DNA of 64,000 nt from a virus, in IMG/VR virus record IMGVR_UViG_3300009128_000002. One strand, 5' to 3'. Below, piece after piece: positions 1-64,000 of the stretch. The position numbers and the translations under genes were made by a program. The notes under the pieces were generated by a model, which saw only the letters and a program-made list of their open reading frames with translations, made no database searches and was not told the DNA's origin. How positions within the stretch are numbered: the stretch's first letter is position 1; each line of letters opens with the position of its first letter.

Positions 1-50
1 ACATTAAGCTACTCCAGTGACCTGAAGTGTATCAAATGGTTCTTCAATCT

Positions 51-94
51 ACATATGGACACTTCGTGCCCATATGTGGGTTACTTCGTAACCC
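51..94. other. Two tandem stem-loops sharing an ACTTCGT apex
   Basis: ACATATGG...CCATATGT (51-77) and GGGTTAC-TTC-GTAACCC (78-94). Confidence 0.55.
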
Positions 95-126
95 TGTCTT
101 CATTTTATTTAATTCTAGTTACTTGC

Positions 127-155
127 TAGACATATAGTCATTTCTATGTTATAAT
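127..155 (+). promoter_or_regulatory. sigma70-type promoter upstream of gp55
   Basis: TAGACA-17bp-TATAAT. Confidence 0.7.
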
Positions 156-190
156 TAATCTATTAAAACTACATTAATAAAGGATATACA

Positions 191-802
191 GTGTCAAAAG
201 AAATTAAAACACCAGTCGATAAGGATAATAAAAATCATTACATTAATAATAAGGATTTCTTAGCGGCTTTAATCGAATATCAAGCAGATATTAAAGATAA
301 AGAAGAAAGAGGTTTACCAAAACCTTATGTAACTGATTATATTGCTAGGTGTTTTCTTCAAATTGCTCAACGTCTTTCTTTTAGACCTAATTTTATTAAC
401 TACACTTATAAAGATGATATGATTAGTGATGGGTTAGAAAATTGTTTAGCATATATGCATAATTTCAATCCAGAAAAATCTGATAATCCTTTTGCATATT
501 TTACACAAATTATTTACTATGCATTCCTTAGAAGAATTCAAAAAGAGAAAAAACAACAGTATGTGAAGTACAAGTATTTTGATACTGCAGGTGGTTTTGA
601 GCAAATGGACGAATTACAAGAACACGACAAAGAATCATTTGACTTTATTAATGATAAAGGGTCTGTAGATTTTCATATTCACATTAAAGAATTTATTGAC
701 GATATGGAAAAGAAAGAAGCAGAGAAAAAAGCAAAAAGGGAAGCGAAGATTAAAGAAAAAGAAATGAAGCAAAATAATTTATCATTCTTTATGGGTGTGT
801 AA
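191..802 (+). CDS. gp55: T4-like late transcription sigma factor gp55
   Basis: HYINNKDFL, RPNFINYTYKDDMISDGLENC, NPFAYFTQIIYYAFLRRIQKEKKQ; precedes 47-46. Confidence 0.95.
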   Translation: MSKEIKTPVDKDNKNHYINNKDFLAALIEYQADIKDKEERGLPKPYVTDYIARCFLQIAQRLSFRPNFINYTYKDDMISDGLENCLAYMHNFNPEKSDNPFAYFTQIIYYAFLRRIQKEKKQQYVKYKYFDTAGGFEQMDELQEHDKESFDFINDKGSVDFHIHIKEFIDDMEKKEAEKKAKREAKIKEKEMKQNNLSFFMGV

Positions 803-1849
803 ATGAAAGTTGCTGTAATCACTGATACGCATTTCGGTGCAAGGTCTGACAGTAAAGCATTTTCTGACTATTTTTATAAGTTTTGGACTAATACTTTCTT
901 TCCATACTTAATTGAGAATGACATCAAAACAATCATTCATTGTGGTGATTTGATGGACAGACGTAAGTACGTAAATTTTGACACTCTTAACCGTATGCGT
1001 AAAGAGTTTATTAAACCAATGATTGACAATGGTATCACTATGCATACTATTGTTGGTAACCACGACACATATTATAAAAATACTGTTGAAGTTAATTCTG
1101 TAGAGCAGTTATTTGATATTGGTGATGATAAATTAAATCCTATTGTTGCATATTCAGAACCAAAAACATTAGAATTACCAGATGGTTTTAAGGTTGATAT
1201 GATACCTTGGATTAATAATGATAATGAAGAAAAAGTTCTTGAATTTGTTAAAAATACTAATTCAACAATTGCTTGGGGACATTTTGATTTAAGTGGTTTT
1301 GAAATGCACAAAGGTGTAAATTCAATGTATCACTCACGTTCCCCTAAATTCCTTAAAGGATATGATACAGTTTATTCTGGTCATTTTCACACAAAATCTG
1401 ATGACGGTCATGTATTTTATCTAGGTAACACATACGAAATTAATTGGAGTGATTATAACGACAATCGTGGTTTTCATATTTTTGATACTGAAACGTTAGA
1501 ATGTGACCAAATTGTAAATCCTTATAAATTACACGTCAAAGTTAATTATGATGAAGAAAAGAAAGACGAGCAATTAAATGATGATTATGAAGGACAAATT
1601 GTAAAATTAATTGTAACAAGTAAAGGGGATTTTGCACATTTTAATTTATTAGTTGAAAAGATTGAACGTGAATCTGAAACATTAACAATAGTTGAAGACC
1701 ACGGTTTATTATCAACAGAACAAGTTGAGTTTGATACTGAAGATACTATTACTACATTGAACAAATATGTTGAGGGTATGAATATTGATAATGAAGAACA
1801 AGTTAAGAAAATATTAAATGAAATATATGTAGAGGCAATTGCACTATGA
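803..1849 (+). CDS. gp47: Recombination endonuclease gp47 (Mre11/SbcD-like)
   Basis: Metallophosphoesterase motifs DTHFG, GDLMD, GNHD, GHFH. Confidence 0.95.
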   Translation: MKVAVITDTHFGARSDSKAFSDYFYKFWTNTFFPYLIENDIKTIIHCGDLMDRRKYVNFDTLNRMRKEFIKPMIDNGITMHTIVGNHDTYYKNTVEVNSVEQLFDIGDDKLNPIVAYSEPKTLELPDGFKVDMIPWINNDNEEKVLEFVKNTNSTIAWGHFDLSGFEMHKGVNSMYHSRSPKFLKGYDTVYSGHFHTKSDDGHVFYLGNTYEINWSDYNDNRGFHIFDTETLECDQIVNPYKLHVKVNYDEEKKDEQLNDDYEGQIVKLIVTSKGDFAHFNLLVEKIERESETLTIVEDHGLLSTEQVEFDTEDTITTLNKYVEGMNIDNEEQVKKILNEIYVEAIAL

Positions 1850-3519
1850 TACATTTTACTAATGTTAAGTGGAAGAATTTTCTTTCAACAGGTAATAAGT
1901 TTTCTGAAATAATTTTAGATGATACTAAAACTACATTAATGATTGGTACTAATGGTGCAGGTAAATCTACTATGATGGATGCAATTAGTTTTGGTTTGTT
2001 TGGTAAACCATTTAGAAAAATTAAACTAGGTCAGTTGGTTAATTCTATTAATAGAAAAAACTGTATGGTTGAGTTGGACTTTAAGACAGGTGGTAAAGAA
2101 TATAAAATTAAACGTGGTCTAAAACCTGCAAAGTTCGAAATATACGTAGATGGTGTTATGCAAGACCAAGATGCGGCCGCTAAAGACAGTCAAGAATTCC
2201 TTGAAAGATATGTATTAAAGATGAATGAAAAATCATTCAGACAAATTGTTGTATTGGGTAGTGGTTCATTTGTTCCTTTTATGAGATTAAAGGCTGGTGA
2301 AAGACGTTCTATTATTGAAGAATTGTTAGATATTCAAATCTTTGGTGTTATGAATGATTTGGTTAAAGAACGTGTTTCAGAAAATAAAAACGATTTAAAA
2401 GACATTACACATAAAATAGAATTATTACACCAACATATTGAGTTGCAAGAGGAACATTTACATAAGTTAAATGAAGATAAGCATATTTTAATTGATAAGA
2501 AAAAGGTGTTTATTGATACGTGTAATGAAGATATTGTTAAATTGGAAAATGAAATAACTGAGTTAAAGGTTGCAACAAGTAATTTTGAAAAGGTTAAACG
2601 TGATAAGAATTCATTTAATAATTTTCAAACCACATTTAATAATAAAATAGAAACAATTAATAAACAACTTAGACTTATTATTACAAACTCATCTTGTCCT
2701 GCTTGTGGTCAGGAAATTGATAAAAACCATATGGATGAAATGGGTGAAAGTTTAACTACTAAACGTGAGGGTATTGAAAAGGGGTTAGAAGAAGTTACTG
2801 CAAAGTTAACAGAAACCACAAAAACATTAGATCAAATACAGACGGATTTACAAAGTATTGTTAATAAACAAAACCAAATAACAAATCTTAATGATACTTG
2901 TACACGTGTAAATAATGAAATTTCTGAAACATTAAATGAAGTTGTTGAGGTGGTTGATAATAAAGACCTACAGGAAAAGAAAGTTGAAATAGATCAACAC
3001 CACGATACAAAATATGAATTGCAAGAGGAAAAACACGATTTAAATACTGTGCAAGAATTATTGAAGGATAGTGGTATTAAAACTGTTGTTATTAAAAACT
3101 ATTTACCACTAATTAATCAATTAATTAATAAGTACCTATCTTCGCTTAATTTTTATATTAACTTTAATCTTGATGAAAATTTCAATGAAACTATTAAATC
3201 ACGTGGACGTGATGAATTTGCATATGGTTCATTTTCTGAAGGTGAAAAGTTAAGAATTGACCTTGCATTGTTATTTACTTGGAGGGAAATTGCCAAGTTG
3301 AAATCTTCAGTATCTACAAACCTTTTAATACTTGATGAAATTTTCGATAGTTCTTTAGATAACACTGGTATTGAAGATTTTCTTGGTATCTTAAATGCAC
3401 TTGGTAGCGAGGTTAATGCATTTGTTATATCACACAAAGGACAACAGATTATAGACAAGTTTGGTAGGGTGATAAAAATAACAAAAGACAAGAATTTTAG
3501 TAAAATTTCTGATAATTAA
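1846..3519 (+). CDS. gp46: Recombination ATPase gp46 (Rad50/SbcC-like)
   Basis: GTNGAGKST Walker A, CPACG zinc hook, FSEGE signature, LILDE Walker B. Confidence 0.95.
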   Translation: MIHFTNVKWKNFLSTGNKFSEIILDDTKTTLMIGTNGAGKSTMMDAISFGLFGKPFRKIKLGQLVNSINRKNCMVELDFKTGGKEYKIKRGLKPAKFEIYVDGVMQDQDAAAKDSQEFLERYVLKMNEKSFRQIVVLGSGSFVPFMRLKAGERRSIIEELLDIQIFGVMNDLVKERVSENKNDLKDITHKIELLHQHIELQEEHLHKLNEDKHILIDKKKVFIDTCNEDIVKLENEITELKVATSNFEKVKRDKNSFNNFQTTFNNKIETINKQLRLIITNSSCPACGQEIDKNHMDEMGESLTTKREGIEKGLEEVTAKLTETTKTLDQIQTDLQSIVNKQNQITNLNDTCTRVNNEISETLNEVVEVVDNKDLQEKKVEIDQHHDTKYELQEEKHDLNTVQELLKDSGIKTVVIKNYLPLINQLINKYLSSLNFYINFNLDENFNETIKSRGRDEFAYGSFSEGEKLRIDLALLFTWREIAKLKSSVSTNLLILDEIFDSSLDNTGIEDFLGILNALGSEVNAFVISHKGQQIIDKFGRVIKITKDKNFSKISDN

Positions 3520-3586
3520 TTCACACTTTTCATATATTTCTTTAATAATCAATAACTTACATTAGAAATTAAATTCTAAAAAACCC

Positions 3587-3630
3587 TCGACAAGGGGGCG
3601 AATTAGTGTATAATGATCAGTGTTGGTTCG
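3587..3630 (+). promoter_or_regulatory. Early promoter with 25-nt leader repeated at 5949
   Basis: TCGACA-16bp-TATAAT; GTGTATAATGATCAGTGTTGGTTCG identical at 3606-3630 and 5949-5973. Confidence 0.65.
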
Positions 3631-3645
3631 GATTAAAGGAGAAAT

Positions 3646-5889
3646 ATGACAAATAAAGTAAATATTGAAGCGAAAAACACTCTTGCTCGTCTAATGGCGA
3701 CAGAGAACATTACGGTTCAACACAAAAAGGTACAAACTGCCTCTTTTGATGTTAAGAACCGTGTCTTGAATCTTCCAATTTGGGAAGATATGTCAAACGT
3801 ATTATATGAAGGGTTGATTGGACACGAAGTTGGTCACGCTCTTTACACACCATTTGAAGAATGGAAAGAATTCGTTAAAGAAAACCCAAACCTTAAAGAT
3901 TATGCTAACGTCATTGAGGACGCTCGAATTGAACGTCTTATGAAAGTGAAATATGCAGGTATGAATAAAACATTCTTTGGGATGTATGATGAATTAAATA
4001 TGAAGGATTTCTTTGGACTCCGTGGACGTGATATGGATGAATTTGGTATCCTTGATCGTATTAACCTACGTTTTAAGTTGGGTTCACGTGCCGAAGTTAC
4101 TTTTACTGAGGAAGAAGCCCGTATTGTTGATAAAGTTGCTTCTACTAAAACCTTCCAAGATGTGTTGGATTTAACACTTGAACTTGCTGAATATGCCAAA
4201 AATGAGGAACTAAACACTGACTTTGATAATATGGAGTTTTCTGACAGTGATGAAGACTTTGACATTGATGATTTTGAGGAAAGTGATGGTGGTTCTAATG
4301 CTTCTCCACGTCCTTCACCTAAAGATAATAATGAAGATGGTGAAGGTGGTGCCGGTGATGAAGAAGATGAAGACGGTGAAGATGGTGAAGATGGTAAAAG
4401 TGGTTCAGGTAATGACAGTGATGAAGACGGTGAAGATGGTAATGGTGATGGTAGTGGAAAAACTGACCAACCACCTGCTTCAGAAACACAAAAAAACTTT
4501 GATGACCGTTTGGGTGAAATGAATGATGAAAATGCTTCAAACCCAATCTATGTTGATTTGCCTAACATTGATTTAAAAAACACTGTTATTGGTTATAAAA
4601 ATGTTGGGAGTGTTTTGAATGAGTTTTATGGACGTTCAGTTAATTATGACTATTGGGGTGACAACGGTGAAATCTTTAAAAAGAAAACCGACGATCAAAT
4701 TGTTGCTTGGAAAAAGGATACTTTGCCTGTTGTAAATTATATGGTTAAAGAATTTGAAATGAAACAGGCCGCTACTGCCCATCGTCGCACTTCTGTTGGT
4801 AAGACTGGTGTTCTTGATACTAACAAAATGCACGCCTACAAATATGAAGAGGATATTTTCAAAAGGGTTGCTACTGTAAAAGATGGTAGAAACCACGCTT
4901 TGGTTATGTACGTTGATTGGTCGGGTTCAATGGCAGACAAAATATTAGGTACTGTAAAACAAACAATTACCTTGGCGATGTTTGCACGAAAAGTTGGTAT
5001 TCCGTTCCGTGTTTATGCTTTCACTAACTCTAGTGGTATTGGTGATTATAAGCCAAATAAAACACGTTTTTACCAAACTGAAGACAACGGTAATTTTGCT
5101 TTTGATCACCTAGAGTTGGGACGTATGACTTTGGTTGAGTTTTTCAATGAAAAGATGAATGCACGTGAGTTTAATGATGGAATTATTAACTTCTATAAAC
5201 TTGGTCTTTCTGTTAGTTATTCAAGATATGATTCAATTCAAACACCTATTGGTTTTGGACTTGCTTCGACACCATTAAACGAGTGTATTATTGCTTCATA
5301 TGAACAAGTTGAAAATTTCAAACGTGAATGTGGAAAAGAAAAGGTTAATGTTATTTTCCTAACTGATGGTGATTCTGATGGAAATGATAGATACTACAGT
5401 GTTGATGAAACGTGTACTAAATATCCAACTAGATGGGGTGAAGGAAGATCACACCTTGCAATCCGTGACCCAAAAACAAAGAAAATTGTTTCTGCTGTTA
5501 CTGATGAATATAATAGGAATGGTATGACACAATCGTTACTAACTGCATTGGGTGAACGTTGTAAGGTTAATGTGATTGGTTTCTTTTTGACTGATAAACG
5601 TACTATTAAATATGCAATTGAGCGTAATTTTAAATGGGAAGAGGGTGCCGTTGTTAAGAAAAAACTAACCAAAAATGGTTATGTTTCTATGGCTTCTGAA
5701 GGTTATGATAAATACTTTATGGTTAATGATAGAGTTATGGATAAAGAAGTTGAAATGCCTGATGAAGTTGCTCGTAAAGATGATGGTTCTGTTAATAAAG
5801 GAAAATTGAGAACTGCATTTAAAAAGTTTTCAAAAGGACGTAAGGTTAACAAGATGTTGTTGAATGAATTTGTTCAAATGGTTGCCTAA
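3646..5889 (+). CDS. CobT-like protein: zincin HExxH domain, acidic linker, vWA domain
   Basis: HEVGH motif, D/E/G-rich linker, MIDAS DWSGS, TPL and FLTDG; adjacent to a MoxR ATPase. Confidence 0.85.
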   Translation: MTNKVNIEAKNTLARLMATENITVQHKKVQTASFDVKNRVLNLPIWEDMSNVLYEGLIGHEVGHALYTPFEEWKEFVKENPNLKDYANVIEDARIERLMKVKYAGMNKTFFGMYDELNMKDFFGLRGRDMDEFGILDRINLRFKLGSRAEVTFTEEEARIVDKVASTKTFQDVLDLTLELAEYAKNEELNTDFDNMEFSDSDEDFDIDDFEESDGGSNASPRPSPKDNNEDGEGGAGDEEDEDGEDGEDGKSGSGNDSDEDGEDGNGDGSGKTDQPPASETQKNFDDRLGEMNDENASNPIYVDLPNIDLKNTVIGYKNVGSVLNEFYGRSVNYDYWGDNGEIFKKKTDDQIVAWKKDTLPVVNYMVKEFEMKQAATAHRRTSVGKTGVLDTNKMHAYKYEEDIFKRVATVKDGRNHALVMYVDWSGSMADKILGTVKQTITLAMFARKVGIPFRVYAFTNSSGIGDYKPNKTRFYQTEDNGNFAFDHLELGRMTLVEFFNEKMNAREFNDGIINFYKLGLSVSYSRYDSIQTPIGFGLASTPLNECIIASYEQVENFKRECGKEKVNVIFLTDGDSDGNDRYYSVDETCTKYPTRWGEGRSHLAIRDPKTKKIVSAVTDEYNRNGMTQSLLTALGERCKVNVIGFFLTDKRTIKYAIERNFKWEEGAVVKKKLTKNGYVSMASEGYDKYFMVNDRVMDKEVEMPDEVARKDDGSVNKGKLRTAFKKFSKGRKVNKMLLNEFVQMVA

Positions 5890-5929
5890 TAACCATTTGA
5901 ATAATGTGGAAATAAATGTGAAAAAATGC

Positions 5930-5973
5930 TGGACATGATACTAAATTCGTGTATAATGATCAGTGTTGGTTCG
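5930..5973 (+). promoter_or_regulatory. Early promoter with 25-nt leader repeated at 3606
   Basis: TGGACA-16bp-TATAAT plus the shared leader. Confidence 0.65.
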
Positions 5974-6010
5974 AGGAAGTTCCAACTAATTAAATAAAAA
6001 AGGAGTAAAT

Positions 6011-7201
6011 ATGAGTAAAATTGTTAATATTAATGACTTTGGTGCCGCTGCTGAAGAGTTGTTCGGTACTACTGAGATTACGAAAGGACAAGCCAAGGTT
6101 ATTAAATCGACCTATGATGTTTGTGTTCCACAAGTAGTTTTTGATGGTTCAACTAACCGTGTTGCCCGTGGTGTTTATAAAATTCCAACCACTGGTGCTG
6201 GTATTGCCCCACCTAAAGTTGTTCAAGAGGTTGCAAAGACTGTTGTTAATGAAACCGTTGCTGAGAAAAAAGTTGGTACGACTGGTGCGATGGAACTTGA
6301 TGCGTCAATTAGTTTTATCCCTAAAGTTGATAAGACATATGTTTCTTGGGGTAATGCGAATGACATTAAGAAAATTATTAAATCTAAATTGTTTTTTCCT
6401 GTTTACCTGACTGGTATGTCTGGAAACGGTAAAACGTTTGGAATTGAACAAACTTGTGCGTCACTTGGACGTGAAATGATTCGAGTGAACTTTACTGCTG
6501 AAACGGATGAAGATGATTTGTTTGGTGGTTTCCGACTTGTGAATGGTGAAACTGTGTTCCAATACGGGCCAGTTGTTGAAGCAATGAAACGTGGTGCTGT
6601 TCTTTTGCTTGACGAAATTGACCTTGCGTCTTCTAAAGTTATGGCACTTCAATCAGTCCTTGAAGGAAAGGGTTATTTTATTAAGAAACGTGGTGAGTGG
6701 GTTGAGCCCGCTGATGGTTTCACGGTGATTGCTACTGCGAATACTAAAGGTAAAGGTTCTGATGATGGACGTTTTGTTGGTACTAACGTTCTGAATGAAG
6801 CATTCCTTGACCGTTTTTCAATTACTTTATACCAGGCATACCCTTCCGAAGCAATTGAGAAAAAGATTCTTACCAAAGCCGCTGAAGGATTTGGGTTGCG
6901 TTCTGCCGAAGTTGATGCGTTTATTCCGAACCTTACAATGTGGGGCGACATTATTCGTAAGACTTTTGAAGACGGTGGTGTTGATGAAATTATTTCAACT
7001 CGCCGACTGGTTGATATTCTAAAGTCTTATTCAATCTTCGGAAATAAAGAAAAAGCAATTAAGATGTCTATTGAACGTTTTGATGACGAAACTAAAGAAT
7101 CATTCCTTTCTCTTTATGAAAAGATTGATGCTGGTGTTGGTACGAGTGAGTATGGTACTGAAACTACGTTTGAGGATGTTGAAGATTACAAAACTGCTTA
7201 A
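6011..7201 (+). CDS. cobS: CobS-like MoxR-family AAA+ ATPase
   Basis: GMSGNGKT, LLLDEID, ATANTKGKG, LNEAFLDRF, ISTRRL. Confidence 0.9.
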   Translation: MSKIVNINDFGAAAEELFGTTEITKGQAKVIKSTYDVCVPQVVFDGSTNRVARGVYKIPTTGAGIAPPKVVQEVAKTVVNETVAEKKVGTTGAMELDASISFIPKVDKTYVSWGNANDIKKIIKSKLFFPVYLTGMSGNGKTFGIEQTCASLGREMIRVNFTAETDEDDLFGGFRLVNGETVFQYGPVVEAMKRGAVLLLDEIDLASSKVMALQSVLEGKGYFIKKRGEWVEPADGFTVIATANTKGKGSDDGRFVGTNVLNEAFLDRFSITLYQAYPSEAIEKKILTKAAEGFGLRSAEVDAFIPNLTMWGDIIRKTFEDGGVDEIISTRRLVDILKSYSIFGNKEKAIKMSIERFDDETKESFLSLYEKIDAGVGTSEYGTETTFEDVEDYKTA

Positions 7202-7219
7202 ATAATAAACACTAAATAA

Positions 7220-7243
7220 AACACCTCGATAATTCGGGGTGTT
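7220..7243 (+). terminator. Stem-loop after cobS-like gene (probable terminator)
   Basis: AACACCTCGA-TAAT-TCGGGGTGTT; weak U-tail. Confidence 0.55.
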
Positions 7244-7270
7244 GTTACAATTAAAATATAGGAGAAAAAT

Positions 7271-7633
7271 ATGAGTTGTGATATGGAATATGATGAGTTG
7301 CACGATGCATACCATCAATTATTGGAAAGAGAATCATTTAATTTTAAATATGGTGAAGGTAGGGTGCTAGACGACGTAGACGATTACATCAGAGGGACAT
7401 ATACATCACACTATACAAACGAAGACAACGACGTTCAGACGTTGGATGTGTTTGAATCGAGGGGAACACTAGGTACTACCTCTGTTGATAATGCAATTAA
7501 ATACCTAATGAGGTATGGGAAAAAGAAGGGTAAAAATAAAATGGATTTGATTAAATCCATTCATTACCTTATTCTTGCTACTGCATTTGATGAGAAAAAT
7601 GGTGAGTTTGATTCGGATACAATTTTTGAGTAA
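7271..7633 (+). CDS. DUF3310-like protein (T7 gp1.7-like nucleotide kinase family)
   Basis: SHY...NAIKYLMRYGKK...DLIKSIHYL pattern. Confidence 0.7.
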   Translation: MSCDMEYDELHDAYHQLLERESFNFKYGEGRVLDDVDDYIRGTYTSHYTNEDNDVQTLDVFESRGTLGTTSVDNAIKYLMRYGKKKGKNKMDLIKSIHYLILATAFDEKNGEFDSDTIFE

Positions 7634-7635
7634 AC

Positions 7636-7664
7636 TTGCAATTGGGTATTTTGTGTGTTATAAT
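7636..7664 (+). promoter_or_regulatory. sigma70-type promoter for 45-44-62 operon
   Basis: TTGCAA-17bp-TATAAT. Confidence 0.7.
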
Positions 7665-7695
7665 ATACCTAACAATTATTATAAAGGAAATATAA

Positions 7696-8355
7696 ATGAA
7701 ATTAAGTGAAAATACAATTGGGGTTCTAAAGAACTTCGCTACCATTAACCAATCAATTCTAATTAAGGATGGTTCTACTATTGATACAATGAGCGTTCAA
7801 AAGAACGTCCTTGCACAAAGTAAAGTTGAGGAAGACTTTCCTAATGAATTTGGTATTTATGATTTAAACGAATTCCTTGCTACATTATCATTGTTTGAAG
7901 CACCCGAATTGGAATTTGGTGATAATTCGGTTACAATTACCGATGGTAAATCTACAACCTCTTATTGGTATGCAGATAAATCAATTATTGTATATCCAGA
8001 AAAGGAAATTACAATGCCTGCTACTGAAATTAAATTCACACTGACTGAAAGTAATTTGTCCAAACTACAACGTGCAACTGGTACTTTAGGTTTGAGTGAT
8101 TTGTGTATTAAGAATGTTGATGATAAGATTGTTGCAGAAGTACAGGATAAACGTAATAGTACATCTAATACATATTCAATTGAAGTTGGTGATTATGATG
8201 GTGCTGAAAATTTCAACTTTTATTTCCTAACAGAACGTATGAAGATGTTACCGAATGATTATGAGGTTGAAATTTCATCTAAGAACATTTCTAAGTTTAC
8301 TTGTGGTGATTTAGTTTATTGGGTTGCATTGGAGAGTGATTCTACATATGGATAA
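7696..8355 (+). CDS. gp45: Sliding clamp gp45
   Basis: MKLSENTIGVLKNFATINQSI, FGIYDLNEFL, YWVALE. Confidence 0.95.
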   Translation: MKLSENTIGVLKNFATINQSILIKDGSTIDTMSVQKNVLAQSKVEEDFPNEFGIYDLNEFLATLSLFEAPELEFGDNSVTITDGKSTTSYWYADKSIIVYPEKEITMPATEIKFTLTESNLSKLQRATGTLGLSDLCIKNVDDKIVAEVQDKRNSTSNTYSIEVGDYDGAENFNFYFLTERMKMLPNDYEVEISSKNISKFTCGDLVYWVALESDSTYG

Positions 8356-9295
8356 ACAAGATGAATTCTTATGGGTGGAGAAATATCGCCCACAAAAAAT
8401 TGATGATTGTATATTACCAGATGATATAAAATCAACGTTCAAGGAATTTGTTGAAAATGGTGACATGCCTAATTTGTTATTATCTGGTACTGCAGGAACA
8501 GGTAAAACTACTGTTGCTAAGGCACTATGTAACGAATTAGGATATACGTCACTTGTTGTTAATGGTTCACTTGATCGTAACCTCGATACATTAAGAAACG
8601 AGATTGCATCATTTGCCAGTACGGTATCGTTTGATGGTGGTAAAAAGTGCATCATACTTGATGAAGCAGACTATCTAAATCCAAACTCATTCCAACCTGC
8701 TCTACGTGGGTTTATTGAGCAATTTAGTAAAAACGTCCGTTTCATTTTAACGTGTAACTTCAAAGATAAAATCATTGAACCAATTCATTCTAGAACTACA
8801 TTCATTGATTTCCGTAGCACTAAAAAAGAAATGCCTGAAATGATGGGTAGTTTAATGAAACGAATTCTTTCTATTTTAGAAGAAGAAAATGTTGAAGTTT
8901 CTAGTCCTAAAGTGGTTGCCGAGGTAATTAAAAAACATTACCCAGATATACGTAGAATTTTAAATGAACTTCAACGTTATTCTGCAGGTGGTATTATTGA
9001 TGAAGGTATTCTTGCTAACGTTGGTGAAACTAATGTAAAACGGTTGATGAAGAACCTTAAAGAAAAGGATTTTGGATCAATGCGACAGTGGGTAGTGGAA
9101 AATATCGATACAGACCCTGTCCGTATTTTTAGAACCATTTATGATAATATGTATGATTATTTAGAACCATCATCAATACCTCAAGTTGTATTGTTAATTG
9201 GTGAGTATCAATATAAACAGGCGTTTGTCGCAGATAGGGAAATTAATTTAGTTGCCTTTTTAACAGAAGTAATGGTAGAAGCGGAGTGGAAATAA
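8348..9295 (+). CDS. gp44: Clamp loader large subunit gp44
   Basis: LWVEKYRP, GTAGTGKTT, IILDEAD, HSR; ATG 8348 chosen as start. Confidence 0.95.
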   Translation: MDKQDEFLWVEKYRPQKIDDCILPDDIKSTFKEFVENGDMPNLLLSGTAGTGKTTVAKALCNELGYTSLVVNGSLDRNLDTLRNEIASFASTVSFDGGKKCIILDEADYLNPNSFQPALRGFIEQFSKNVRFILTCNFKDKIIEPIHSRTTFIDFRSTKKEMPEMMGSLMKRILSILEEENVEVSSPKVVAEVIKKHYPDIRRILNELQRYSAGGIIDEGILANVGETNVKRLMKNLKEKDFGSMRQWVVENIDTDPVRIFRTIYDNMYDYLEPSSIPQVVLLIGEYQYKQAFVADREINLVAFLTEVMVEAEWK

Positions 9296-9591
9296 TGAGC
9301 AATAAAAATATGCATATTGATAAATGGTTTAATGATAGGGGTATTACTGAAAATGGTAAACCTATGACACAAGCAATTAAAACATTGGAAGAACTTACAG
9401 AACTATTTGATGCTTTGAATAAAGATAATAAACACGAAGTGATGGATGCAATTGGTGATATTTACGTAACATTAAGGGGTGTTTGTTTAACTTATGGTGT
9501 TCGTATGGATGATTGCATTGACCAAGCATATAATGAAATCAAAGATCGTAAGGGGTATTTAACACCAGAAGGTATGTTTGTTAAGGAGTAA
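9295..9591 (+). CDS. MazG-like NTP pyrophosphohydrolase
   Basis: KTLEELTEL...DAIGDIYVTL...AYNEIKDRKG. Confidence 0.85.
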   Translation: MSNKNMHIDKWFNDRGITENGKPMTQAIKTLEELTELFDALNKDNKHEVMDAIGDIYVTLRGVCLTYGVRMDDCIDQAYNEIKDRKGYLTPEGMFVKE

Positions 9592-9593
9592 AT

Positions 9594-9911
9594 ATGAAAA
9601 CTAAACTAAAAGTCGTAACAGAAAAGGCGGCACTTAATATTGTGAAAGAAAAGGATGATGTTGTTATTGTTCATTCTAAAGATGGTTGTCCAGTTTGTGA
9701 ATATTTCATTCCAGAAGTATTAGAACCACTTTTTGAGGATTATCCTAATGTAACTGTAAGAATGGTAAAAGAGCAATTGACATTCCCTGCACCATCACAT
9801 CCAGTCACTTATTTCTTTAAGAATGGTAAATGTATTATGCACCCTAGTGGTTCTGCACCCGATAATGCAGTTCGTGAAATGATGGATAAGTTATATGGCA
9901 AATCTGTTTAA
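9594..9911 (+). CDS. Thioredoxin-fold protein
   Basis: CPVC motif, cis-Pro HPVTYFFKNG. Confidence 0.75.
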   Translation: MKTKLKVVTEKAALNIVKEKDDVVIVHSKDGCPVCEYFIPEVLEPLFEDYPNVTVRMVKEQLTFPAPSHPVTYFFKNGKCIMHPSGSAPDNAVREMMDKLYGKSV

Positions 9912-10314
9912 AGATATAATACCTGATTTAAATTATGGTCATAAAAACCTAATTAGAACAGGGGATATGGATGAAAAAGATTATACTAAGAATACGTTTT
10001 TAATAAACCGTTCTTTAAGTATGTCGCCTGATACTATTTTATATACAAATGAAATGAATCATTACTATGACCTTGATAGTGTGCTTCAATATGATTATCT
10101 TATAAATACTATAAGAAAGAAGAAGAGGTATAATAAGTGGGCAAAAAACACTAAAAAAACCTCTAATCTTGAACTTATACAAGAGTATTATAATTATAAT
10201 GAGCAACGGGCAGTTGAGGTTTTACCATTATTGTCTGAAGATCATTTTGACTTTATAAGAAGCAAAATGAACAAGGGTGGTAATGATGAATTATCAAGAG
10301 GAAAACACAAGTGA
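9895..10314 (+). CDS. gp62: Clamp loader small subunit gp62
   Basis: FLINRSLS...LQYDYLINTIRKKKRY.KW; synteny. Confidence 0.9.
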   Translation: MANLFKDIIPDLNYGHKNLIRTGDMDEKDYTKNTFLINRSLSMSPDTILYTNEMNHYYDLDSVLQYDYLINTIRKKKRYNKWAKNTKKTSNLELIQEYYNYNEQRAVEVLPLLSEDHFDFIRSKMNKGGNDELSRGKHK

Positions 10315-10711
10315 TGTATATGATTGGTCACTTGATAAAATGTTGGAAGTGTCATTTGAACATGATGATGACTTTCTTAAAATAAAAGAAACATTAACAC
10401 GTATTGGTGTTGCATCTAATAAAAATAAGGTGTTATTTCAGACTGCACATATTCTACATAAACGTGGCAGATATTATATAGTACATTTTAAAGAGTTGTT
10501 TGCTTTAGATGGAAAAACTTCTTCTATTGAAAGTGTTGATATTGAAAGAAGAAATTCTATTGTGAAATTGCTTGTTGAGTGGAATTTATTGACTGTTGTT
10601 AACGAAGAACAATTAGAACCAATGGGACACGTTGGACAGTTTAAAGTGATATCGTTTAAAGATAAACGAAATTGGGAGTTGGTGCCCAAATATACTATTG
10701 GTACAAGATAA
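10283..10711 (+). CDS. regA: Translational repressor RegA
   Basis: DDFLKIKETLTRIGVAS, HILHKRGRYYIVHFKELFALDG, WELVPKYTIG. Confidence 0.95.
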   Translation: MMNYQEENTSDVYDWSLDKMLEVSFEHDDDFLKIKETLTRIGVASNKNKVLFQTAHILHKRGRYYIVHFKELFALDGKTSSIESVDIERRNSIVKLLVEWNLLTVVNEEQLEPMGHVGQFKVISFKDKRNWELVPKYTIGTR

Positions 10712-10920
10712 TGAAATACAAACGTTTTTATGATAATTTACAATTTACATCTAAAGACGCCACCCTATCTGATATAATCCTCGCCCTACTTGTACTTATG
10801 GTATTGACTGTTGTGGCATTCCCACTTATTATAGTATTTGCAGGGTTTGTTTTCCTAACTGCTATATACATTATTATTAGTTGTTTATTTAGAAGTGTAA
10901 ATGATAGAAGATATAAATAA
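10711..10920 (+). CDS. Small membrane protein
   Basis: Long hydrophobic stretch; ATG overlaps regA stop. Confidence 0.55.
   Translation: MKYKRFYDNLQFTSKDATLSDIILALLVLMVLTVVAFPLIIVFAGFVFLTAIYIIISCLFRSVNDRRYK
10912..10919 (+). promoter_or_regulatory. T4 late promoter
   Basis: TATAAATA upstream of 10952 with AAGGAG RBS. Confidence 0.65.
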
Positions 10921-10951
10921 TAGTATTGTTTAATTTAATAAGGAGTGGTGT

Positions 10952-11365
10952 ATGGTTTGTACTTCTGCCACGTGTACTTGGATAACAACTATTTCACAAT
11001 TAGCAGTAGCAGTAGTTTTTGTGTATGCTGGATTAGTTGTAAATAGTCATATGGAATCATGGACAGAATCCTTCAAGCAAGGACAAGAAGATTTACATTC
11101 TATTAGAGAAAATATGAATACAATTGCTTATTCAATGGAGTCTATTAACCAAGATATGGACGCAATGAATAATACAACAAACAAAATGAAAACACATATG
11201 GGAAGTATGGATTCTTCTGGTATTACTATGAGTAAAGATATGAAAGATTTAAGAAACGACATTGTTATTATGAACGAACAGATATGGAGAATGAATGGTT
11301 CTGTAGGTAATATGTCGGATAAATTCAGCCCTGCTGGGATGATGAGAAGTTTTATGCCCTTTTAG
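10952..11365 (+). CDS. Membrane-anchored Met-rich coiled-coil protein
   Basis: N-terminal TM helix, heptads with Met at core positions. Confidence 0.75.
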   Translation: MVCTSATCTWITTISQLAVAVVFVYAGLVVNSHMESWTESFKQGQEDLHSIRENMNTIAYSMESINQDMDAMNNTTNKMKTHMGSMDSSGITMSKDMKDLRNDIVIMNEQIWRMNGSVGNMSDKFSPAGMMRSFMPF

Positions 11366-11374
11366 GAGAAATAT

Positions 11375-12085
11375 ATGGCAGATTCAGAAAATGGACAATT
11401 TGATATAGATGATGATTTTGAATGGGGGTTCTCGTTTTCGGATAATGATGACGGTGATACAGATGTCGTCGCACAAAAAACGTCAGAGGCAGTAAGTGCC
11501 GATTTAGGTCCAATTACGGCAAAATTAGATGCTATTCTTGCTTTAATACCAACAGATGGTATTGAGAATTCAGAAACAGTAGATGTTGATTTGAGTGGTC
11601 TTGATAATAAACTAGACCAAATTTTAGCATTAGAAAAAGTTGATGCTTTGACTGCTGGTGATATGCCAGATTTAACACCATTGGAAGAAAAGGTTGATGA
11701 GTTACTATCAAGGGAAACAACCGTTAATGCACCAAGTGTTGATATTGATTTGTCAGAAATCACAGATAAACTTGAAACTATTGAAACACAAGTAGGAGAA
11801 GTTCGTGAGTTGGATTTTGACGGAAGTGGTAGCGTTGATTTTGGTGACGTTAATAACAATCTTGCTGATTTGTTGGCAAGACAAGAACAAGTTGAAGAAG
11901 ACCTTGAAGCAAAGAAACAAGAGTTTGAAGATTTTAAGGCAAATAAACTTAAAGCATTGGAAAAATTAATCATTCCATTGTTGAAGAACTTGAAGAGTAA
12001 TCCAGACAAAGCATATATTCATTGGCCAAATCGTTCTGGTGTATTAGATGCTCAAATTGCTAAGATTTTAGGAATTACTAGGTAA
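11375..12085 (+). CDS. T4-like conserved hypothetical with acidic coiled-coil repeat expansion
   Basis: N-terminal FEWGFSF and C-terminal IIPLLKNLKSNPDKAYIHWPNR; internal DLxxLxxKLD repeats. Confidence 0.75.
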   Translation: MADSENGQFDIDDDFEWGFSFSDNDDGDTDVVAQKTSEAVSADLGPITAKLDAILALIPTDGIENSETVDVDLSGLDNKLDQILALEKVDALTAGDMPDLTPLEEKVDELLSRETTVNAPSVDIDLSEITDKLETIETQVGEVRELDFDGSGSVDFGDVNNNLADLLARQEQVEEDLEAKKQEFEDFKANKLKALEKLIIPLLKNLKSNPDKAYIHWPNRSGVLDAQIAKILGITR

Positions 12086-12507
12086 TGTTTGAGTATAATG
12101 CGAAAGTCAAGCGTGTTGTTGATGGTGATACTTTGGACGCTTATATCGACCTCGGTTTTGATGTATGGATACAAAAACGAATTAGACTCATGGGTATTGA
12201 TACCCCAGAGTCGAGGACTAGGGACAAGGTAGAAAAACGTTATGGTAAAGGTGCTAAACATAGACTTGTTGAAATACTAGAATACAACGATAATAAGTTT
12301 ACTATTAAATCACACGGCACAGGTAAGTTTGGACGAGTTCTTGGTGAAATGTTAATTGGTGATTTGAACATCAATGAACAAATGATTAAAGAAGGACACG
12401 CAGTGGCATACTTTGGTGGTTCAAAACAAGAAGTCAAAGATGCTCTTATGGAAGCACGTGATCTATCAACTGAATATGTTTTCAAACATATACCCGAAAT
12501 AAAATAA
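12085..12507 (+). CDS. Staphylococcal nuclease (SNase)-like protein
   Basis: VVDGDT, RIRLMGIDTPE, GKFGRVLG, INEQMIKEGHA. Confidence 0.9.
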   Translation: MFEYNAKVKRVVDGDTLDAYIDLGFDVWIQKRIRLMGIDTPESRTRDKVEKRYGKGAKHRLVEILEYNDNKFTIKSHGTGKFGRVLGEMLIGDLNINEQMIKEGHAVAYFGGSKQEVKDALMEARDLSTEYVFKHIPEIK

Positions 12508-12520
12508 ATCAAATAAAAAC

Positions 12521-12549
12521 TTGACTATTCATTTTTGTTATGGTATAAT
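12521..12549 (+). promoter_or_regulatory. sigma70-type promoter
   Basis: TTGACT-17bp-TATAAT with extended TGn. Confidence 0.75.
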
Positions 12550-12579
12550 ATACATTAAATACCACAATAAAGGAAGAAT

Positions 12580-13179
12580 ATGAAAGATACGGTTGTATTA
12601 GATTTAGAAACCCTTGGTAGTTTAAATAATTCTGTAATTTTATCTGTTGGTATGGTCGCTGTAGATTCTGCTGAGGATTATGAGTTTGCAGATTTAATAA
12701 AACACGGTTTTTATGCAAAACTTGATGTTGCTAGTCAAGTAAAAGATGGACGCAAAATATACAAAGATACTTTGGATTGGTGGGAAAAACAAGGCCCCGA
12801 CGCTCAACGAATTCTAAAACCACTTAAAACTGATATGCATTGGAGTAAGTTAATGCCTGCAATGTTTAATTGGTTTAAAAAAGAGGGTATCGATTTCGAT
12901 AAAGCAAAATTCTATTCTAGAGGAAGTCATTTTGACTTTGCTTTATTACACGACTTATTCCGTATTACTGGTGATGCAGGTGCAATGGAAATACCGTGGA
13001 GGTATTGGAATATACACGACTCAAAAACAGTGGTAGAAACACTTTTAGGACATGATGTTGATGTAAATCCTAAAGGGTTTATTCACCACGATTGCCTACA
13101 CGATGCTGCCCGTGAATATCTTAAAATGGAATTAGCAATTTACCAATTTCAACAAACACTTGAGGATAAGAATGATTGA
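12580..13179 (+). CDS. dexA: DexA-like DEDDh 3'-5' exonuclease
   Basis: LDLETLG, DTLDWWEKQ, RGSHFDF, HDCLHD. Confidence 0.85.
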   Translation: MKDTVVLDLETLGSLNNSVILSVGMVAVDSAEDYEFADLIKHGFYAKLDVASQVKDGRKIYKDTLDWWEKQGPDAQRILKPLKTDMHWSKLMPAMFNWFKKEGIDFDKAKFYSRGSHFDFALLHDLFRITGDAGAMEIPWRYWNIHDSKTVVETLLGHDVDVNPKGFIHHDCLHDAAREYLKMELAIYQFQQTLEDKND

Positions 13180-13465
13180 TTTAGATGAGAATTTTGATGA
13201 TTATGAAGATGCAAGGTTTTATGATGTTTCTTTATGTTTTGACTGGTTAGATTTAGATAACTGTGTTACCTTTGAAATGGTTTCAGATGGCCCTGTTGAA
13301 GATAAAATTTCATTAGTGGAATCTATACTTGAGGGTTATGGGGGCATCGCAGAGATGGATGATGGTACTATAATTAATCTTAAAAGGTTTTTAAATGCAT
13401 ATGTTATTGAAAGAGAAGAAGGTAAAAATACAAAGGTCAAGACAAAATTTAATATAGTACATTAA
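13172..13465 (+). CDS. Hypothetical acidic protein
   Basis: ORF with RBS, operon-packed. Confidence 0.6.
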   Translation: MIDLDENFDDYEDARFYDVSLCFDWLDLDNCVTFEMVSDGPVEDKISLVESILEGYGGIAEMDDGTIINLKRFLNAYVIEREEGKNTKVKTKFNIVH

Positions 13466-13466
13466 T

Positions 13467-14090
13467 ATGAATGATTTGAAATTGAAAGACTTTGTTAAGA
13501 TATACGATAATGTCGTACCACTGAATTTATGTGACACAATAATAAAAGAATTTAAAAATCAATCAGAACACCATATTATGAGTAAAGTTGGTGACAGTGA
13601 AGAATTTAATGATTACCGACAAGCAATAGAAATGAATTGTTCTGTTGTCGCTGATAATGATGATAAATGGAAAATGATTCTGCACTCATTAAATAGTATG
13701 GTTATGGGGTATTTGCGAAGATACAAATACGATATGAGTTTATTGGGTGTTCCTGATATTTCTATTCCAGACAGTAATATTTTTGAAGAATGGAGAATGC
13801 ACCAATACGACAAAGAAAAGCATTTTTATAAAAAACACGTAGATTCACACGATAGTAATTCTTCTAATAGAATGTTGGCATTTTTATTCTATCCTAACAC
13901 AGTGGAAGAAGGTGGTGAAACTGCCTTTACAGACCACCTTGAAGGAATAGAATGTAAACCAGTTGCAGGTAGATTATTAATATTTCCTACTTGGTTTGGT
14001 TATCCACATGAAGCAAAACCTGTTATAGAAGGTACGAAATATATGATTAAAACGTTTGTTCATTATCCTGGCGAATTGGAAAATGTATAG
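13467..14090 (+). CDS. 2OG-Fe(II) oxygenase (prolyl-4-hydroxylase-like)
   Basis: HVD, EGGET, LLIFP, YPHEAKPV, KY. Confidence 0.9.
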   Translation: MNDLKLKDFVKIYDNVVPLNLCDTIIKEFKNQSEHHIMSKVGDSEEFNDYRQAIEMNCSVVADNDDKWKMILHSLNSMVMGYLRRYKYDMSLLGVPDISIPDSNIFEEWRMHQYDKEKHFYKKHVDSHDSNSSNRMLAFLFYPNTVEEGGETAFTDHLEGIECKPVAGRLLIFPTWFGYPHEAKPVIEGTKYMIKTFVHYPGELENV

Positions 14091-14409
14091 ATTAACAAGC
14101 ACTACATTTAAGTGTAGTCAATGCGAAGAAATGTGGACTATGTATTCTGATACAACTCCAAATAGTCCTTGGTGTCCATTTTGTGGATATTCAGAAAACG
14201 AATTAAAAGATAAAAGTATTAAAGAAGAAAATAAGAAAGATGAAGTTGAAGAAATAGAAACCACAAAAGAATTCATTGTTAAGAAAGAGCAACAGAGATG
14301 GTCTGAAGATAGAATGACAGAGAAAATGTGCTCAGATGGTGGTTGGTGGAATCCCTTAACGAAGCAGTGTATGGGTGAAGGAAATGGTTTTATGAAAGAG
14401 GAAGAATAA
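14083..14409 (+). CDS. Zn-ribbon hypothetical protein
   Basis: CSQC...CPFC. Confidence 0.6.
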   Translation: MYRLTSTTFKCSQCEEMWTMYSDTTPNSPWCPFCGYSENELKDKSIKEENKKDEVEEIETTKEFIVKKEQQRWSEDRMTEKMCSDGGWWNPLTKQCMGEGNGFMKEEE

Positions 14410-14413
14410 AAAT

Positions 14414-16912
14414 ATGGCATTTTATACATCAGTAAATGTATTAGGAAATAAAGTTTTAAGTAGGGGTATTAATGATGATGGGAGTGATTTCATCCGTAGG
14501 GTTGATTTTAAACCAACTATGTTTGTGCCAGGAAAGACAGGTGATACAAAATATACCACATTAGAGGGTGAAAAGGTTTACCCAATAAAACCAGGCACTA
14601 TTAAAGAAACACGTGACTTTATTAAACAATATAATGATGTTGGTGGGTTTAATGTATATGGTATTGAGCATTTTGATTTACAGTTCATTTATGAAAATTG
14701 GCAAGGTGATGTTGAATTTGACCCAACATTAGTTAGGGTATATAATATTGATATTGAGGTTGAATCTGATAAAGGTTTCCCACACCCAGATAAGGCAGAA
14801 AGTATTATTAATGCTATTACAGTATATGATAATATTAAAGATACTTATTTCACGTGGGGTTTAGAACCGTGGGAATACGGACACGAATTTACTGAAGATG
14901 AAATAAAGGTTGTGTACACACAACACGATTGTGAAGAAGATTTACTGAAATCATTCTTAGATTTTTGGGAACTTACACCACCACATATTGTGACTGGTTG
15001 GAACGTTGAAGGTTTTGATATACCGTATATTATTAATAGATATGCACGTATCTTTGGTGTAGCAGAAACTAAAAGGTTTTCCCCTTTTGGGTGGATTAAG
15101 GAACGTAAATTAACATCAAATTTCGGTAAGGAATATGTTGTATATGACATGTTTGGTGTGCAGGTAGTGGACTATATGAAATTGTATAAAAAGTTCACAT
15201 ATAAGATGCAGGAGTCATATAAACTAGATTGGATTGGACACGTAGAACTTGGTGAAAAGAAGTTATCATATGAAGAAGAGGGTTCATTGCTTCAACTTTC
15301 AAGGGTTAATTATCAAAAGTTTATTGACTACAATATTAAAGACGTAGAACTTGTTAAACGTTTAGATGAAAAAATGAAATTGATGGATCTTTTGTTAACT
15401 ATGAGTTATGATGCGAAGATTAATTATCAAGATGTGTTTGGTACTGTAAAGCAGTGGGATTCTATTATTCATGATTATTTACGTAGACAACATATTGTTG
15501 CACCACCAAAACAACAAACATCAAAGAATGAAAAGTATGAAGGTGCATATGTTAAATCGCCAATTTTAGGGAAACATAGTTGGATTGTATCTTTCGACTT
15601 AAACAGTCTATATCCACACCTTATTATGCAATACAACATTTCACCTGAAACTATTGCTGGGTATAAGTCTGGTGTTAACGTTAATTCATTATTAAACCGT
15701 TCGGTACAATTAGGTGATTTGAAGGACGAAAACCTGACAGTTGCACCGAACGGTACAATGTATCGTAGGGATAAGAGAGGTTTCTTGCCCGAGTTAATGG
15801 AAAAGATTTACAAGGAACGTAAAGTTTTTAAGGGTAAAATGCTTGACGCACAACAACGTAAAGAAAATGGTGAAGATACTACGAATGAAATATCTAAGTA
15901 TAATAACATTCAAATGGCCCGTAAAATTCAATTGAACTCTGCCTATGGTGCAATTGGTAATCAATGGTTTCGTTACTACGATCTACGTAATGCTGAAGCA
16001 ATTACAACAGGTGGACAATTATCTATTCGATGGATTGAAAAGAAGTTGAATGAATTTTTAAATAATATTTGTAAAACCACTGATTATGATTATGTGGTTG
16101 CTATTGATACAGATTCTGTTTATTTGCGTTTGGAAAATGTTGTAAATGGTGCATTTGCAGGTAAAGAACAAATAAAAGAAAAGGTTGTAGATTTTCTTGA
16201 TACTATTGCAGAGAAAACTATTGAACCTTTTATTGATAAGTCGTATGAGGAACTTGGTGATTATGTAAATGCATATGAACAAAAAATGCAAATGGGACGA
16301 GAAGCAATTAGTGATAGTGGTATTTGGACTGCTAAGAAACGTTATGCATTAAACGTCTATGATAATGAAGGTGTACGTTATGCAGAACCTAAAATGAAAG
16401 TAATGGGACTTGAAATTGTTAAATCATCAACGCCTGCAAACGTCCGTGGTAAATTAAAAGAAGCAGTTGGTATTATGTTGACTGGAAGTGAAAGACAGTT
16501 AAAAGATTTAGTGCATAAATATAAAGGTGAATTTAATTCTTTAAGTGTTGAGGATATTTCATTTCCACGTGGTATAAATGAATTTACTAAATATAAGAAT
16601 AGAGATAAAAGTGTACCAATTCATGTTAAAGGTGCTAAGTTGTTTAATAAACTTAAAAAACAACACGGTATTAATAATATTGAAGATATAACAGATGGTA
16701 CTAAAATTAAATTCATTTACTTGAAAGTACCAAACCCACATACACAAAATGTTATTTCATTTGTTAGTGGTATCCCGCCAGAATTTGGTTTAGGAAGGTG
16801 GATTGATTATGATACACAATTTTATAAGTCTTTTATAAAACCATTAGAAGGTATCTTAGAACCTATTGGTTGGGATTGGGAAGAAAAGAGTACATTAGAT
16901 TCATTTTTTTAG
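14414..16912 (+). CDS. gp43: Family B DNA polymerase gp43
   Basis: DIEV exonuclease, SFDLNSLYPH, KIQLNSAYG, IDTDS, KKRY; C-terminal TLDSFF clamp motif. Confidence 0.97.
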   Translation: MAFYTSVNVLGNKVLSRGINDDGSDFIRRVDFKPTMFVPGKTGDTKYTTLEGEKVYPIKPGTIKETRDFIKQYNDVGGFNVYGIEHFDLQFIYENWQGDVEFDPTLVRVYNIDIEVESDKGFPHPDKAESIINAITVYDNIKDTYFTWGLEPWEYGHEFTEDEIKVVYTQHDCEEDLLKSFLDFWELTPPHIVTGWNVEGFDIPYIINRYARIFGVAETKRFSPFGWIKERKLTSNFGKEYVVYDMFGVQVVDYMKLYKKFTYKMQESYKLDWIGHVELGEKKLSYEEEGSLLQLSRVNYQKFIDYNIKDVELVKRLDEKMKLMDLLLTMSYDAKINYQDVFGTVKQWDSIIHDYLRRQHIVAPPKQQTSKNEKYEGAYVKSPILGKHSWIVSFDLNSLYPHLIMQYNISPETIAGYKSGVNVNSLLNRSVQLGDLKDENLTVAPNGTMYRRDKRGFLPELMEKIYKERKVFKGKMLDAQQRKENGEDTTNEISKYNNIQMARKIQLNSAYGAIGNQWFRYYDLRNAEAITTGGQLSIRWIEKKLNEFLNNICKTTDYDYVVAIDTDSVYLRLENVVNGAFAGKEQIKEKVVDFLDTIAEKTIEPFIDKSYEELGDYVNAYEQKMQMGREAISDSGIWTAKKRYALNVYDNEGVRYAEPKMKVMGLEIVKSSTPANVRGKLKEAVGIMLTGSERQLKDLVHKYKGEFNSLSVEDISFPRGINEFTKYKNRDKSVPIHVKGAKLFNKLKKQHGINNIEDITDGTKIKFIYLKVPNPHTQNVISFVSGIPPEFGLGRWIDYDTQFYKSFIKPLEGILEPIGWDWEEKSTLDSFF

Positions 16913-16921
16913 AGAAATAAT

Positions 16922-17368
16922 ATGCCAAAAATTAACGTAGAAGATATTGCAAACGAAAGTCAAGGGAAAGACTTTTCTGAGTTTGTCGATAATTTTCAGA
17001 CTAATATACAAAATCTAGGCGCTAGAAATAAATACTCTTCTATCGAGGGTGATAAGGAATATGTGTTAGATGAAGATGGTTACATAATTGGTGATGTTTG
17101 GAGTGAAGCAATTGCATCCGAGGTAATGGATTTAAATGGTTTTGTTGCTACAACTAAACGGTTAGAGGTTTTAGTTGAGGGTAGAGCGATATATAAGAAG
17201 GCGTCTTTACCTACAGATCATAAAGTTGTTGCAGAAAGTGTTGGTGTAACACCTGCTGATTTTTTGAAAATGTTTCCAAAATATCCTATCATTTATTTCA
17301 CACGTTGGGGTAATATGCGTAAACCTTTTAATCTACAAGAATTGAAAGATAATCCCGTCAAAAGATAG
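16922..17368 (+). CDS. Divergent DsrC/TusE-family protein with no cysteine
   Basis: LDEDGYI..DVWSEAIA...FLKMFP..P...GNMRKP aligns with DsrC LDEEGYL..WSEEVA...LYELFP.GP...AGLPKP. Confidence 0.65.
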   Translation: MPKINVEDIANESQGKDFSEFVDNFQTNIQNLGARNKYSSIEGDKEYVLDEDGYIIGDVWSEAIASEVMDLNGFVATTKRLEVLVEGRAIYKKASLPTDHKVVAESVGVTPADFLKMFPKYPIIYFTRWGNMRKPFNLQELKDNPVKR

Positions 17369-17377
17369 TAATCTTTC

Positions 17378-17406
17378 TTGCATTCTGCATCTTTTTGTGT
17401 TATAAT
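17378..17406 (+). promoter_or_regulatory. sigma70-type promoter for uvsX
   Basis: TTGCAT-17bp-TATAAT. Confidence 0.7.
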
Positions 17407-17445
17407 ATAACACATATTACAAATTACAAATCGGAGAAATATATT

Positions 17446-18489
17446 ATGAGTGACTTATTGACACGTCTGAAGAAATCAGGTACAATTAAATCAACCCAAT
17501 TATCAAAATCTGCATTATTTAATGCCAAGGATGTTATTCCAACAAGTGTACCAATGATCAACGTAGCGTTGAGTGGTGATGTTAAAGGTGGTATTACTTC
17601 TGGACTAACAGTTCTTGCAGGACCATCTAAACACTTTAAGACTGCATTTGGTCTTGTAATGATGAAAGCATACCTTGATAAGTATCCTGAAGCAATCGCA
17701 TTATTCTATGATTCAGAGTTTGGTACACCACAAGGATATTTTGAGTCACTTAATATTGATACTGATAGGGTATTACACGTTCCTATTAAAAATATTGAAG
17801 AGTTGAAGTTTGATATTGTTAACCAATTAGAAGAAATGGATAATAGTGATAACGTTTATATTATGATTGATTCTATTGGTAACCTTGCATCTAAGAAAGA
17901 AATGGATGATGCGAAAGACCAAAAATCTGTTGCTGATATGACAAGAGCAAAACAGTTGAAATCTTTATTTAGAATGGTTACACCATATCTAACGTTAAAG
18001 GATATTCCTTTAATTGCAATTAACCACACTTATCAAACACAAGAAATGTTTTCTAAACAAGTTGTATCGGGTGGTACTGGTGTTATGTATTCTGCTGATA
18101 ATGTTTGGATTATTGGACGTAGACAAAATAAAAAGGGAACAGAAATTGAAGGTTATGACTTTATTATTAATGTTGAGAAATCACGTTTTGTAAAGGAAAA
18201 GTCTAAAATTCCTGTATCCGTAACGTGGGAAGGTGGTATTAAAAGGTGGTCTGGTTTACTTGAAGTTGCTGTTGAAGGTGGGTTTGTAGTTAAACCGTCT
18301 AATGGTTGGTACTCTAAAGTTGATATTGAAACTGGTGAAGTCGAAGATAAGAAAGTACGTGTTGTAGAAACTGAAAAAGGTGAATTTTGGGAAGATATTT
18401 TAGAAAATGAAAAGTTCCAAAAATATGTAACAACTAAGTTTGCAATTGGACAAGGAAATTTAATTACTACTGGAGATGAGGATGAGTAA
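17446..18489 (+). CDS. uvsX: RecA-like recombinase UvsX
   Basis: AGPSKHFKT, FYDSEFG, DSIGNLASKKE, SGGTG; ATG 17446 after GGAG. Confidence 0.95.
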   Translation: MSDLLTRLKKSGTIKSTQLSKSALFNAKDVIPTSVPMINVALSGDVKGGITSGLTVLAGPSKHFKTAFGLVMMKAYLDKYPEAIALFYDSEFGTPQGYFESLNIDTDRVLHVPIKNIEELKFDIVNQLEEMDNSDNVYIMIDSIGNLASKKEMDDAKDQKSVADMTRAKQLKSLFRMVTPYLTLKDIPLIAINHTYQTQEMFSKQVVSGGTGVMYSADNVWIIGRRQNKKGTEIEGYDFIINVEKSRFVKEKSKIPVSVTWEGGIKRWSGLLEVAVEGGFVVKPSNGWYSKVDIETGEVEDKKVRVVETEKGEFWEDILENEKFQKYVTTKFAIGQGNLITTGDEDE

Positions 18490-18643
18490 AAAGACTGCTA
18501 GAAGATATACATTAAGTGATGCAGATTTAGAAGAAAAGAAACGTGCAGAAAAGATTTGCGAAGAAAAGGGTTGGGGGTATTGGACATATAATCTACCAAC
18601 ACGGGCGCAGAAACGTACAGATACAGGAGAGATAGTTGGATAA
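18482..18643 (+). CDS. Small hypothetical (53 aa, not in ORF track)
   Basis: MSKKTARRYTLSDAD...GEIVG read manually; fills the gap between genes. Confidence 0.5.
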   Translation: MSKKTARRYTLSDADLEEKKRAEKICEEKGWGYWTYNLPTRAQKRTDTGEIVG

Positions 18644-18848
18644 TGAATTATTTTATATACGTACTAAAGATGGTACTGAAATTGCCATCTTTGATTTAGG
18701 TTTGGTTGGTAATAATATATCATATAGTTACAATGCAGTTGAAGAAAACATTGATGTTTCAAGTTACGATGTTGAAATTAATGAAATACTTTCAAGTTTA
18801 ATAACTAAAGAAATACTTAATAACTCGGGGTGTCCTTTTGTCGATTGA
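18636..18848 (+). CDS. Small hypothetical at the T4 gp40 position
   Basis: AGGAG RBS, TTG start, lies between uvsX and 41. Confidence 0.5.
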   Translation: MDNELFYIRTKDGTEIAIFDLGLVGNNISYSYNAVEENIDVSSYDVEINEILSSLITKEILNNSGCPFVD

Positions 18849-20229
18849 AAATACAATTCTATCCAATTTAATATATAATGAAGACTATGCAAGAAAAGTA
18901 ATTGTTTTTTTAAAGGACGATTACTTTCAAACAAATAGTGATAAAATTGTATTTAATGAGATACAAAGATTTTACGCTAAATATAATGCAGTACCAACTA
19001 AAGAAGCACTTACAATTTCTGTTGATGAACGTAACGATTTATCTTCTAATGCGTATGATGAAACGTCTGCTTTAGTAAATTCACTTTCTAAAGAAGAAAC
19101 TAACGAAGATTGGTTGCTTGATGAAACTGAGAAGTTTTGTAAAGATAAAGCCGTTTATAATGCTATTATGGAGTCAATTAATATTATTGACGACGAAGAT
19201 AGTAAACAATCTGAAGGGTCTATTCCTGAATTATTATCAAATGCACTTGCAGTTTCTTTTGATACACATATTGGACATGATTTCCTTGACAATGCAGAAG
19301 AACGATTTGAGTTTTATCAACGTAAAGAGGAACGTATTCCGTTTGATATTGAATATCTAAACAAGATTACTAAAGGTGGTATTCCACGTAAAACATTGAA
19401 CATTTTAATGGCGGGAACTGGTGTTGGTAAAACAATCGGTATGTGTCATATGGCGGCATCAAATTTAACACTTGGTAAAAATGTATTATACATTACTGCT
19501 GAAATGGCAGAGGAACGTATTGCTGAACGTATTGATGCTAACCTAATGGATGTTGAAGTTGATAGTTTGAAGGATTTGTCATTTGAACGCTATTCTAAGA
19601 AAATTGAGAATATTCAATCAAAAACTAAAGGTAAGTTAATCGTTAAGGAATACCCTACATCAACTGCCCATGCTGGTCATTTCAGACATTTATTAAAAGA
19701 ATTGGCATTGAAAAAGAACTTTGTACCAGACATCATTTATATTGATTATCTAAACATTTGTGCTTCACAAAGATTAAACGGTTCTAATAATGTTAATAGT
19801 TATACATATGTTAAAGCAATCGCAGAAGAATTAAGAGGACTTGCTGTTGAATTTAACGTTCCTATTTGGTCTGCTACACAGGTTAATAGAACAGGTTTTA
19901 GTTCATCTGATATGGGTCTTGAAGATACATCTGAATCATTTGGTTTACCTGCTACTGCTGACTTATTCCTTGCCTTAATTGCAACTGAGGAATTACAAGA
20001 ATTAAACCAAGTAATGGTTAAACAGTTAAAGAATCGTTATGGTGATGAAAATATGAACAAACGATTTGTTATTGGTATCAACAAAGCAAAAATGAAGTGG
20101 TATGATGTAGAACAAGATGCACAAAAAGACATAATGGGTAATGATGTTGAAGATGATGTGAATCAAAGTGTATTTGCTACAAGTAAAGGAGAAAAGAAGC
20201 AAAAAGCATTCAAGGATTTTAAAGTATGA
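18838..20229 (+). CDS. gp41: Replicative helicase gp41
   Basis: AGTGVGKT, EMAEERIAERIDAN, IDYLNIC, SATQ, SESFGLPATAD. Confidence 0.95.
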   Translation: MSIENTILSNLIYNEDYARKVIVFLKDDYFQTNSDKIVFNEIQRFYAKYNAVPTKEALTISVDERNDLSSNAYDETSALVNSLSKEETNEDWLLDETEKFCKDKAVYNAIMESINIIDDEDSKQSEGSIPELLSNALAVSFDTHIGHDFLDNAEERFEFYQRKEERIPFDIEYLNKITKGGIPRKTLNILMAGTGVGKTIGMCHMAASNLTLGKNVLYITAEMAEERIAERIDANLMDVEVDSLKDLSFERYSKKIENIQSKTKGKLIVKEYPTSTAHAGHFRHLLKELALKKNFVPDIIYIDYLNICASQRLNGSNNVNSYTYVKAIAEELRGLAVEFNVPIWSATQVNRTGFSSSDMGLEDTSESFGLPATADLFLALIATEELQELNQVMVKQLKNRYGDENMNKRFVIGINKAKMKWYDVEQDAQKDIMGNDVEDDVNQSVFATSKGEKKQKAFKDFKV

Positions 20230-20843
20230 AGTATGGTATAGTATGTGCAATGAAGGAGGAAGTTTGTAAAATAGTAACCTCGTTGCACCTTAAAAAAGAA
20301 GTTGTTTATGGTGGACAACAAATATGGACAAATAAGAATAAGAACATTATTTTAATACATTCTGATATAGGTAAAGTGTTGTCTGCACAGGCAACAACAA
20401 CACTTATTTACTCATATAATGTAGATGCTGTTATTAATATTGGTATTGCAGGTGGAATAAAAGAGGTTGAACCTGGCTCTGCATTTGTAATCAATAAAGT
20501 AAGACAGTGGGATACTTTTGTACCATTTGAAGAATATCAAGATGTGTTGTATAATAAAGTAGAATGTTCTGTACCAACATACTTGGATGTTGAAGTTAAG
20601 AGTTTAATAACTGGTGATACATTTGCAACAGAAACACCAAACACAACGTATGATCTTATTGATATGGAAGGTTTCGCAGTTGCGAAAGTATGTGAAAGTT
20701 TTAATATTAACACAATTATAATCAAAGGGGTTAGTGATAATGTTGATGGGGTCAGTGTCGATGTTATGTTTGATAACTTGAATATTGCAATGGATAACTC
20801 TATTGACATTTTGAAGGATATACTTAAACCGAATTTATTATAA
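20226..20843 (+). CDS. mtnN: 5'-methylthioadenosine/SAH nucleosidase (PNP_UDP_1)
   Basis: GIVCAMKEE, IGKV, INIGIAGG, TGDTF, DMEG, IKGVSD. Confidence 0.8.
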   Translation: MKYGIVCAMKEEVCKIVTSLHLKKEVVYGGQQIWTNKNKNIILIHSDIGKVLSAQATTTLIYSYNVDAVINIGIAGGIKEVEPGSAFVINKVRQWDTFVPFEEYQDVLYNKVECSVPTYLDVEVKSLITGDTFATETPNTTYDLIDMEGFAVAKVCESFNINTIIIKGVSDNVDGVSVDVMFDNLNIAMDNSIDILKDILKPNLL

Positions 20844-20846
20844 ATA
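20839..20846 (+). promoter_or_regulatory. T4 late promoter heading the internal-protein cluster
   Basis: TATAAATA about 30 nt before ATG 20879. Confidence 0.75.
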
Positions 20847-20878
20847 GTGTTATTAGATATTTTTTACGGTGTGTAAAA

Positions 20879-22102
20879 ATGAAAAGTTTCAAAACCTATT
20901 TACAAGAAAAGGCAGTCCCTCTAACACATTTAGAGCACGTAGAGGATGCTATCTTTGATTTTGGTAAATCAGGAGCAGAATCTGCCCTTAAAATTTTAGA
21001 TGATGTTACACATTCTTTAGAAGGACACTCTAAACGTGCAGTAAATATTCAGGCAAAGGTTGATGGAGCACCAGCTGTGGTTGCTGGTATTGACCCAGAA
21101 AACGGTAAGTTTTTTGTAGGTACTAAATCATTATTCAATAAAACACCAAAAATCAATTACACAGACGCAGATATTGATAAGAACCATTCAGGTGGTCTTG
21201 CCACCAAATTAAAAGACGCTTTAAAACATTTCCCTAAAATTATAAAAAAAGGTATATATCAAGGTGATTTTATGTTTTCACCAGAAGACCTTAAAAAAGA
21301 AAAGATTGATGGTGAAACATACACTACATTTACCCCCAACACAATTACATATGCAGTACCTACAGGTGGTGATTTAGAAAGTAAAATAACTTCATCTAAA
21401 GTTGGTGTTATTTGGCATACCACATACACTGGTGATGCAATCAGTAATTTAAAGGCACAGTTTAAAATTAATCTAAAAGCATTTACACAACATAAAGATG
21501 TTTGGTTTACTGACACAAACTTTAGGGATGTTTCTGGTTCTGCTACATTAACCACTACTGAATATAAGACAATTCAGACAAAACTAAAACACGCACATAA
21601 AGAGTTGAAATTATTAAATGATAAAGATATGAGTATATTATTTGGTAAGACTGAAGTGTCAAAGATGGTTAAGATTTATATAAATGCACAAGTTAGACGT
21701 GGTGAAAGGTTTACTAATAAACAGAAATCTGTTGGTACATTCATTGACTTTATCCGTGCAGATTATGAAAAGAAAATTGCTAAATTAAAGAGCGAAAAGG
21801 GTAAAGAGAAGAAGAAAAAACAATTAGAAGATGTTATTAAAGATTTCCGTAAATCTGCTGGTACATTCTCACATACATTACAATGGCACGATGATGTTAT
21901 TGATATTAAAATGTTAATTGTTAAGAAATTAGAAACAGTCAATCAAATACCTGCATTTATTAAGACTGATACTGGTTATAAGACTACAGGACCAGAGGGT
22001 TTTGTTGCTATTGATACATTATCAAACAGTGCAGTTAAATTAGTTAATAGATTGGAGTTTAGTAAAAATAACTTCAATGCAGTAAAACAATGGGTGAAAT
22101 AA
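20879..22102 (+). CDS. Probable internal head protein with RNA-ligase/nucleotidyltransferase-like motifs (DUF6267-like)
   Basis: N-terminal MKSFKTYLQE; HLEHVED, KVDG, YQGD, EGFV, VKLV. Confidence 0.7.
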   Translation: MKSFKTYLQEKAVPLTHLEHVEDAIFDFGKSGAESALKILDDVTHSLEGHSKRAVNIQAKVDGAPAVVAGIDPENGKFFVGTKSLFNKTPKINYTDADIDKNHSGGLATKLKDALKHFPKIIKKGIYQGDFMFSPEDLKKEKIDGETYTTFTPNTITYAVPTGGDLESKITSSKVGVIWHTTYTGDAISNLKAQFKINLKAFTQHKDVWFTDTNFRDVSGSATLTTTEYKTIQTKLKHAHKELKLLNDKDMSILFGKTEVSKMVKIYINAQVRRGERFTNKQKSVGTFIDFIRADYEKKIAKLKSEKGKEKKKKQLEDVIKDFRKSAGTFSHTLQWHDDVIDIKMLIVKKLETVNQIPAFIKTDTGYKTTGPEGFVAIDTLSNSAVKLVNRLEFSKNNFNAVKQWVK

Positions 22103-22104
22103 AT

Positions 22105-22989
22105 ATGAAAAAATTTAATGAGTTTATTACTGAAAAGGCACGTACAAAATCATCAAGTGATGTTTTGACATTAGCCGCTGATAAAAGTAAAACCGAAGAA
22201 TTAAGAGAGTTAATTAACGCAAAACATAAAATAACTAAAGACGTTGGTAAAATTTCAGCAACTACACCTGAAAAGTTTGTTACTGAATTTAATAAGGCAC
22301 TTACTAAAAATAAAGCTATTTTTACAAAGATATTTAATGATGTGCCTAAAGGGGTTGGTCCTGGCGAAGTTTTACTTGCTTACTTATCTGATAACGTAAC
22401 TATTGGTGGTGGACGTTCAAACTTTGATGTTGAATTAGGTACACATAAAATTGAAGTTAAGGCAACAAAAGTAGATAAGAATTTGTTTGCATATAATTTT
22501 AGATTAGGTGTTGACAGTCGTGGTGCATTAATTAATACATTAAAAGAAATTAAGGCTTTATATAAGGTTGCAAAATTCTATATAGATGAAATTAACAATG
22601 ATGAAATGTTATCAAAAATCGACCGTGGTGAAATGACATCACTTAAAAAGCATTTAAAAGGGTTCGATCCTTCAGTTGCTGCTGGTTATGAAAAACTAGA
22701 TATTAATGTTTTTAAAAACCAAAAAGTTATTTTCCAAGGTAAAACTATTGGTAAACTAACTGATAAGGATATACTTAGTAAATTAAAGACGTTAGCGACT
22801 ACAGAATACACAAAGATAAAAGGATATGATGAAATAGAAACTGGTTTAGAAGCAAAACTATCTGCACATAAAATGAAATATTTCTTTTTCAACATAGACA
22901 CATTAGAATTATACTATAAACCAAAACTATCTGGATCAGTTATTGATACTATTACTGGTGGTTCAATTAAGGTAAGGGTGCCATTATGA
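22105..22989 (+). CDS. Probable internal head protein with PD-(D/E)xK-like nuclease motif
   Basis: MKKFNEFITE; GPGE...FDV...IEVKA. Confidence 0.6.
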   Translation: MKKFNEFITEKARTKSSSDVLTLAADKSKTEELRELINAKHKITKDVGKISATTPEKFVTEFNKALTKNKAIFTKIFNDVPKGVGPGEVLLAYLSDNVTIGGGRSNFDVELGTHKIEVKATKVDKNLFAYNFRLGVDSRGALINTLKEIKALYKVAKFYIDEINNDEMLSKIDRGEMTSLKKHLKGFDPSVAAGYEKLDINVFKNQKVIFQGKTIGKLTDKDILSKLKTLATTEYTKIKGYDEIETGLEAKLSAHKMKYFFFNIDTLELYYKPKLSGSVIDTITGGSIKVRVPL

Positions 22990-23585
22990 AAACATTCAAA
23001 CAACATATAAAAGAAGAATCGCTATCTTCATTAGAAAAAAAGAAAGTTCAACTATTTTTGAAAGCGATGAAAATGGTTTCAAATTCACCTAATCAAATGG
23101 AAGTTCGTAAGGAACTTGACGATGTGTGGAAGAAAATCAAAGCAATGAAAGAAGGGGTTGAACTTAATGAAATGGAATTTACTTCTAAACAACTTGCACA
23201 ACTAAAGAAAGATTATGCAGGAATTAAGAAAATCGACCCATCAAGTGATACATATAAAAAGATGAGAGCAATGATTGATTCTTTACCTAAAGAAGCATTA
23301 CAATCATTAGTTAATGCTAAAATCAACTTCATTTCAATATTAGCAAATAACTCATTAAGGAAACTTAAAGAAGAATATGTTACCGAAGGACTATCTCCAC
23401 AAAAGGATATGGAAAATAAGTTGGACAGACTTATTGACGCAGACAACGTAAAGGCTGCTATTGAGTGGAGTAAGTATGTTGATAAATTAGGTCCAAAGTT
23501 CGTAAACCCAAGTAATGCTAGATGGACTGCAGAACACGTTAAAGTGATGGATAAACTTATTAAGAAGTATAGAATTAAACAATAA
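22986..23585 (+). CDS. Probable internal head (poly)protein
   Basis: MKTFKQHIKEE; linkers EGVELNE and LKEEYVTE. Confidence 0.65.
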   Translation: MKTFKQHIKEESLSSLEKKKVQLFLKAMKMVSNSPNQMEVRKELDDVWKKIKAMKEGVELNEMEFTSKQLAQLKKDYAGIKKIDPSSDTYKKMRAMIDSLPKEALQSLVNAKINFISILANNSLRKLKEEYVTEGLSPQKDMENKLDRLIDADNVKAAIEWSKYVDKLGPKFVNPSNARWTAEHVKVMDKLIKKYRIKQ

Positions 23586-23586
23586 T

Positions 23587-24591
23587 ATGAAATCATTTGC
23601 ACAATTTGATAAGGATTATGAATACAATTTATTTGTAGAAGCCCTTACACATTATGAAAATGGTACTAACCTTAATGAACTTGCTATGCCTAGTTTTATT
23701 AAGAAAAAGGTAGAGTTTGTTAAAAACGTTGCCGTTATTCTTAAAAAGAACTTTAATGATATGGTTAATTTCTTTAAGGAAAAGGTTGTATTTCAATTCT
23801 TCAAGGCAATAAAATGGTCTTTTGATAGAATCTTTAAGATCATGAAAGCTGGTTGGAAAGCATTTAAAACGGTTCAAAAAGTTATATTTGATTATATGTC
23901 AAATACAGTTGTTGGTAAATGGACTACTAAAGAATTAGCAAAGTTGGATGAGTATCTAAAGACACACAAAAAAACCAAACGTATGGGTGGTGTGGTTGTA
24001 TCGGGTATGTTAATATATATTTGGTTCAATATGACATTCACTGGTGATGTTGGTTATGACTTTGATATGGGTGATATTCTTTCTGCACTTGCTGGTAAGT
24101 TCTCGTTGGCAACTATCTTCGGTGGTCCTGAAGGTGCTAAGTTATTGACGTTATTCATCACTGGTGTTATTGGATTATCGTTCCCATGGCCTGGACCATC
24201 ATCTGTTCAGTTTATTGGTGCAATTGTATTGGGTATTGGTAATAAAGTAAAAGCAAAATTTAATCCATTAAAAGAAGCAATAAAACGTGACGATAGTCAA
24301 TCTGGTATAAAAGGTTTTAAAAATCAAGGTACTGCATCTAAAGCGGGTAAAGTTGCTGGTAAGAATAAGAGTGATGATGCAATGCGTAAGCATAATGATG
24401 CTATGATTGATGCCGCTTTAAAACAAGATAAGAAAGCATTTGATAAATCAGCAAAAACAGTGGCAAAATTATTTCATAAAATGTACGGACAAACTATGAA
24501 AATCCAAACAATGTGGAGTGTTAAGAAGGCAAAGGCAATGAAGGACGGTTCGTTCTGGAAGATGCCGATATCACAAAGGAGTAAGTTATAA
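23587..24591 (+). CDS. Probable internal protein with hydrophobic helices
   Basis: MKSFAQF start, LNE and LKE linkers, 2-3 TM-like segments. Confidence 0.6.
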   Translation: MKSFAQFDKDYEYNLFVEALTHYENGTNLNELAMPSFIKKKVEFVKNVAVILKKNFNDMVNFFKEKVVFQFFKAIKWSFDRIFKIMKAGWKAFKTVQKVIFDYMSNTVVGKWTTKELAKLDEYLKTHKKTKRMGGVVVSGMLIYIWFNMTFTGDVGYDFDMGDILSALAGKFSLATIFGGPEGAKLLTLFITGVIGLSFPWPGPSSVQFIGAIVLGIGNKVKAKFNPLKEAIKRDDSQSGIKGFKNQGTASKAGKVAGKNKSDDAMRKHNDAMIDAALKQDKKAFDKSAKTVAKLFHKMYGQTMKIQTMWSVKKAKAMKDGSFWKMPISQRSKL

Positions 24592-25889
24592 TGTTAACAT
24601 TTAAACAACATTTAGAAGAAGCAAAGAATAAACCAGTCGTGTTTACGTTTGGTAGATTTAATCCTATAACTAAAGGACACGGTGAGTTGATTGACTTCGT
24701 TGTTAAGAAATCAAAAGGTGGTATTGGAATGGTGTTTACCTCACAATCCAATGAGCCTAAAAAGAACCCATTAGATTATAATACAAAAACTAAGTGGTTA
24801 AAGAAGTTTTTCCCTAAAGCAACTATCGTTAAGAATACTACATTAAAAACACCATTTCAAATATTAAAATGGTTATCTGACCAAGGTTATAAAGACGTAA
24901 CTATGGTTGTAGGTAGTGATAGGGCAGATGAATTTGAAAAGAGTATGCGACCTTATATAAACCACGAAGATCCAAAGAAATCATATAACTTTGATAAATT
25001 TGAAGTGATTAGTTCTGGTAATCGTAAAGCTGGCGTATCTGGTACTGATATGCGAAACCACGTTAAGAATGGTGATATGAAATCATTTATGAAAGGACTT
25101 CCTAAATCTGCTTCTAAACAAGATGGTGAGAAATTCTTCAATGATGTTAAGTCTGGTATGGGTATCAATGAATATCTTGAAATGGGTACTGACGAAACTA
25201 CTAAAGAATACAAGAAAAACACTCCAGGCGAATTAGACGAAGGAACATTGAAAGATATGTTCAAAGCAATCATTGGTAAGAAAACGATGCATACCTTCAA
25301 CCGTGCTGTACACGAAAAGAAGTATAAACAGGCATTGAAGATTTACCATAAAATGGTTAAGAACTACAACAAAAATCCTCAAGCACAACAATCATCAGGT
25401 GTTATTATCGCCAATCCTAAAGGACTTGCTTTATCAAAAGCGGCACAAATGGTTGGTATTAGTGTTAAAGAATTAAAGAAAGTTCTTGATAGAAAAACAC
25501 GTTATGAAAGTTTCGAACAATTTGACGAGCAAATCACTAAAGCAAACTTAAACGATGTTGAACGTTTTGCTGACAAAATCTTTGCTAAAGTTGGTATTGA
25601 TATTGAATTTACTCGTCATTTCCTTGATAGGGTGAACGATAAACGTAACGGTAAAGAAATTAGTGTTGCTGAATTGACACGTCTATTCAAACAAACATAT
25701 AAGAAACATGGTAAGAAAATTGCTAAGATGGGTGACGATGCTCAAGCAGTATTGAATGATTTACAAACAGATATAAATATGCCATTTGTATTAAAATACG
25801 ATCCAGATATGGATGAGTTTGATTTGGTTGCTAAAACTGTGATGAGGAAGAAAGACTTCAAAACAAGCAATCAAAAATTGAAAGTATAA
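24591..25889 (+). CDS. HxGH cytidylyltransferase-family protein fused to extra modules, including a RegB/RelE-like C-terminal domain
   Basis: MLTFKQHLEE; FGRFNPITKGH, VVGSDR, SGTDMR; C-terminal IEFTRHFLDRVND. Confidence 0.8.
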   Translation: MLTFKQHLEEAKNKPVVFTFGRFNPITKGHGELIDFVVKKSKGGIGMVFTSQSNEPKKNPLDYNTKTKWLKKFFPKATIVKNTTLKTPFQILKWLSDQGYKDVTMVVGSDRADEFEKSMRPYINHEDPKKSYNFDKFEVISSGNRKAGVSGTDMRNHVKNGDMKSFMKGLPKSASKQDGEKFFNDVKSGMGINEYLEMGTDETTKEYKKNTPGELDEGTLKDMFKAIIGKKTMHTFNRAVHEKKYKQALKIYHKMVKNYNKNPQAQQSSGVIIANPKGLALSKAAQMVGISVKELKKVLDRKTRYESFEQFDEQITKANLNDVERFADKIFAKVGIDIEFTRHFLDRVNDKRNGKEISVAELTRLFKQTYKKHGKKIAKMGDDAQAVLNDLQTDINMPFVLKYDPDMDEFDLVAKTVMRKKDFKTSNQKLKV

Positions 25890-25893
25890 TTAT

Positions 25894-25901
25894 TATAAAT
25901 A
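25894..25901 (+). promoter_or_regulatory. T4 late promoter
   Basis: TATAAATA upstream of 25924. Confidence 0.7.
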
Positions 25902-25923
25902 TTGGTATATTTGGAGAAAAGAA

Positions 25924-26172
25924 ATGAATTTAGAAGAAGCTTATAAAGAAATGCAAACAGTCCAATTGTATGAGAGGAAATTCGATGCTAAGAAGGCAGA
26001 GCAAACATTGAGAGATATACTAAAAGTGTATGCTCAAGTTAAGTCTGTTGGACTGGATAAAAACATATATAAACGTTGGGATGGTATGTGGTATACAACA
26101 TATACTACTTGGTTTTCATCTAGCGATATGGAAAAGATGGGTTTACCAACAATGTTGAGGATTGGAAAATAA
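25924..26172 (+). CDS. Small probable internal protein
   Basis: MNLEEAYKEM...LYE leader; GGAG RBS. Confidence 0.6.
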   Translation: MNLEEAYKEMQTVQLYERKFDAKKAEQTLRDILKVYAQVKSVGLDKNIYKRWDGMWYTTYTTWFSSSDMEKMGLPTMLRIGK

Positions 26173-26173
26173 T

Positions 26174-27136
26174 ATGAAATCATTTAAACAACATTTACAA
26201 GAAGAGAAACTATTCGAGGAATACCTTGAAGAAAAACTAATTATGCTTTCTCAAGGTAAGAAGTATGGACAAATTGTATTTCTTGCAGGTGGTGCTGGTT
26301 CTGGTAAAGGATTCGCTTCAACTAATTTTATGCAGAAAGAGTTATTCAAAGTGCGTGATGTTGATGAATGGAAGAAAACGTTTATGGATATTGCTGATAT
26401 TATAGACAACCCAGCAAGATATGCTAAAATGAAAAAGGCAGGTACTGAAATTCCAAAAGGCGAATATGAAGAAATTAAAGGTTTGGATTTAAAAAATCCT
26501 AAACACGTTGAAAAGTTACATTTCTTTATTAAGAAATTAGGTCTTAAAAACAAGACACTTGATTTGATGCTTAGTCAAATGAAAAACAAAGAAACGTTAC
26601 CAAATATTATGTTTGATATTACTGCTAAAGATTCAAAGGATATTGGACAATTTTTACCACGTTTATTACAGGCGGGATATAACCCTGCAAATATTCATTT
26701 AGTATGGGTATTAACTGATTATAAAATTGCTATTAAACAAAATGCTGGTAGAGAACGTGTTGTGCCTGATGATATTATGTTAGCAACACATAAAGGTGCT
26801 TCTGAAACAGTTTACAAATATGTTACTGGACAAGGTAAGAAGATGCAGATTAATGGCGAAATTCACGTTATTTTAAATAATCAACAAAATACAATATTTT
26901 TCGAACCATCTGGTGCTGATAGAACTTCTAATATGAAGAAGTATGATAATAAAACCAATAAGTTTAAAAAGAAAACTAATGGTTTAGTTGTTAAAGATTT
27001 TAAATATTTGACATTGAAAAAACGTGGTAAACCAATTTCAAAAGAAGCAGAAGTACAAAAACAATTATATAGTTGGGTTGTTGATAATATACCAAAGAGT
27101 GATTTCCAAAAGGCATTAAAGGATATTAATAAATAA
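26174..27136 (+). CDS. P-loop kinase (zeta-toxin/AAA_33/PNK-like) with capsid-targeting-like leader
   Basis: MKSFKQHLQEE; FLAGGAGSGKG, DVD, NAGRERVVPDD. Confidence 0.75.
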   Translation: MKSFKQHLQEEKLFEEYLEEKLIMLSQGKKYGQIVFLAGGAGSGKGFASTNFMQKELFKVRDVDEWKKTFMDIADIIDNPARYAKMKKAGTEIPKGEYEEIKGLDLKNPKHVEKLHFFIKKLGLKNKTLDLMLSQMKNKETLPNIMFDITAKDSKDIGQFLPRLLQAGYNPANIHLVWVLTDYKIAIKQNAGRERVVPDDIMLATHKGASETVYKYVTGQGKKMQINGEIHVILNNQQNTIFFEPSGADRTSNMKKYDNKTNKFKKKTNGLVVKDFKYLTLKKRGKPISKEAEVQKQLYSWVVDNIPKSDFQKALKDINK

Positions 27137-27137
27137 A

Positions 27138-27347
27138 ATGTGTCCGATTTGTTGGACATTAGCGGTATTAACCTTTTTAGGTTTTGGTAGTGCTTCGATA
27201 ACATTGTTTGTTCAATCAAACGGTTGGTTGTCGTTTGGTTTAATGGTGTTTACGTCAATAACGTTTTGGGTTTTGACGTATAAATTAGTAATGAGTAAAT
27301 GCGAAAAGGGTGGTAAAAAATGCGAGTGTGGGAAACCGAAGAAGTAA
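27138..27347 (+). CDS. Small two-TM Cys-containing protein
   Basis: CPIC, two hydrophobic helices. Confidence 0.55.
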   Translation: MCPICWTLAVLTFLGFGSASITLFVQSNGWLSFGLMVFTSITFWVLTYKLVMSKCEKGGKKCECGKPKK

Positions 27348-27655
27348 TAGAAATATTAGAGCAGGGTCCAGTAAGATTAAAGTTAAAATTTACTAATGGT
27401 GAATTAAGACAGTTTACTCGTGATATGGGTACTGCAGACACTTGCCATTGTGATGAAGGACATAAGTCTTGTGGTTTTATATCAGAATTAGAGTGGACTG
27501 ATAGGTTACTCTGGTGGGATAAAGATGGACGAATTGCTGTATGGGATATTGGTACACACGAATTTACCAACATTCTGGCAGAAGATATAGATGTAATTAT
27601 TGGACATGGTGAAGATGAAGGTAAACCCTCATGTTGCTGTAGTAAGGAGAACTAA
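27320..27655 (+). CDS. Divergent WYL_2/Sm-like barrel protein
   Basis: EILEQGPVRLK..NGELRQFT...IAVWDI resembles the 36947 protein. Confidence 0.5.
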   Translation: MRVWETEEVIEILEQGPVRLKLKFTNGELRQFTRDMGTADTCHCDEGHKSCGFISELEWTDRLLWWDKDGRIAVWDIGTHEFTNILAEDIDVIIGHGEDEGKPSCCCSKEN

Positions 27656-27657
27656 GA

Positions 27658-27924
27658 ATGACAAAGACTGAATTATTAAAACATTTGAAAGAAGGTGTTG
27701 TTAGAGCAAGAATTGATGGTGAAGTGCGCCAATTTACACGTAATGCCAGTAAGACTGGACTTATGGAAGATGGTGACCTTAATGTACTAACTGATGCTAA
27801 AATTAAAGAAGCAGATTCTGGTGCTACTATTGGTGTTTATGAATTAGGTATTGGTAAATTAACTACAATTACTAATAAGGAAATGAATGATATTATTGGT
27901 ACAATTAATTTAGAATGTCTGTAA
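27658..27924 (+). CDS. Divergent WYL_2/Sm-like barrel protein (paralog of 27320)
   Basis: LKEGVVR..DGEVRQFTR...IGVYEL; shares GExRQFTR and IIG with 27320. Confidence 0.5.
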   Translation: MTKTELLKHLKEGVVRARIDGEVRQFTRNASKTGLMEDGDLNVLTDAKIKEADSGATIGVYELGIGKLTTITNKEMNDIIGTINLECL

Positions 27925-28076
27925 CACCGACAAAGGAAGAAAAGAAAAGAATTATGGACAAAGTTCCTACTAGAACGATGTCTTATAAACAATGGGGTGA
28001 AGTTCTAGGTTGGACTCACTCAGAAGCAAAACAAGGAATTAAAGATGAAGACATTCAATCAACTAAGAGAAGCTAA
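27915..28076 (+). CDS. Small hypothetical (53 aa, not in ORF track)
   Basis: MSVTPTKEEKKELWTKFLLERC... read manually. Confidence 0.4.
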   Translation: MSVTPTKEEKKRIMDKVPTRTMSYKQWGEVLGWTHSEAKQGIKDEDIQSTKRS

Positions 28077-29559
28077 AAACTACGATAAAATAGCAAAGGA
28101 TATAAACAAAACTTATGCTTCATCTAGAGGTAAAGTAGGTAAGGATAAAGATGGTGTTGATACTGCTGGAAACCGTGTAGTTTATGAAAAGGATGGTTAT
28201 AGAGTACAGCAACTGACTGACGATGGTTTGGGTGATACGTTTGTTGTTATTAAAAACTATAAGCAACTTCTTTTAGGTTGGTCTGCTAAAGTTGGTGGAA
28301 ATAAAAAGACTGCTCTAAAACTTAAAAAGACTGATAAGTTCAAATGGACTTGGGCAAAGTATGCCAAAAATTATGGTGGACAAGCAGGTGGTATGTTACA
28401 AGCACCTGGCTCAGAAACACTATCTGGTAATACGTGGGAAGTATCTCCTGTAGAATTAATTGCTTGGTTAAAGAAAGAAGGTATTAAAGAATCAGTTGAA
28501 CTTGAAGAAGGTTACTTTAACGTCCAATACTACGATAAAAAAGGTAAAGCAGTTAAAGGTGGTAAAACATTCAAAACTAAATCTGAAGCAGATAAGTATG
28601 CTAAACGTGGTAACGCAGTAGATAAAGTTGGTGGTACATATAAAGTTCTTGCTGTTAAAGGACGTATGGAATCAGTTGAACTAGACGAAGTTGAACTTGA
28701 TGAAGCAAAACAAGTATCTCTTTCAAAGAAAGGTGAATATAATTTAACTGCTGATGGCAAATCCTCTGTTGGTGTTCGTTTATCACTAAGATATAATGGT
28801 AAACAAGTTCTTACTGGTGTTAAACAAGATGGTATGTTTGTAATGGCGTTTGATGCTAAGTTCGTTAAAGATAATAAATTAGATCACGGTGCTAAGATTG
28901 TTAAGAAAGGTAAGTGGACTCACGTAGGATTCAAGAAAGCAGACGATGTAATTGCTTATGCCGTTCTTGGTGGATTGAGTGAAGAAGTTATTAATGAAGT
29001 TAATAATGGATTAGGTTCATTTGTTTCGCAAATGAAGAAGTTACTTAAAGACCCTAAAGCAAAAAAGGCACACAGAGCCGCCTCATCATTGATTATGCGT
29101 GCCCAAGAGAAAGGACCTCTTGCTAAAACTGCTGTTAAAGCAATCAAAAAAGCATTGCCTGGACTTGCTAAGAAGGCAGGTGGTAAATGGGAAAAGAAAA
29201 TTCTTGGTATGAGAACAATGTTAATTGAGGAAAAAGAAATGAAAACATTTGAAAGTCTAAGAGGTGAATTAACTGAAGCGAAAGCAAAAGGATTTATTGG
29301 AACTAAAGGTAATAACAACTACGCAGTATCATTAGATGGTGCTGACAGTTCACGTCCTGATTCAATGGATGTAGAACGTGCCGCTCATAAATTTAAGAAA
29401 GTTGCTAAAAAGGGTTATGCTGGTTCTAAAGGTAAAGCAACTATACCTGCAGTTAAAAAAGAAATTAAAATGTTAGGTGCAACACAGTATTATGCAAAAT
29501 GGCAGAAAGATTCTTCTTCATACAAAGATGATACTGTTACAATCTATTACACTAAATAG
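28045..29559 (+). CDS. Lys-rich multi-module probable internal-head polyprotein
   Basis: MKTFNQLRE leader; linkers ESVELEE, ESVELDEVELDE, LSEEVINE, LIEEKEMKTFESLRGELTE. Confidence 0.75.
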   Translation: MKTFNQLREAKNYDKIAKDINKTYASSRGKVGKDKDGVDTAGNRVVYEKDGYRVQQLTDDGLGDTFVVIKNYKQLLLGWSAKVGGNKKTALKLKKTDKFKWTWAKYAKNYGGQAGGMLQAPGSETLSGNTWEVSPVELIAWLKKEGIKESVELEEGYFNVQYYDKKGKAVKGGKTFKTKSEADKYAKRGNAVDKVGGTYKVLAVKGRMESVELDEVELDEAKQVSLSKKGEYNLTADGKSSVGVRLSLRYNGKQVLTGVKQDGMFVMAFDAKFVKDNKLDHGAKIVKKGKWTHVGFKKADDVIAYAVLGGLSEEVINEVNNGLGSFVSQMKKLLKDPKAKKAHRAASSLIMRAQEKGPLAKTAVKAIKKALPGLAKKAGGKWEKKILGMRTMLIEEKEMKTFESLRGELTEAKAKGFIGTKGNNNYAVSLDGADSSRPDSMDVERAAHKFKKVAKKGYAGSKGKATIPAVKKEIKMLGATQYYAKWQKDSSSYKDDTVTIYYTK

Positions 29560-29568
29560 GAGTATATA

Positions 29569-29730
29569 ATGGCAAAGAAAAAACCAAACAAGGCATTAAA
29601 AGATTCAATTAAACAGAACGCAAGTCTTAAAGCAAAGACTAAGTATGCCGAAGAACCAATTACTGTTGCAGATAGACCTGCACCACGTAGTTCAAACGAT
29701 ATTTTAAAGGAGTTAATTGAAAATGGCTAA
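29569..29730 (+). CDS. Small basic protein (53 aa, not in ORF track)
   Basis: AGGAG RBS, MAKKKPNKALKDS... Confidence 0.55.
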   Translation: MAKKKPNKALKDSIKQNASLKAKTKYAEEPITVADRPAPRSSNDILKELIENG

Positions 29731-29902
29731 AAGTAAAAAGAAAACTGTTACTGATAAAGTAAAGGATACTGTAAAAAAGGTTGCAGGTAAAGATATTTTA
29801 CGTGACGCATCAACAGGTGTATTTTTTGAAGGTAAAGCACCTAAAGGTGTTAGTCCTTCTGGTAATATGGGTGGAAAACCTTTTTACGAAGTTACTAGAT
29901 AA
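29723..29902 (+). CDS. Small basic protein
   Basis: AAGGAG RBS, MAKSKKKTV... Confidence 0.55.
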   Translation: MAKSKKKTVTDKVKDTVKKVAGKDILRDASTGVFFEGKAPKGVSPSGNMGGKPFYEVTR

Positions 29903-29968
29903 TGTTTCTAAAAGTAGTAGATACAATCGTTACACAAGAAGTTATTGATGTAAACGAGGAATTAGATA

Positions 29969-30364
29969 ATGATAGAAACACCGAAGGAAATAGACTTTCC
30001 AACCTTGAACAAGAGGAACTTTTTGACATATATGGCGAGCCATTATGTGGAGAACCTAGTTGAAGATGATGTTTGTGATTTTGAGGATGATTTAAAACGT
30101 ATAAAATACATTAAACGTTTATTAACAAAGTATAATGAAACTGGTGTTTTAAAAACACGATTATTATTAAACCATATTGTTATATTAATGAATACACTTG
30201 GTCCACTTGCTACTACTAGGATATTATTATATAAAATTAATCCCAAATACCATGAAATTATATCAACGTTTTTACATGAATTAAATGCTTTAAATGGTGT
30301 ATTAATGAAAGAAATGGGTATTGATGAAAAGGTACAAAACTTAATTAGAAAAGAAATGCGATGA
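29969..30364 (+). CDS. Conserved T4-like hypothetical protein
   Basis: LNKRNF...FEDDLKRIKYIKRLL...RLLLNH pattern typical of marine T4-like genes near primase. Confidence 0.7.
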   Translation: MIETPKEIDFPTLNKRNFLTYMASHYVENLVEDDVCDFEDDLKRIKYIKRLLTKYNETGVLKTRLLLNHIVILMNTLGPLATTRILLYKINPKYHEIISTFLHELNALNGVLMKEMGIDEKVQNLIRKEMR

Positions 30365-30792
30365 ATACTTTAAACGAACAAGGTGCTGGATCTTCTGCTT
30401 TAGATTTATACTTTGTATATAAATTTGCAAAATATATTGCCATGGATTGGGAAGATTGGGAAGCATATAAGTTAGGTATCATTGACGATAAGGGAAATGT
30501 TATTAAAAAGAACCGTACAATGACGGTTGAAAAGCAAAATTACACATTTTTCCATAGATTACTTCGTAAGTTAAAACAGTTGTTAGAAAAGGTGCCTGGT
30601 ATGAAATCTAAACTAGGTAAAGCAGCTGCCGCTTATTTCTTATTTAAAGAAGAATTAGTTAAACATGGAACAGATGCAGAAGCATTAGATGAAGCATTTC
30701 TTGACTATTGTAATGATAATATGACTTTATCTGAGTCTATGCAAATGGAACAGTTATTATCACAACATATATTATTGGAGAATGTGAAATGA
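30361..30792 (+). CDS. Conserved T4-like hypothetical protein
   Basis: WEDWEAYKLGIIDDKG...FHRLLRKLKQLL. Confidence 0.7.
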   Translation: MNTLNEQGAGSSALDLYFVYKFAKYIAMDWEDWEAYKLGIIDDKGNVIKKNRTMTVEKQNYTFFHRLLRKLKQLLEKVPGMKSKLGKAAAAYFLFKEELVKHGTDAEALDEAFLDYCNDNMTLSESMQMEQLLSQHILLENVK

Positions 30793-31079
30793 ATGAAGAA
30801 GTAACAGTAGGTGATGGTGGTGGAGCAGTAAACGTTCAAAAAGACGTTCCGTTGTTTACTAAACCAGATGGTAAAGCCTTTGGTTCAGATTATTGGACTG
30901 CACCTGATAATGATACTTATCATAATGTTAGATTAGGAAAGAATAGGTACAAACGTTGGGATTCGTTTGTAGGTAAAAGTGATTGGGCTAAAGGTGTAGC
31001 CAATTATGCAAAATCTAATAAAGGAGGAATGTTGCTTAAACATCCTAAAGATCCAGTATTTCAAGTAATTAGACGATAA
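30789..31079 (+). CDS. Hypothetical protein
   Basis: GGAG RBS, operon-packed. Confidence 0.6.
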   Translation: MNEEVTVGDGGGAVNVQKDVPLFTKPDGKAFGSDYWTAPDNDTYHNVRLGKNRYKRWDSFVGKSDWAKGVANYAKSNKGGMLLKHPKDPVFQVIRR

Positions 31080-31082
31080 TAC

Positions 31083-31111
31083 TTGACATTTGGTTGACCG
31101 TCGTGTATAAT
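31083..31111 (+). promoter_or_regulatory. Consensus sigma70 promoter for primase
   Basis: TTGACA-17bp-TATAAT; nearly leaderless. Confidence 0.8.
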
Positions 31112-31118
31112 ATACACT

Positions 31119-32141
31119 ATGGATTATATTGATCAGAAATACATAGGTATTCTGGGCGTTCGCCTAGAGCAATTCAAAAAGAAAGGTAAAGGGTTATGGC
31201 AATGTCGTTGTCCTTTATGTGGCGATTCTAAAAAAGACAAAACAAAGGCACGTGGTTTCATCTTCGAATATGATGGTGATGTAATGTATAAGTGTCATAA
31301 TTGTGGTGTTGCAACAAGTTTTCCAAGTTTACTTAAAGAAGTAGATATTAACTTACATAAACAGTATGTGCTTGAAAAGTTCGGTAATAAGAACAAACGT
31401 AAGAAACCTGAAACTGTTGATGAATTTTTCAAATCAGTAAAGAATAAGTTTGAAGGTAAAACGTTTAGACTACACGGTCTTAATCGCATTGACAAATTAG
31501 ATTCAAATCACCCAGCAAAACAATATTGTGACAATAGGAAAATACCTATTGAAGCACAAAAACGACTGTTTTGGACTGATACGTTCAAACAATGGGCCCA
31601 TTCTAAAAACAAAGAAAAGTTCAAAGTCATCAAAAAGGATGAGGGTAGAATTGTTATTCCATTCCTTTCTGAAGATGGACATTTGATAGCATTTCAAGGA
31701 CGTACACTTGACCCAAACAATGAATTACGTTATATAACTATTAAAGTTGATGAAACTGTATGTAAGTTGTTCGGACTTGAAAAGATGGACACAACAAAAC
31801 CTGTGTATGTACTCGAAGGTCCGATTGATAGTTTATTCATTCCTAATTCAATCGCAATGGCAGGTTCTGATATGAACAAAAAATGTGTGATGAACAAGGA
31901 TACTGAATTTGTTATTGTAATGGACAACGAAAACAGAAACAAAGAAATCGTAAATAAAATCGCTGGATTCATTGATAATGGATTTTCAGTATGTATTTGG
32001 GATGAGAATATTAAACAGAAAGACGTGAATGATATGATACTAAACGGTATGTCTGCTGAACAAGTATTTGACTCAATTAAACGCTATACATATAAAGGAT
32101 TACAAGCAAAAATGAGACTAGCACAGTGGAGTAAAGTTTGA
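31119..32141 (+). CDS. gp61: DNA primase gp61
   Basis: CPLCGDS...CHNC zinc finger, FQGR, TOPRIM EGPIDSLF, DNE, KDVND. Confidence 0.95.
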   Translation: MDYIDQKYIGILGVRLEQFKKKGKGLWQCRCPLCGDSKKDKTKARGFIFEYDGDVMYKCHNCGVATSFPSLLKEVDINLHKQYVLEKFGNKNKRKKPETVDEFFKSVKNKFEGKTFRLHGLNRIDKLDSNHPAKQYCDNRKIPIEAQKRLFWTDTFKQWAHSKNKEKFKVIKKDEGRIVIPFLSEDGHLIAFQGRTLDPNNELRYITIKVDETVCKLFGLEKMDTTKPVYVLEGPIDSLFIPNSIAMAGSDMNKKCVMNKDTEFVIVMDNENRNKEIVNKIAGFIDNGFSVCIWDENIKQKDVNDMILNGMSAEQVFDSIKRYTYKGLQAKMRLAQWSKV

Positions 32142-32335
32142 AATACATAGTTAATTATGATACACCAAAAGGGGTTAACAAAACAGTAACTAAAACTGCA
32201 ACTTCAATAGACGAATTAGTTGATGATTGTGAAAAGAGTAATAGAAGTATTAATTGGATAAAGACTGAATATGATGTTACAGTTGTAGAAAGGTTATATA
32301 TAGAAGAATTTAAAAGAACTGAGTTGAAAGGTTAA
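32138..32335 (+). CDS. Hypothetical protein
   Basis: Operon-packed ORF. Confidence 0.5.
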   Translation: MKYIVNYDTPKGVNKTVTKTATSIDELVDDCEKSNRSINWIKTEYDVTVVERLYIEEFKRTELKG

Positions 32336-32336
32336 T

Positions 32337-32597
32337 ATGAAAAAAACATTTAGTACATTAGAAGAGGTTGCATTGGATAAAGAAAACATTGCATTGAAGA
32401 TAGAAAATAAAGCATTAAGAACTGAAAATAGGGTTTTAAATGACAATCTAAATAAAACAGAAAAGGAACTAATGCAACTTAAAGCAAAGTATGATTCTAT
32501 TTGTGGTAAGATTAAAATTAATGCTAGTGATAATAGAAAAAGTGAAGGTGAAATGTTTCTTATGAAAGATATACTTAATAAAGGTAATTGGGAGTAA
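32337..32597 (+). CDS. Coiled-coil hypothetical protein
   Basis: Heptad pattern. Confidence 0.55.
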   Translation: MKKTFSTLEEVALDKENIALKIENKALRTENRVLNDNLNKTEKELMQLKAKYDSICGKIKINASDNRKSEGEMFLMKDILNKGNWE

Positions 32598-32601
32598 TAA
32601 T

Positions 32602-32820
32602 ATGCCGTTTTTTGATTTTAAGTGTGAAGAATGTGGTGAAATAATTGAAAGAAACGTGAAGTGGTCAAAAACAATGGCAGAAGATTTAGAGCCTTGTAAA
32701 TGTGGTGCTAAGAAATGGAAAAGACAGTTTAGTGTATCACATAGTAAATTCGCAGAACCAGATAGGGATATTGCAGTAAGACAGACAAATGAAATGATGA
32801 GTGGAAAAGGATGGTTATAG
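32602..32820 (+). CDS. FmdB-family zinc-ribbon protein
   Basis: MPFFDFKCEECG...C.CG. Confidence 0.7.
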   Translation: MPFFDFKCEECGEIIERNVKWSKTMAEDLEPCKCGAKKWKRQFSVSHSKFAEPDRDIAVRQTNEMMSGKGWL

Positions 32821-32821
32821 T

Positions 32822-33241
32822 ATGAGTGTTTTTAATAAAGTAATGGATGCTTTTTATAAGCAATCTGCAAAAAGAATTAAACATAAGGAAGTAAAAAGAG
32901 AACGTTATAGACAAGTATATGGTAATATTGAAGGAAGTAAAAAAACTTGTGATGAATTAAAAGAAATATTTGATTCTGGTGGTATTATTATTGACCTAAG
33001 AAACCCAGTTGATTTTATATCTGGTGGTATGGTACACAATGCAATTAATGTGCCTGCAAAAGATATTGATAACTGGTTAAATAGTAATAATAACCTTACT
33101 AAAAATACACCTATTATGTTATATTCAACTAATGGTATTACTGCAATAGAGGTACTTGAGAAATTAAAAAGAACACCTTATAATTTCAATAATGTTCATA
33201 ATATAGGGGCTGCCAGATGGTATCCTAACTGTTCTTGTTAA
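32822..33241 (+). CDS. Rhodanese-fold protein with active-site Cys replaced by Ser
   Basis: IIDLRNPVDF..G...AINVP...IMLYSTNG...VHNIG; C-terminal CSC. Confidence 0.75.
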   Translation: MSVFNKVMDAFYKQSAKRIKHKEVKRERYRQVYGNIEGSKKTCDELKEIFDSGGIIIDLRNPVDFISGGMVHNAINVPAKDIDNWLNSNNNLTKNTPIMLYSTNGITAIEVLEKLKRTPYNFNNVHNIGAARWYPNCSC

Positions 33242-33248
33242 TTCTTGT

Positions 33249-33256
33249 TATAAATA
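33249..33256 (+). promoter_or_regulatory. T4 late promoter
   Basis: TATAAATA before 33288 and the ruvC-like gene. Confidence 0.7.
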
Positions 33257-33287
33257 AGATTAATTAACATATATCAAGGAAGACCCA

Positions 33288-33434
33288 ATGATTGAAATTT
33301 CTATAGAGTGTGATGAATGTCTTGCATCATGTGTTATACAACATGAGCTTGATGAAGACCATTATGAAATACAAGAACAGTGCCCATTTTGTGGTAGTAC
33401 GAATGTTTGTATTGAATGTGATGAGGAAATATGA
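33288..33434 (+). CDS. Small zinc-finger protein (48 aa, not in ORF track)
   Basis: MIEISIECDEC...CPFCG; AAGGA RBS. Confidence 0.65.
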   Translation: MIEISIECDECLASCVIQHELDEDHYEIQEQCPFCGSTNVCIECDEEI

Positions 33435-33988
33435 TAGTTGGTATTGATTACTCAATGACATCACCTGCAATATGTGTTTGTATTGGTGAATTTAAGTATG
33501 AAAACTGTAAGTTTATTTTCGTAACTGGTAAAAAGAAATTCGCACAACCTTTTAATAAACAAATAGAAGGTGTTATCCTCCCTACATATAAAAACAACAC
33601 TGAAAGGTTTTCTAGCCTAGCAGAAATAACCCGCGATTTTATTTTTAATGAATGGCCTGAGGATGATGAAGTTTCATTAGGTCTTGAGGGTTATGCTATG
33701 GGGGCAAAAGGTCAAGTATTCAACATTGGTGAAAATACTGGTATTCTTAAATATTATTTACAATATATTGAGGAGTGGGGTGTTGATATTCATGCTCCAT
33801 CTGCCATTAAGAAATTCGCTACTGATAAAGGTAACGCCAGTAAAGAATTAATGTATGAAGCATTTGTTAAAGAAACTGGTGTAAACCTTGATGAAATATT
33901 AGAACAAAAAATTGATAATGGTGTACCATCTCCAATAAGTGATATCGTAGACGCTTATTACATTGCAAAGTTACAATCAACTATGTAA
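33431..33988 (+). CDS. RuvC-like Holliday junction resolvase
   Basis: GIDYSMTSP, LEGYA, PSAIKKFAT.KGNASKE, DIVDAYY. Confidence 0.85.
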   Translation: MIVGIDYSMTSPAICVCIGEFKYENCKFIFVTGKKKFAQPFNKQIEGVILPTYKNNTERFSSLAEITRDFIFNEWPEDDEVSLGLEGYAMGAKGQVFNIGENTGILKYYLQYIEEWGVDIHAPSAIKKFATDKGNASKELMYEAFVKETGVNLDEILEQKIDNGVPSPISDIVDAYYIAKLQSTM

Positions 33989-34006
33989 ATACCTAAATAT
34001 AATACT

Positions 34007-36229
34007 ATGAGTAATATATTTGATTACAATCCTATACAAGAGTGGAATGGTAAAGTAATAGACTTTGGTACAGGAAACTCACAAAAAAACTATGATATAA
34101 CTTCTATGGTTACTTCTGTTGAGGGAGCACAAGAGGCTACCTCGTTGGTTGATAGGGCCTTATATGATGCAGAGACATATAGAGAAATTAACCGTGTAAT
34201 AAGATTATTCTTTTCTGGACAACCATTAGATGTTGAAATATCAGATTGGGGTGGTAACGTCGGTGAAATATTTGAAATTAATATTAACTTTTCACTTGAT
34301 GTTAGTATTGTATTATATAATAATCTAGTAATACCACTTGATGAGCCCAATGTTTATATTTTAAACGAACATGGTTATAATTATTATTATAGTTTAATTA
34401 AAAATACAACATTACCCAAATGTGAGATATTTTTGGATAAAAAAGAAAGTTTTAGAACATCTGCAAAATATCCATTATTTACACCTACTGGTTGTTATAC
34501 TAATGATTTTAGTAAACCAAGGTTAAGTGAAAATTCAAATGAATCCTGTACTTCTATGGGTGCTATGTGGTTAGAAGGAACATATGATACACCTTTTTAT
34601 TTACTTAAAGAAATTGAAGGTCCACGCACTTATTCATATACAACTTCCCATATGCCTAATGGTGACCCATTTGTTGATATAAATTGGTATGATGGTGCTT
34701 TAGATAGTAGGTGCTCTGATTTCCAATATACAGACCAAGCATCCTGCGAAAGTAATAGTACAACTATGTGTCTAGGTGCTAATGGACAAGAAGTTATGGC
34801 TGATAGATATAATGGACAGCTTTCACCTGCATTTAGTACCCAAACCAAATGCGAGGTATTTTCTAGTTGGCAAGGTAGAGGGTGTTATTATAGTAGTAAT
34901 AAAGTAAATTGGTATTGGTCTTACATTAACAATGTCTATGGTGTGGATATAACAGAGGAAGAGTGTTGGTCTTACAGTAACAATTCGTATTATTATGTGT
35001 TGCATGAGCCGGGAAATGTGTGGGATATAGATTATCATAGTTGGTGGCCTTCTATGCATACACAAGCCACTGTGCAACAACAAATATTGTATGAAGGTGA
35101 TAGTATGTATCACTATCCAACAATATACAACGACACAGTCATGCCAGCAGTACACACCGAACGTATTGAGTGGAATGATTTGAGTGCTAACGGAAAAAAA
35201 CGTAGGGGGCGACAAACACGTTTATTTTGGATTGGATATGGACTTACACATCATTTAGAGGATCATAGAACGTTAATTGACCCTAGTAAATATTTGAAGG
35301 TCACTTTCCCTGAGCATTTTTCTGTACAAAATACAAACAGTAGACCTTCATCTGCATATGGTTATACCAATCAATATGGGAAAACTATGATTGAGTGGAA
35401 AGCACCACAATGGGGGACAAGTGTTAATGCTAGAACATATCCAACACCAGATTATTATAGAATTTATCGTAGTAATTATTATAGGTTTGGTATCACATCA
35501 CCTACTGATTATACAGAGGGAATTAAACATTTAGTGGGGGAGGTTCCCCATACTGAAGATGAAGACCGTATGTATTTTGAAGAGTATGAAGCCGATTTAC
35601 GTGCAGAGGGTTTGTTTAATAACCAATATGCATATTATTGGGTTACTGCCGTATGGACTAATTTTACAATGGGTAATAAGGGGTTAGATGCATCTTTATA
35701 TAATGGTTATTTTAATGATAATATAAGTTGGTTTGATACTGCTGTTCCTAATTCAACAACAAGGTGGCATAGTATTAACCATAATTCAGGTGGTAATAAA
35801 TATTCATATAAAGTAGTTGGTTACTTTAGAGCAAGTACCACTGGTATATATAATTTTAGACTACATAGTGATGATGCATCGTATTTATGGATTGGTTCTT
35901 CTGGTACTACATATGGTGATTTAGAGGGTAGTGCTACTATTAGCAACTCACTTATTAGTAATGGTGGTTTACATCCACCATATTCAGTTTCTGGTAATAT
36001 ATCATTGGTTGCAGACACGTATTATCCAATTTTAATGTATTATGGAGAATGGACAGGTGGTCAAGTTTTCGAACTATTTTTCACACCACCTAATGGAATT
36101 GAACAAACATCTGGTCATGGTTATTTCTTTATGGATGATAGTGATGTTACCAATGGGTATAATACAGATGGTGTTGAAAGAGAGGGTCATTTTACTGCAA
36201 ATAATAATTGTAGGTCATACTACCTATAA
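34007..36229 (+). CDS. Large probable virion-surface protein with Cys-rich repeats, FN3-like and PA14/GLEYA domains
   Basis: GYFRA..TGIYNFRLHSDDASYLWIG...YYPILMYYGE (PA14); IEWKAP..YRIYRS..YWVTAV (FN3). Confidence 0.7.
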   Translation: MSNIFDYNPIQEWNGKVIDFGTGNSQKNYDITSMVTSVEGAQEATSLVDRALYDAETYREINRVIRLFFSGQPLDVEISDWGGNVGEIFEININFSLDVSIVLYNNLVIPLDEPNVYILNEHGYNYYYSLIKNTTLPKCEIFLDKKESFRTSAKYPLFTPTGCYTNDFSKPRLSENSNESCTSMGAMWLEGTYDTPFYLLKEIEGPRTYSYTTSHMPNGDPFVDINWYDGALDSRCSDFQYTDQASCESNSTTMCLGANGQEVMADRYNGQLSPAFSTQTKCEVFSSWQGRGCYYSSNKVNWYWSYINNVYGVDITEEECWSYSNNSYYYVLHEPGNVWDIDYHSWWPSMHTQATVQQQILYEGDSMYHYPTIYNDTVMPAVHTERIEWNDLSANGKKRRGRQTRLFWIGYGLTHHLEDHRTLIDPSKYLKVTFPEHFSVQNTNSRPSSAYGYTNQYGKTMIEWKAPQWGTSVNARTYPTPDYYRIYRSNYYRFGITSPTDYTEGIKHLVGEVPHTEDEDRMYFEEYEADLRAEGLFNNQYAYYWVTAVWTNFTMGNKGLDASLYNGYFNDNISWFDTAVPNSTTRWHSINHNSGGNKYSYKVVGYFRASTTGIYNFRLHSDDASYLWIGSSGTTYGDLEGSATISNSLISNGGLHPPYSVSGNISLVADTYYPILMYYGEWTGGQVFELFFTPPNGIEQTSGHGYFFMDDSDVTNGYNTDGVEREGHFTANNNCRSYYL

Positions 36230-36232
36230 AAC

Positions 36233-36261
36233 TTGACTTTTATATGGTATTATAGTATAAT
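36233..36261 (+). promoter_or_regulatory. sigma70-type promoter
   Basis: TTGACT-17bp-TATAAT. Confidence 0.7.
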
Positions 36262-36282
36262 ATCTTAATTAAGGAGCAAAAT

Positions 36283-36519
36283 ATGTATATAGAAACATGG
36301 CAAATGTTGATGGTGGGTATGGTTATTATATCTGCATATTTTTCATATGGACAAGGAAGAAAAGAAGGCGTCGCCGCTGGGGTGAATGTTGTAATTTCAG
36401 ATCTACATGAAAAGGGTATTATATCTGTGTATAGAGATATTGAACGTGGTGAAGTTGTTATTGGCAGATATGATGAATTTGATTGGGAGGCTGAAGTTGA
36501 AATCGACACCGAAGATTGA
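36283..36519 (+). CDS. Small membrane-anchored protein
   Basis: AAGGAG RBS, N-terminal TM. Confidence 0.6.
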   Translation: MYIETWQMLMVGMVIISAYFSYGQGRKEGVAAGVNVVISDLHEKGIISVYRDIERGEVVIGRYDEFDWEAEVEIDTED

Positions 36520-36653
36520 TAAAGATTGTGGTGCAGATTGCGATTGTCATAACGATCAACTAACCCATTTAGGTAGGAATGTTTGGACTAATGAGAATGG
36601 TGGAAGTGGACCGTCTGAACGTATGAAAAGGTTACTGAAAATGAAGGAAGAAC

Positions 36654-36875
36654 GTGCAAATAAAACTAAATAATGAGTTCTTTGGTTCGCTTTTTGGACT
36701 GCTAGGTGCATTCACTATTGCAGTAAATAACCCTATAGGATTTTGGTTTTTCTTAATATCAAACTTATGTATGATACATATGGGGTTTGAGAAGAAAATG
36801 AAACCATTTTTAGTTATGCAGGGGGCATTCCTATTAACATCATTAATTGGTATATATACTAATTATTTCGCTTGA
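36654..36875 (+). CDS. Small three-TM membrane protein
   Basis: Hydrophobic helices, GFWFFLISN. Confidence 0.6.
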   Translation: MQIKLNNEFFGSLFGLLGAFTIAVNNPIGFWFFLISNLCMIHMGFEKKMKPFLVMQGAFLLTSLIGIYTNYFA

Positions 36876-36900
36876 CATATGTAATCTACTGTGGTATAAT
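36872..36900 (+). promoter_or_regulatory. Consensus sigma70 promoter
   Basis: TTGACA-17bp-TATAAT with TGG extension. Confidence 0.8.
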
Positions 36901-36946
36901 GTCCTCGTTAAATAGAGAAATACATTAAATAAAGGAGAGTTATATT

Positions 36947-37231
36947 ATGAGTAAAATATCAACAGTAAGGGAAAATGTTGTAAACGCATTGAAAAATGAG
37001 GTTGCAACAATTACATTCACTAAAAAAGATGGTTCAGAACGTGTTATGAAAGGTACTTTGATGCCAACACTATTACCTGAATTTACATCTGATAAACCTA
37101 AAAAAGAACGCAAAGTAAACGAAGAAGTGGTTGCAGTATTTGATATTGAAGCAAACGGTTTTCGTTCGTTTAGACTTGACACTGTTACAAGTTTTGTTAC
37201 AGATACAATGGTTGCAGGTAAACTACTATAA
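36947..37231 (+). CDS. WYL_2 (DUF2693) Sm-like protein
   Basis: ITFTKKDGSERVMKGTL...VFDIEANGFRSFR. Confidence 0.8.
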   Translation: MSKISTVRENVVNALKNEVATITFTKKDGSERVMKGTLMPTLLPEFTSDKPKKERKVNEEVVAVFDIEANGFRSFRLDTVTSFVTDTMVAGKLL

Positions 37232-39049
37232 ATGAGAAAAAACGACGTTAAGGTTCTATCTGAGATAGAACACGTACTTCATCGGCCTGGGATGTATGTT
37301 GGTGATACCACTATTGGTAAACACGACAAATGGGTAATGGAAGATGGACGTATCGCAAAGAAAAAAGTCAAAGTTGTACCGGCATTCCTCAAGTTATTTG
37401 ATGAAATCATCAGTAATTGTATTGATGAAGGTTTTCGTACAAACTTTAAGTATGCTAATGAAATCAAGGTGAGGGTTGATGACAATGGAAAAATTACAAT
37501 TGAGGATAACGGACGAGGAATACCAGTCAAAGAGTCGGAAGGTGGTAAAACACAGTCTGAACTTGCTTTCACAAACCTACGTGCAGGAGCGAATTTTGAT
37601 GATGGTGTGGGTAACGTTTCTATTGGTACACACGGTCTTGGTTCTACATTAGTTAATATTCTATCAAAGAAGTTTATTGCTCACACTGACGATGGTAAGA
37701 AACACTTCCGTCTACAGTGTAGCAAAAATATGAGTGAGATTGATACTGAGGTATCAGAAACAAAAAACAAACAAGGAACAACAGTAAGTTATTTTGCTGA
37801 TTTTGATAGACTTGGTATGAAAGGTATTGATGCCGACCATATGAGTTTGATTGAAAAACGTGTAACAGACCTTGCAGTATGTTTCCCACAAATCAAATTC
37901 AAATTCAATGGTCGTCTTGTTAAAGCAGGTACGTTCAAAGAATACCTAAAAAAGATAGGAGATACATATGAAATTTGCGAAACATCTACTTTCAAGGTCG
38001 CAGTTATTCCGTCAGAAAGTGGAGAATATATTTCTTTTGTTAACGGAATCGACACTTTTGGTGGTGGTGTTCATTGCGATATTGTTAGTAGTGATGTCGC
38101 TGGAGCCTTAAAGGACGCAATTAAAAAGAAACATAAATTAGACATTCGTGTACCAGACATTAAGAACCGTCTGTTGTTTGTAGTTATTACAAATGATGTT
38201 GGTGACCCAAAGTTTGATTCGCAAACAAAAGAGCGTTTAACTAATAATGCTAATGAAATTAAACCAATCTTTGAAGGTGTAACAGATGATAAATTCATCA
38301 ATCGTATTATGCGAAATGAAGAACTTATCCAACCAATCATTGAAGCATTATTATTAAAGAAACAACTTGCTGAAGCACGTGCATTACGTAAAGCACAAAA
38401 GACTGCTAAAAAGAAAAAGGTTGCAAGTCATATTAGTGCTAGTGGTAAAAACACTGAGGATAAGATACTATTCATTACTGAAGGACAGTCTGCTATTAGT
38501 AACTTGATTAACGTAAGACAAACTGCTATTCACGGTGGTTTTCCGTTGAGGGGTAAGCCACGTAATGTGAGGGAATTGAAACCAACTGATATTATGAAGA
38601 ACAAAGAGTTATCCGAGTTAATGAGTATAATTGGTCTTGAACTTGGTGAACCTGCAGATGACTTGAACTATGGAAAGATTGGTATCCTTGCTGATGCTGA
38701 TTATGACGGTTTTAGTATTGCGGCCCTTTTGGTTAATTTCTTTTCTAATTGGAAGGAATTGTTTGATGATGGACGTATCTTATTCATCAAATCACCAATT
38801 GTTATTGCTAAGAATAAGAAAAAGGTTAAACGATATTATGATTTAAAAGACTTTGCTGATGATAGTTTAGGTAGTGATTGGAAAATTGAATACAATAAAG
38901 GATTAGGAAGTCTTTCTGTTGAAGAATATGATTTAATGATTAATAACCCTGTGACAGAAACTATTGATTATGATAGTGGTGCCACTGGTAGTTTAGAAAC
39001 TGCATTTGGAAAGAATTCAATACCTAGAAAACAATGGTTATTAAATTAG
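37232..39049 (+). CDS. gp39: Type II topoisomerase large subunit (gp39+gp60 fused)
   Basis: EHVLHRPGMYVG, EIISNCID, DNGRG, TEGQSA, PLRGK, DADYDG, KGLGS. Confidence 0.95.
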   Translation: MRKNDVKVLSEIEHVLHRPGMYVGDTTIGKHDKWVMEDGRIAKKKVKVVPAFLKLFDEIISNCIDEGFRTNFKYANEIKVRVDDNGKITIEDNGRGIPVKESEGGKTQSELAFTNLRAGANFDDGVGNVSIGTHGLGSTLVNILSKKFIAHTDDGKKHFRLQCSKNMSEIDTEVSETKNKQGTTVSYFADFDRLGMKGIDADHMSLIEKRVTDLAVCFPQIKFKFNGRLVKAGTFKEYLKKIGDTYEICETSTFKVAVIPSESGEYISFVNGIDTFGGGVHCDIVSSDVAGALKDAIKKKHKLDIRVPDIKNRLLFVVITNDVGDPKFDSQTKERLTNNANEIKPIFEGVTDDKFINRIMRNEELIQPIIEALLLKKQLAEARALRKAQKTAKKKKVASHISASGKNTEDKILFITEGQSAISNLINVRQTAIHGGFPLRGKPRNVRELKPTDIMKNKELSELMSIIGLELGEPADDLNYGKIGILADADYDGFSIAALLVNFFSNWKELFDDGRILFIKSPIVIAKNKKKVKRYYDLKDFADDSLGSDWKIEYNKGLGSLSVEEYDLMINNPVTETIDYDSGATGSLETAFGKNSIPRKQWLLN

Positions 39050-39054
39050 TATGC

Positions 39055-39083
39055 TTGACAAACATTGGTTGTTAGGGTATAAT
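39055..39083 (+). promoter_or_regulatory. Consensus sigma70 promoter
   Basis: TTGACA-17bp-TATAAT. Confidence 0.8.
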
Positions 39084-39109
39084 ACGAAGTATTGAATGAG
39101 GAATATATT

Positions 39110-40402
39110 ATGAATGTAACACAATTGATAGACACACAATACCGTGACTACTCTAAGTATGTATTGTATAGTCGTGCAATTCCTAATATGATTGATGGGT
39201 TAAAACCGTCACAGCGTAAGATTTTATATACTGCACTTAAAACTGCAAAAACTAATCGTATTAAGACTGCTTCGTTAAGTGGTAACACCATTAGTCAGGG
39301 AAATTACCATCATGGTGATGCATCGCTAAATGAAGCAATTACAAAGATGGTTCAACCTTTCAGTAATAACGTTCCATTACTAAGGGGTGAGGGGTCATTT
39401 GGTAGTAGGTTAGTGCCAGAGGCAGCTGCCGCCAGATATACCTATGTACAAACCCATAAAAACTTTGAAAGTTATTTTGCTGATACTATGGTGACAGACC
39501 CCTCTGTCGACCCCGAAGACCCCGAGCCTGCGTTTTATTTGCCGATTATACCTTGGGTGTTGGTTAATGGAATTAAAGGTATTGCTGTTGGTTTTGCGAC
39601 TGAAATTCAACCACATAACCCTAAAGACCTTTCTAAGTTGTGTAAAGCACATCTTGAAGGTAAGGACATATCAAAACGTAAGTTATTACCATCATACCCA
39701 GAATTCAAAGGTACTATTAGTGAAGTAAATGGTGATATTTATTGTGAAGGTGAATTTAATTTAAAAAGTCAAACTAAATTAATTATTACAGAAGTGCCTA
39801 TTGGTTATAATAGGGAAACGTATGTTAATTTATTAGATAAACTTGAAAATGAAGGTAAGTTGGTATCATATACAGATAAGTGCGATTCATCTGGTTTTAA
39901 GTTTGACATTACACTTAAACGTGGTAAGTCACTGACACCAAATCAGATAATTAATACATTTAAACTAAAGAAAAAGTTAAATCAAAATCTAACGGTTATT
40001 AATGATAAAAATGAGTTAAAGGTTTACGATACTACTATTGATATTATTAAAGACTTTTGTAACTACCGTTTAACAAAATATACTGAACGTTATAATTGGT
40101 TAATTGATAAAGGTACTACCGATTTAAAATTATTAATGTCTAAAATTAAATTTATTGAAGCCGTGATTAAAGGTGATATTGAATTTAATAACAAAAACAA
40201 ACAACAAATTAAAGATGAATTAAAAGTCCTAAATGAGGATGATGAAACCATTGACATTCTTATTAGAATGCCTATTTACACGTTATGTCAAGATGAACTT
40301 GATAAACTAAAAGAACAGGGTGGTGCTTTATATAATCAGATTGAAGAATGGAAAGTGGTTGATGTGAATGAGCAATTCATTAAGGAATTGGGTGAATTAT
40401 AA
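39110..40402 (+). CDS. gp52: Type II topoisomerase medium subunit gp52
   Basis: RAIPNMIDGLKPSQRK, YHHGD, AAARY, GIAVGF. Confidence 0.95.
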   Translation: MNVTQLIDTQYRDYSKYVLYSRAIPNMIDGLKPSQRKILYTALKTAKTNRIKTASLSGNTISQGNYHHGDASLNEAITKMVQPFSNNVPLLRGEGSFGSRLVPEAAAARYTYVQTHKNFESYFADTMVTDPSVDPEDPEPAFYLPIIPWVLVNGIKGIAVGFATEIQPHNPKDLSKLCKAHLEGKDISKRKLLPSYPEFKGTISEVNGDIYCEGEFNLKSQTKLIITEVPIGYNRETYVNLLDKLENEGKLVSYTDKCDSSGFKFDITLKRGKSLTPNQIINTFKLKKKLNQNLTVINDKNELKVYDTTIDIIKDFCNYRLTKYTERYNWLIDKGTTDLKLLMSKIKFIEAVIKGDIEFNNKNKQQIKDELKVLNEDDETIDILIRMPIYTLCQDELDKLKEQGGALYNQIEEWKVVDVNEQFIKELGEL

Positions 40403-40698
40403 TGAAATTGATTAGAGATAACTATGTAAAGATTATACCTGAAGAAAGGTTATTTGTTGTAGACCCAAAAACTACTCCAGATGTTTTCAAAGAATACGTG
40501 GTTGCTAAAATTTATGAAGAGTTGGATGAACTTGCAGAAAGTGGTTATAAAGATATAACTGAATATGCAGATGTGTATGAAGTATTTTTAAAATTAATGG
40601 AAATTAATAATGTAACATTAGAAGAGGTTATTAATGCACGTGTGTCTAAACGTGAACAATTTGGTGGTTTCGATGATGGTCTTATATTAAGGAAATAA
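40402..40698 (+). CDS. MazG/PRA-PH-like NTP pyrophosphohydrolase
   Basis: KLIRD, EELDEL, EYADVYEV, KREQFGGF. Confidence 0.75.
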   Translation: MKLIRDNYVKIIPEERLFVVDPKTTPDVFKEYVVAKIYEELDELAESGYKDITEYADVYEVFLKLMEINNVTLEEVINARVSKREQFGGFDDGLILRK

Positions 40699-40699
40699 T

Positions 40700-40924
40700 A
40701 TGGAATTTTTAGATGAAATGCCTGATGAAGGAAAAGAAGTGGTAGAGAAAAAAATACCAAATAAGAAAAAAGAAATTAAAACAAAACCACCATCTGATGG
40801 GTTTGGATTAGAAATTGGATCATTAATATTTTCTAGTGATGATGCTGACCTTGAAATTAAAGATGTAAAGGTAAGGGATATGGATGATTTTAGAAAATTA
40901 TTAATGGAGGTATTGGAACAATGA
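40700..40924 (+). CDS. Hypothetical protein
   Basis: Operon-packed ORF. Confidence 0.55.
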   Translation: MEFLDEMPDEGKEVVEKKIPNKKKEIKTKPPSDGFGLEIGSLIFSSDDADLEIKDVKVRDMDDFRKLLMEVLEQ

Positions 40925-41769
40925 TATTAGTTGATTATTCACAAGTGATGGTTGGTGGTCTAATGTCCCATGCCAAATCAATGAATGATGTAAGTGAAGA
41001 CTTGTTGCGTCATATGGTTTTAAATACACTTAGGTCATACCGTAAACAGTTTGGTAAAACATATGGTGAATTGGTATTATGTATTGATTCACGTCATTAT
41101 TGGAGACGTGATGTGTTTCCAAACTACAAACACGCAAGAAAAAGTGGACGTGATAAATCGGCATTTGATTGGGACATTTTGTTTGGTTGGTTTGATAAAA
41201 TCAAGGCAGAACTAAAAGAAAACTTTCCATATAAAACCATTGACGTGATGGCCGCTGAAGCAGATGACGTTATTGGTGTATTAAGTAAGTATAAACATAT
41301 GGAAGAAAAGATACTTATTTTATCTAGTGATAAGGATTTTATTCAATTGCATAAGTACAAAAATGTTAGACAGTATTCACCTATGCAGAAGAAATGGGTA
41401 AGACATCCAGATCCAATTGGGTATGCTAAAGAACATATTATTAGAGGTGACCGTGGTGATGGTATCCCAAACTTTTTAAGTGGTGATGATTTTCTTGTGG
41501 AAGGTATTAGACAAACTCCAATCAGTAAAAAGAAACTTGAAGTGTGGTTAACACAAACACCTGAAGAAATTTGTGAAGGTAACGAAGAAATGATGGAAAG
41601 GTGGCAACGCAATTCACGTTTGACACAATTCGATGAAGTGCCTGAACTGTTACAAAATGATATTCTCAACGCATTTAAGAAAGAACCAAAAGGTGCTAGG
41701 AAAAAGTTATATAATTATTTTGTGATGAATAAGTTACAAAACTTGATGGATGTTATTGGAGATTTTTAA
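40921..41769 (+). CDS. rnh: T4 RNase H (5'-3' FEN-family nuclease)
   Basis: MILVD, YWRRDVFPNYK, EADD, SSDKDFIQL, GDRGDGIPN. Confidence 0.95.
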   Translation: MILVDYSQVMVGGLMSHAKSMNDVSEDLLRHMVLNTLRSYRKQFGKTYGELVLCIDSRHYWRRDVFPNYKHARKSGRDKSAFDWDILFGWFDKIKAELKENFPYKTIDVMAAEADDVIGVLSKYKHMEEKILILSSDKDFIQLHKYKNVRQYSPMQKKWVRHPDPIGYAKEHIIRGDRGDGIPNFLSGDDFLVEGIRQTPISKKKLEVWLTQTPEEICEGNEEMMERWQRNSRLTQFDEVPELLQNDILNAFKKEPKGARKKLYNYFVMNKLQNLMDVIGDF

Positions 41770-42002
41770 TGAGGGATGAGTGTAATCATAGGTGGGTATA
41801 TTATTTAAAGTATTTTTCTGCAACAATGGTTTTAATTGCTATTGTTCTTCATACTTTAGACATGTATCCAATCAATATTATTGTTCATTTAATTGGTGCT
41901 ATTGGTTGGACAGTAGTTGGTTTAATGTGGAAAGAAAATTCAATATTATTGAACTTCGCTCCACAAATTTTAATTTTTAGTTTAGGATTATTGTTGTTAT
42001 GA
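41769..42002 (+). CDS. Small multi-TM membrane protein
   Basis: YPINI...GWTVVG hydrophobic helices. Confidence 0.6.
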   Translation: MRDECNHRWVYYLKYFSATMVLIAIVLHTLDMYPINIIVHLIGAIGWTVVGLMWKENSILLNFAPQILIFSLGLLLL

Positions 42003-42193
42003 TATATGAATATAGATGTGAAAAGTGTGGCACCGTGTTTGAAATGAACCGACCATCTTCTGAGTACAAAGAACCAGGCGAATGTCCTAAATGTGATGGT
42101 CAGGGACATAGAATTTTAAGTACACCATTGTTTAAAACAGGTGGTGGTGGTCATAAAAATGTAATTAGACAACAGGAGATTGTATTGTGGTAA
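41999..42193 (+). CDS. FmdB-family zinc-ribbon protein
   Basis: IYEYRCEKCG...CPKC. Confidence 0.75.
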   Translation: MIYEYRCEKCGTVFEMNRPSSEYKEPGECPKCDGQGHRILSTPLFKTGGGGHKNVIRQQEIVLW

Positions 42194-42807
42194 ATAAAAT
42201 TAATGATGTTAGTATCTGGGGATATGGTGGTGAGGAAGTTAATATTCCTATTACTGAAGCACAATACGACTATTGGAAAGATAGGGAAGACGAATTAACT
42301 GATTATTGTTTATGTTGGGATGACGAAGATGTTTCTGTTTCTATTCCTATGGAAATGCGTTTTCTACAATCGGAAGATGGTGAATACCACAATGCAATTT
42401 GGGATGCAGATAATATTATTATACATGAAACTGTTTGTACACTTGATAGTGCTAAATTGGATGTACAAGTTGATGGTGAAATGGTATTTGAAAATGAAGA
42501 AATTGGAACAACTGAATTAAATGAAACATATATACCATCTAATGAGGAAGATGATTATGCAGGTCACAAGTATATTATGACTTACGAAACTGCAGATAAA
42601 GGTACTTTCTTTGCTTTAGAGGAAGAAGTTGAAGTAGAGGATTTTTCAGTGGATAAAATGGAAATTATGACTACTGAAAATTACCACGGCGAAGAACTTA
42701 TTATTGGTGTTAGATATGATAATGTTGATTTAGATGTGTATTTTGAAGATTCACGTAATGTTGCTATTAATTGTAGTGTGTGGATTAACCAAAGTGAGGT
42801 TGATTAA
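42187..42807 (+). CDS. Very acidic hypothetical protein
   Basis: GYGGE; D/E-rich. Confidence 0.65.
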   Translation: MVNKINDVSIWGYGGEEVNIPITEAQYDYWKDREDELTDYCLCWDDEDVSVSIPMEMRFLQSEDGEYHNAIWDADNIIIHETVCTLDSAKLDVQVDGEMVFENEEIGTTELNETYIPSNEEDDYAGHKYIMTYETADKGTFFALEEEVEVEDFSVDKMEIMTTENYHGEELIIGVRYDNVDLDVYFEDSRNVAINCSVWINQSEVD

Positions 42808-44153
42808 TGCTTAAAAGTGTAAGTGAAATATTAAAAGAGTTAGAAAGTGATAATGGAAGGTTATTTAAGATTAATGTTTTAGAAGAAAACTTAGATAATA
42901 GATTATTTGAACGTGTGGTTAAGGCTACTCTAGACCCATATACACAATATTATATTCGCAAAATACCTGATTTTATATTTGATGTTACTACTGAAAAATT
43001 AGACTTGGATTGGGCATTGGGTAAATTAAAAATGCTATCTGATAGGGTTGTGACTGGTAATGATGCACGTGACCATTTAAAAATGGTTTTGGAAACATTG
43101 ACACTTGAAGACGCAGATGTGGTTACACGTATTATTGGGAAGGATCTTAAATGTGGTGTAAATGTAAGCACAGTTAATAAGGCTTATGGTAAAGGTTTTA
43201 TTGAAAAATACCCTTGTATGCTTGCCAGTGCATATAATGAAAAGAACTTCAAACATATTAAATACCCTGCAATTGTACAAATAAAGTCCGATGGTATGAG
43301 AGCAAACATTATTATGAACGCAAATGGTAATGTTGAGATACGTAGTAGAAACGGAAAGGATATTGAATTGCACGGTCATTTTGATGAGGTTGTGCGTAGT
43401 GTTTTTTATTCAAAACCAAGCGGTGCTACTTTAGACCAGTTCAGGTCTGCAGTTATAGATGGTGAATTGGTTGTACTTGATGAGAACTTAGAATATGTAT
43501 TGGATCGTAAGACTGGTAATGGTATTTTAAATAAAGCAGTTAAAGGTACAATAAGTAAAGAGGAAGTTAAAAGGGTGCGTTTGGTTGCTTGGGATTTAAT
43601 TCCTTTAGATGATTTTAAGGCATTGAGGTGTGATATACCTTATTTTGATAGGTTAGATGTATTGCGTCAACGTATGGATGAGGTTAGTAATACGTTTGAT
43701 AAACAGTTGATTGAAATACAGACTACTGCTTTTGTTGATAACTTTGAACAGGCACAACTATTATTTAATGAAGCATTAAGTGATGGTGAAGAGGGTGTTA
43801 TTGTAAAGAATGGTGACTCCCCTTGGGAAGATAAACGTTCTAAATATCAAGTAAAGATGAAAGCAGAACTTGAAGCAGATTTGTTAGTGACTGAGTGGAA
43901 TGAAGGAACAGGACGTATTGAGGGTCTTATGGGTTCTGTTACGTGCGTGAGTGCTGATGGTGGATTAGAGGTACACGTTGGATCAGGATTCAATGATGAA
44001 GACCGTAAAATGGTTGCAGGTGATATTGTTGGTAAAATCATCACAGTGAAATACAATGAAGTGATACAAGACAAAAACAAAGATAAAAAATCACTTTTCC
44101 TGCCTATATTTGAAGAGATTAGATTAGATAAAAATGTCGCAGACAAATTTTGA
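42807..44153 (+). CDS. gp30: ATP-dependent DNA ligase gp30
   Basis: KSDGMR, IDGEL, EGVIVK, KMK, VGSGF, SLFLP. Confidence 0.95.
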   Translation: MLKSVSEILKELESDNGRLFKINVLEENLDNRLFERVVKATLDPYTQYYIRKIPDFIFDVTTEKLDLDWALGKLKMLSDRVVTGNDARDHLKMVLETLTLEDADVVTRIIGKDLKCGVNVSTVNKAYGKGFIEKYPCMLASAYNEKNFKHIKYPAIVQIKSDGMRANIIMNANGNVEIRSRNGKDIELHGHFDEVVRSVFYSKPSGATLDQFRSAVIDGELVVLDENLEYVLDRKTGNGILNKAVKGTISKEEVKRVRLVAWDLIPLDDFKALRCDIPYFDRLDVLRQRMDEVSNTFDKQLIEIQTTAFVDNFEQAQLLFNEALSDGEEGVIVKNGDSPWEDKRSKYQVKMKAELEADLLVTEWNEGTGRIEGLMGSVTCVSADGGLEVHVGSGFNDEDRKMVAGDIVGKIITVKYNEVIQDKNKDKKSLFLPIFEEIRLDKNVADKF

Positions 44154-44343
44154 GAAATATCATAAAAAGAAAACAAAAGAATTAAAAGAGAAACGACTTG
44201 CAGTATGCAAGGAGTGTGAACACGTCCGAGACCTTAAAAATAGGGGTTGGATAAATTATTGCAATTTGTGTGGTTGTATGTTACTTGTTAAAGCAAGAAT
44301 ACGATCATCTGATTGCCCAATAGGAAAATGGGATGAATTATAA
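44134..44343 (+). CDS. Cys-rich small protein
   Basis: RLAVCKEC...CNLCGC...CPIGKW. Confidence 0.65.
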   Translation: MSQTNFEKYHKKKTKELKEKRLAVCKECEHVRDLKNRGWINYCNLCGCMLLVKARIRSSDCPIGKWDEL

Positions 44344-45307
44344 AGAAAGTGGAGTAGACCTGCACGAGCAGGATGTTTTTAATGCAAGATTGGCCAAGAA
44401 AATGCCTTGGTTAGGTGGTTTTGGTGGTGCATTTGATATTGGTGAGGATTATTTAATATCATCTACAGATGGTGTAGGTACTAAAGTTATGTTATATAAT
44501 GACTATAAAGATGAGCCAGGTGTGAGTATTAGTAATTTGGGTATTGACCTTGTTGCAATGGTAATGAACGATATTGTATGCACTGGTGCTAAACCTTTAT
44601 TTTTTAATGACTATCTTGCAGTAAATGATTTGACTAAAATGGACGCTATGGATCTGATTGCTGGTATTAATACAGGTCTGCATCTTTGTGGTGATGTGCC
44701 ACTATTGGGTGGTGAAACTGCTATTATGGGTGATATGTATGGTGAGGGTGAGTTTGATGTTGCTGGTTTTGGTGTAGGTGCCTGTCCTAAGGATGATTTT
44801 ATTGATGGTACTGCTATTTCTGATGGTGATGTTATGTTAGGACTTGCTTCAAGTGGTTTTCACTCTAATGGTTATACTTTGATTAGAAAGGTACTTGAAA
44901 ACGTTCCTAATGAGGATATACCTACAGATTTGTTTAAAGATTTACTGAAACCTACTAAAATATATGTTAATTCAATCCTACATACATTAAAGAAACATAA
45001 GACGTCAATTCACGGAATTGCCCATATCACGGGTGGTGGCAGAGCAAACGTAAATCGCTTATTAGGTGAAGATATTAATTTGCGACCAGTATGGCACGAT
45101 GCAGAGCCTAAAAACGATATGTTTGAGTTTATTAAGAAATATGGTAATATTGATGAGTTTGAGTTTAGAAAGGTTTTCAATAATGGTATTGGAATGGTAC
45201 TAATTGTAGATCGTGGTGATGCATTTGAAATACAACGTACACTTGAATCTGTTGGTGAAAAGGTTATTGAAGTTGGTGCAATTGGAACTAGAGTGAGGGT
45301 ACAATAA
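44333..45307 (+). CDS. purM: AIR synthetase
   Basis: YKESGVD, STDGVGTK, GGETA, SSGFHSNG, HITGGG, FNNGIGM. Confidence 0.95.
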   Translation: MNYKESGVDLHEQDVFNARLAKKMPWLGGFGGAFDIGEDYLISSTDGVGTKVMLYNDYKDEPGVSISNLGIDLVAMVMNDIVCTGAKPLFFNDYLAVNDLTKMDAMDLIAGINTGLHLCGDVPLLGGETAIMGDMYGEGEFDVAGFGVGACPKDDFIDGTAISDGDVMLGLASSGFHSNGYTLIRKVLENVPNEDIPTDLFKDLLKPTKIYVNSILHTLKKHKTSIHGIAHITGGGRANVNRLLGEDINLRPVWHDAEPKNDMFEFIKKYGNIDEFEFRKVFNNGIGMVLIVDRGDAFEIQRTLESVGEKVIEVGAIGTRVRVQ

Positions 45308-45627
45308 TGAGAATATTTGTGGATATTGACGAAACTATTTGTTTTGGTGGGTTTCCGTACAATAAATGTAAACCTATAAAGGAACGTATAGAACGCATTA
45401 ATACGTTATATGACAAAGGAAATCATATAACATATTGGACAGCACGTGGTGGTCGCAGTGGTGTTGATTTTACACAAATAACAACTTCGCAACTAGAAAT
45501 ATGGGGTGCTAAGTACGACGAATTGCTTATGAACAATAAACCGTCATATGACTTGTATATTGATGATAAATCAATCAATTCTGAAGCATTCTTTGATGAC
45601 GACCATTGTGGGATGAGTAGAAAATAA
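45307..45627 (+). CDS. HAD-like phosphatase
   Basis: DIDET, WTARG, KP.YDLYIDDK. Confidence 0.85.
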   Translation: MRIFVDIDETICFGGFPYNKCKPIKERIERINTLYDKGNHITYWTARGGRSGVDFTQITTSQLEIWGAKYDELLMNNKPSYDLYIDDKSINSEAFFDDDHCGMSRK

Positions 45628-45639
45628 TTACATAAAAAC

Positions 45640-45668
45640 TTGACTTTTTAATATTAGTATGGTATAAT
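45640..45668 (+). promoter_or_regulatory. sigma70-type promoter for porin
   Basis: TTGACT-17bp-TATAAT. Confidence 0.75.
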
Positions 45669-45812
45669 ATACCCATATATTAACTAAAATTGTATGTTGC
45701 GAAAATACAACAAATTTTATGCAAAAATACGAAAAATGTGTTATATATATCTAAGTAAATATATTAAAGAGTTATAATATGTTTGCTATAATTTAATTAA
45801 TGAAGGAAAATT

Positions 45813-46664
45813 ATGTATAAGAAAATTTTAATGGCAACTGTTGTTGCTACATCTATGACTGCTAACGCTGAATTTGGTATTACTGGTGACTATGAAGGCA
45901 CTTGGACTGACGGTGGAGCGGCCACTTTTGCACAAGACCTAGACCTAACTTTGGTTGGTTCAACTGAAGGTGCTAAGGTAACTGTAATGATGGAGGACTT
46001 GACTGGTGGTTCTACTGTAACTACTAATCAGGTATTTGTTGAAGCGGGTGTTGAGGGTTTAGACCTTAAAGCGGGTAACTATAAAACACAAAATGGTTCT
46101 GGTGTATTGCAAAAGAAATCTGCTGTTGCTAATCAATTTGAAATTGGTACAGATGTTGCTGGTTTTGGTGTAAGTGTTGGTCAAGTATCAGGCGATGGTA
46201 ATGCGACTGTAGATGCTTCTGTAACCGTTGCAGGTGTTGATCTAAGTGTACAAAATGTTGCAAATTCAGATCGTTTTGTAACTGCAAAACTTGATGTTGC
46301 AGGTGTTGATTTAACTACAGAAACACAAAATACATCTGTTGGTCGTAATACTGCCTTTGTTGCTACAACTACTGCTGGTGGTTTTGATGTGACTGGTGTT
46401 ATGATTGATGTAAATGATGCGACAGTTATTACACAAGATGATGGTGTATTAGGTGATATTTCTGATGCTACTAACGGTAAGGACTTGAATGGTGTTGTGG
46501 TAACAACTGCATCAACTTTAGGTACTGTGACAGGTAAGTACATCAATAAAAATGATGCAACTACATATGTTGGTAAATTGGAACGTGGTATTATGGAATA
46601 TGCATACTCAAAGACTGAAAATGTTGATGGTGTTGCATCTGTTAAACTTAAAGTAACTTTTTAA
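45813..46664 (+). CDS. Porin-like outer-membrane beta-barrel protein
   Basis: Sec signal ending ANA, alternating beta-strand pattern, C-terminal Phe (KLKVTF). Confidence 0.8.
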   Translation: MYKKILMATVVATSMTANAEFGITGDYEGTWTDGGAATFAQDLDLTLVGSTEGAKVTVMMEDLTGGSTVTTNQVFVEAGVEGLDLKAGNYKTQNGSGVLQKKSAVANQFEIGTDVAGFGVSVGQVSGDGNATVDASVTVAGVDLSVQNVANSDRFVTAKLDVAGVDLTTETQNTSVGRNTAFVATTTAGGFDVTGVMIDVNDATVITQDDGVLGDISDATNGKDLNGVVVTTASTLGTVTGKYINKNDATTYVGKLERGIMEYAYSKTENVDGVASVKLKVTF

Positions 46665-46695
46665 TTAAAAACAATAAGTTAAACTAGAGTTATAT

Positions 46696-46730
46696 AAAGA
46701 GGGTTGGTGTTTAAAGTCAGCCCTTTTTAT
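46696..46730 (+). terminator. Rho-independent terminator
   Basis: AGGGTTGG...TCAGCCCT followed by T-run. Confidence 0.7.
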
Positions 46731-46764
46731 TAAGAAACTATATTAGAATATTATAATATAGTTG

Positions 46765-46772
46765 TATAAATA
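46765..46772 (+). promoter_or_regulatory. T4 late promoter
   Basis: TATAAATA before the small secreted genes. Confidence 0.6.
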
Positions 46773-46846
46773 GAAGTGAGAATAGGTTTTAATGATGGTT
46801 GACCTTTATAAAATAAACCATTTATTATTTAATAGGAGAAGTGAAA

Positions 46847-47047
46847 ATGAAGAATATGTTTATTGCAATGGTTATGACTGTAGTAGCGTTTAATGCATCT
46901 GCAAATGGTGTAACTGATTATATTGCAGAGTTTTATAACGGAACGTGGTTTGTTGATACCACTTATGAAGTAACCGAGACGAAATGCCCACAGATCACAG
47001 ATGAGGATGTGATTGTTTATAATGAAAGTAATGGGTATTGGGATTAA
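46847..47047 (+). CDS. Small secreted protein
   Basis: AGGAG RBS, signal peptide ending ASA. Confidence 0.65.
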   Translation: MKNMFIAMVMTVVAFNASANGVTDYIAEFYNGTWFVDTTYEVTETKCPQITDEDVIVYNESNGYWD

Positions 47048-47073
47048 TTTTATATAATATAGGAGAAGTGAAA

Positions 47074-47343
47074 ATGAAGAAAATTTTAATGACAATTATG
47101 GCACTTATGGTGTCTGTATCTGCAAACGCATTTTTTGGTGCAAATAACGATATGGAATTTCCGTTAAGTGATGATAATAAATACGACAATGGTATGTTCG
47201 CATATAATGGATACGACTTTTTTGACCCACGTTGGTTTTCAACTGAGTTTACTAATATGGTAAATGAAATTGATGACGATGGGGATATGTTTGGTTCTAA
47301 CTATGATGACCACCGTTCACAATATAACTTTCCAACTAAGTAA
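47074..47343 (+). CDS. Small secreted N/D/aromatic-rich protein
   Basis: AGGAG RBS, signal peptide ANA-FF, YNGYDFFDPRWF. Confidence 0.7.
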   Translation: MKKILMTIMALMVSVSANAFFGANNDMEFPLSDDNKYDNGMFAYNGYDFFDPRWFSTEFTNMVNEIDDDGDMFGSNYDDHRSQYNFPTK

Positions 47344-47355
47344 AGTTTAGTGATT

Positions 47356-47390
47356 ATAGTGATGTTTTCTTAAATAGGGGACATCACTAT
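47356..47390. other. 15-bp stem-loop after the secreted gene
   Basis: ATAGTGATGTTTTCT-TAAAT-AGGGGACATCACTAT (with G-U pairs). Confidence 0.6.
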
Positions 47391-47657
47391 TGTGACTAGA
47401 TTTGAGGAAAAACAAGGAGAAAACGATGAATATTGGAGATAATATAAACGCATTATATGGTATGTGGAAAATGCATTGCCTTTTACCAAGAGCATATAGA
47501 TTTTTTAAAGCATTTATCCAAACATATAAAGACCACAAATAAGAATGGAACTTTGGATAATTAACACAATGATGGCAAGTGCTTTAGTATTTGCGTTTTA
47601 TATAACACAAGAAGATAGAAACTATTTTTGTCAAAAACAAGTGGAGAAAATTAAATT

Positions 47658-47972
47658 ATGGATAAAATGAGTAAACGTGCAATGGGTATTTTTTCAGCAC
47701 TGGTGCTATGGACAATATTATCAACAATGATTGTATCATCCGCATATGCTAATGTGACTATGGATGTTGATAAATGGAATGGGCCATCTGGTACATATCT
47801 ATGTAAAGATGTAAAGACGTGTTGGTTATTATATAGAGCGGCTGAAGTACGCGGTGATACTTATTACTGTAATTCAGTAGCAATCAAACGTGACGGACGA
47901 ATTGTATGGTACAAGAACTTCTATCCAAACATTAGACGGTCAAACTATGACTTCCCGATGAACGTTAAATAA
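47658..47972 (+). CDS. Secreted Cys-containing protein
   Basis: Signal peptide ending AYA. Confidence 0.65.
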   Translation: MDKMSKRAMGIFSALVLWTILSTMIVSSAYANVTMDVDKWNGPSGTYLCKDVKTCWLLYRAAEVRGDTYYCNSVAIKRDGRIVWYKNFYPNIRRSNYDFPMNVK

Positions 47973-47980
47973 CACACTCT

Positions 47981-48004
47981 AACCCTCTTAATTGAGGGTT
48001 TTTT
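47981..48004 (+). terminator. Rho-independent terminator
   Basis: AACCCTC-TTAATT-GAGGGTT-TTTT. Confidence 0.75.
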
Positions 48005-48011
48005 ATAAATA
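48004..48011 (+). promoter_or_regulatory. T4 late promoter for phoH
   Basis: TATAAATA. Confidence 0.6.
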
Positions 48012-48045
48012 ATTTATAATTTAACTCATAAAGGGCCTTTATAAT

Positions 48046-48750
48046 ATGGCAAAGAAGAGTACAATCCGTTCAGCAAAAGCACTGATGAACAAACAACACC
48101 TAGAGCTACAAAAAGTAGTCCCATTAACTGATTCTCAAACAACTTTCTTCAACAATTACGACACAGGTAAATCGCAGGTATTATCAGGTTCAGCAGGAAC
48201 AGGTAAAACCTTTATGTCTTTATACAAAGCATTTGATGAAATCCTTAATTCCAAACAAAACTACAGAAGGATTGTTATTGTAAGATCTGCAGTTGCCACC
48301 AGAGATATAGGACACCTGCCTGGAACACTAGAAGAAAAACAAGCAATCTATGAAATTCCTTACATTGGAATATGCAATGAATTGTTTAATAGAGGTGACG
48401 CCTATGGATTGATGAAAAAGAATAACATTGTAGATTTTATGCTAACTTCATATGTAAGAGGTATAACACTAGACGAAACCATTGTGATAGTAGATGAATA
48501 CCAAAACCTAACATCTGCCGAAGCAGACTCTATTATAACCAGATTAGGAAAGGGTTCTAAGATTATATTCTGTGGTGATACTTGCCAGACAGATTTTCAA
48601 AAGAACTCTGAAAAGGATATTGATAAATTTTTATATGTACTTGAAAAGATGCCTAAATGGTTTGACCTAAACGAATTTACAGTAGACGATATTGTTAGAT
48701 CAGGTATAGTAAAAGAGTATATTAAAAGCAAACAACACCATAACAGATGA
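48046..48750 (+). CDS. phoH: PhoH-family ATPase
   Basis: GSAGTGKT, IGHLPG, YVRGIT, VDEYQN, TRLG, GD..Q.D, DIVRSG. Confidence 0.93.
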   Translation: MAKKSTIRSAKALMNKQHLELQKVVPLTDSQTTFFNNYDTGKSQVLSGSAGTGKTFMSLYKAFDEILNSKQNYRRIVIVRSAVATRDIGHLPGTLEEKQAIYEIPYIGICNELFNRGDAYGLMKKNNIVDFMLTSYVRGITLDETIVIVDEYQNLTSAEADSIITRLGKGSKIIFCGDTCQTDFQKNSEKDIDKFLYVLEKMPKWFDLNEFTVDDIVRSGIVKEYIKSKQHHNR

Positions 48751-48944
48751 CACCAGACGATAAATTCAATGAAGCATATTTCAAAGAAATGCTTTCATTA
48801 GAAGAACAACTAGAGTATGCCTATTGGATTGATGTATTAGTAGAACATGGTTGTGCTTGTATGGGTGAACTAAGTGAAGAAGAACTAGATGCTAAAATGT
48901 ATCGTATGTATCAATGCGATATAAACCAAGAAACCATGCGATAG
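48747..48944 (+). CDS. Hypothetical protein
   Basis: Overlaps the phoH stop codon. Confidence 0.45.
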   Translation: MTPDDKFNEAYFKEMLSLEEQLEYAYWIDVLVEHGCACMGELSEEELDAKMYRMYQCDINQETMR

Positions 48945-48952
48945 TGTTTATA

Positions 48953-49059
48953 GTAGACGTATGGTGATATGGTAGACGTATGGTGATATGATATAGATGA
49001 TGGATGGTGATATGATATAGATGATGGATGGTGATATGATATAGATGATGGATGGTGAT
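48953..49059. repeat. G/T-rich tandem repeats (19 bp x2, then 24 bp x~2.9)
   Basis: GTAGACGTATGGTGATATG x2; ATATAGATGATGGATGGTGATATG at 48991, 49015, 49039 (partial). Confidence 0.9.
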
Positions 49060-49124
49060 TTCATTGATTGGTGGTATTTTGTGGTGAATAGTGGTTTTTC
49101 TTGGGAAAATAAAAGTAGACCATA

Positions 49125-49166
49125 TACCCCTAAAGTAATATATTTCTCTACCCCTAAAGTAATATA
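49125..49166. repeat. 18-bp direct repeat
   Basis: TACCCCTAAAGTAATATA at 49125 and 49149. Confidence 0.8.
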
Positions 49167-49362
49167 ACAACCCAACCCATCAAAGTAAGAATACCCAAAC
49201 CTTTTAGCCTTACAATAGATCACTATCACTATACACCCCAACCCCAATATATAGTGATCGCTGATCTGTTATACGATCATTATGATCTATCCCATATAAC
49301 ACCAAACAAACCACATGACGGCCACCGTGCCGGCCACCATGCCTAGACCCCATAACTTTCTT

Positions 49363-49399
49363 TCGAAAATAGTTACACAAACGATCGATCATAGTGTAT
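49363..49399 (+). promoter_or_regulatory. 37-bp repeated early-promoter element, copy 1
   Basis: TCGAAAATAGTTACACAAACGATCGATCATAGTGTAT, identical at 49874. Confidence 0.75.
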
Positions 49400-49433
49400 G
49401 ATCATAGTATATTAAATAAGAAATGGAGTTACT

Positions 49434-49655
49434 ATGACATTATTCACTACAAAAAACTTGGTGCGAGATGGTGCCTATGTTTACTATAAGACAGATACTA
49501 CTAAGAAGTTTGTTGCACGATTTAAGTTTAATCGCAAACGTCAAACACAATTTATGAAATTTCTAAGAAATAATATTACAGTTGAACGTTATTTCACTGA
49601 ATACGATCAAGGTGCATCACCGTTAAGTATTGCTAGAGATAGGGGGTTTATTTAG
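49434..49655 (+). CDS. Small early hypothetical protein
   Basis: GGAG RBS; FVARFK. Confidence 0.65.
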   Translation: MTLFTTKNLVRDGAYVYYKTDTTKKFVARFKFNRKRQTQFMKFLRNNITVERYFTEYDQGASPLSIARDRGFI

Positions 49656-49656
49656 T

Positions 49657-49872
49657 ATGGGATATCCTAACGTTACAAATCCTAGTGAAAAGTTAGTATT
49701 TGAAGACATTCAGACTTCAAAACTTGAGTATGGATCATATACAGTAGCCGCATTAGTTAATGGTGAATTAACCCTACGTGATACGGACAAACAATCCCCC
49801 GATGAAGCAATTGAATATTTTAAGGAGATTGCAAAGAGGTGGGCGAAGTATTACCCAAACTATGAAAAATAA
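49657..49872 (+). CDS. Small early hypothetical protein
   Basis: GGGG RBS, ATG 49657. Confidence 0.55.
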   Translation: MGYPNVTNPSEKLVFEDIQTSKLEYGSYTVAALVNGELTLRDTDKQSPDEAIEYFKEIAKRWAKYYPNYEK

Positions 49873-49873
49873 A

Positions 49874-49913
49874 TCGAAAATAGTTACACAAACGATCGAT
49901 CATAGTGTATAAT
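49874..49913 (+). promoter_or_regulatory. 37-bp repeated early-promoter element, copy 2
   Basis: Same 37-mer, running into TATAAT (49908-49913). Confidence 0.75.
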
Positions 49914-50052
49914 ACGTAGTATGTTGAATGAAAAAAGGAGTGTAATATGATTGAAGCAGGTATGATAGCGATCGTGTTGGTTGCAATTATTAGTAAATAT
50001 GTTAACAGTGGCCCTGCTGGTGCCACCCCTATCTTTGTGGAGGTTGAATAGT

Positions 50053-50277
50053 ATGACCCTAGAAACAGAAATTGAAAGTTATATCCGTAAAGCAACTACA
50101 TTCACTGAAAACAAATACAGTGATGGATCAGTTAATTGGAACTACGTTGATGCTGATGCCTGTATGGAGTTTGGTAAATACTTTGCATTGATCGGTGATA
50201 TACTAAACAAGGTTGCTGATGAGTATTTCGAAAAGGAAATTGAAAAACAGGAATATGTTTTTGAAAATAAACTATAA
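50053..50277 (+). CDS. Small early hypothetical protein
   Basis: GGAGG RBS; DGSVNWNYVDAD. Confidence 0.6.
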   Translation: MTLETEIESYIRKATTFTENKYSDGSVNWNYVDADACMEFGKYFALIGDILNKVADEYFEKEIEKQEYVFENKL

Positions 50278-50323
50278 AACAGTTGCATTAATGATCAATA
50301 GTATGGTATAATATGATCATATT

Positions 50324-50590
50324 ATGAATGAGGTGACTATGATAGATAATAAATTGTTTATAAAAGCTAATGATGACGCTCTAAAAGTAGTAAGCAATTA
50401 TCCTACACTACAACCAAACGTACTAAAGATCGTAAAAGAGCTGAGTGATAGTATTATGATCGAGGGGCGTGATGCAATGCGTTCATTGTCTGTGTTCAAT
50501 ACTAAACTAGACAACCTAGTGGTTGCCTATAAGAATGGACAGACTGATCAAATACGTTCTGTTGCTAGTGATTTAGTGGGGTTACTATGA
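50324..50590 (+). CDS. Small early hypothetical protein
   Basis: Follows TTGCAT-18bp-TATAAT (50283-50312); start may be 50339. Confidence 0.55.
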   Translation: MNEVTMIDNKLFIKANDDALKVVSNYPTLQPNVLKIVKELSDSIMIEGRDAMRSLSVFNTKLDNLVVAYKNGQTDQIRSVASDLVGLL

Positions 50591-50805
50591 CGGTTATTGA
50601 TCGTAGAATGATCTACTTAAAATCGATAGGTACTGTGGTAGACGAGGCGTTGGTTTTCTACCCCTTAAATACAAACCTCGGCCCCGACAGACGTATGAAT
50701 CCAAAGGGTGCTGTGGAGTTTATGGACGTGGATCAATCGTTGTTTGAACGTATGAGTTACGGTGATAGAGAATTCCTCGAGGGGTTTATGTTAGGGTTAG
50801 AGTAG
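50587..50805 (+). CDS. Small hypothetical protein
   Basis: LKSIG...YPL...PD; resembles 51243 (LQSVG...HPL...PD). Confidence 0.55.
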   Translation: MTVIDRRMIYLKSIGTVVDEALVFYPLNTNLGPDRRMNPKGAVEFMDVDQSLFERMSYGDREFLEGFMLGLE

Positions 50806-51019
50806 TGGGGTTAGGTGTGGATGGGATAGTGATGTGGATGGTGATTTGAACTTGACGTATATATGTTAGATGAGTAGTGGTGATTCATATCAGATTTAAA
50901 ACAACATCTTTAATATCTCTTTCTACACATATCCAAACACACAATACAAAGTACCCCCCCCCGAATTTTTTTACAGATCATAAAAACCCAGATCCAAAAA
51001 AATTTTACGGATCAAAAAT

Positions 51020-51048
51020 TTGACAAATCCCTTTTTGTATGGTATAAT
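51020..51048 (+). promoter_or_regulatory. Consensus sigma70 promoter
   Basis: TTGACA-17bp-TATAAT. Confidence 0.8.
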
Positions 51049-51054
51049 AATAAT

Positions 51055-51246
51055 ATGAATAAAATAATGTCTATAGTTGGTTTGCTCGGTGGTTCTATAC
51101 TACTAGCATTTGGTATGTTCTCTTTCGTGTACATAGCATACCCATATTCGCTATATGGTTTGCTTGTTGCCCTAATCGGGGTATATGCATTGTGGTTAGG
51201 GATCGAGTTATTAATGAAGTTAGATAATAAAGGAGAAAGTGTATGA
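51055..51246 (+). CDS. Two-TM membrane protein
   Basis: Two hydrophobic helices. Confidence 0.6.
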   Translation: MNKIMSIVGLLGGSILLAFGMFSFVYIAYPYSLYGLLVALIGVYALWLGIELLMKLDNKGESV

Positions 51247-51497
51247 GTGATAATAATTCTACAGTTGAATGTGGTATTTTACTACAGAGTGTCGGTAGTT
51301 GGTGTGATCTTAATGGTGTACATCCACTATGTGAAGATGGTGTACCTGATCTATCTAAGGATATGTGTGTTGGGTATGATGAAATTGAGTTTATTGAATT
51401 TACAGAAATGATGGATGAAAAGGATGCGAAGTTGTATAGGGTTGCATTAAAGGAGTATGATCCGTCCAATCCTTTTGTTACAATGGGGGTTGCATAG
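51243..51497 (+). CDS. Small hypothetical protein
   Basis: AAGGAG RBS. Confidence 0.6.
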   Translation: MSDNNSTVECGILLQSVGSWCDLNGVHPLCEDGVPDLSKDMCVGYDEIEFIEFTEMMDEKDAKLYRVALKEYDPSNPFVTMGVA

Positions 51498-51722
51498 ATG
51501 AATGATGTATGTGTTAATGGGGTAGGTTATACCGTTACTACTCGGGGTGTTTATGATTACTATATCAGAAATGATGTATCTGCTCATGTGGATTTCGAAA
51601 AAGATGAGGATATCATTCTCCAAGTTATGAGTGACTATATCTTCGAAACTGTAGAAAAGTATGATGGTATGGTAACTGAAAAGTATTTGGTTAAAGTTCC
51701 TAGCGATAATAAAGATAAATAA
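51498..51722 (+). CDS. Small hypothetical protein
   Basis: Operon-packed ORF. Confidence 0.5.
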   Translation: MNDVCVNGVGYTVTTRGVYDYYIRNDVSAHVDFEKDEDIILQVMSDYIFETVEKYDGMVTEKYLVKVPSDNKDK

Positions 51723-51725
51723 TAA

Positions 51726-51914
51726 TTGATGGGACGTCCTGTATTAAAGCAATGGTGTGTCATATTTAATGATGGATCGGGTAAGACTGTACTTGGATAT
51801 AGTAAGGATCATGTACGTAAAAATTTTTTAAATGTTCGTTCGGTGTTCAGAATGGGAATAAAGCATTCCGACCCGAACGACAAATACGAGCAAGAAGGAA
51901 TTAGAGGAAAATAG
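51726..51914 (+). CDS. Small hypothetical protein
   Basis: Operon-packed ORF. Confidence 0.45.
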   Translation: MMGRPVLKQWCVIFNDGSGKTVLGYSKDHVRKNFLNVRSVFRMGIKHSDPNDKYEQEGIRGK

Positions 51915-51915
51915 A

Positions 51916-53010
51916 ATGGATAACAAACAACATATTTTTACAAGTGAGTCTGTGGGTGCAGGACACCCCGATAAGGTGGCAGATCAAATAAGTGATGCAT
52001 TGGTGGATGTAAGTCTACGGAATGGTGATGAGTCTACACGTACAGCAATCGAAACATTGGTGACTACAAACTATGTGGTAATTGCAGGGGAAATAAAGAA
52101 TAGTTGTCTTGCAAATAGCGAACACGTGGTTGAGGAAATTGTGCGAAGGAAAATCCAACAGATTGGATATGAGCAAGGTGGTTTTCATTGGGCAAATGTG
52201 GAAGTTGTAAATAGACTGCATTCGCAAAGTGGGGATATTGCACTAGGCACAGATGACTTCGGTGCAGGTGATCAGGGTATAATGTTTGGTTATGCTTGTA
52301 CGGAAACGGATAGTTATATGCCAGCACCTATTCATTATAGTCATCGTATTCTTCAAAACCTAGATCTTAAACGAAAAGAGTCCACTGTATTAGGACCTGA
52401 TTGTAAAAGTCAAGTAAGTATTTGTTACGAAGATGGTGTACCTAAATATGCGACCAATGTAGTTTTATCTACACAACATACAGATGGGGATATTGATGAA
52501 GCACGTGAATTAAGTAAAGAAAGTATTAAAGAAGAGTTGGGTGAACTGTTTTCACCTTCAAAGACTAAACTGTTTCTAAACCCTACAGGTAATTTTGTTA
52601 TTGGGGGCCCTGATGGTGATGCAGGTTTAACAGGAAGAAAAATTATTGTCGACACGTATGGTGGTTATGCACCTCATGGTGGTGGAGCATTCAGTGGAAA
52701 AGATCCAACAAAGGTTGATCGCTCTGCCGCCTATATGTGTAGATGGTTGGCTAAAAAGGCAGTGTCACGAGGACAATGTTCGTGGTGCTCAATACAACTA
52801 TCATATGCCATTGGGGTAGAAGAACCAATGAGTGTTTATGTTGATAGTGATGGTGATAGTGAAGCAATTAGGAAAGGAATATTAAATGAAAATGATTTGA
52901 CCCCATATGGTATTATTACTACATTTGGCTTATTTGATTTTTATAGGTATTCGGATAATTGTATCTACGGACACTTTGGTGATAAAGATGTGCCGTGGGA
53001 AAAGGTATAA
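51916..53010 (+). CDS. metK: S-adenosylmethionine synthetase
   Basis: FTSESV..GHPDK, GAGDQG, GGPDGDAGLTGRKIIVDTYGG, GGGAFSGKDPTKVDRS. Confidence 0.96.
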   Translation: MDNKQHIFTSESVGAGHPDKVADQISDALVDVSLRNGDESTRTAIETLVTTNYVVIAGEIKNSCLANSEHVVEEIVRRKIQQIGYEQGGFHWANVEVVNRLHSQSGDIALGTDDFGAGDQGIMFGYACTETDSYMPAPIHYSHRILQNLDLKRKESTVLGPDCKSQVSICYEDGVPKYATNVVLSTQHTDGDIDEARELSKESIKEELGELFSPSKTKLFLNPTGNFVIGGPDGDAGLTGRKIIVDTYGGYAPHGGGAFSGKDPTKVDRSAAYMCRWLAKKAVSRGQCSWCSIQLSYAIGVEEPMSVYVDSDGDSEAIRKGILNENDLTPYGIITTFGLFDFYRYSDNCIYGHFGDKDVPWEKV

Positions 53011-53032
53011 TATTATGTATAGGAGAAAAGGT

Positions 53033-53419
53033 ATGAGTAAAACTAAACTAGAAGAAGTTCCAGTAATGCGTCCAGCAGATGAATTAAATGTGACTGAAAG
53101 TCACGGTAAGACACACGTAACAATTAACAATGATACTATGAAGGCAGAAATTGTTAATCAGTTATGGGGGTTCTTTGGGTTGCACGGAATTAGAACACTT
53201 CGTAGGACTGAGTTACACGAACTATGTGCAAAGGCACACGGTTTATTAAAAACAGATTCTGATTGGGGTATTCATTCATTTGAAAAACCATTAGATGATT
53301 TAGAAGAGTTGGGTGTTATTGAACGTATTAAATACACTGAACCTAAGAAGGCAACATATATTAGATTAACAAATTCATATATGAGTGCGTGGAAACCAGA
53401 ATTAAAAGCTACTAAATAA
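53033..53419 (+). CDS. Hypothetical protein, possible winged-helix
   Basis: AGGAG RBS; LDDLEELGVIER...YIRLT. Confidence 0.55.
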   Translation: MSKTKLEEVPVMRPADELNVTESHGKTHVTINNDTMKAEIVNQLWGFFGLHGIRTLRRTELHELCAKAHGLLKTDSDWGIHSFEKPLDDLEELGVIERIKYTEPKKATYIRLTNSYMSAWKPELKATK

Positions 53420-53422
53420 AGG

Positions 53423-54115
53423 GTGATAAAATTGATTACAGATAATAAATCAAATGTAAGAACGGTAAGTTATTCTATGCCGGGTGAAGAGTTCACCAAA
53501 GAAGGATTAGAGAATGTACAAGACTTGATTGCCTTTTGTGCTCGGGTTTCCAACCCTAGCAATCAGTTTAATAAAGAAACAAGTGAAAAGTTAATCAAGT
53601 ATCTTATTAAACATAAGCATTGGAGTCCATTAGAAACAGTTAGTGTATGTTTGGAGATTGAAACAACACGTGATATTGGTAGACAAATTTTACGTCATCG
53701 TAGTTTTAGTTTCCAAGAGTTTAGTCAACGATATGCAGATCCTACTAAGGACCTCGATTTTGTAAGACGTGAAGCACGTTTACAAGATACAAAGAACAGA
53801 CAAAACTCTATTGTAACTGATGATGAAGAATTGCAAAACACGTGGGATTTGTACCAAGAGAATGTTTTAATGGCATCACAGGATGCATACAAGTGGGCAA
53901 TTGATAATGGTATTGCGAAGGAACAAGCACGTGCTGTATTGCCAGAAGGTTGTACAATGAGTAGAATGTATATGAATGGAACACTTCGTTCGTGGGTACA
54001 TTACATTGAATTGCGTAGTGCAAATGGTACACAGAAAGAACACATTGATGTTGCATTACAATGTGCAAAAGAAATTGCTAAAATCTTTCCTTTAATGCTA
54101 GACATTATTGAATAG
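53423..54115 (+). CDS. thyX: Flavin-dependent thymidylate synthase
   Basis: HWSPLE, RQILRHRSFSFQEFSQRY, EQARAVLP, LRSW. Confidence 0.96.
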   Translation: MIKLITDNKSNVRTVSYSMPGEEFTKEGLENVQDLIAFCARVSNPSNQFNKETSEKLIKYLIKHKHWSPLETVSVCLEIETTRDIGRQILRHRSFSFQEFSQRYADPTKDLDFVRREARLQDTKNRQNSIVTDDEELQNTWDLYQENVLMASQDAYKWAIDNGIAKEQARAVLPEGCTMSRMYMNGTLRSWVHYIELRSANGTQKEHIDVALQCAKEIAKIFPLMLDIIE

Positions 54116-54127
54116 GTATAGTATAAT
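54099..54127 (+). promoter_or_regulatory. sigma70-type promoter for tRNA/nrdA
   Basis: TAGACA-17bp-TATAAT. Confidence 0.65.
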
Positions 54128-54152
54128 AGTTTAATTAATTGGAGAATATATA

Positions 54153-54296
54153 ATGAGTAAAACACCAATCCCAGGCGTTACATATAAAAAAGACCCTAAT
54201 GGAAATCGCCTAACCAAGAAGGCATCAAGTCACGGATCGTTTAGGTGTAAACGACACCCAAACAGTCCTAGATGCACTAATGGGTCAGTAACATAA
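54153..54296 (+). CDS. Small basic protein (47 aa, not in ORF track)
   Basis: GGAG RBS; MSKTPIPGVTY...CKRHPNSPRC. Confidence 0.5.
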   Translation: MSKTPIPGVTYKKDPNGNRLTKKASSHGSFRCKRHPNSPRCTNGSVT

Positions 54297-54302
54297 AAAT
54301 TC

Positions 54303-54379
54303 GGAGCGGTAGTTCAGCTGGTTAGAATACCTGCCTGTCACGCAGGGGGTCGCGGGTTCGAATCCCGTCCGCTCCGCCA
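54303..54379 (+). tRNA. tRNA-Asp(GTC)
   Basis: Cloverleaf, anticodon loop CTGTCAC, GTTCGAATC, CCA end. Confidence 0.95.
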
Positions 54380-54385
54380 AATAAT

Positions 54386-54460
54386 GCTCGGTTCGTCTAT
54401 CGGTTAGGACCCAAGGTTTTCATCCTTGTAAGAGGGGTTCGATTCCCCTACCGAGTACCA
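54386..54460 (+). tRNA. tRNA-Glu(TTC)
   Basis: CAAGG-TTTTCAT-CCTTG anticodon arm, GGTTCGATTCC, CCA end. Confidence 0.93.
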
Positions 54461-54481
54461 AATTAGTAATAAGGAGAAATA

Positions 54482-56773
54482 ATGAGTGAAATATTTGTAA
54501 AGAAAAGAAGTGGTGATTTAGAACCATTAGAATATGATAAGATACATAATATGTTGGAGTGGTGCTCTAACGGTTTAAATGTATCTGTGTCTGACACTGC
54601 CCTTAATGCACATATTAAATTCGTTAACAAAATATCAACTAAGGATATACAACAAACCCTTGTTAAATCTGCAGCTGAAAAAATCAGTCCACAAGAACCT
54701 GATTATGATATCTATGCAGGTAGATTATTAGTCACCTCTATGAGGAAAGAGGTGTATGGTGGTAATAAAGTTATACCATTTTTAGACTACATTAAAAAGA
54801 ATGTTAAGAGTGGTATCTACTCTAAAGAAATTTTAAACCAATATACCGAAGAAGAAATTGTCGAGTTTGGTGATTTTTTAGATTATGATAATGATTTAAA
54901 TAGGGGTTACGCTTCTATCGTTCAGATGGAAAGTAAATATTTAATTAGGGATGTTAAGAGTGGTATTCTACAAGAAATGCCACAAGAAACGTTTATGATT
55001 ATTCCTATGGTTATTTTTGCTAACGAACCAACTAGAAGAAGAAAACTAATACTTGACTTTTATAATGCATTAAAGGATGATGAGATTAGTCTACCAACGC
55101 CAGTTATTTCTGGTGTACGTACACAATTGAAAATGTTCAGTTCGTGTTGTAAAATTAAAATGGGCGATACTGCAGAGTCAATTCTAGCAACAGAATATGC
55201 AACAAGTTTAATGACAAGTCAAAGAGCAGGTATTGGAGTTGATATGGGCCCAGTCCGTGGCATACTAGCACCTGTTAAGAATAACACTGTTAAACATACA
55301 GGAGCACTACCACTATTAAAGGCAATTGAGTCAGTATCAAAACAGTTTACACAAAATGCATTACGTAGTGGTGCAACGGTAGTTAACTACCCAATCTTCA
55401 ATTGGGAGATTATGGATATACTTGAGTATAAAAATAACCAAGGTTCTAATACAACACGAGCAAGGTTTATTGATTATACAATTGGAATACCATCGATCTT
55501 TATTGAACGTGTAATGAAGAAAGAAGACTTTACCTTGTTTAGTTCAGAAGAAGTGCCTGAGTTATTTGAACATTATGGTGATACTGATAATTTTAATGAA
55601 GCATATTCGAAGTATGAAAATAAACGTGGTATTAGAAAAACAAAAGTACCTGCAGTTGAAATTTTTAATAAGTTAGTTAAAGAGCGAGTTGGTACTGGTC
55701 GCATCTATATACACTTCCTTGATAATATGAATAAACAAGGTATGTTTAGTGAGCCAGTTACACAAACAAATCTTTGTTCTGAAATCTTTCTACCAACTAG
55801 ACCAATGAAGTTTAATGGTTTAAAACAATATGCATATGATGATATTGAGGATTATGATTTAGATGATGGTATGATATCATTATGTATTCTTGGATGTATT
55901 AACTTTGGTAAGTTACAAAATATTACACGTATGGATTTACTTACAAGATTAATGGTAAGGTTTTTAGACAACTTGATTGATATACAAGTGTACCCATTAA
56001 ATGCCGCCGAGTATCCTACACGTCAGTATAGGTTTTTAGGTATTGGTATTAGTGACTTTGCCCACTTCCTTGCCAAGAACGAAGCAAGGTTAGGTACAAC
56101 TAAAGCAAAAGAATTAACACATAAATGGGCAGAGCGTTTCCAATATGGTTTAATTACTGCATCTATGGAACTCGCTAAAGAACGTGGTAGGTGTACTGCA
56201 TTTGATAAGAGTGAATATTCGCTTGGTAAGTTACCTATTGATACATATAATAAGAATGTTGATCAAATAGTCGATAATAAACTATTATGTGATTGGGAGT
56301 GGTTACGTAAGAAAGTTGAAAAACACGGTTTACGTAATATGGCACTATCTGCTATTCCACCAACTGCTTCGTCAAGTTTAGTTAGTAATAGTACACAGGG
56401 TATTGATCCAATTCAATCAGTAACAGATACATTTGAAAGTGCATCATATACAGTTAGAAGTTTAGTACCAGATCATGATAAAGAAAAGTATTATATGAAG
56501 GCTTGGGATTTACCAAATAACGATAGTAGTGAATATATTAAACTTATGGCAATACTACAAAAGTTTATTGACCAAGGTATGAGTGTTAATCAGTGGTATG
56601 ACTTGACAAAGATTGAAGGTAAGGTATTAGATTCAAATAGAGTTAAACGCGATATATTAACTGCATACAAATATGGGTTAAAGAGTTTATATTATATTAG
56701 AAGTAAAGATAAAGAAAATATTAGTGAAAATATAACATCAGGTGGTTGTGAGTCTGGTGCTTGTGCAATTTAA
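54482..56773 (+). CDS. nrdA: Class Ia ribonucleotide reductase alpha subunit
   Basis: ATP cone VKKRSG, SSCC, TNLCSEI, PPTASS, KSLYY, C-terminal CESGAC. Confidence 0.96.
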   Translation: MSEIFVKKRSGDLEPLEYDKIHNMLEWCSNGLNVSVSDTALNAHIKFVNKISTKDIQQTLVKSAAEKISPQEPDYDIYAGRLLVTSMRKEVYGGNKVIPFLDYIKKNVKSGIYSKEILNQYTEEEIVEFGDFLDYDNDLNRGYASIVQMESKYLIRDVKSGILQEMPQETFMIIPMVIFANEPTRRRKLILDFYNALKDDEISLPTPVISGVRTQLKMFSSCCKIKMGDTAESILATEYATSLMTSQRAGIGVDMGPVRGILAPVKNNTVKHTGALPLLKAIESVSKQFTQNALRSGATVVNYPIFNWEIMDILEYKNNQGSNTTRARFIDYTIGIPSIFIERVMKKEDFTLFSSEEVPELFEHYGDTDNFNEAYSKYENKRGIRKTKVPAVEIFNKLVKERVGTGRIYIHFLDNMNKQGMFSEPVTQTNLCSEIFLPTRPMKFNGLKQYAYDDIEDYDLDDGMISLCILGCINFGKLQNITRMDLLTRLMVRFLDNLIDIQVYPLNAAEYPTRQYRFLGIGISDFAHFLAKNEARLGTTKAKELTHKWAERFQYGLITASMELAKERGRCTAFDKSEYSLGKLPIDTYNKNVDQIVDNKLLCDWEWLRKKVEKHGLRNMALSAIPPTASSSLVSNSTQGIDPIQSVTDTFESASYTVRSLVPDHDKEKYYMKAWDLPNNDSSEYIKLMAILQKFIDQGMSVNQWYDLTKIEGKVLDSNRVKRDILTAYKYGLKSLYYIRSKDKENISENITSGGCESGACAI

Positions 56774-56785
56774 TAGGAGGAAAAT

Positions 56786-57955
56786 ATGGGTTGTAAAATT
56801 TTCAGTTTAGGTGAAACTGTACACAGTAAACAAACAAGTCTGTTCTTAGGAGAGAATTCTTGTAACAGAAATATTCAAACATTCCACGACCCTAAGTATC
56901 AGTGGATTATGGACTTCGCAGAAGAAATGAGAAGTATTGGTAATTGGTCAAAGAACGAGATTGACTTATCCAAAGAGAAAAAGCATTTCGACGGACTTGA
57001 TGAAGCAGGGAGGCACATTTATGAAGCAGGACTTAAATTCGCTATTACGTTGGATAGTTGTGCAGGTAGGGCGCCCCTTCAACTGTTCAATAACGGAGGA
57101 ATATCTAATAACCCCGAATGGGAATTGTATATCACCAATCATCAGAATAATGAATTACTTCATTCAGAATCCTATACAGAAATGGTTCGTGCTATCTACA
57201 ATGATGTTGATGTGTTTATTGATTCTATTATTGATGATAAATATATTCAAAAACGTGCTACTTCTATTCTAAGTGCATTTGATTGGGCAACAACTGTATT
57301 CGATAAGATGGATGCTAATAAGACTTGTAAAGAATTAAAACTTGGTTGTGAAGTACCATTTCCAGAAGTTGATGAAAGGGTGGTTAAGGAAGCAATTTAC
57401 AAGTCTGCTCTTGTTCTGAATATGTTTGAGGGTATTCGTTTCTTCTGTACCTTTGTAACTAATTGGTCATTTAGTGAACAACCCGAAAAGTTAATGTCGG
57501 GTTCATCTAACATTTTTAAATTAATTGCACGTGATGAAATGATCCATCTTGATGTATTCCAACGTGTAATTAAAATGCTTAGGGAAGACCCCAATGAAGG
57601 TTTTACTAGAGTTGCCGCCGACTTGGAAGATGAAACTTATGCAATGTTCCAAACGGCATATGATGAGGAAATGGAATGGGTTGAGTATCTATTCTCTAAA
57701 GGTACACCTTTAATTGGTATGAATGAACATATTCTTAAAGGGTATATGGATTATATCTTTGCAATTAGAATGACTAATATTGGACTTGATCCTAAGAAGT
57801 TAGGACTTGAATTGGGTAACAACCCTTTACCGTGGGTAGATAACTATCTTGATTCTACTAATGTAAAGTCTGCACCACAAGAAATTGAAAGTGTTAACTA
57901 CATCGCCGCTATTGATAGTAGTAAAGATGAGGATTTTGACCTAGATGACCTATAG
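56786..57955 (+). CDS. nrdB: Class Ia ribonucleotide reductase beta subunit
   Basis: ELLHSESY, EGIRF, IARDEMIH, APQEIESVNY. Confidence 0.95.
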   Translation: MGCKIFSLGETVHSKQTSLFLGENSCNRNIQTFHDPKYQWIMDFAEEMRSIGNWSKNEIDLSKEKKHFDGLDEAGRHIYEAGLKFAITLDSCAGRAPLQLFNNGGISNNPEWELYITNHQNNELLHSESYTEMVRAIYNDVDVFIDSIIDDKYIQKRATSILSAFDWATTVFDKMDANKTCKELKLGCEVPFPEVDERVVKEAIYKSALVLNMFEGIRFFCTFVTNWSFSEQPEKLMSGSSNIFKLIARDEMIHLDVFQRVIKMLREDPNEGFTRVAADLEDETYAMFQTAYDEEMEWVEYLFSKGTPLIGMNEHILKGYMDYIFAIRMTNIGLDPKKLGLELGNNPLPWVDNYLDSTNVKSAPQEIESVNYIAAIDSSKDEDFDLDDL

Positions 57956-57976
57956 ATAAATAATATAACAAATTGC

Positions 57977-58005
57977 TAGACAAATTTGTTATAATGGTGT
58001 ATAAT
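57977..58005 (+). promoter_or_regulatory. sigma70-type promoter for tRNA-Leu/dsrC/tRNA-Cys
   Basis: TAGACA-17bp-TATAAT. Confidence 0.7.
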
Positions 58006-58018
58006 AATAACCAAGTGT

Positions 58019-58105
58019 GCGAGTATGGTGAAATTGGTAGACACAAGGGACTTAAAATCCCTCGCTAGAAATAGCATCCGAGTTCGACTCTCGGTACTCG
58101 CACCA
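58019..58105 (+). tRNA. tRNA-Leu(TAA)
   Basis: GCGAGTA/TACTCGC acceptor, AGGGA-CTTAAAA-TCCCT, long variable arm, CCA end. Confidence 0.93.
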
Positions 58106-58128
58106 TTTTTTAAATGAAGGAGTATATA

Positions 58129-58296
58129 ATGAGTAATGGAGTAACAAGGGGCAATCGCCCAGCATTCGGTGGAAACATCGAAGCAACAAGAGCATCAAAT
58201 CCACTAAACATCAGAACTGGTAAAGAGTCAGTTAGACAAACACAAGACTTTAAGAATTGTATGAAGTCACGTGAAGAACTAGAGGAGTATAGATAA
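58129..58296 (+). CDS. Small hypothetical protein
   Basis: AAGGAG RBS before ATG 58129. Confidence 0.55.
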   Translation: MSNGVTRGNRPAFGGNIEATRASNPLNIRTGKESVRQTQDFKNCMKSREELEEYR

Positions 58297-58297
58297 T

Positions 58298-58585
58298 ATG
58301 TTAGCAAGAACAGGAAACGGATATTTAGAAGACCCAACAATTTGGTCATTAGAAGTAATGGCAGAAATGGCACTTGAAGATGGTATTGAGTTATCAGAGT
58401 CTCAAGTGATGCAAATCGAAAAGGCAAGAGAATACTATGACGAGAATTCAAGTGTTCCACCTATTAGAACATTTGCGAAGTTAATAGGCATTGATAAGAA
58501 GATTCTATTCAAAGAGTGGTTGACTGGGCCGATGAAACCGATTACTAAGTACGGTGGATTACCTCAACCAACAGGATGTGTATAG
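58298..58585 (+). CDS. dsrC: DsrC/TusE-family sulfur-relay protein (only the C-terminal CysA kept)
   Basis: GYLEDP..WS.EV...AREYY....P..R...GP.K.ITKYGGLPQPTGCV. Confidence 0.9.
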   Translation: MLARTGNGYLEDPTIWSLEVMAEMALEDGIELSESQVMQIEKAREYYDENSSVPPIRTFAKLIGIDKKILFKEWLTGPMKPITKYGGLPQPTGCV

Positions 58586-58592
58586 TACAATA

Positions 58593-58694
58593 TACATTAA
58601 CGTATATAGTGTACAGTATATTGTACATTAACGTATATAGTGTACAGTATATTGTACATTATACACATTAACCTATATAGTGTACAGTATATTG
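58593..58694. repeat. 31-bp tandem repeat x3 with palindromic core
   Basis: TACATTAACGTATATAGTGTACAGTATATTG at 58593 and 58624, variant at 58664. Confidence 0.9.
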
Positions 58695-58717
58695 TACATT
58701 ATATACAAACAATTTTA

Positions 58718-58795
58718 GCACAAGTACCAAAGTGGTCCAATGGGGCGGTTTGCAAAACCGTAAAGTCGTCAGTTCGAATCTGACCTTGTGCTCCA
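58718..58795 (+). tRNA. tRNA-Cys(GCA)
   Basis: GCACAAG/CTTGTGC acceptor, GCGGT-TTGCAAA-ACCGT, U discriminator, CCA end. Confidence 0.9.
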
Positions 58796-58810
58796 ATATT
58801 AAAATATATT

Positions 58811-60160
58811 ATGAGTAAAGTTGATATAAGATGCAATGATGAGTTGTATGATTACTATGGTGGTCATTTATCCGATGGACGACCAATATTAAATTCATCT
58901 GAGTTTAAATACGTAACAGACAAGTATGGTAAAGATATTGCCAGAGAAACACTTGCACATTATATACACAATAACAGAACCGAATATCCAATTAAAGATA
59001 TTGGTTATGATAGAATGTCTAAAACATTTCATAAACTTCGTACATCAAGTTATTTTGAAACAATAACACCTGTAGAGAATTTTGAAAATGGTATTATTGA
59101 AAAGTATGAATATGAGTATGATTTCGACACATATGGTTTAGGTGTTATCGACGCACCTGCAACTTTCAACCCAGCATCAGATTACTTTATGAACAAATTA
59201 CGTGCAAGGTGTTCATCTGTTACACATGATGGGCCTGCTGTTGTATGGGAAGAAGGTAGTGTTAGAAAAATATGGCAGGCCTTTGGTGCAATATGGAGAG
59301 GGGTTAATAATTGTCATTTTGATGAAGAAGGTAAAGTTATTAGTGGTGATTTAACAAACGACACATACTTAACTGCCTTTCGTTTAGGTACATATCTAGC
59401 AACACAATTTAAACCAAACGTTGCTCGAACTATATACGAAATGTGTGATGCGAAAAAGGTATTAGATACTTCTATGGGGTGGGGCGATAGGTTATGTGGG
59501 TTTATGACGTCTAATGCTAAAGAGTATGTTGGTTGTGACCCAAACCCCAATACATTTAAGAACTATAAAATAATGGCAAAAGAGTATTCAAAACTCGTAG
59601 GTGATGAAATTATTTCGGTTGTAGATGAAGATGATTATTATAAACAAATAGGTACAAAGAAAACAGTTACAGTTTATAGAAGTGGTGCAGAGAATATACC
59701 GTGGAATGATGTAAATGAAATTGATTGTGCATTTACATCACCTCCTTATTTTTCAACAGAGAAATATAATGAAGGTGGTGATAAAGAAGAAGACCAATCG
59801 TGGTCTAAATTTAAGGAATATGAATCATGGCGAGATGATTTTTATTTACCAGTCGCAAAAAATAGTTTTGATGCATTGAGTGATAATGGTTTTTTATTAG
59901 TTAATATTATGGATCCTCGTATCCACGGTAAACGTTATCACTCTGGTGATGAATTAGTTAATTCAATGAAGGATGATTTTGTTGGACAAGTTGGTATGAG
60001 GATTATGCAACGTCCACACGGCAAGATGAAATTCACCCCAGAAGAATTACGTGAATATATGAAAAAAACTTATATTGAAAATGTATGGGTGTTCTCAAAA
60101 GGTAGTAAATTGGATTTATTTAGGGATGCTCGGGTTAGTAATTTGGATAGTTTTTTTTAA
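58811..60160 (+). CDS. Amino (N6-A/N4-C) DNA methyltransferase
   Basis: VLDTSMGWGDRL SAM motif, GCDPN, FTSPPYF; C-terminal NLDSFF. Confidence 0.85.
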   Translation: MSKVDIRCNDELYDYYGGHLSDGRPILNSSEFKYVTDKYGKDIARETLAHYIHNNRTEYPIKDIGYDRMSKTFHKLRTSSYFETITPVENFENGIIEKYEYEYDFDTYGLGVIDAPATFNPASDYFMNKLRARCSSVTHDGPAVVWEEGSVRKIWQAFGAIWRGVNNCHFDEEGKVISGDLTNDTYLTAFRLGTYLATQFKPNVARTIYEMCDAKKVLDTSMGWGDRLCGFMTSNAKEYVGCDPNPNTFKNYKIMAKEYSKLVGDEIISVVDEDDYYKQIGTKKTVTVYRSGAENIPWNDVNEIDCAFTSPPYFSTEKYNEGGDKEEDQSWSKFKEYESWRDDFYLPVAKNSFDALSDNGFLLVNIMDPRIHGKRYHSGDELVNSMKDDFVGQVGMRIMQRPHGKMKFTPEELREYMKKTYIENVWVFSKGSKLDLFRDARVSNLDSFF

Positions 60161-60167
60161 TACCTGC

Positions 60168-60196
60168 TTGACAAATGGTTTTTTGTGTAGTATAAT
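60168..60196 (+). promoter_or_regulatory. Consensus sigma70 promoter
   Basis: TTGACA-17bp-TATAAT. Confidence 0.8.
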
Positions 60197-60226
60197 ATGT
60201 CTATAATTTTTATAAAAGGAGAATAA

Positions 60227-60421
60227 ATGTTTACAAATGTAGTAAAGAAAACTAAAAAATTCTTTGGTGTAGATACTGAAGATTATAAATCAAAATATTT
60301 TTATGAATTACAACGTTCAAAGGAATTAGAAGAAAAACTAAATTTCTTTTGTGGTCAATTAACTGCAGTTTTAAAGCAAGTAGATGCTTGTGGTAAGGGA
60401 GGTAAAGTAAATGACTATTAA
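60227..60421 (+). CDS. Small hypothetical protein
   Basis: AAGGAG RBS. Confidence 0.55.
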   Translation: MFTNVVKKTKKFFGVDTEDYKSKYFYELQRSKELEEKLNFFCGQLTAVLKQVDACGKGGKVNDY

Positions 60422-60602
60422 TAATTTATCAAAAGATCAAATGGCACGTATTATATACGCGTTAGATTTCACATTGAAAAATGATCCAACAAAAGTAGCA
60501 GGAATCAGAGAAACTGCCCATTGGGTGGATTTACAATATACTGAACAGAAGAAAGGTGGCCCTTGGAAAGCACGTTTACGTGAACAAGGTTATGCAATTT
60601 AA
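60411..60602 (+). CDS. Small hypothetical protein
   Basis: GGAGG RBS. Confidence 0.55.
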   Translation: MTINNLSKDQMARIIYALDFTLKNDPTKVAGIRETAHWVDLQYTEQKKGGPWKARLREQGYAI

Positions 60603-60619
60603 ACAAAAGGAAATATATT

Positions 60620-60934
60620 ATGGCAATTGAAAGAATGTACCCTATTGGGGATAAAGTATTAATTAAACCAGATGCGGCTGGAAATGAAACTGCATCAGGT
60701 ATCGTATTGACAACAGAAAAGAAATCATCTACAGGAACAGTGGCGGCAGTAGGGCCTGGTTTGGTTGCTATTGATGGTACAGTCCATCCATTACAGTGTA
60801 AACCTTTAGACCGTGTTATGTTTGCGGCCGTTGATGCGACAGTATCACAAAGGACTATTACTATGAATGGTGAGAATTATTTACTAATTCCAGAGTCACA
60901 AGTCTTTGGTGTTATTGAGGAATCAGATGATTGA
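60620..60934 (+). CDS. groES: GroES-like co-chaperonin
   Basis: PIGDKVLIK, TASGIVL, GTVAAVGPG, DRVMF, ENYLLIPESQVFGVI. Confidence 0.9.
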   Translation: MAIERMYPIGDKVLIKPDAAGNETASGIVLTTEKKSSTGTVAAVGPGLVAIDGTVHPLQCKPLDRVMFAAVDATVSQRTITMNGENYLLIPESQVFGVIEESDD

Positions 60935-62168
60935 TTTTTCATTAAGTGAAGATGAGTTTTTAACTTTATTTGATTTAACCCCAATAACTTATGATGAATT
61001 TTTAGCAACTGCTAAACGTGGTACAAAAGATTTCCCACTATTGGTAGATTACTTCAAAGACTTAAAAGAACCGAAAGGTGATGATGAGGATTTACGTATT
61101 ACCAAAAGGGATGAAGTTTTGCAAGGTATGTATGATATGATTTTTAAAGACAAACGTGACTTTCTAATCAAATGGTATAATACACACATCCACTTGTCAG
61201 ATGATGCATTTAAAAAGGCAATGTATTTTAATACCAAACGTTTTAACATTATGGAAAACGGTCTAATTGATGGTAGGAAAAATGATGGTAAGAATAGTAG
61301 GTTAATTAAAAATATGAACTTCTTCCAAATGTATTCAACTAAGAAGTTAGATAAAGATGATAACCGTAATACACTTGATGTTATTAGAAGTTTAATTGAT
61401 GATGTTACATTTGGTGGAAGTGTATCGGCACCTGGCGCCGCTAAATTTTACCTAAACGGTGACTGGTCTACATTGTTTGCTATTATACGAGGAACTACAA
61501 ATAAAGCATCTACGTTTAATCCATTCACTGCAGGTTGGATATTTAGACATATATTTAAAGCAGAGAAGGTTCTTACACCAACTTTAGGTTGGAATAGTTA
61601 TTTGGTTGGTGCGTTAAATGCCGATGTTAAAGAGTATGTTGGTATTGATGTTATTAAAGAAGTAACTGCAAAAAGTAAAAAGATTGTAGATTATTACAAC
61701 GAAAATAATAGTAGTTTAGATAGTTTCTTTGGAAACGATGAACTTAAACTTACAACTTACACGTGTCCGTCTGAGGAATTAAACGACCGTTATGGGTTTG
61801 ACGAAAAGTATAGTAAACATTTTGATACTATTTTTTGTTCACCTCCGTATTGGGATTTAGAATTATATGATGGTGATAACCCAGATCAAAGTACAAACAA
61901 GTTTACAAATTATGAAGAATGGTTAGATGGTTATTGGGGTGCAACTTGTAAAACACTAGCGAATGTTATGACTGATGATGGTAGATTTGGTTTTGTTGTT
62001 AGTAGTTTTTCAAACAATACCTTTTCAGAAGATATGAAGGATAAGGCTTCTGAATACTTTGACTTAGAACATCACTACAAGGTTTCGTGGAGTGCATTTA
62101 AGGTACTTGAAGGGAAAATGGAAGATGGTAATTATGAAGACTTTTGGTTTTTTAAAAAAAAGACTTGA
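60927..62168 (+). CDS. Second amino DNA methyltransferase
   Basis: VLTPTLGWNS, YVGID, FCSPPYW.LELY; internal SLDSFF. Confidence 0.8.
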   Translation: MIDFSLSEDEFLTLFDLTPITYDEFLATAKRGTKDFPLLVDYFKDLKEPKGDDEDLRITKRDEVLQGMYDMIFKDKRDFLIKWYNTHIHLSDDAFKKAMYFNTKRFNIMENGLIDGRKNDGKNSRLIKNMNFFQMYSTKKLDKDDNRNTLDVIRSLIDDVTFGGSVSAPGAAKFYLNGDWSTLFAIIRGTTNKASTFNPFTAGWIFRHIFKAEKVLTPTLGWNSYLVGALNADVKEYVGIDVIKEVTAKSKKIVDYYNENNSSLDSFFGNDELKLTTYTCPSEELNDRYGFDEKYSKHFDTIFCSPPYWDLELYDGDNPDQSTNKFTNYEEWLDGYWGATCKTLANVMTDDGRFGFVVSSFSNNTFSEDMKDKASEYFDLEHHYKVSWSAFKVLEGKMEDGNYEDFWFFKKKT

Positions 62169-62193
62169 CAAACGATGTTAAGTAGTGTATAAT
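62165..62193 (+). promoter_or_regulatory. Consensus sigma70 promoter
   Basis: TTGACA-17bp-TATAAT. Confidence 0.8.
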
Positions 62194-62220
62194 AAAACTA
62201 TAAACAAAAAGGAGTTAAAT

Positions 62221-62742
62221 ATGTGGGATCATGATTGTAAAGTAGAAAAGGTAATGATGTCTGTTGAGGACGGAAAAGAATGTAATTGGTGTGGACGTCG
62301 AGAAGAAGACGAAGGTGTTGAATTCGGTAAGTTAGGACCTAACGAATTTCCTGATGATGAACTTGAAGATTACCTACAAAACGAGGAAAGTAAATCATTC
62401 GATGCTCATCAGGCAACACGTGACACATTGGAACAATTCGATTTGGAGGAAGAAATTATGAATGAAGATGAAATTCAAAATGTAGAAATAACTGATATGC
62501 CTGATGGTTCAGCAAAGATTACTATGGATTTATCAGCACTGGCTCAACAGCAATTTATAAAGCAAGGTCTTCAATATCTTATTGAAGAGATGAGAATGAA
62601 TGATAAAGTTAAAGTATTAGATCCAAACGACTTTGATAAAGAAACCAAAACTTGGGAACTTGACGACGAAGAAGCAAATGCACTATTCCACTTTGGGTTT
62701 ATTCACGCACTTAAATTAGGAATGGATAAGGAAGAAATTTAA
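62221..62742 (+). CDS. Acidic hypothetical with N-terminal Zn-binding motif
   Basis: AAGGAG RBS; WDHDC...CNWCG. Confidence 0.6.
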   Translation: MWDHDCKVEKVMMSVEDGKECNWCGRREEDEGVEFGKLGPNEFPDDELEDYLQNEESKSFDAHQATRDTLEQFDLEEEIMNEDEIQNVEITDMPDGSAKITMDLSALAQQQFIKQGLQYLIEEMRMNDKVKVLDPNDFDKETKTWELDDEEANALFHFGFIHALKLGMDKEEI

Positions 62743-62835
62743 TATGGATTACGGTGAAATTATGTTTGGCGTTTTGATATTATTTTCGGCATACGCATTA
62801 TACAATATTAACAATTTAGACTAGGATATTATATT

Positions 62836-63060
62836 ATGATTAAAATTATACAAGAATTTGATAATGAACGTGAGGCAAGTAACTCATTAAGGACAGTTGA
62901 TTATTGGTGTTCTTTATATGACTTAGATGAATGGTTGCGTTCAGAAGTTAAGTATAACAATAATCTATCTGAAAACACTGCTGATTCTTTTGATAAAGTG
63001 CGTGAAAAACTTAGAAATATTATGGACAGACACGGTGTAAATTTATTGGACTACGACTAA
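62836..63060 (+). CDS. Hypothetical protein
   Basis: LYDLDEWLRSEVKY. Confidence 0.6.
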   Translation: MIKIIQEFDNEREASNSLRTVDYWCSLYDLDEWLRSEVKYNNNLSENTADSFDKVREKLRNIMDRHGVNLLDYD

Positions 63061-63371
63061 TGTATAGACTATCAAAATTAGATTCAACAAAAGAAAATGA
63101 CTATTATGGCGTTGTGCTTTCACACGGTAGACATACTCAAGCACTTAGAATAAACTTTGAAGAATTACAACAATCGCATAAAAAAGAATTGACCGAAACT
63201 TCAATACAAGAACCAACTGTCGGTGCTGTATTAGTTGTTGAAAACTTAAAAGAATGGTATAGAACAAACGTAGTAACACACATACGTTCTGATGTTACAA
63301 ACAAAGAAGGAATTAGAACTGTCGTATTTGAAACAGCATCTGGTTCTGTCTATCAATGGGACACAGCATAA
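63060..63371 (+). CDS. Hypothetical protein
   Basis: WYRT..V...FETASGSVY. Confidence 0.6.
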   Translation: MYRLSKLDSTKENDYYGVVLSHGRHTQALRINFEELQQSHKKELTETSIQEPTVGAVLVVENLKEWYRTNVVTHIRSDVTNKEGIRTVVFETASGSVYQWDTA

Positions 63372-63685
63372 TGATTAATAAAGTTATTAAAGACGGAATG
63401 GTAGGTGTTCTTGTATCAGGTGGATACGGGGCAGGTTTCTCGACTTGGAATTCACAAGAACCAGAAATTATGTTTGAACCGATTGTTATTGGTATGCTCG
63501 AACAAGAAAAGTCTGAGGAAGAAATTACAAAATACCTTGAAGAAGAATACCCAGAAGGATATTGGGGTGGTGTTGATGGATTAACAGTTATCTGGTTAAA
63601 GCAAGGTACTGAGTTTAACATTACTGAATATGATGGTGCCGAAGGTATTGAGTATAAAGAAAGTGAGTATTGGAAAGTGGCGTGA
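63371..63685 (+). CDS. Conserved phage hypothetical protein
   Basis: VLVSGGYGAGFSTW...FNITEYDGAE. Confidence 0.7.
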   Translation: MINKVIKDGMVGVLVSGGYGAGFSTWNSQEPEIMFEPIVIGMLEQEKSEEEITKYLEEEYPEGYWGGVDGLTVIWLKQGTEFNITEYDGAEGIEYKESEYWKVA

Positions 63686-64000
63686 TGATTACATATAGTT
63701 GCAACTGGATGGGTCCGATGAACCACTGGTATGAAAAGCACGATGTTCCTTTTACTTGGGATTATTTTACTTGGGAAGGTGAAAAGAAAAAGATTAAGAA
63801 GTATAAACAATATGCTGGTGGTAGGATTGACATTTATGGCGACGAACCTTGGCAAGAATTAGGTTGTCCTATTATGACTGCGGAAGATTGGAATGAATTA
63901 CATTATTTTTGTGATGAGTTTAAGTCTAAGGAACAATTGAATGAAACAGAGTTCTTTGCTGAATTTGAGAAATGGTTAGGACGTGAAATGAATTTAGGTC
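63685..64000 (+). CDS. Hypothetical protein, truncated at window end
   Basis: MITYSCNWMGP... open to 64000. Confidence 0.6.
   Translation, partial: MITYSCNWMGPMNHWYEKHDVPFTWDYFTWEGEKKKIKKYKQYAGGRIDIYGDEPWQELGCPIMTAEDWNELHYFCDEFKSKEQLNETEFFAEFEKWLGREMNLG

Follow-up and report, generated by a model that had tools for sequence, protein, structure and literature searches.

A gene cluster with T4-type capsid targeting leaders as candidate virion cargo of an uncultured marine T4-like myophage

The internal proteins of phage T4 and their capsid targeting sequence (CTS) were reportedly described by Mullaney and Black in 1996. In T4 the CTS is carried by IPI, IPII and IPIII (reviewed in PMC9026906 and PMC3012670), which begin with an N-terminal propeptide of 10-19 residues that reads M-K-T-(Y/F)-x-E-F-..-(L/I)-x-E (NC_000866) and resembles the leader described here. 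It was established that positions 4 and 7 of the CTS serve targeting and positions 8 and 10 processing, and that Asp10 blocks processing (PMC9026906).

The shared leader and its genomic setting

The window, by which we mean the whole 64,000-nt stretch of viral DNA analysed, has a G+C content of 32%, and among cultured phages Methylophilales phage Melnitz (Kyanoviridae) is its closest relative. Between the genes for the gp41 helicase and the gp61 primase, seven ORFs (O1 to O7, Table 1, each starting at its leader ATG) share the N-terminus M-K-(S/T)-F-K-x-(H/Y/F)-(L/I)-x-E. An earlier note had read these leaders as MKSFKTYLQE, MKKFNEFITE, MKTFKQHIKEE, MKSFAQF..., MLTFKQHLEE, MKSFKQHLQEE and MKTFNQLRE, and all seven were found as claimed. 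For O2 and O6 the leader starts at an ATG inside the longest mechanical ORF, which runs from 22090 and from a TTG at 26162, respectively.

Table 1. Positions of the leader ORFs, the late promoter octamers and the small ORFs in the window
Feature	Position	Strand	Description	Basis
Octamer 1	20839..20846	+	T4-type late promoter octamer TATAAATA	exact match, intergenic, 40 nt before first leader ORF
O1	20879..22102	+	407 aa; leader (residues 1-10) and DUF6267	PF19782, E=2.6e-109
O2	22105..22989	+	294 aa; leader and probable PD-(D/E)xK nuclease	invariant residues
O3	22986..23585	+	199 aa; leader (24.5 bits) and basic protein	net charge +6.5 per 100 aa
O4	23587..24591	+	334 aa; degenerate leader (Asp10), Gly-rich hydrophobic centre, basic tail	leader 9.2
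O5	24591..25889	+	432 aa; leader, HIGH-motif nucleotidyltransferase (~1-200), modules ~224-306 and ~312-430	
Octamer 2	25894..25901	+	second T4-type late promoter octamer TATAAATA	exact match, gap preceding ATG at 25924
82-aa ORF	25924..26172	+	no leader, within cluster	ORF listing
O6	26174..27136	+	320 aa; leader and Zeta-toxin/AAA_33-like P-loop protein	phrog_5268, E=2e-50
Four small ORFs	27138..28076	+	69, 111, 88 and 53 aa; no leader; O6-O7 interval; not counted as cargo	
O7	28045..29559	+	504 aa, net charge +40; short leader variant, ~5 basic modules, acidic (L/I)-x-E linkers	

A position matrix trained on 39 leaders from IMG/VR relatives only, with none from the window itself, was applied to the 372 candidate starts of both strands and to 16,456 internal positions, a scan that the note had proposed. 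The five highest-scoring of the 372 starts were 26174 (24.7 bits), 22986 (24.5), 24591 (21.6), 20879 (20.5) and 22105 (18.3), followed by 23587 with 9.2 bits and by a background from 3.0 bits downward. The leader at 28045 scored 2.4 bits, below the background maximum, because its L-x-E is placed one residue earlier; the best internal position reached 11.5 bits. These scores therefore define five strong leaders and two degenerate ones (O4 and O7), with none at any other start in the window, which agrees with what the note had observed. An eighth copy, complete and internal, is held by O7 at 29239.

Once the leader (first 12 residues) had been stripped, no similar pair was found among the seven proteins (all BLASTP E values at least 0.26), bearing out their description as unrelated. 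In homologues of O1, O2, O4 and O6 the leader is kept and the residues behind it are variable, a pattern that suggests a separable add-on. The seven ATGs are preceded by unrelated DNA, and the leaders use different synonymous codons (TTT or TTC; Ser as AGT or TCA); it is therefore the peptide that is conserved and not a nucleic-acid element. Position 7 was F, H or Y in 34 of the 39 training leaders, though it had played no part in their selection.

The leader had been likened to the CTS of the T4 internal proteins, and this comparison held when the marine-trained matrix was run on the T4 genome, where gp61.1, IPIII, IPII and IPI took ranks 1-4 among 1025 candidate starts. The leader retains all four functional positions of the T4 sequence (4, 7, 8 and 10), O4 being off-consensus with D-K-D at positions 8-10. 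Both comparisons support the view that leader and T4 CTS are, in statistical terms, one motif. The gp61.1 protein is itself uncharacterised. Peptidase_S77, the gp21-type head protease, is encoded in Melnitz, Syn9 and S-CREM2 (E~1e-32); its gene was not found in the 64,000-nt window.

The late promoters that had been proposed at 20839 and 25894 were both confirmed as exact, intergenic octamers. In the window the octamer occurs eight times, on the coding strand in 8/8 cases, and is rarer than in shuffles (8 vs 13.3). Its position ahead of the cluster is conserved, as it lies 34-47 nt upstream of the first leader ORF in the related loci L003-L012, L016 and L019 (13 nt in L019) and in Melnitz. The net charge of the seven leader proteins ranges from +4.0 to +8.4 per 100 aa, where 53 other ORFs have a median of -2.9 (P=1.7e-7), and the most basic proteins of the window are leader proteins, as expected of proteins stored with DNA.

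Predicted domains behind the leaders

The note had called O1 ligase-like, a label that stands at moderate strength. Apart from its PF19782 match, O1 has residues that are invariant in 19 homologues (K60-x-D62-G63, E373-G374, K387 and R391). Its AF2 model (pLDDT 86.5; residues 1-16 disordered) was matched best by VIA-align to the Naegleria RNA ligase 5cot (Z 9.0, 186 aa), with REL1, Trl1 and T4 Rnl2 next (Z 7.7-7.8), and by Foldseek to DNA/RNA ligases and capping enzymes (top E=0.038). The motifs and the modest fold score suggest, with moderate confidence, that O1 is an RNA-ligase-like covalent nucleotidyltransferase with a helical insert. For O2 the label PD-(D/E)xK was made plausible by residues invariant in 12 homologues (G-V-G-P-G-E88, D108 and E117-x-K119), most of which keep the leader, but drew little from the fold, since the best matches of the AF2 model (pLDDT 85), type II restriction endonucleases, were weak (NlaIV, Z 4.6; PvuII, E=0.34). 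On its motifs and the modest Z score O2 is a probable PD-(D/E)xK nuclease.

The third label, P-loop kinase, was supported for O6 in the sense of a Zeta-toxin/AAA_33-like protein. Its Pfam Zeta_toxin score of 18.6 bits lies under the cut-off of 22.3, in the Atlas viral Zeta_toxin/AAA_33 clusters lie next to it at 0.97, and some of its 2499 homologues have a precomputed PF06414. Among the best 120 of these 2499, 61 have the strict leader and most of the others a variant. O4, which had been labelled a membrane protein, showed only borderline hydrophobicity for a membrane helix (maximum Kyte-Doolittle 19-residue window 1.49); many of its 31 homologues have a canonical leader immediately N-terminal to the conserved Y-E-Y domain start. 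O3 had no family match in Pfam, PHROGs or NCBIfam. The 82-aa ORF had no family match, nor any homologue in the related loci, and the four small ORFs before O7, of which those of 111 and 88 aa are acidic, had no Pfam family.

O5 and O7 are modular. O5 matched PF01467 with 27.8 bits, over the cut-off of 21, and phrog_3041 'cytidyltransferase' with E=5.6e-50, in line with the HxGH nucleotidyltransferase that had been proposed; NMNAT models in NCBIfam matched weakly, and an 'RNase-like' label on the C-terminus was not supported. The three modules of O5 occur as separate ORFs in relatives, where the last two have leaders of their own, and (L/I)-x-E sites are found at residues 10, 194 and 217 only. 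O7 has ten such sites (residues 9, 149, 155, 215, 220, 313, 318, 395, 396 and 411), all of them N-terminal or at module borders that were set independently by homologue matches, and the nine beyond residue 20 compare with 3.0 in shuffles (P=0.0008). Elsewhere its last module (399-504) forms stand-alone ORFs of ~110 aa, some of them leader-initiated. It appears that O7 is a modular polyprotein with putative cleavage motifs only at its module joints and N-terminus. Inside the folded enzymes, depletion of (L/I)-x-E was marginal in O1 (P=0.05) and O6 (P=0.08), and there was none in O2-O4.

Proposed packaging and alternative readings

Since the T4 loading tag is common to all seven proteins, they would probably be taken up into the virion, with the head protease trimming them. 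The reading that we favour, at a probability of roughly 0.7, is that the gp41-gp61 interval of this uncultured marine T4-like myophage holds a rapidly changing cluster of late-transcribed cargo genes, whose seven unrelated basic products with a T4-type CTS would be packaged, trimmed and ejected. It draws on the motif and its specificity, the identity with the T4 signal, the conservation, the late promoter motif, the basic charge and the modularity, all obtained here. While the head is being assembled, the first ~10 residues (aromatic at position 4, aromatic or His at 7) would dock each protein to the prohead core. A gp21-type prohead protease would cleave the (L/I)-x-E of positions 8-10 behind its Glu and, in O7 and O5, would also cut at the acidic inter-module linkers. 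The mature proteins would remain in the head alongside the DNA and exit with it, able to act in the next host ahead of any phage gene expression. This ejection, and an anti-defence activity of the cargo, we infer by analogy with T4 IPI* and Alt. The cargo would include the RNA-ligase-like DUF6267 protein, the HIGH-motif nucleotidyltransferase, the Zeta/AAA_33-like P-loop protein and the probable PD-(D/E)xK nuclease. As a whole, the earlier interpretation of the locus is partly supported, and the leader observation itself is confirmed.

For the presence of homologues in virions we rely on published work on relatives. In S-CREM2, mass spectrometry assigned 52 of 221 ORFs to the virion. When the marine-trained matrix was applied to 1351 starts of this phage, the top four were ORF154 (cytidylyltransferase), ORF6 (SAM hydrolase), ORF136 and ORF13, all four of which are in that published proteome (chance about 0.003 by our own arithmetic); the virion kinase ORF14 is also leader-bearing, from a GTG start. 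O5 is homologous to the cyanophage core gene T4-GC190, a virion-found protein, and virions of S-SM1 (PMC3037559) and of S-SZBM1, S-SCSM1 and S-CREM2 (PMC9146016, PMC9602691, PMC10665884) were found to contain its homologue. In the virion table of S-SZBM1 a DUF6267 protein without leader is missing and the adjoining transferase with leader is listed. In SP27, a jumbo coliphage that is not of the T4 type, the transferase homologue has no leader and begins at the domain itself. The accessible parts of the same four papers do not report removal of the leader and do not mention a targeting leader, and our literature search found no paper tying a CTS to cyanophages. If the favoured reading is true, a capsid tag would explain why such enzymes are found repeatedly in cyanophage particles.

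It is unlikely, in our judgement, that the leader targets the prohead core but the proteins are assembly or scaffold parts, or DNA counterions, degraded or inert and not delivered as effectors. In T4 the core proteins gp22, gp67 and gp68 likewise undergo gp21 processing and for the most part exit the head in peptide form (PMC9026906), and such a role would suit O3 and O7, which are extremely basic and have no recognisable enzyme fold, the architecture of O7 being suited to cutting into small basic pieces. Nonetheless, four of the seven proteins have enzyme-type domains with conserved catalytic residues, which would not be maintained in a filler; the tagged virion proteins of S-CREM2 include a SAM hydrolase and a kinase; and the cargo set varies among close relatives, unlike essential scaffold parts.

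We give a distinctly low probability to the N-terminus being a tag that serves another process, as a recognition site for a modifying enzyme or chaperone, an enhancer of translation initiation or a degron, with the cyanophage detections as carry-over of abundant late proteins. The authors of the proteomes themselves caution that non-structural proteins, where abundant, might have been purified along with the virions. Against this, the independent scoring test identifies the motif as the T4 CTS with its four functionally mapped positions kept, the head protease is the sole conserved partner gene evident, an mRNA element is disfavoured by the lack of DNA conservation near the start codons, leader and virion detection correspond more closely in S-CREM2 than random carry-over would allow, and the basic charge fits existence beside DNA. 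Chance resemblance in an AT-rich genome, in which codons for Lys, Phe, Asn and Glu are frequent, is refuted by five matches of 18-25 bits against background maxima of 3.0 (372 starts) and 11.5 (16,456 internal positions) and by conservation of the leader across dozens of relatives.

Comparison with known systems

Like the T4 internal proteins, the cluster combines a CTS on otherwise unrelated basic proteins with late genes and a locus content that varies between relatives. The T4 propeptides are removed by the gp21 protease, as is proposed for the leaders here. The T4 set consists of three small proteins without enzyme function, encoded at two other loci. The present one consists of seven proteins of 199-504 aa from one gp41-gp61 block; most are enzyme-like, two are multi-module fusions that contain internal leaders or linkers, and His is common at leader position 7, unlike in T4. 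In its enzyme cargo the cluster resembles T4 Alt, a head-carried ADP-ribosyltransferase that is processed by gp21 at both ends, injected and active at time zero (PMC9026906), but Alt is a single enzyme with another propeptide, and no ADP-ribosyltransferase is among the cargo here.

In the T4-like cyanophages S-SM1, S-SZBM1, S-SCSM1 and S-CREM2 a cytidylyltransferase/NMNAT-like protein, a kinase and a SAM hydrolase are described as 'virion-associated'; those of S-CREM2 have the same leader, and the transferase is homologous to O5. The cyanophage papers (PMC3037559, PMC9146016, PMC9602691, PMC10665884) report presence only, and real packaging was left undecided by their authors. In the giant phages phiKZ and SPN3US many head-internal proteins are cut after Glu in a short motif by a gp21-related protease, and some of them are enzymes and are ejected with the DNA (PMC5694885, PMC7411985), but most SPN3US ejection-protein propeptides exceed 100 residues, the cleavage motif is another, and there is no short common N-terminal tag. 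Phage P1 also packages anti-restriction proteins in the head and delivers them with the DNA (DarA, DarB, Hdf and others; PMC9024508, PMC12810830); these Dar proteins, unrelated in sequence, are loaded by an ordered protein-protein hierarchy and not by a common cleavable N-terminal tag.

A leader motif in the gp41-gp61 interval

We have found that seven ORFs (O1-O7) of this uncultured marine T4-like phage open with a specific and conserved leader, M-K-(S/T)-F-K-x-(H/Y/F)-(L/I)-x-E, and on reading the window sequence the common N-termini described in the earlier note are as it had stated. The genes of the window are all on the plus strand, with a G+C content of about 32%, and follow the order of the T4 replication module, in which gp46/47-like genes, the sliding clamp and the clamp loader are followed by DNA polymerase onward, with the putative cargo cluster occupying the gp41-gp61 interval. 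Leader position 4 is Phe in 7/7 ORFs and position 7 is F, Y or H in 6/7 (Leu in O7). The (L/I)-x-E motif, after whose Glu the T4 prohead protease gp21 cuts, spans residues 8-10 of five ORFs and, in O7, residues 7-9; O4 has D-K-D at residues 8-10, and (L/I)-x-E next occurs in it at residues 31, 122 and 230.

A position matrix was trained on 39 distinct leaders, extracted by script from 33 IMG/VR contigs with the window left out. When 372 candidate starts on both strands were scanned with this matrix from other phages, as had been suggested earlier, O6, O3, O5, O1 and O2 took ranks 1 to 5 in that order (18.3-24.7 bits), which upheld the leader. O4 was sixth with 9.2 bits, the background beginning at 3.0 bits, and O7 scored 2.4 bits because its Leu-x-Glu comes one residue early; the highest of 16,456 internal positions reached 11.5 bits. 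No mutual similarity was detected among the seven proteins once stripped of their leaders. The DNA upstream of the seven start codons is unrelated and the synonymous codons differ, which places selection on the peptide. In an AlphaFold model of O1, residues 1-16 are disordered ahead of a confident fold.

The exact T4 late-promoter octamer TATAAATA stands 40 nt ahead of the first leader ORF, with a second copy at 25894; the window has eight copies, each of them on the coding strand. Among relatives with 40-75% identity it precedes the first leader ORF by 34-47 nt (13 nt in locus L019). Further exact copies on the coding strand, at gene junctions, are found at 10912, 33249, 46765 and 48004 and are likely to be additional late promoters.

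Coordinates of the leader ORFs (start codons) and associated features
Feature	Sequence	Coordinates	Strand	Remark
DNA polymerase	window	14414-16912	+	replication module
UvsX	window	17395-18489	+	replication module
gp41 helicase	window	18838-20229	+	5' side of cargo cluster
PNP_UDP_1 phosphorylase-superfamily gene (PF01048)	window	20226-20843	+	E=8e-23; upstream flank, between gp41 and cluster
O1	window	ATG 20879	+	
O2	window	ATG 22105	+	
O3	window	ATG 22986	+	
O4	window	ATG 23587	+	
O5	window	ATG 24591	+	
O6	window	ATG 26174	+	
69-residue ORF	window	27138-27347	+	
111-aa ORF	window	27320-27655	+	
88-aa ORF	window	27658-27924	+	
O7	window	ATG 28045	+	internal leader at 29239
DUF7207 protein	window	29969-30364	+	E=7.5e-30; directly downstream of cargo cluster
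Primase (gp61)	window	31119-32141	+	3' side of cargo cluster
Gene 61.1	T4 (NC_000866)	18966-19130	-	between genes 41 and 61
Leader-bearing virion proteins (SAM hydrolase, APH-like kinase, cytidylyltransferase, ORF13, ORF136)	S-CREM2	3837-5081, 10310-12846, 124608-125468, 107301-108014		

Conservation and nature of the putative cargo

Almost every related contig has ORFs with the leader, five of them in the closest contig (L005, with 75% identity in O1), and leader ORFs occupy the equivalent position in the Methylophilales phage Melnitz and in Syn9. In both of these phages the equivalent region is also closed by conserved downstream genes, among them the DUF7207 protein, which is kept at the equivalent place in Syn9 (gp189), Melnitz and S-CREM2 (ORF159). 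The best cultured relative by O1 is Melnitz (Kyanoviridae, 40% identity), followed by hundreds of cyanomyophages; a megablast search with the cluster gave zero matches among 50,697 phage records. Across the related loci the recurring cargo consists only of DUF6267 and the nucleotidyltransferase domain. O2, O3, O4, O6 and O7 had no homologue in 35 related loci, so the cargo set turns over fast, as does the content of T-even internal-protein loci. The phosphorylase gene upstream of the cluster also lacked a counterpart in the 35 loci.

When the families of O2, O4 and O6 were examined in large protein collections, the leader was mostly found before the start of the conserved domain, with a wording that drifts. 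In DUF6267 homologues the leader drifts as well, and some carry longer IPI-like propeptides. Some O4 homologues (P0294, P0299 and others) use another dialect, (I/M)-K-L-(K/R)-x-L-(L/I)-x-E. No leader precedes the transferase homologue of SP27, a jumbo coliphage outside the T4 group, which makes the leader an add-on of the T4-like lineage.

Two of the cargo proteins are composite. In O5 three modules are fused that occur as separate ORFs in relatives, the last two with leaders of their own. O7 comprises about five modules, the last of which opens with a full internal leader and is found elsewhere as stand-alone ORFs of about 110 residues. In O7, 10/10 (L/I)-x-E motifs fall either at the N-terminal end or on a border between modules (enrichment P=0.0008), a pattern that would fit cutting by the head protease into small basic proteins. 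Across the cargo proteins in general, internal (L/I)-x-E motifs were not significantly depleted.

O1 belongs to DUF6267 (E=2.6e-109), a domain of which our literature search found no mention. Among 19 sequences of 34-75% identity, K60, D62, G63, E373, G374, K387 and R391 are invariant, and these residues cover ligase motifs I (K-x-D-G), IV (E-G-x-V) and V (K followed by a basic residue). K60 would be the active-site (nucleotidylated) lysine, as judged from the motif rather than from a superposition. Searching PDB chains with the O1, O5 and O6 sequences yielded no usable match, nor did an O1 profile, and Foldseek searches with the O1 and O2 models gave none at E<=0.001. With matches this weak, only their family make-up and the VIA-align Z-scores were used. 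For O1 the Foldseek list consisted mostly of ligases and capping enzymes (best E 0.038), and VIA-align gave Z 9.0 with 5cot (rmsd 3.8, 186 aa), 7.7-7.8 over 180-198 aa with REL1, Trl1 and T4 Rnl2, and 6.7 with T4 Rnl1. O1 is thus probably a nucleotidyltransferase of the ligase superfamily that carries a helical insert, and the invariant motifs together with RNA-ligase domains as best fold matches give moderate support to the ligase-like enzyme proposed earlier. The PD-(D/E)xK nuclease of the same proposal is plausible, as O2 has an invariant E...D...E-x-K signature (E88, D108, E117, K119); its fold matches are consistently restriction endonucleases and are weak (Z <= 4.6; E >= 0.34). O2 is a probable PD-(D/E)xK nuclease.

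The HxGH nucleotidyltransferase corresponds to the N-terminal domain of O5, which exceeds the PF01467 gathering threshold (27.8 bits against 21), matches phrog_3041 (E=5.6e-50) and has T-K-G-H at residues 27-30; scores against NMNAT models were far under their cut-offs. Likewise, the P-loop kinase agrees with O6, a predicted Zeta-toxin/AAA_33-like P-loop protein of a family with at least 2499 members. The PF06414 score of O6 itself is 18.6 bits, under the cut-off of 22.3, and covers the P-loop only; its close homologues have precomputed PF06414 assignments and its atlas neighbours score 0.97. O3 and O7 have no recognisable enzyme fold.

Of two further assignments made in the earlier note, one is borderline and the other found no support. 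The Gly-rich hydrophobic centre of O4, taken for a membrane protein, is not hydrophobic enough to be a clear membrane helix, as its maximal 19-residue Kyte-Doolittle window is 1.49 and none reaches 1.6. The C-terminal module of O5, taken to be RNase-like, gave a 29-residue patch with T4 RegB in BLASTP (E=0.031 in a single comparison), and no RNase family was found in Pfam even at E<=10. Among the other ORFs of the cluster, the 69-residue ORF has a hydrophobic N-terminal segment, which holds the cluster's only Kyte-Doolittle window above 1.6, and a Cys-rich basic tail. The adjoining ORFs of 111 and 88 residues have G-E-(L/V)-R-Q-F-T-R-(D/N) in common near their N-termini, suggesting a tandem duplication; neither a family nor a leader was found for them.

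Like one another in little else, the seven leader proteins are all basic, with net charges per 100 residues that lie between +4.0 and +8.4, while the median of the remaining 53 ORFs with 100 residues or more is -2.9 (P=1.7e-7), and 7/7 are within the window's ten most basic ORFs. Such a charge could be read as that of inert core or counter-ion proteins; set beside the enzyme-type domains of four of the seven, this is the less likely reading.

The T4 targeting signal and virion evidence from relatives

In T4 (NC_000866) IPII and IPIII begin with MKTYQEFIAE and IPI with a 19-residue relative. The marine-trained matrix, applied to 1025 candidate starts of the T4 genome, placed IPIII, IPII and IPI at ranks 2-4 with the next candidate far below, so that the proposed likeness to the T4 capsid targeting sequence (CTS) held. 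Rank 1 was taken by gene 61.1, a 54-residue hypothetical ORF whose start, MKTFKEFIKE, is a perfect CTS and which at 21.3 bits outscores IPI-III and lies in the same 41-61 interval as the marine cargo cluster. A related small ORF stands beside gp41 in Aeromonas phages 44RR, 25 and 31 (supplement of PMC3037559). According to a review of the T4 work, targeting by the IPIII CTS depends on positions 4 and 7 and processing on positions 8 and 10, and Asp at position 10 stops processing and not targeting (PMC9026906). The marine leaders keep positions 4, 7, 8 and 10, and position 7 is F, H or Y in 34/39 training leaders, though the selection pattern had left it free.

According to Sullivan et al., the cyanophage core 'cytidylyltransferase' (T4-GC190) was present in purified S-SM1 particles (PMC3037559), and the P-SSM2 member of this cluster has a canonical leader. 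The same transferase is listed for virions of S-SZBM1 and S-SCSM1 (PMC9146016, PMC9602691) and of S-CREM2 (PMC10665884); the authors left it in doubt whether this is genuine packaging. In a scan of the S-CREM2 genome (1351 starts) the top four were ORF154 (the transferase), ORF6 (a SAM hydrolase), ORF136 and ORF13, and 4/4 are in the published virion table, which lists 52 of 221 ORFs (PMC10665884). In the S-CREM2 virion kinase ORF14 (APH-like) the leader begins at a GTG codon, and in the virion 'Cas9-like' ORF12 residues 17-25 resemble the leader; the leader is not mentioned in the available text of the source paper (PMC10665884). In the S-SZBM1 virion table a leaderless DUF6267 protein is absent and the adjoining tagged transferase is present, a single case in a shallow proteome. 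That the leader is a tag for some other process is less likely alongside these tables, which attest the presence of homologues and analogues and, as far as they are available, contain no report of leader removal.

A gp21-type protease gene and a scaffold gene were both absent from the 64-kb window; Peptidase_S77 of the gp21 type is encoded by Melnitz, Syn9 and S-CREM2 (E~1e-32), and gp21 belongs to the T4-like 38-gene core. According to Sullivan et al., a 38-gene core of virion construction and replication genes was common to 26/26 T4-like phages compared (PMC3037559).

A proposed pre-loaded enzyme kit and its relation to T4

A T4-type head-cargo system is the most economical explanation, with virion presence taken from homologues. 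The leader would target the proteins to the prohead, where the prohead protease would trim it, and the mature proteins would be stored with the DNA in the head; by analogy with T4 they may be delivered into the next host, with ejection and an anti-defence role as putative final steps. We tentatively propose, with a probability of roughly 0.3 for the proposal as a whole, that marine T4-like phages use the T4 CTS as a plug-in to pre-load a changeable enzyme kit in the head. Here the kit might comprise an RNA-ligase-like enzyme, a P-loop kinase-like protein, a nucleotidyltransferase and a nuclease, the first three possibly forming an RNA-repair or nucleotide-salvage set, and in relatives it might include the SAM hydrolase and protein kinase. 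It could enter with the DNA and, ahead of the first phage transcript, blunt defences based on tRNA cutting, NAD depletion or restriction, and the gp41-gp61 interval, site of T4 61.1, might be the ancestral home of the cargo.

Cyanophage proteomes repeatedly show the transferase, kinases and SAM hydrolase with their packaging in doubt, and a leader on those proteins would supply a mechanism. With the leader, head cargo could also be predicted by a simple rule from sequence in very abundant ocean phages (relatives of cyanomyophages, pelagimyophages and Melnitz). DUF6267, in hundreds of phage genomes, gains a testable predicted function as a ligase-like nucleotidyltransferase. The finding hints that enzymes reach the host as protein, not by expression after entry, which would alter models of early phage-host conflict in the ocean, and that marine phages might be open to the packaging-tag tool of T4.

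The CTS principle is already known, as are differing basic proteins with CTS-like starts in other T-even phages (PMC9026906). Our literature search, with key subscription papers outside its reach, found no paper that connects the CTS with any marine T4-like phage, cyanophages included. Compared with T4, the putative cargo described here is more numerous, larger and apparently enzyme-like; it includes fused multi-module forms and is located in an interval between replication genes.
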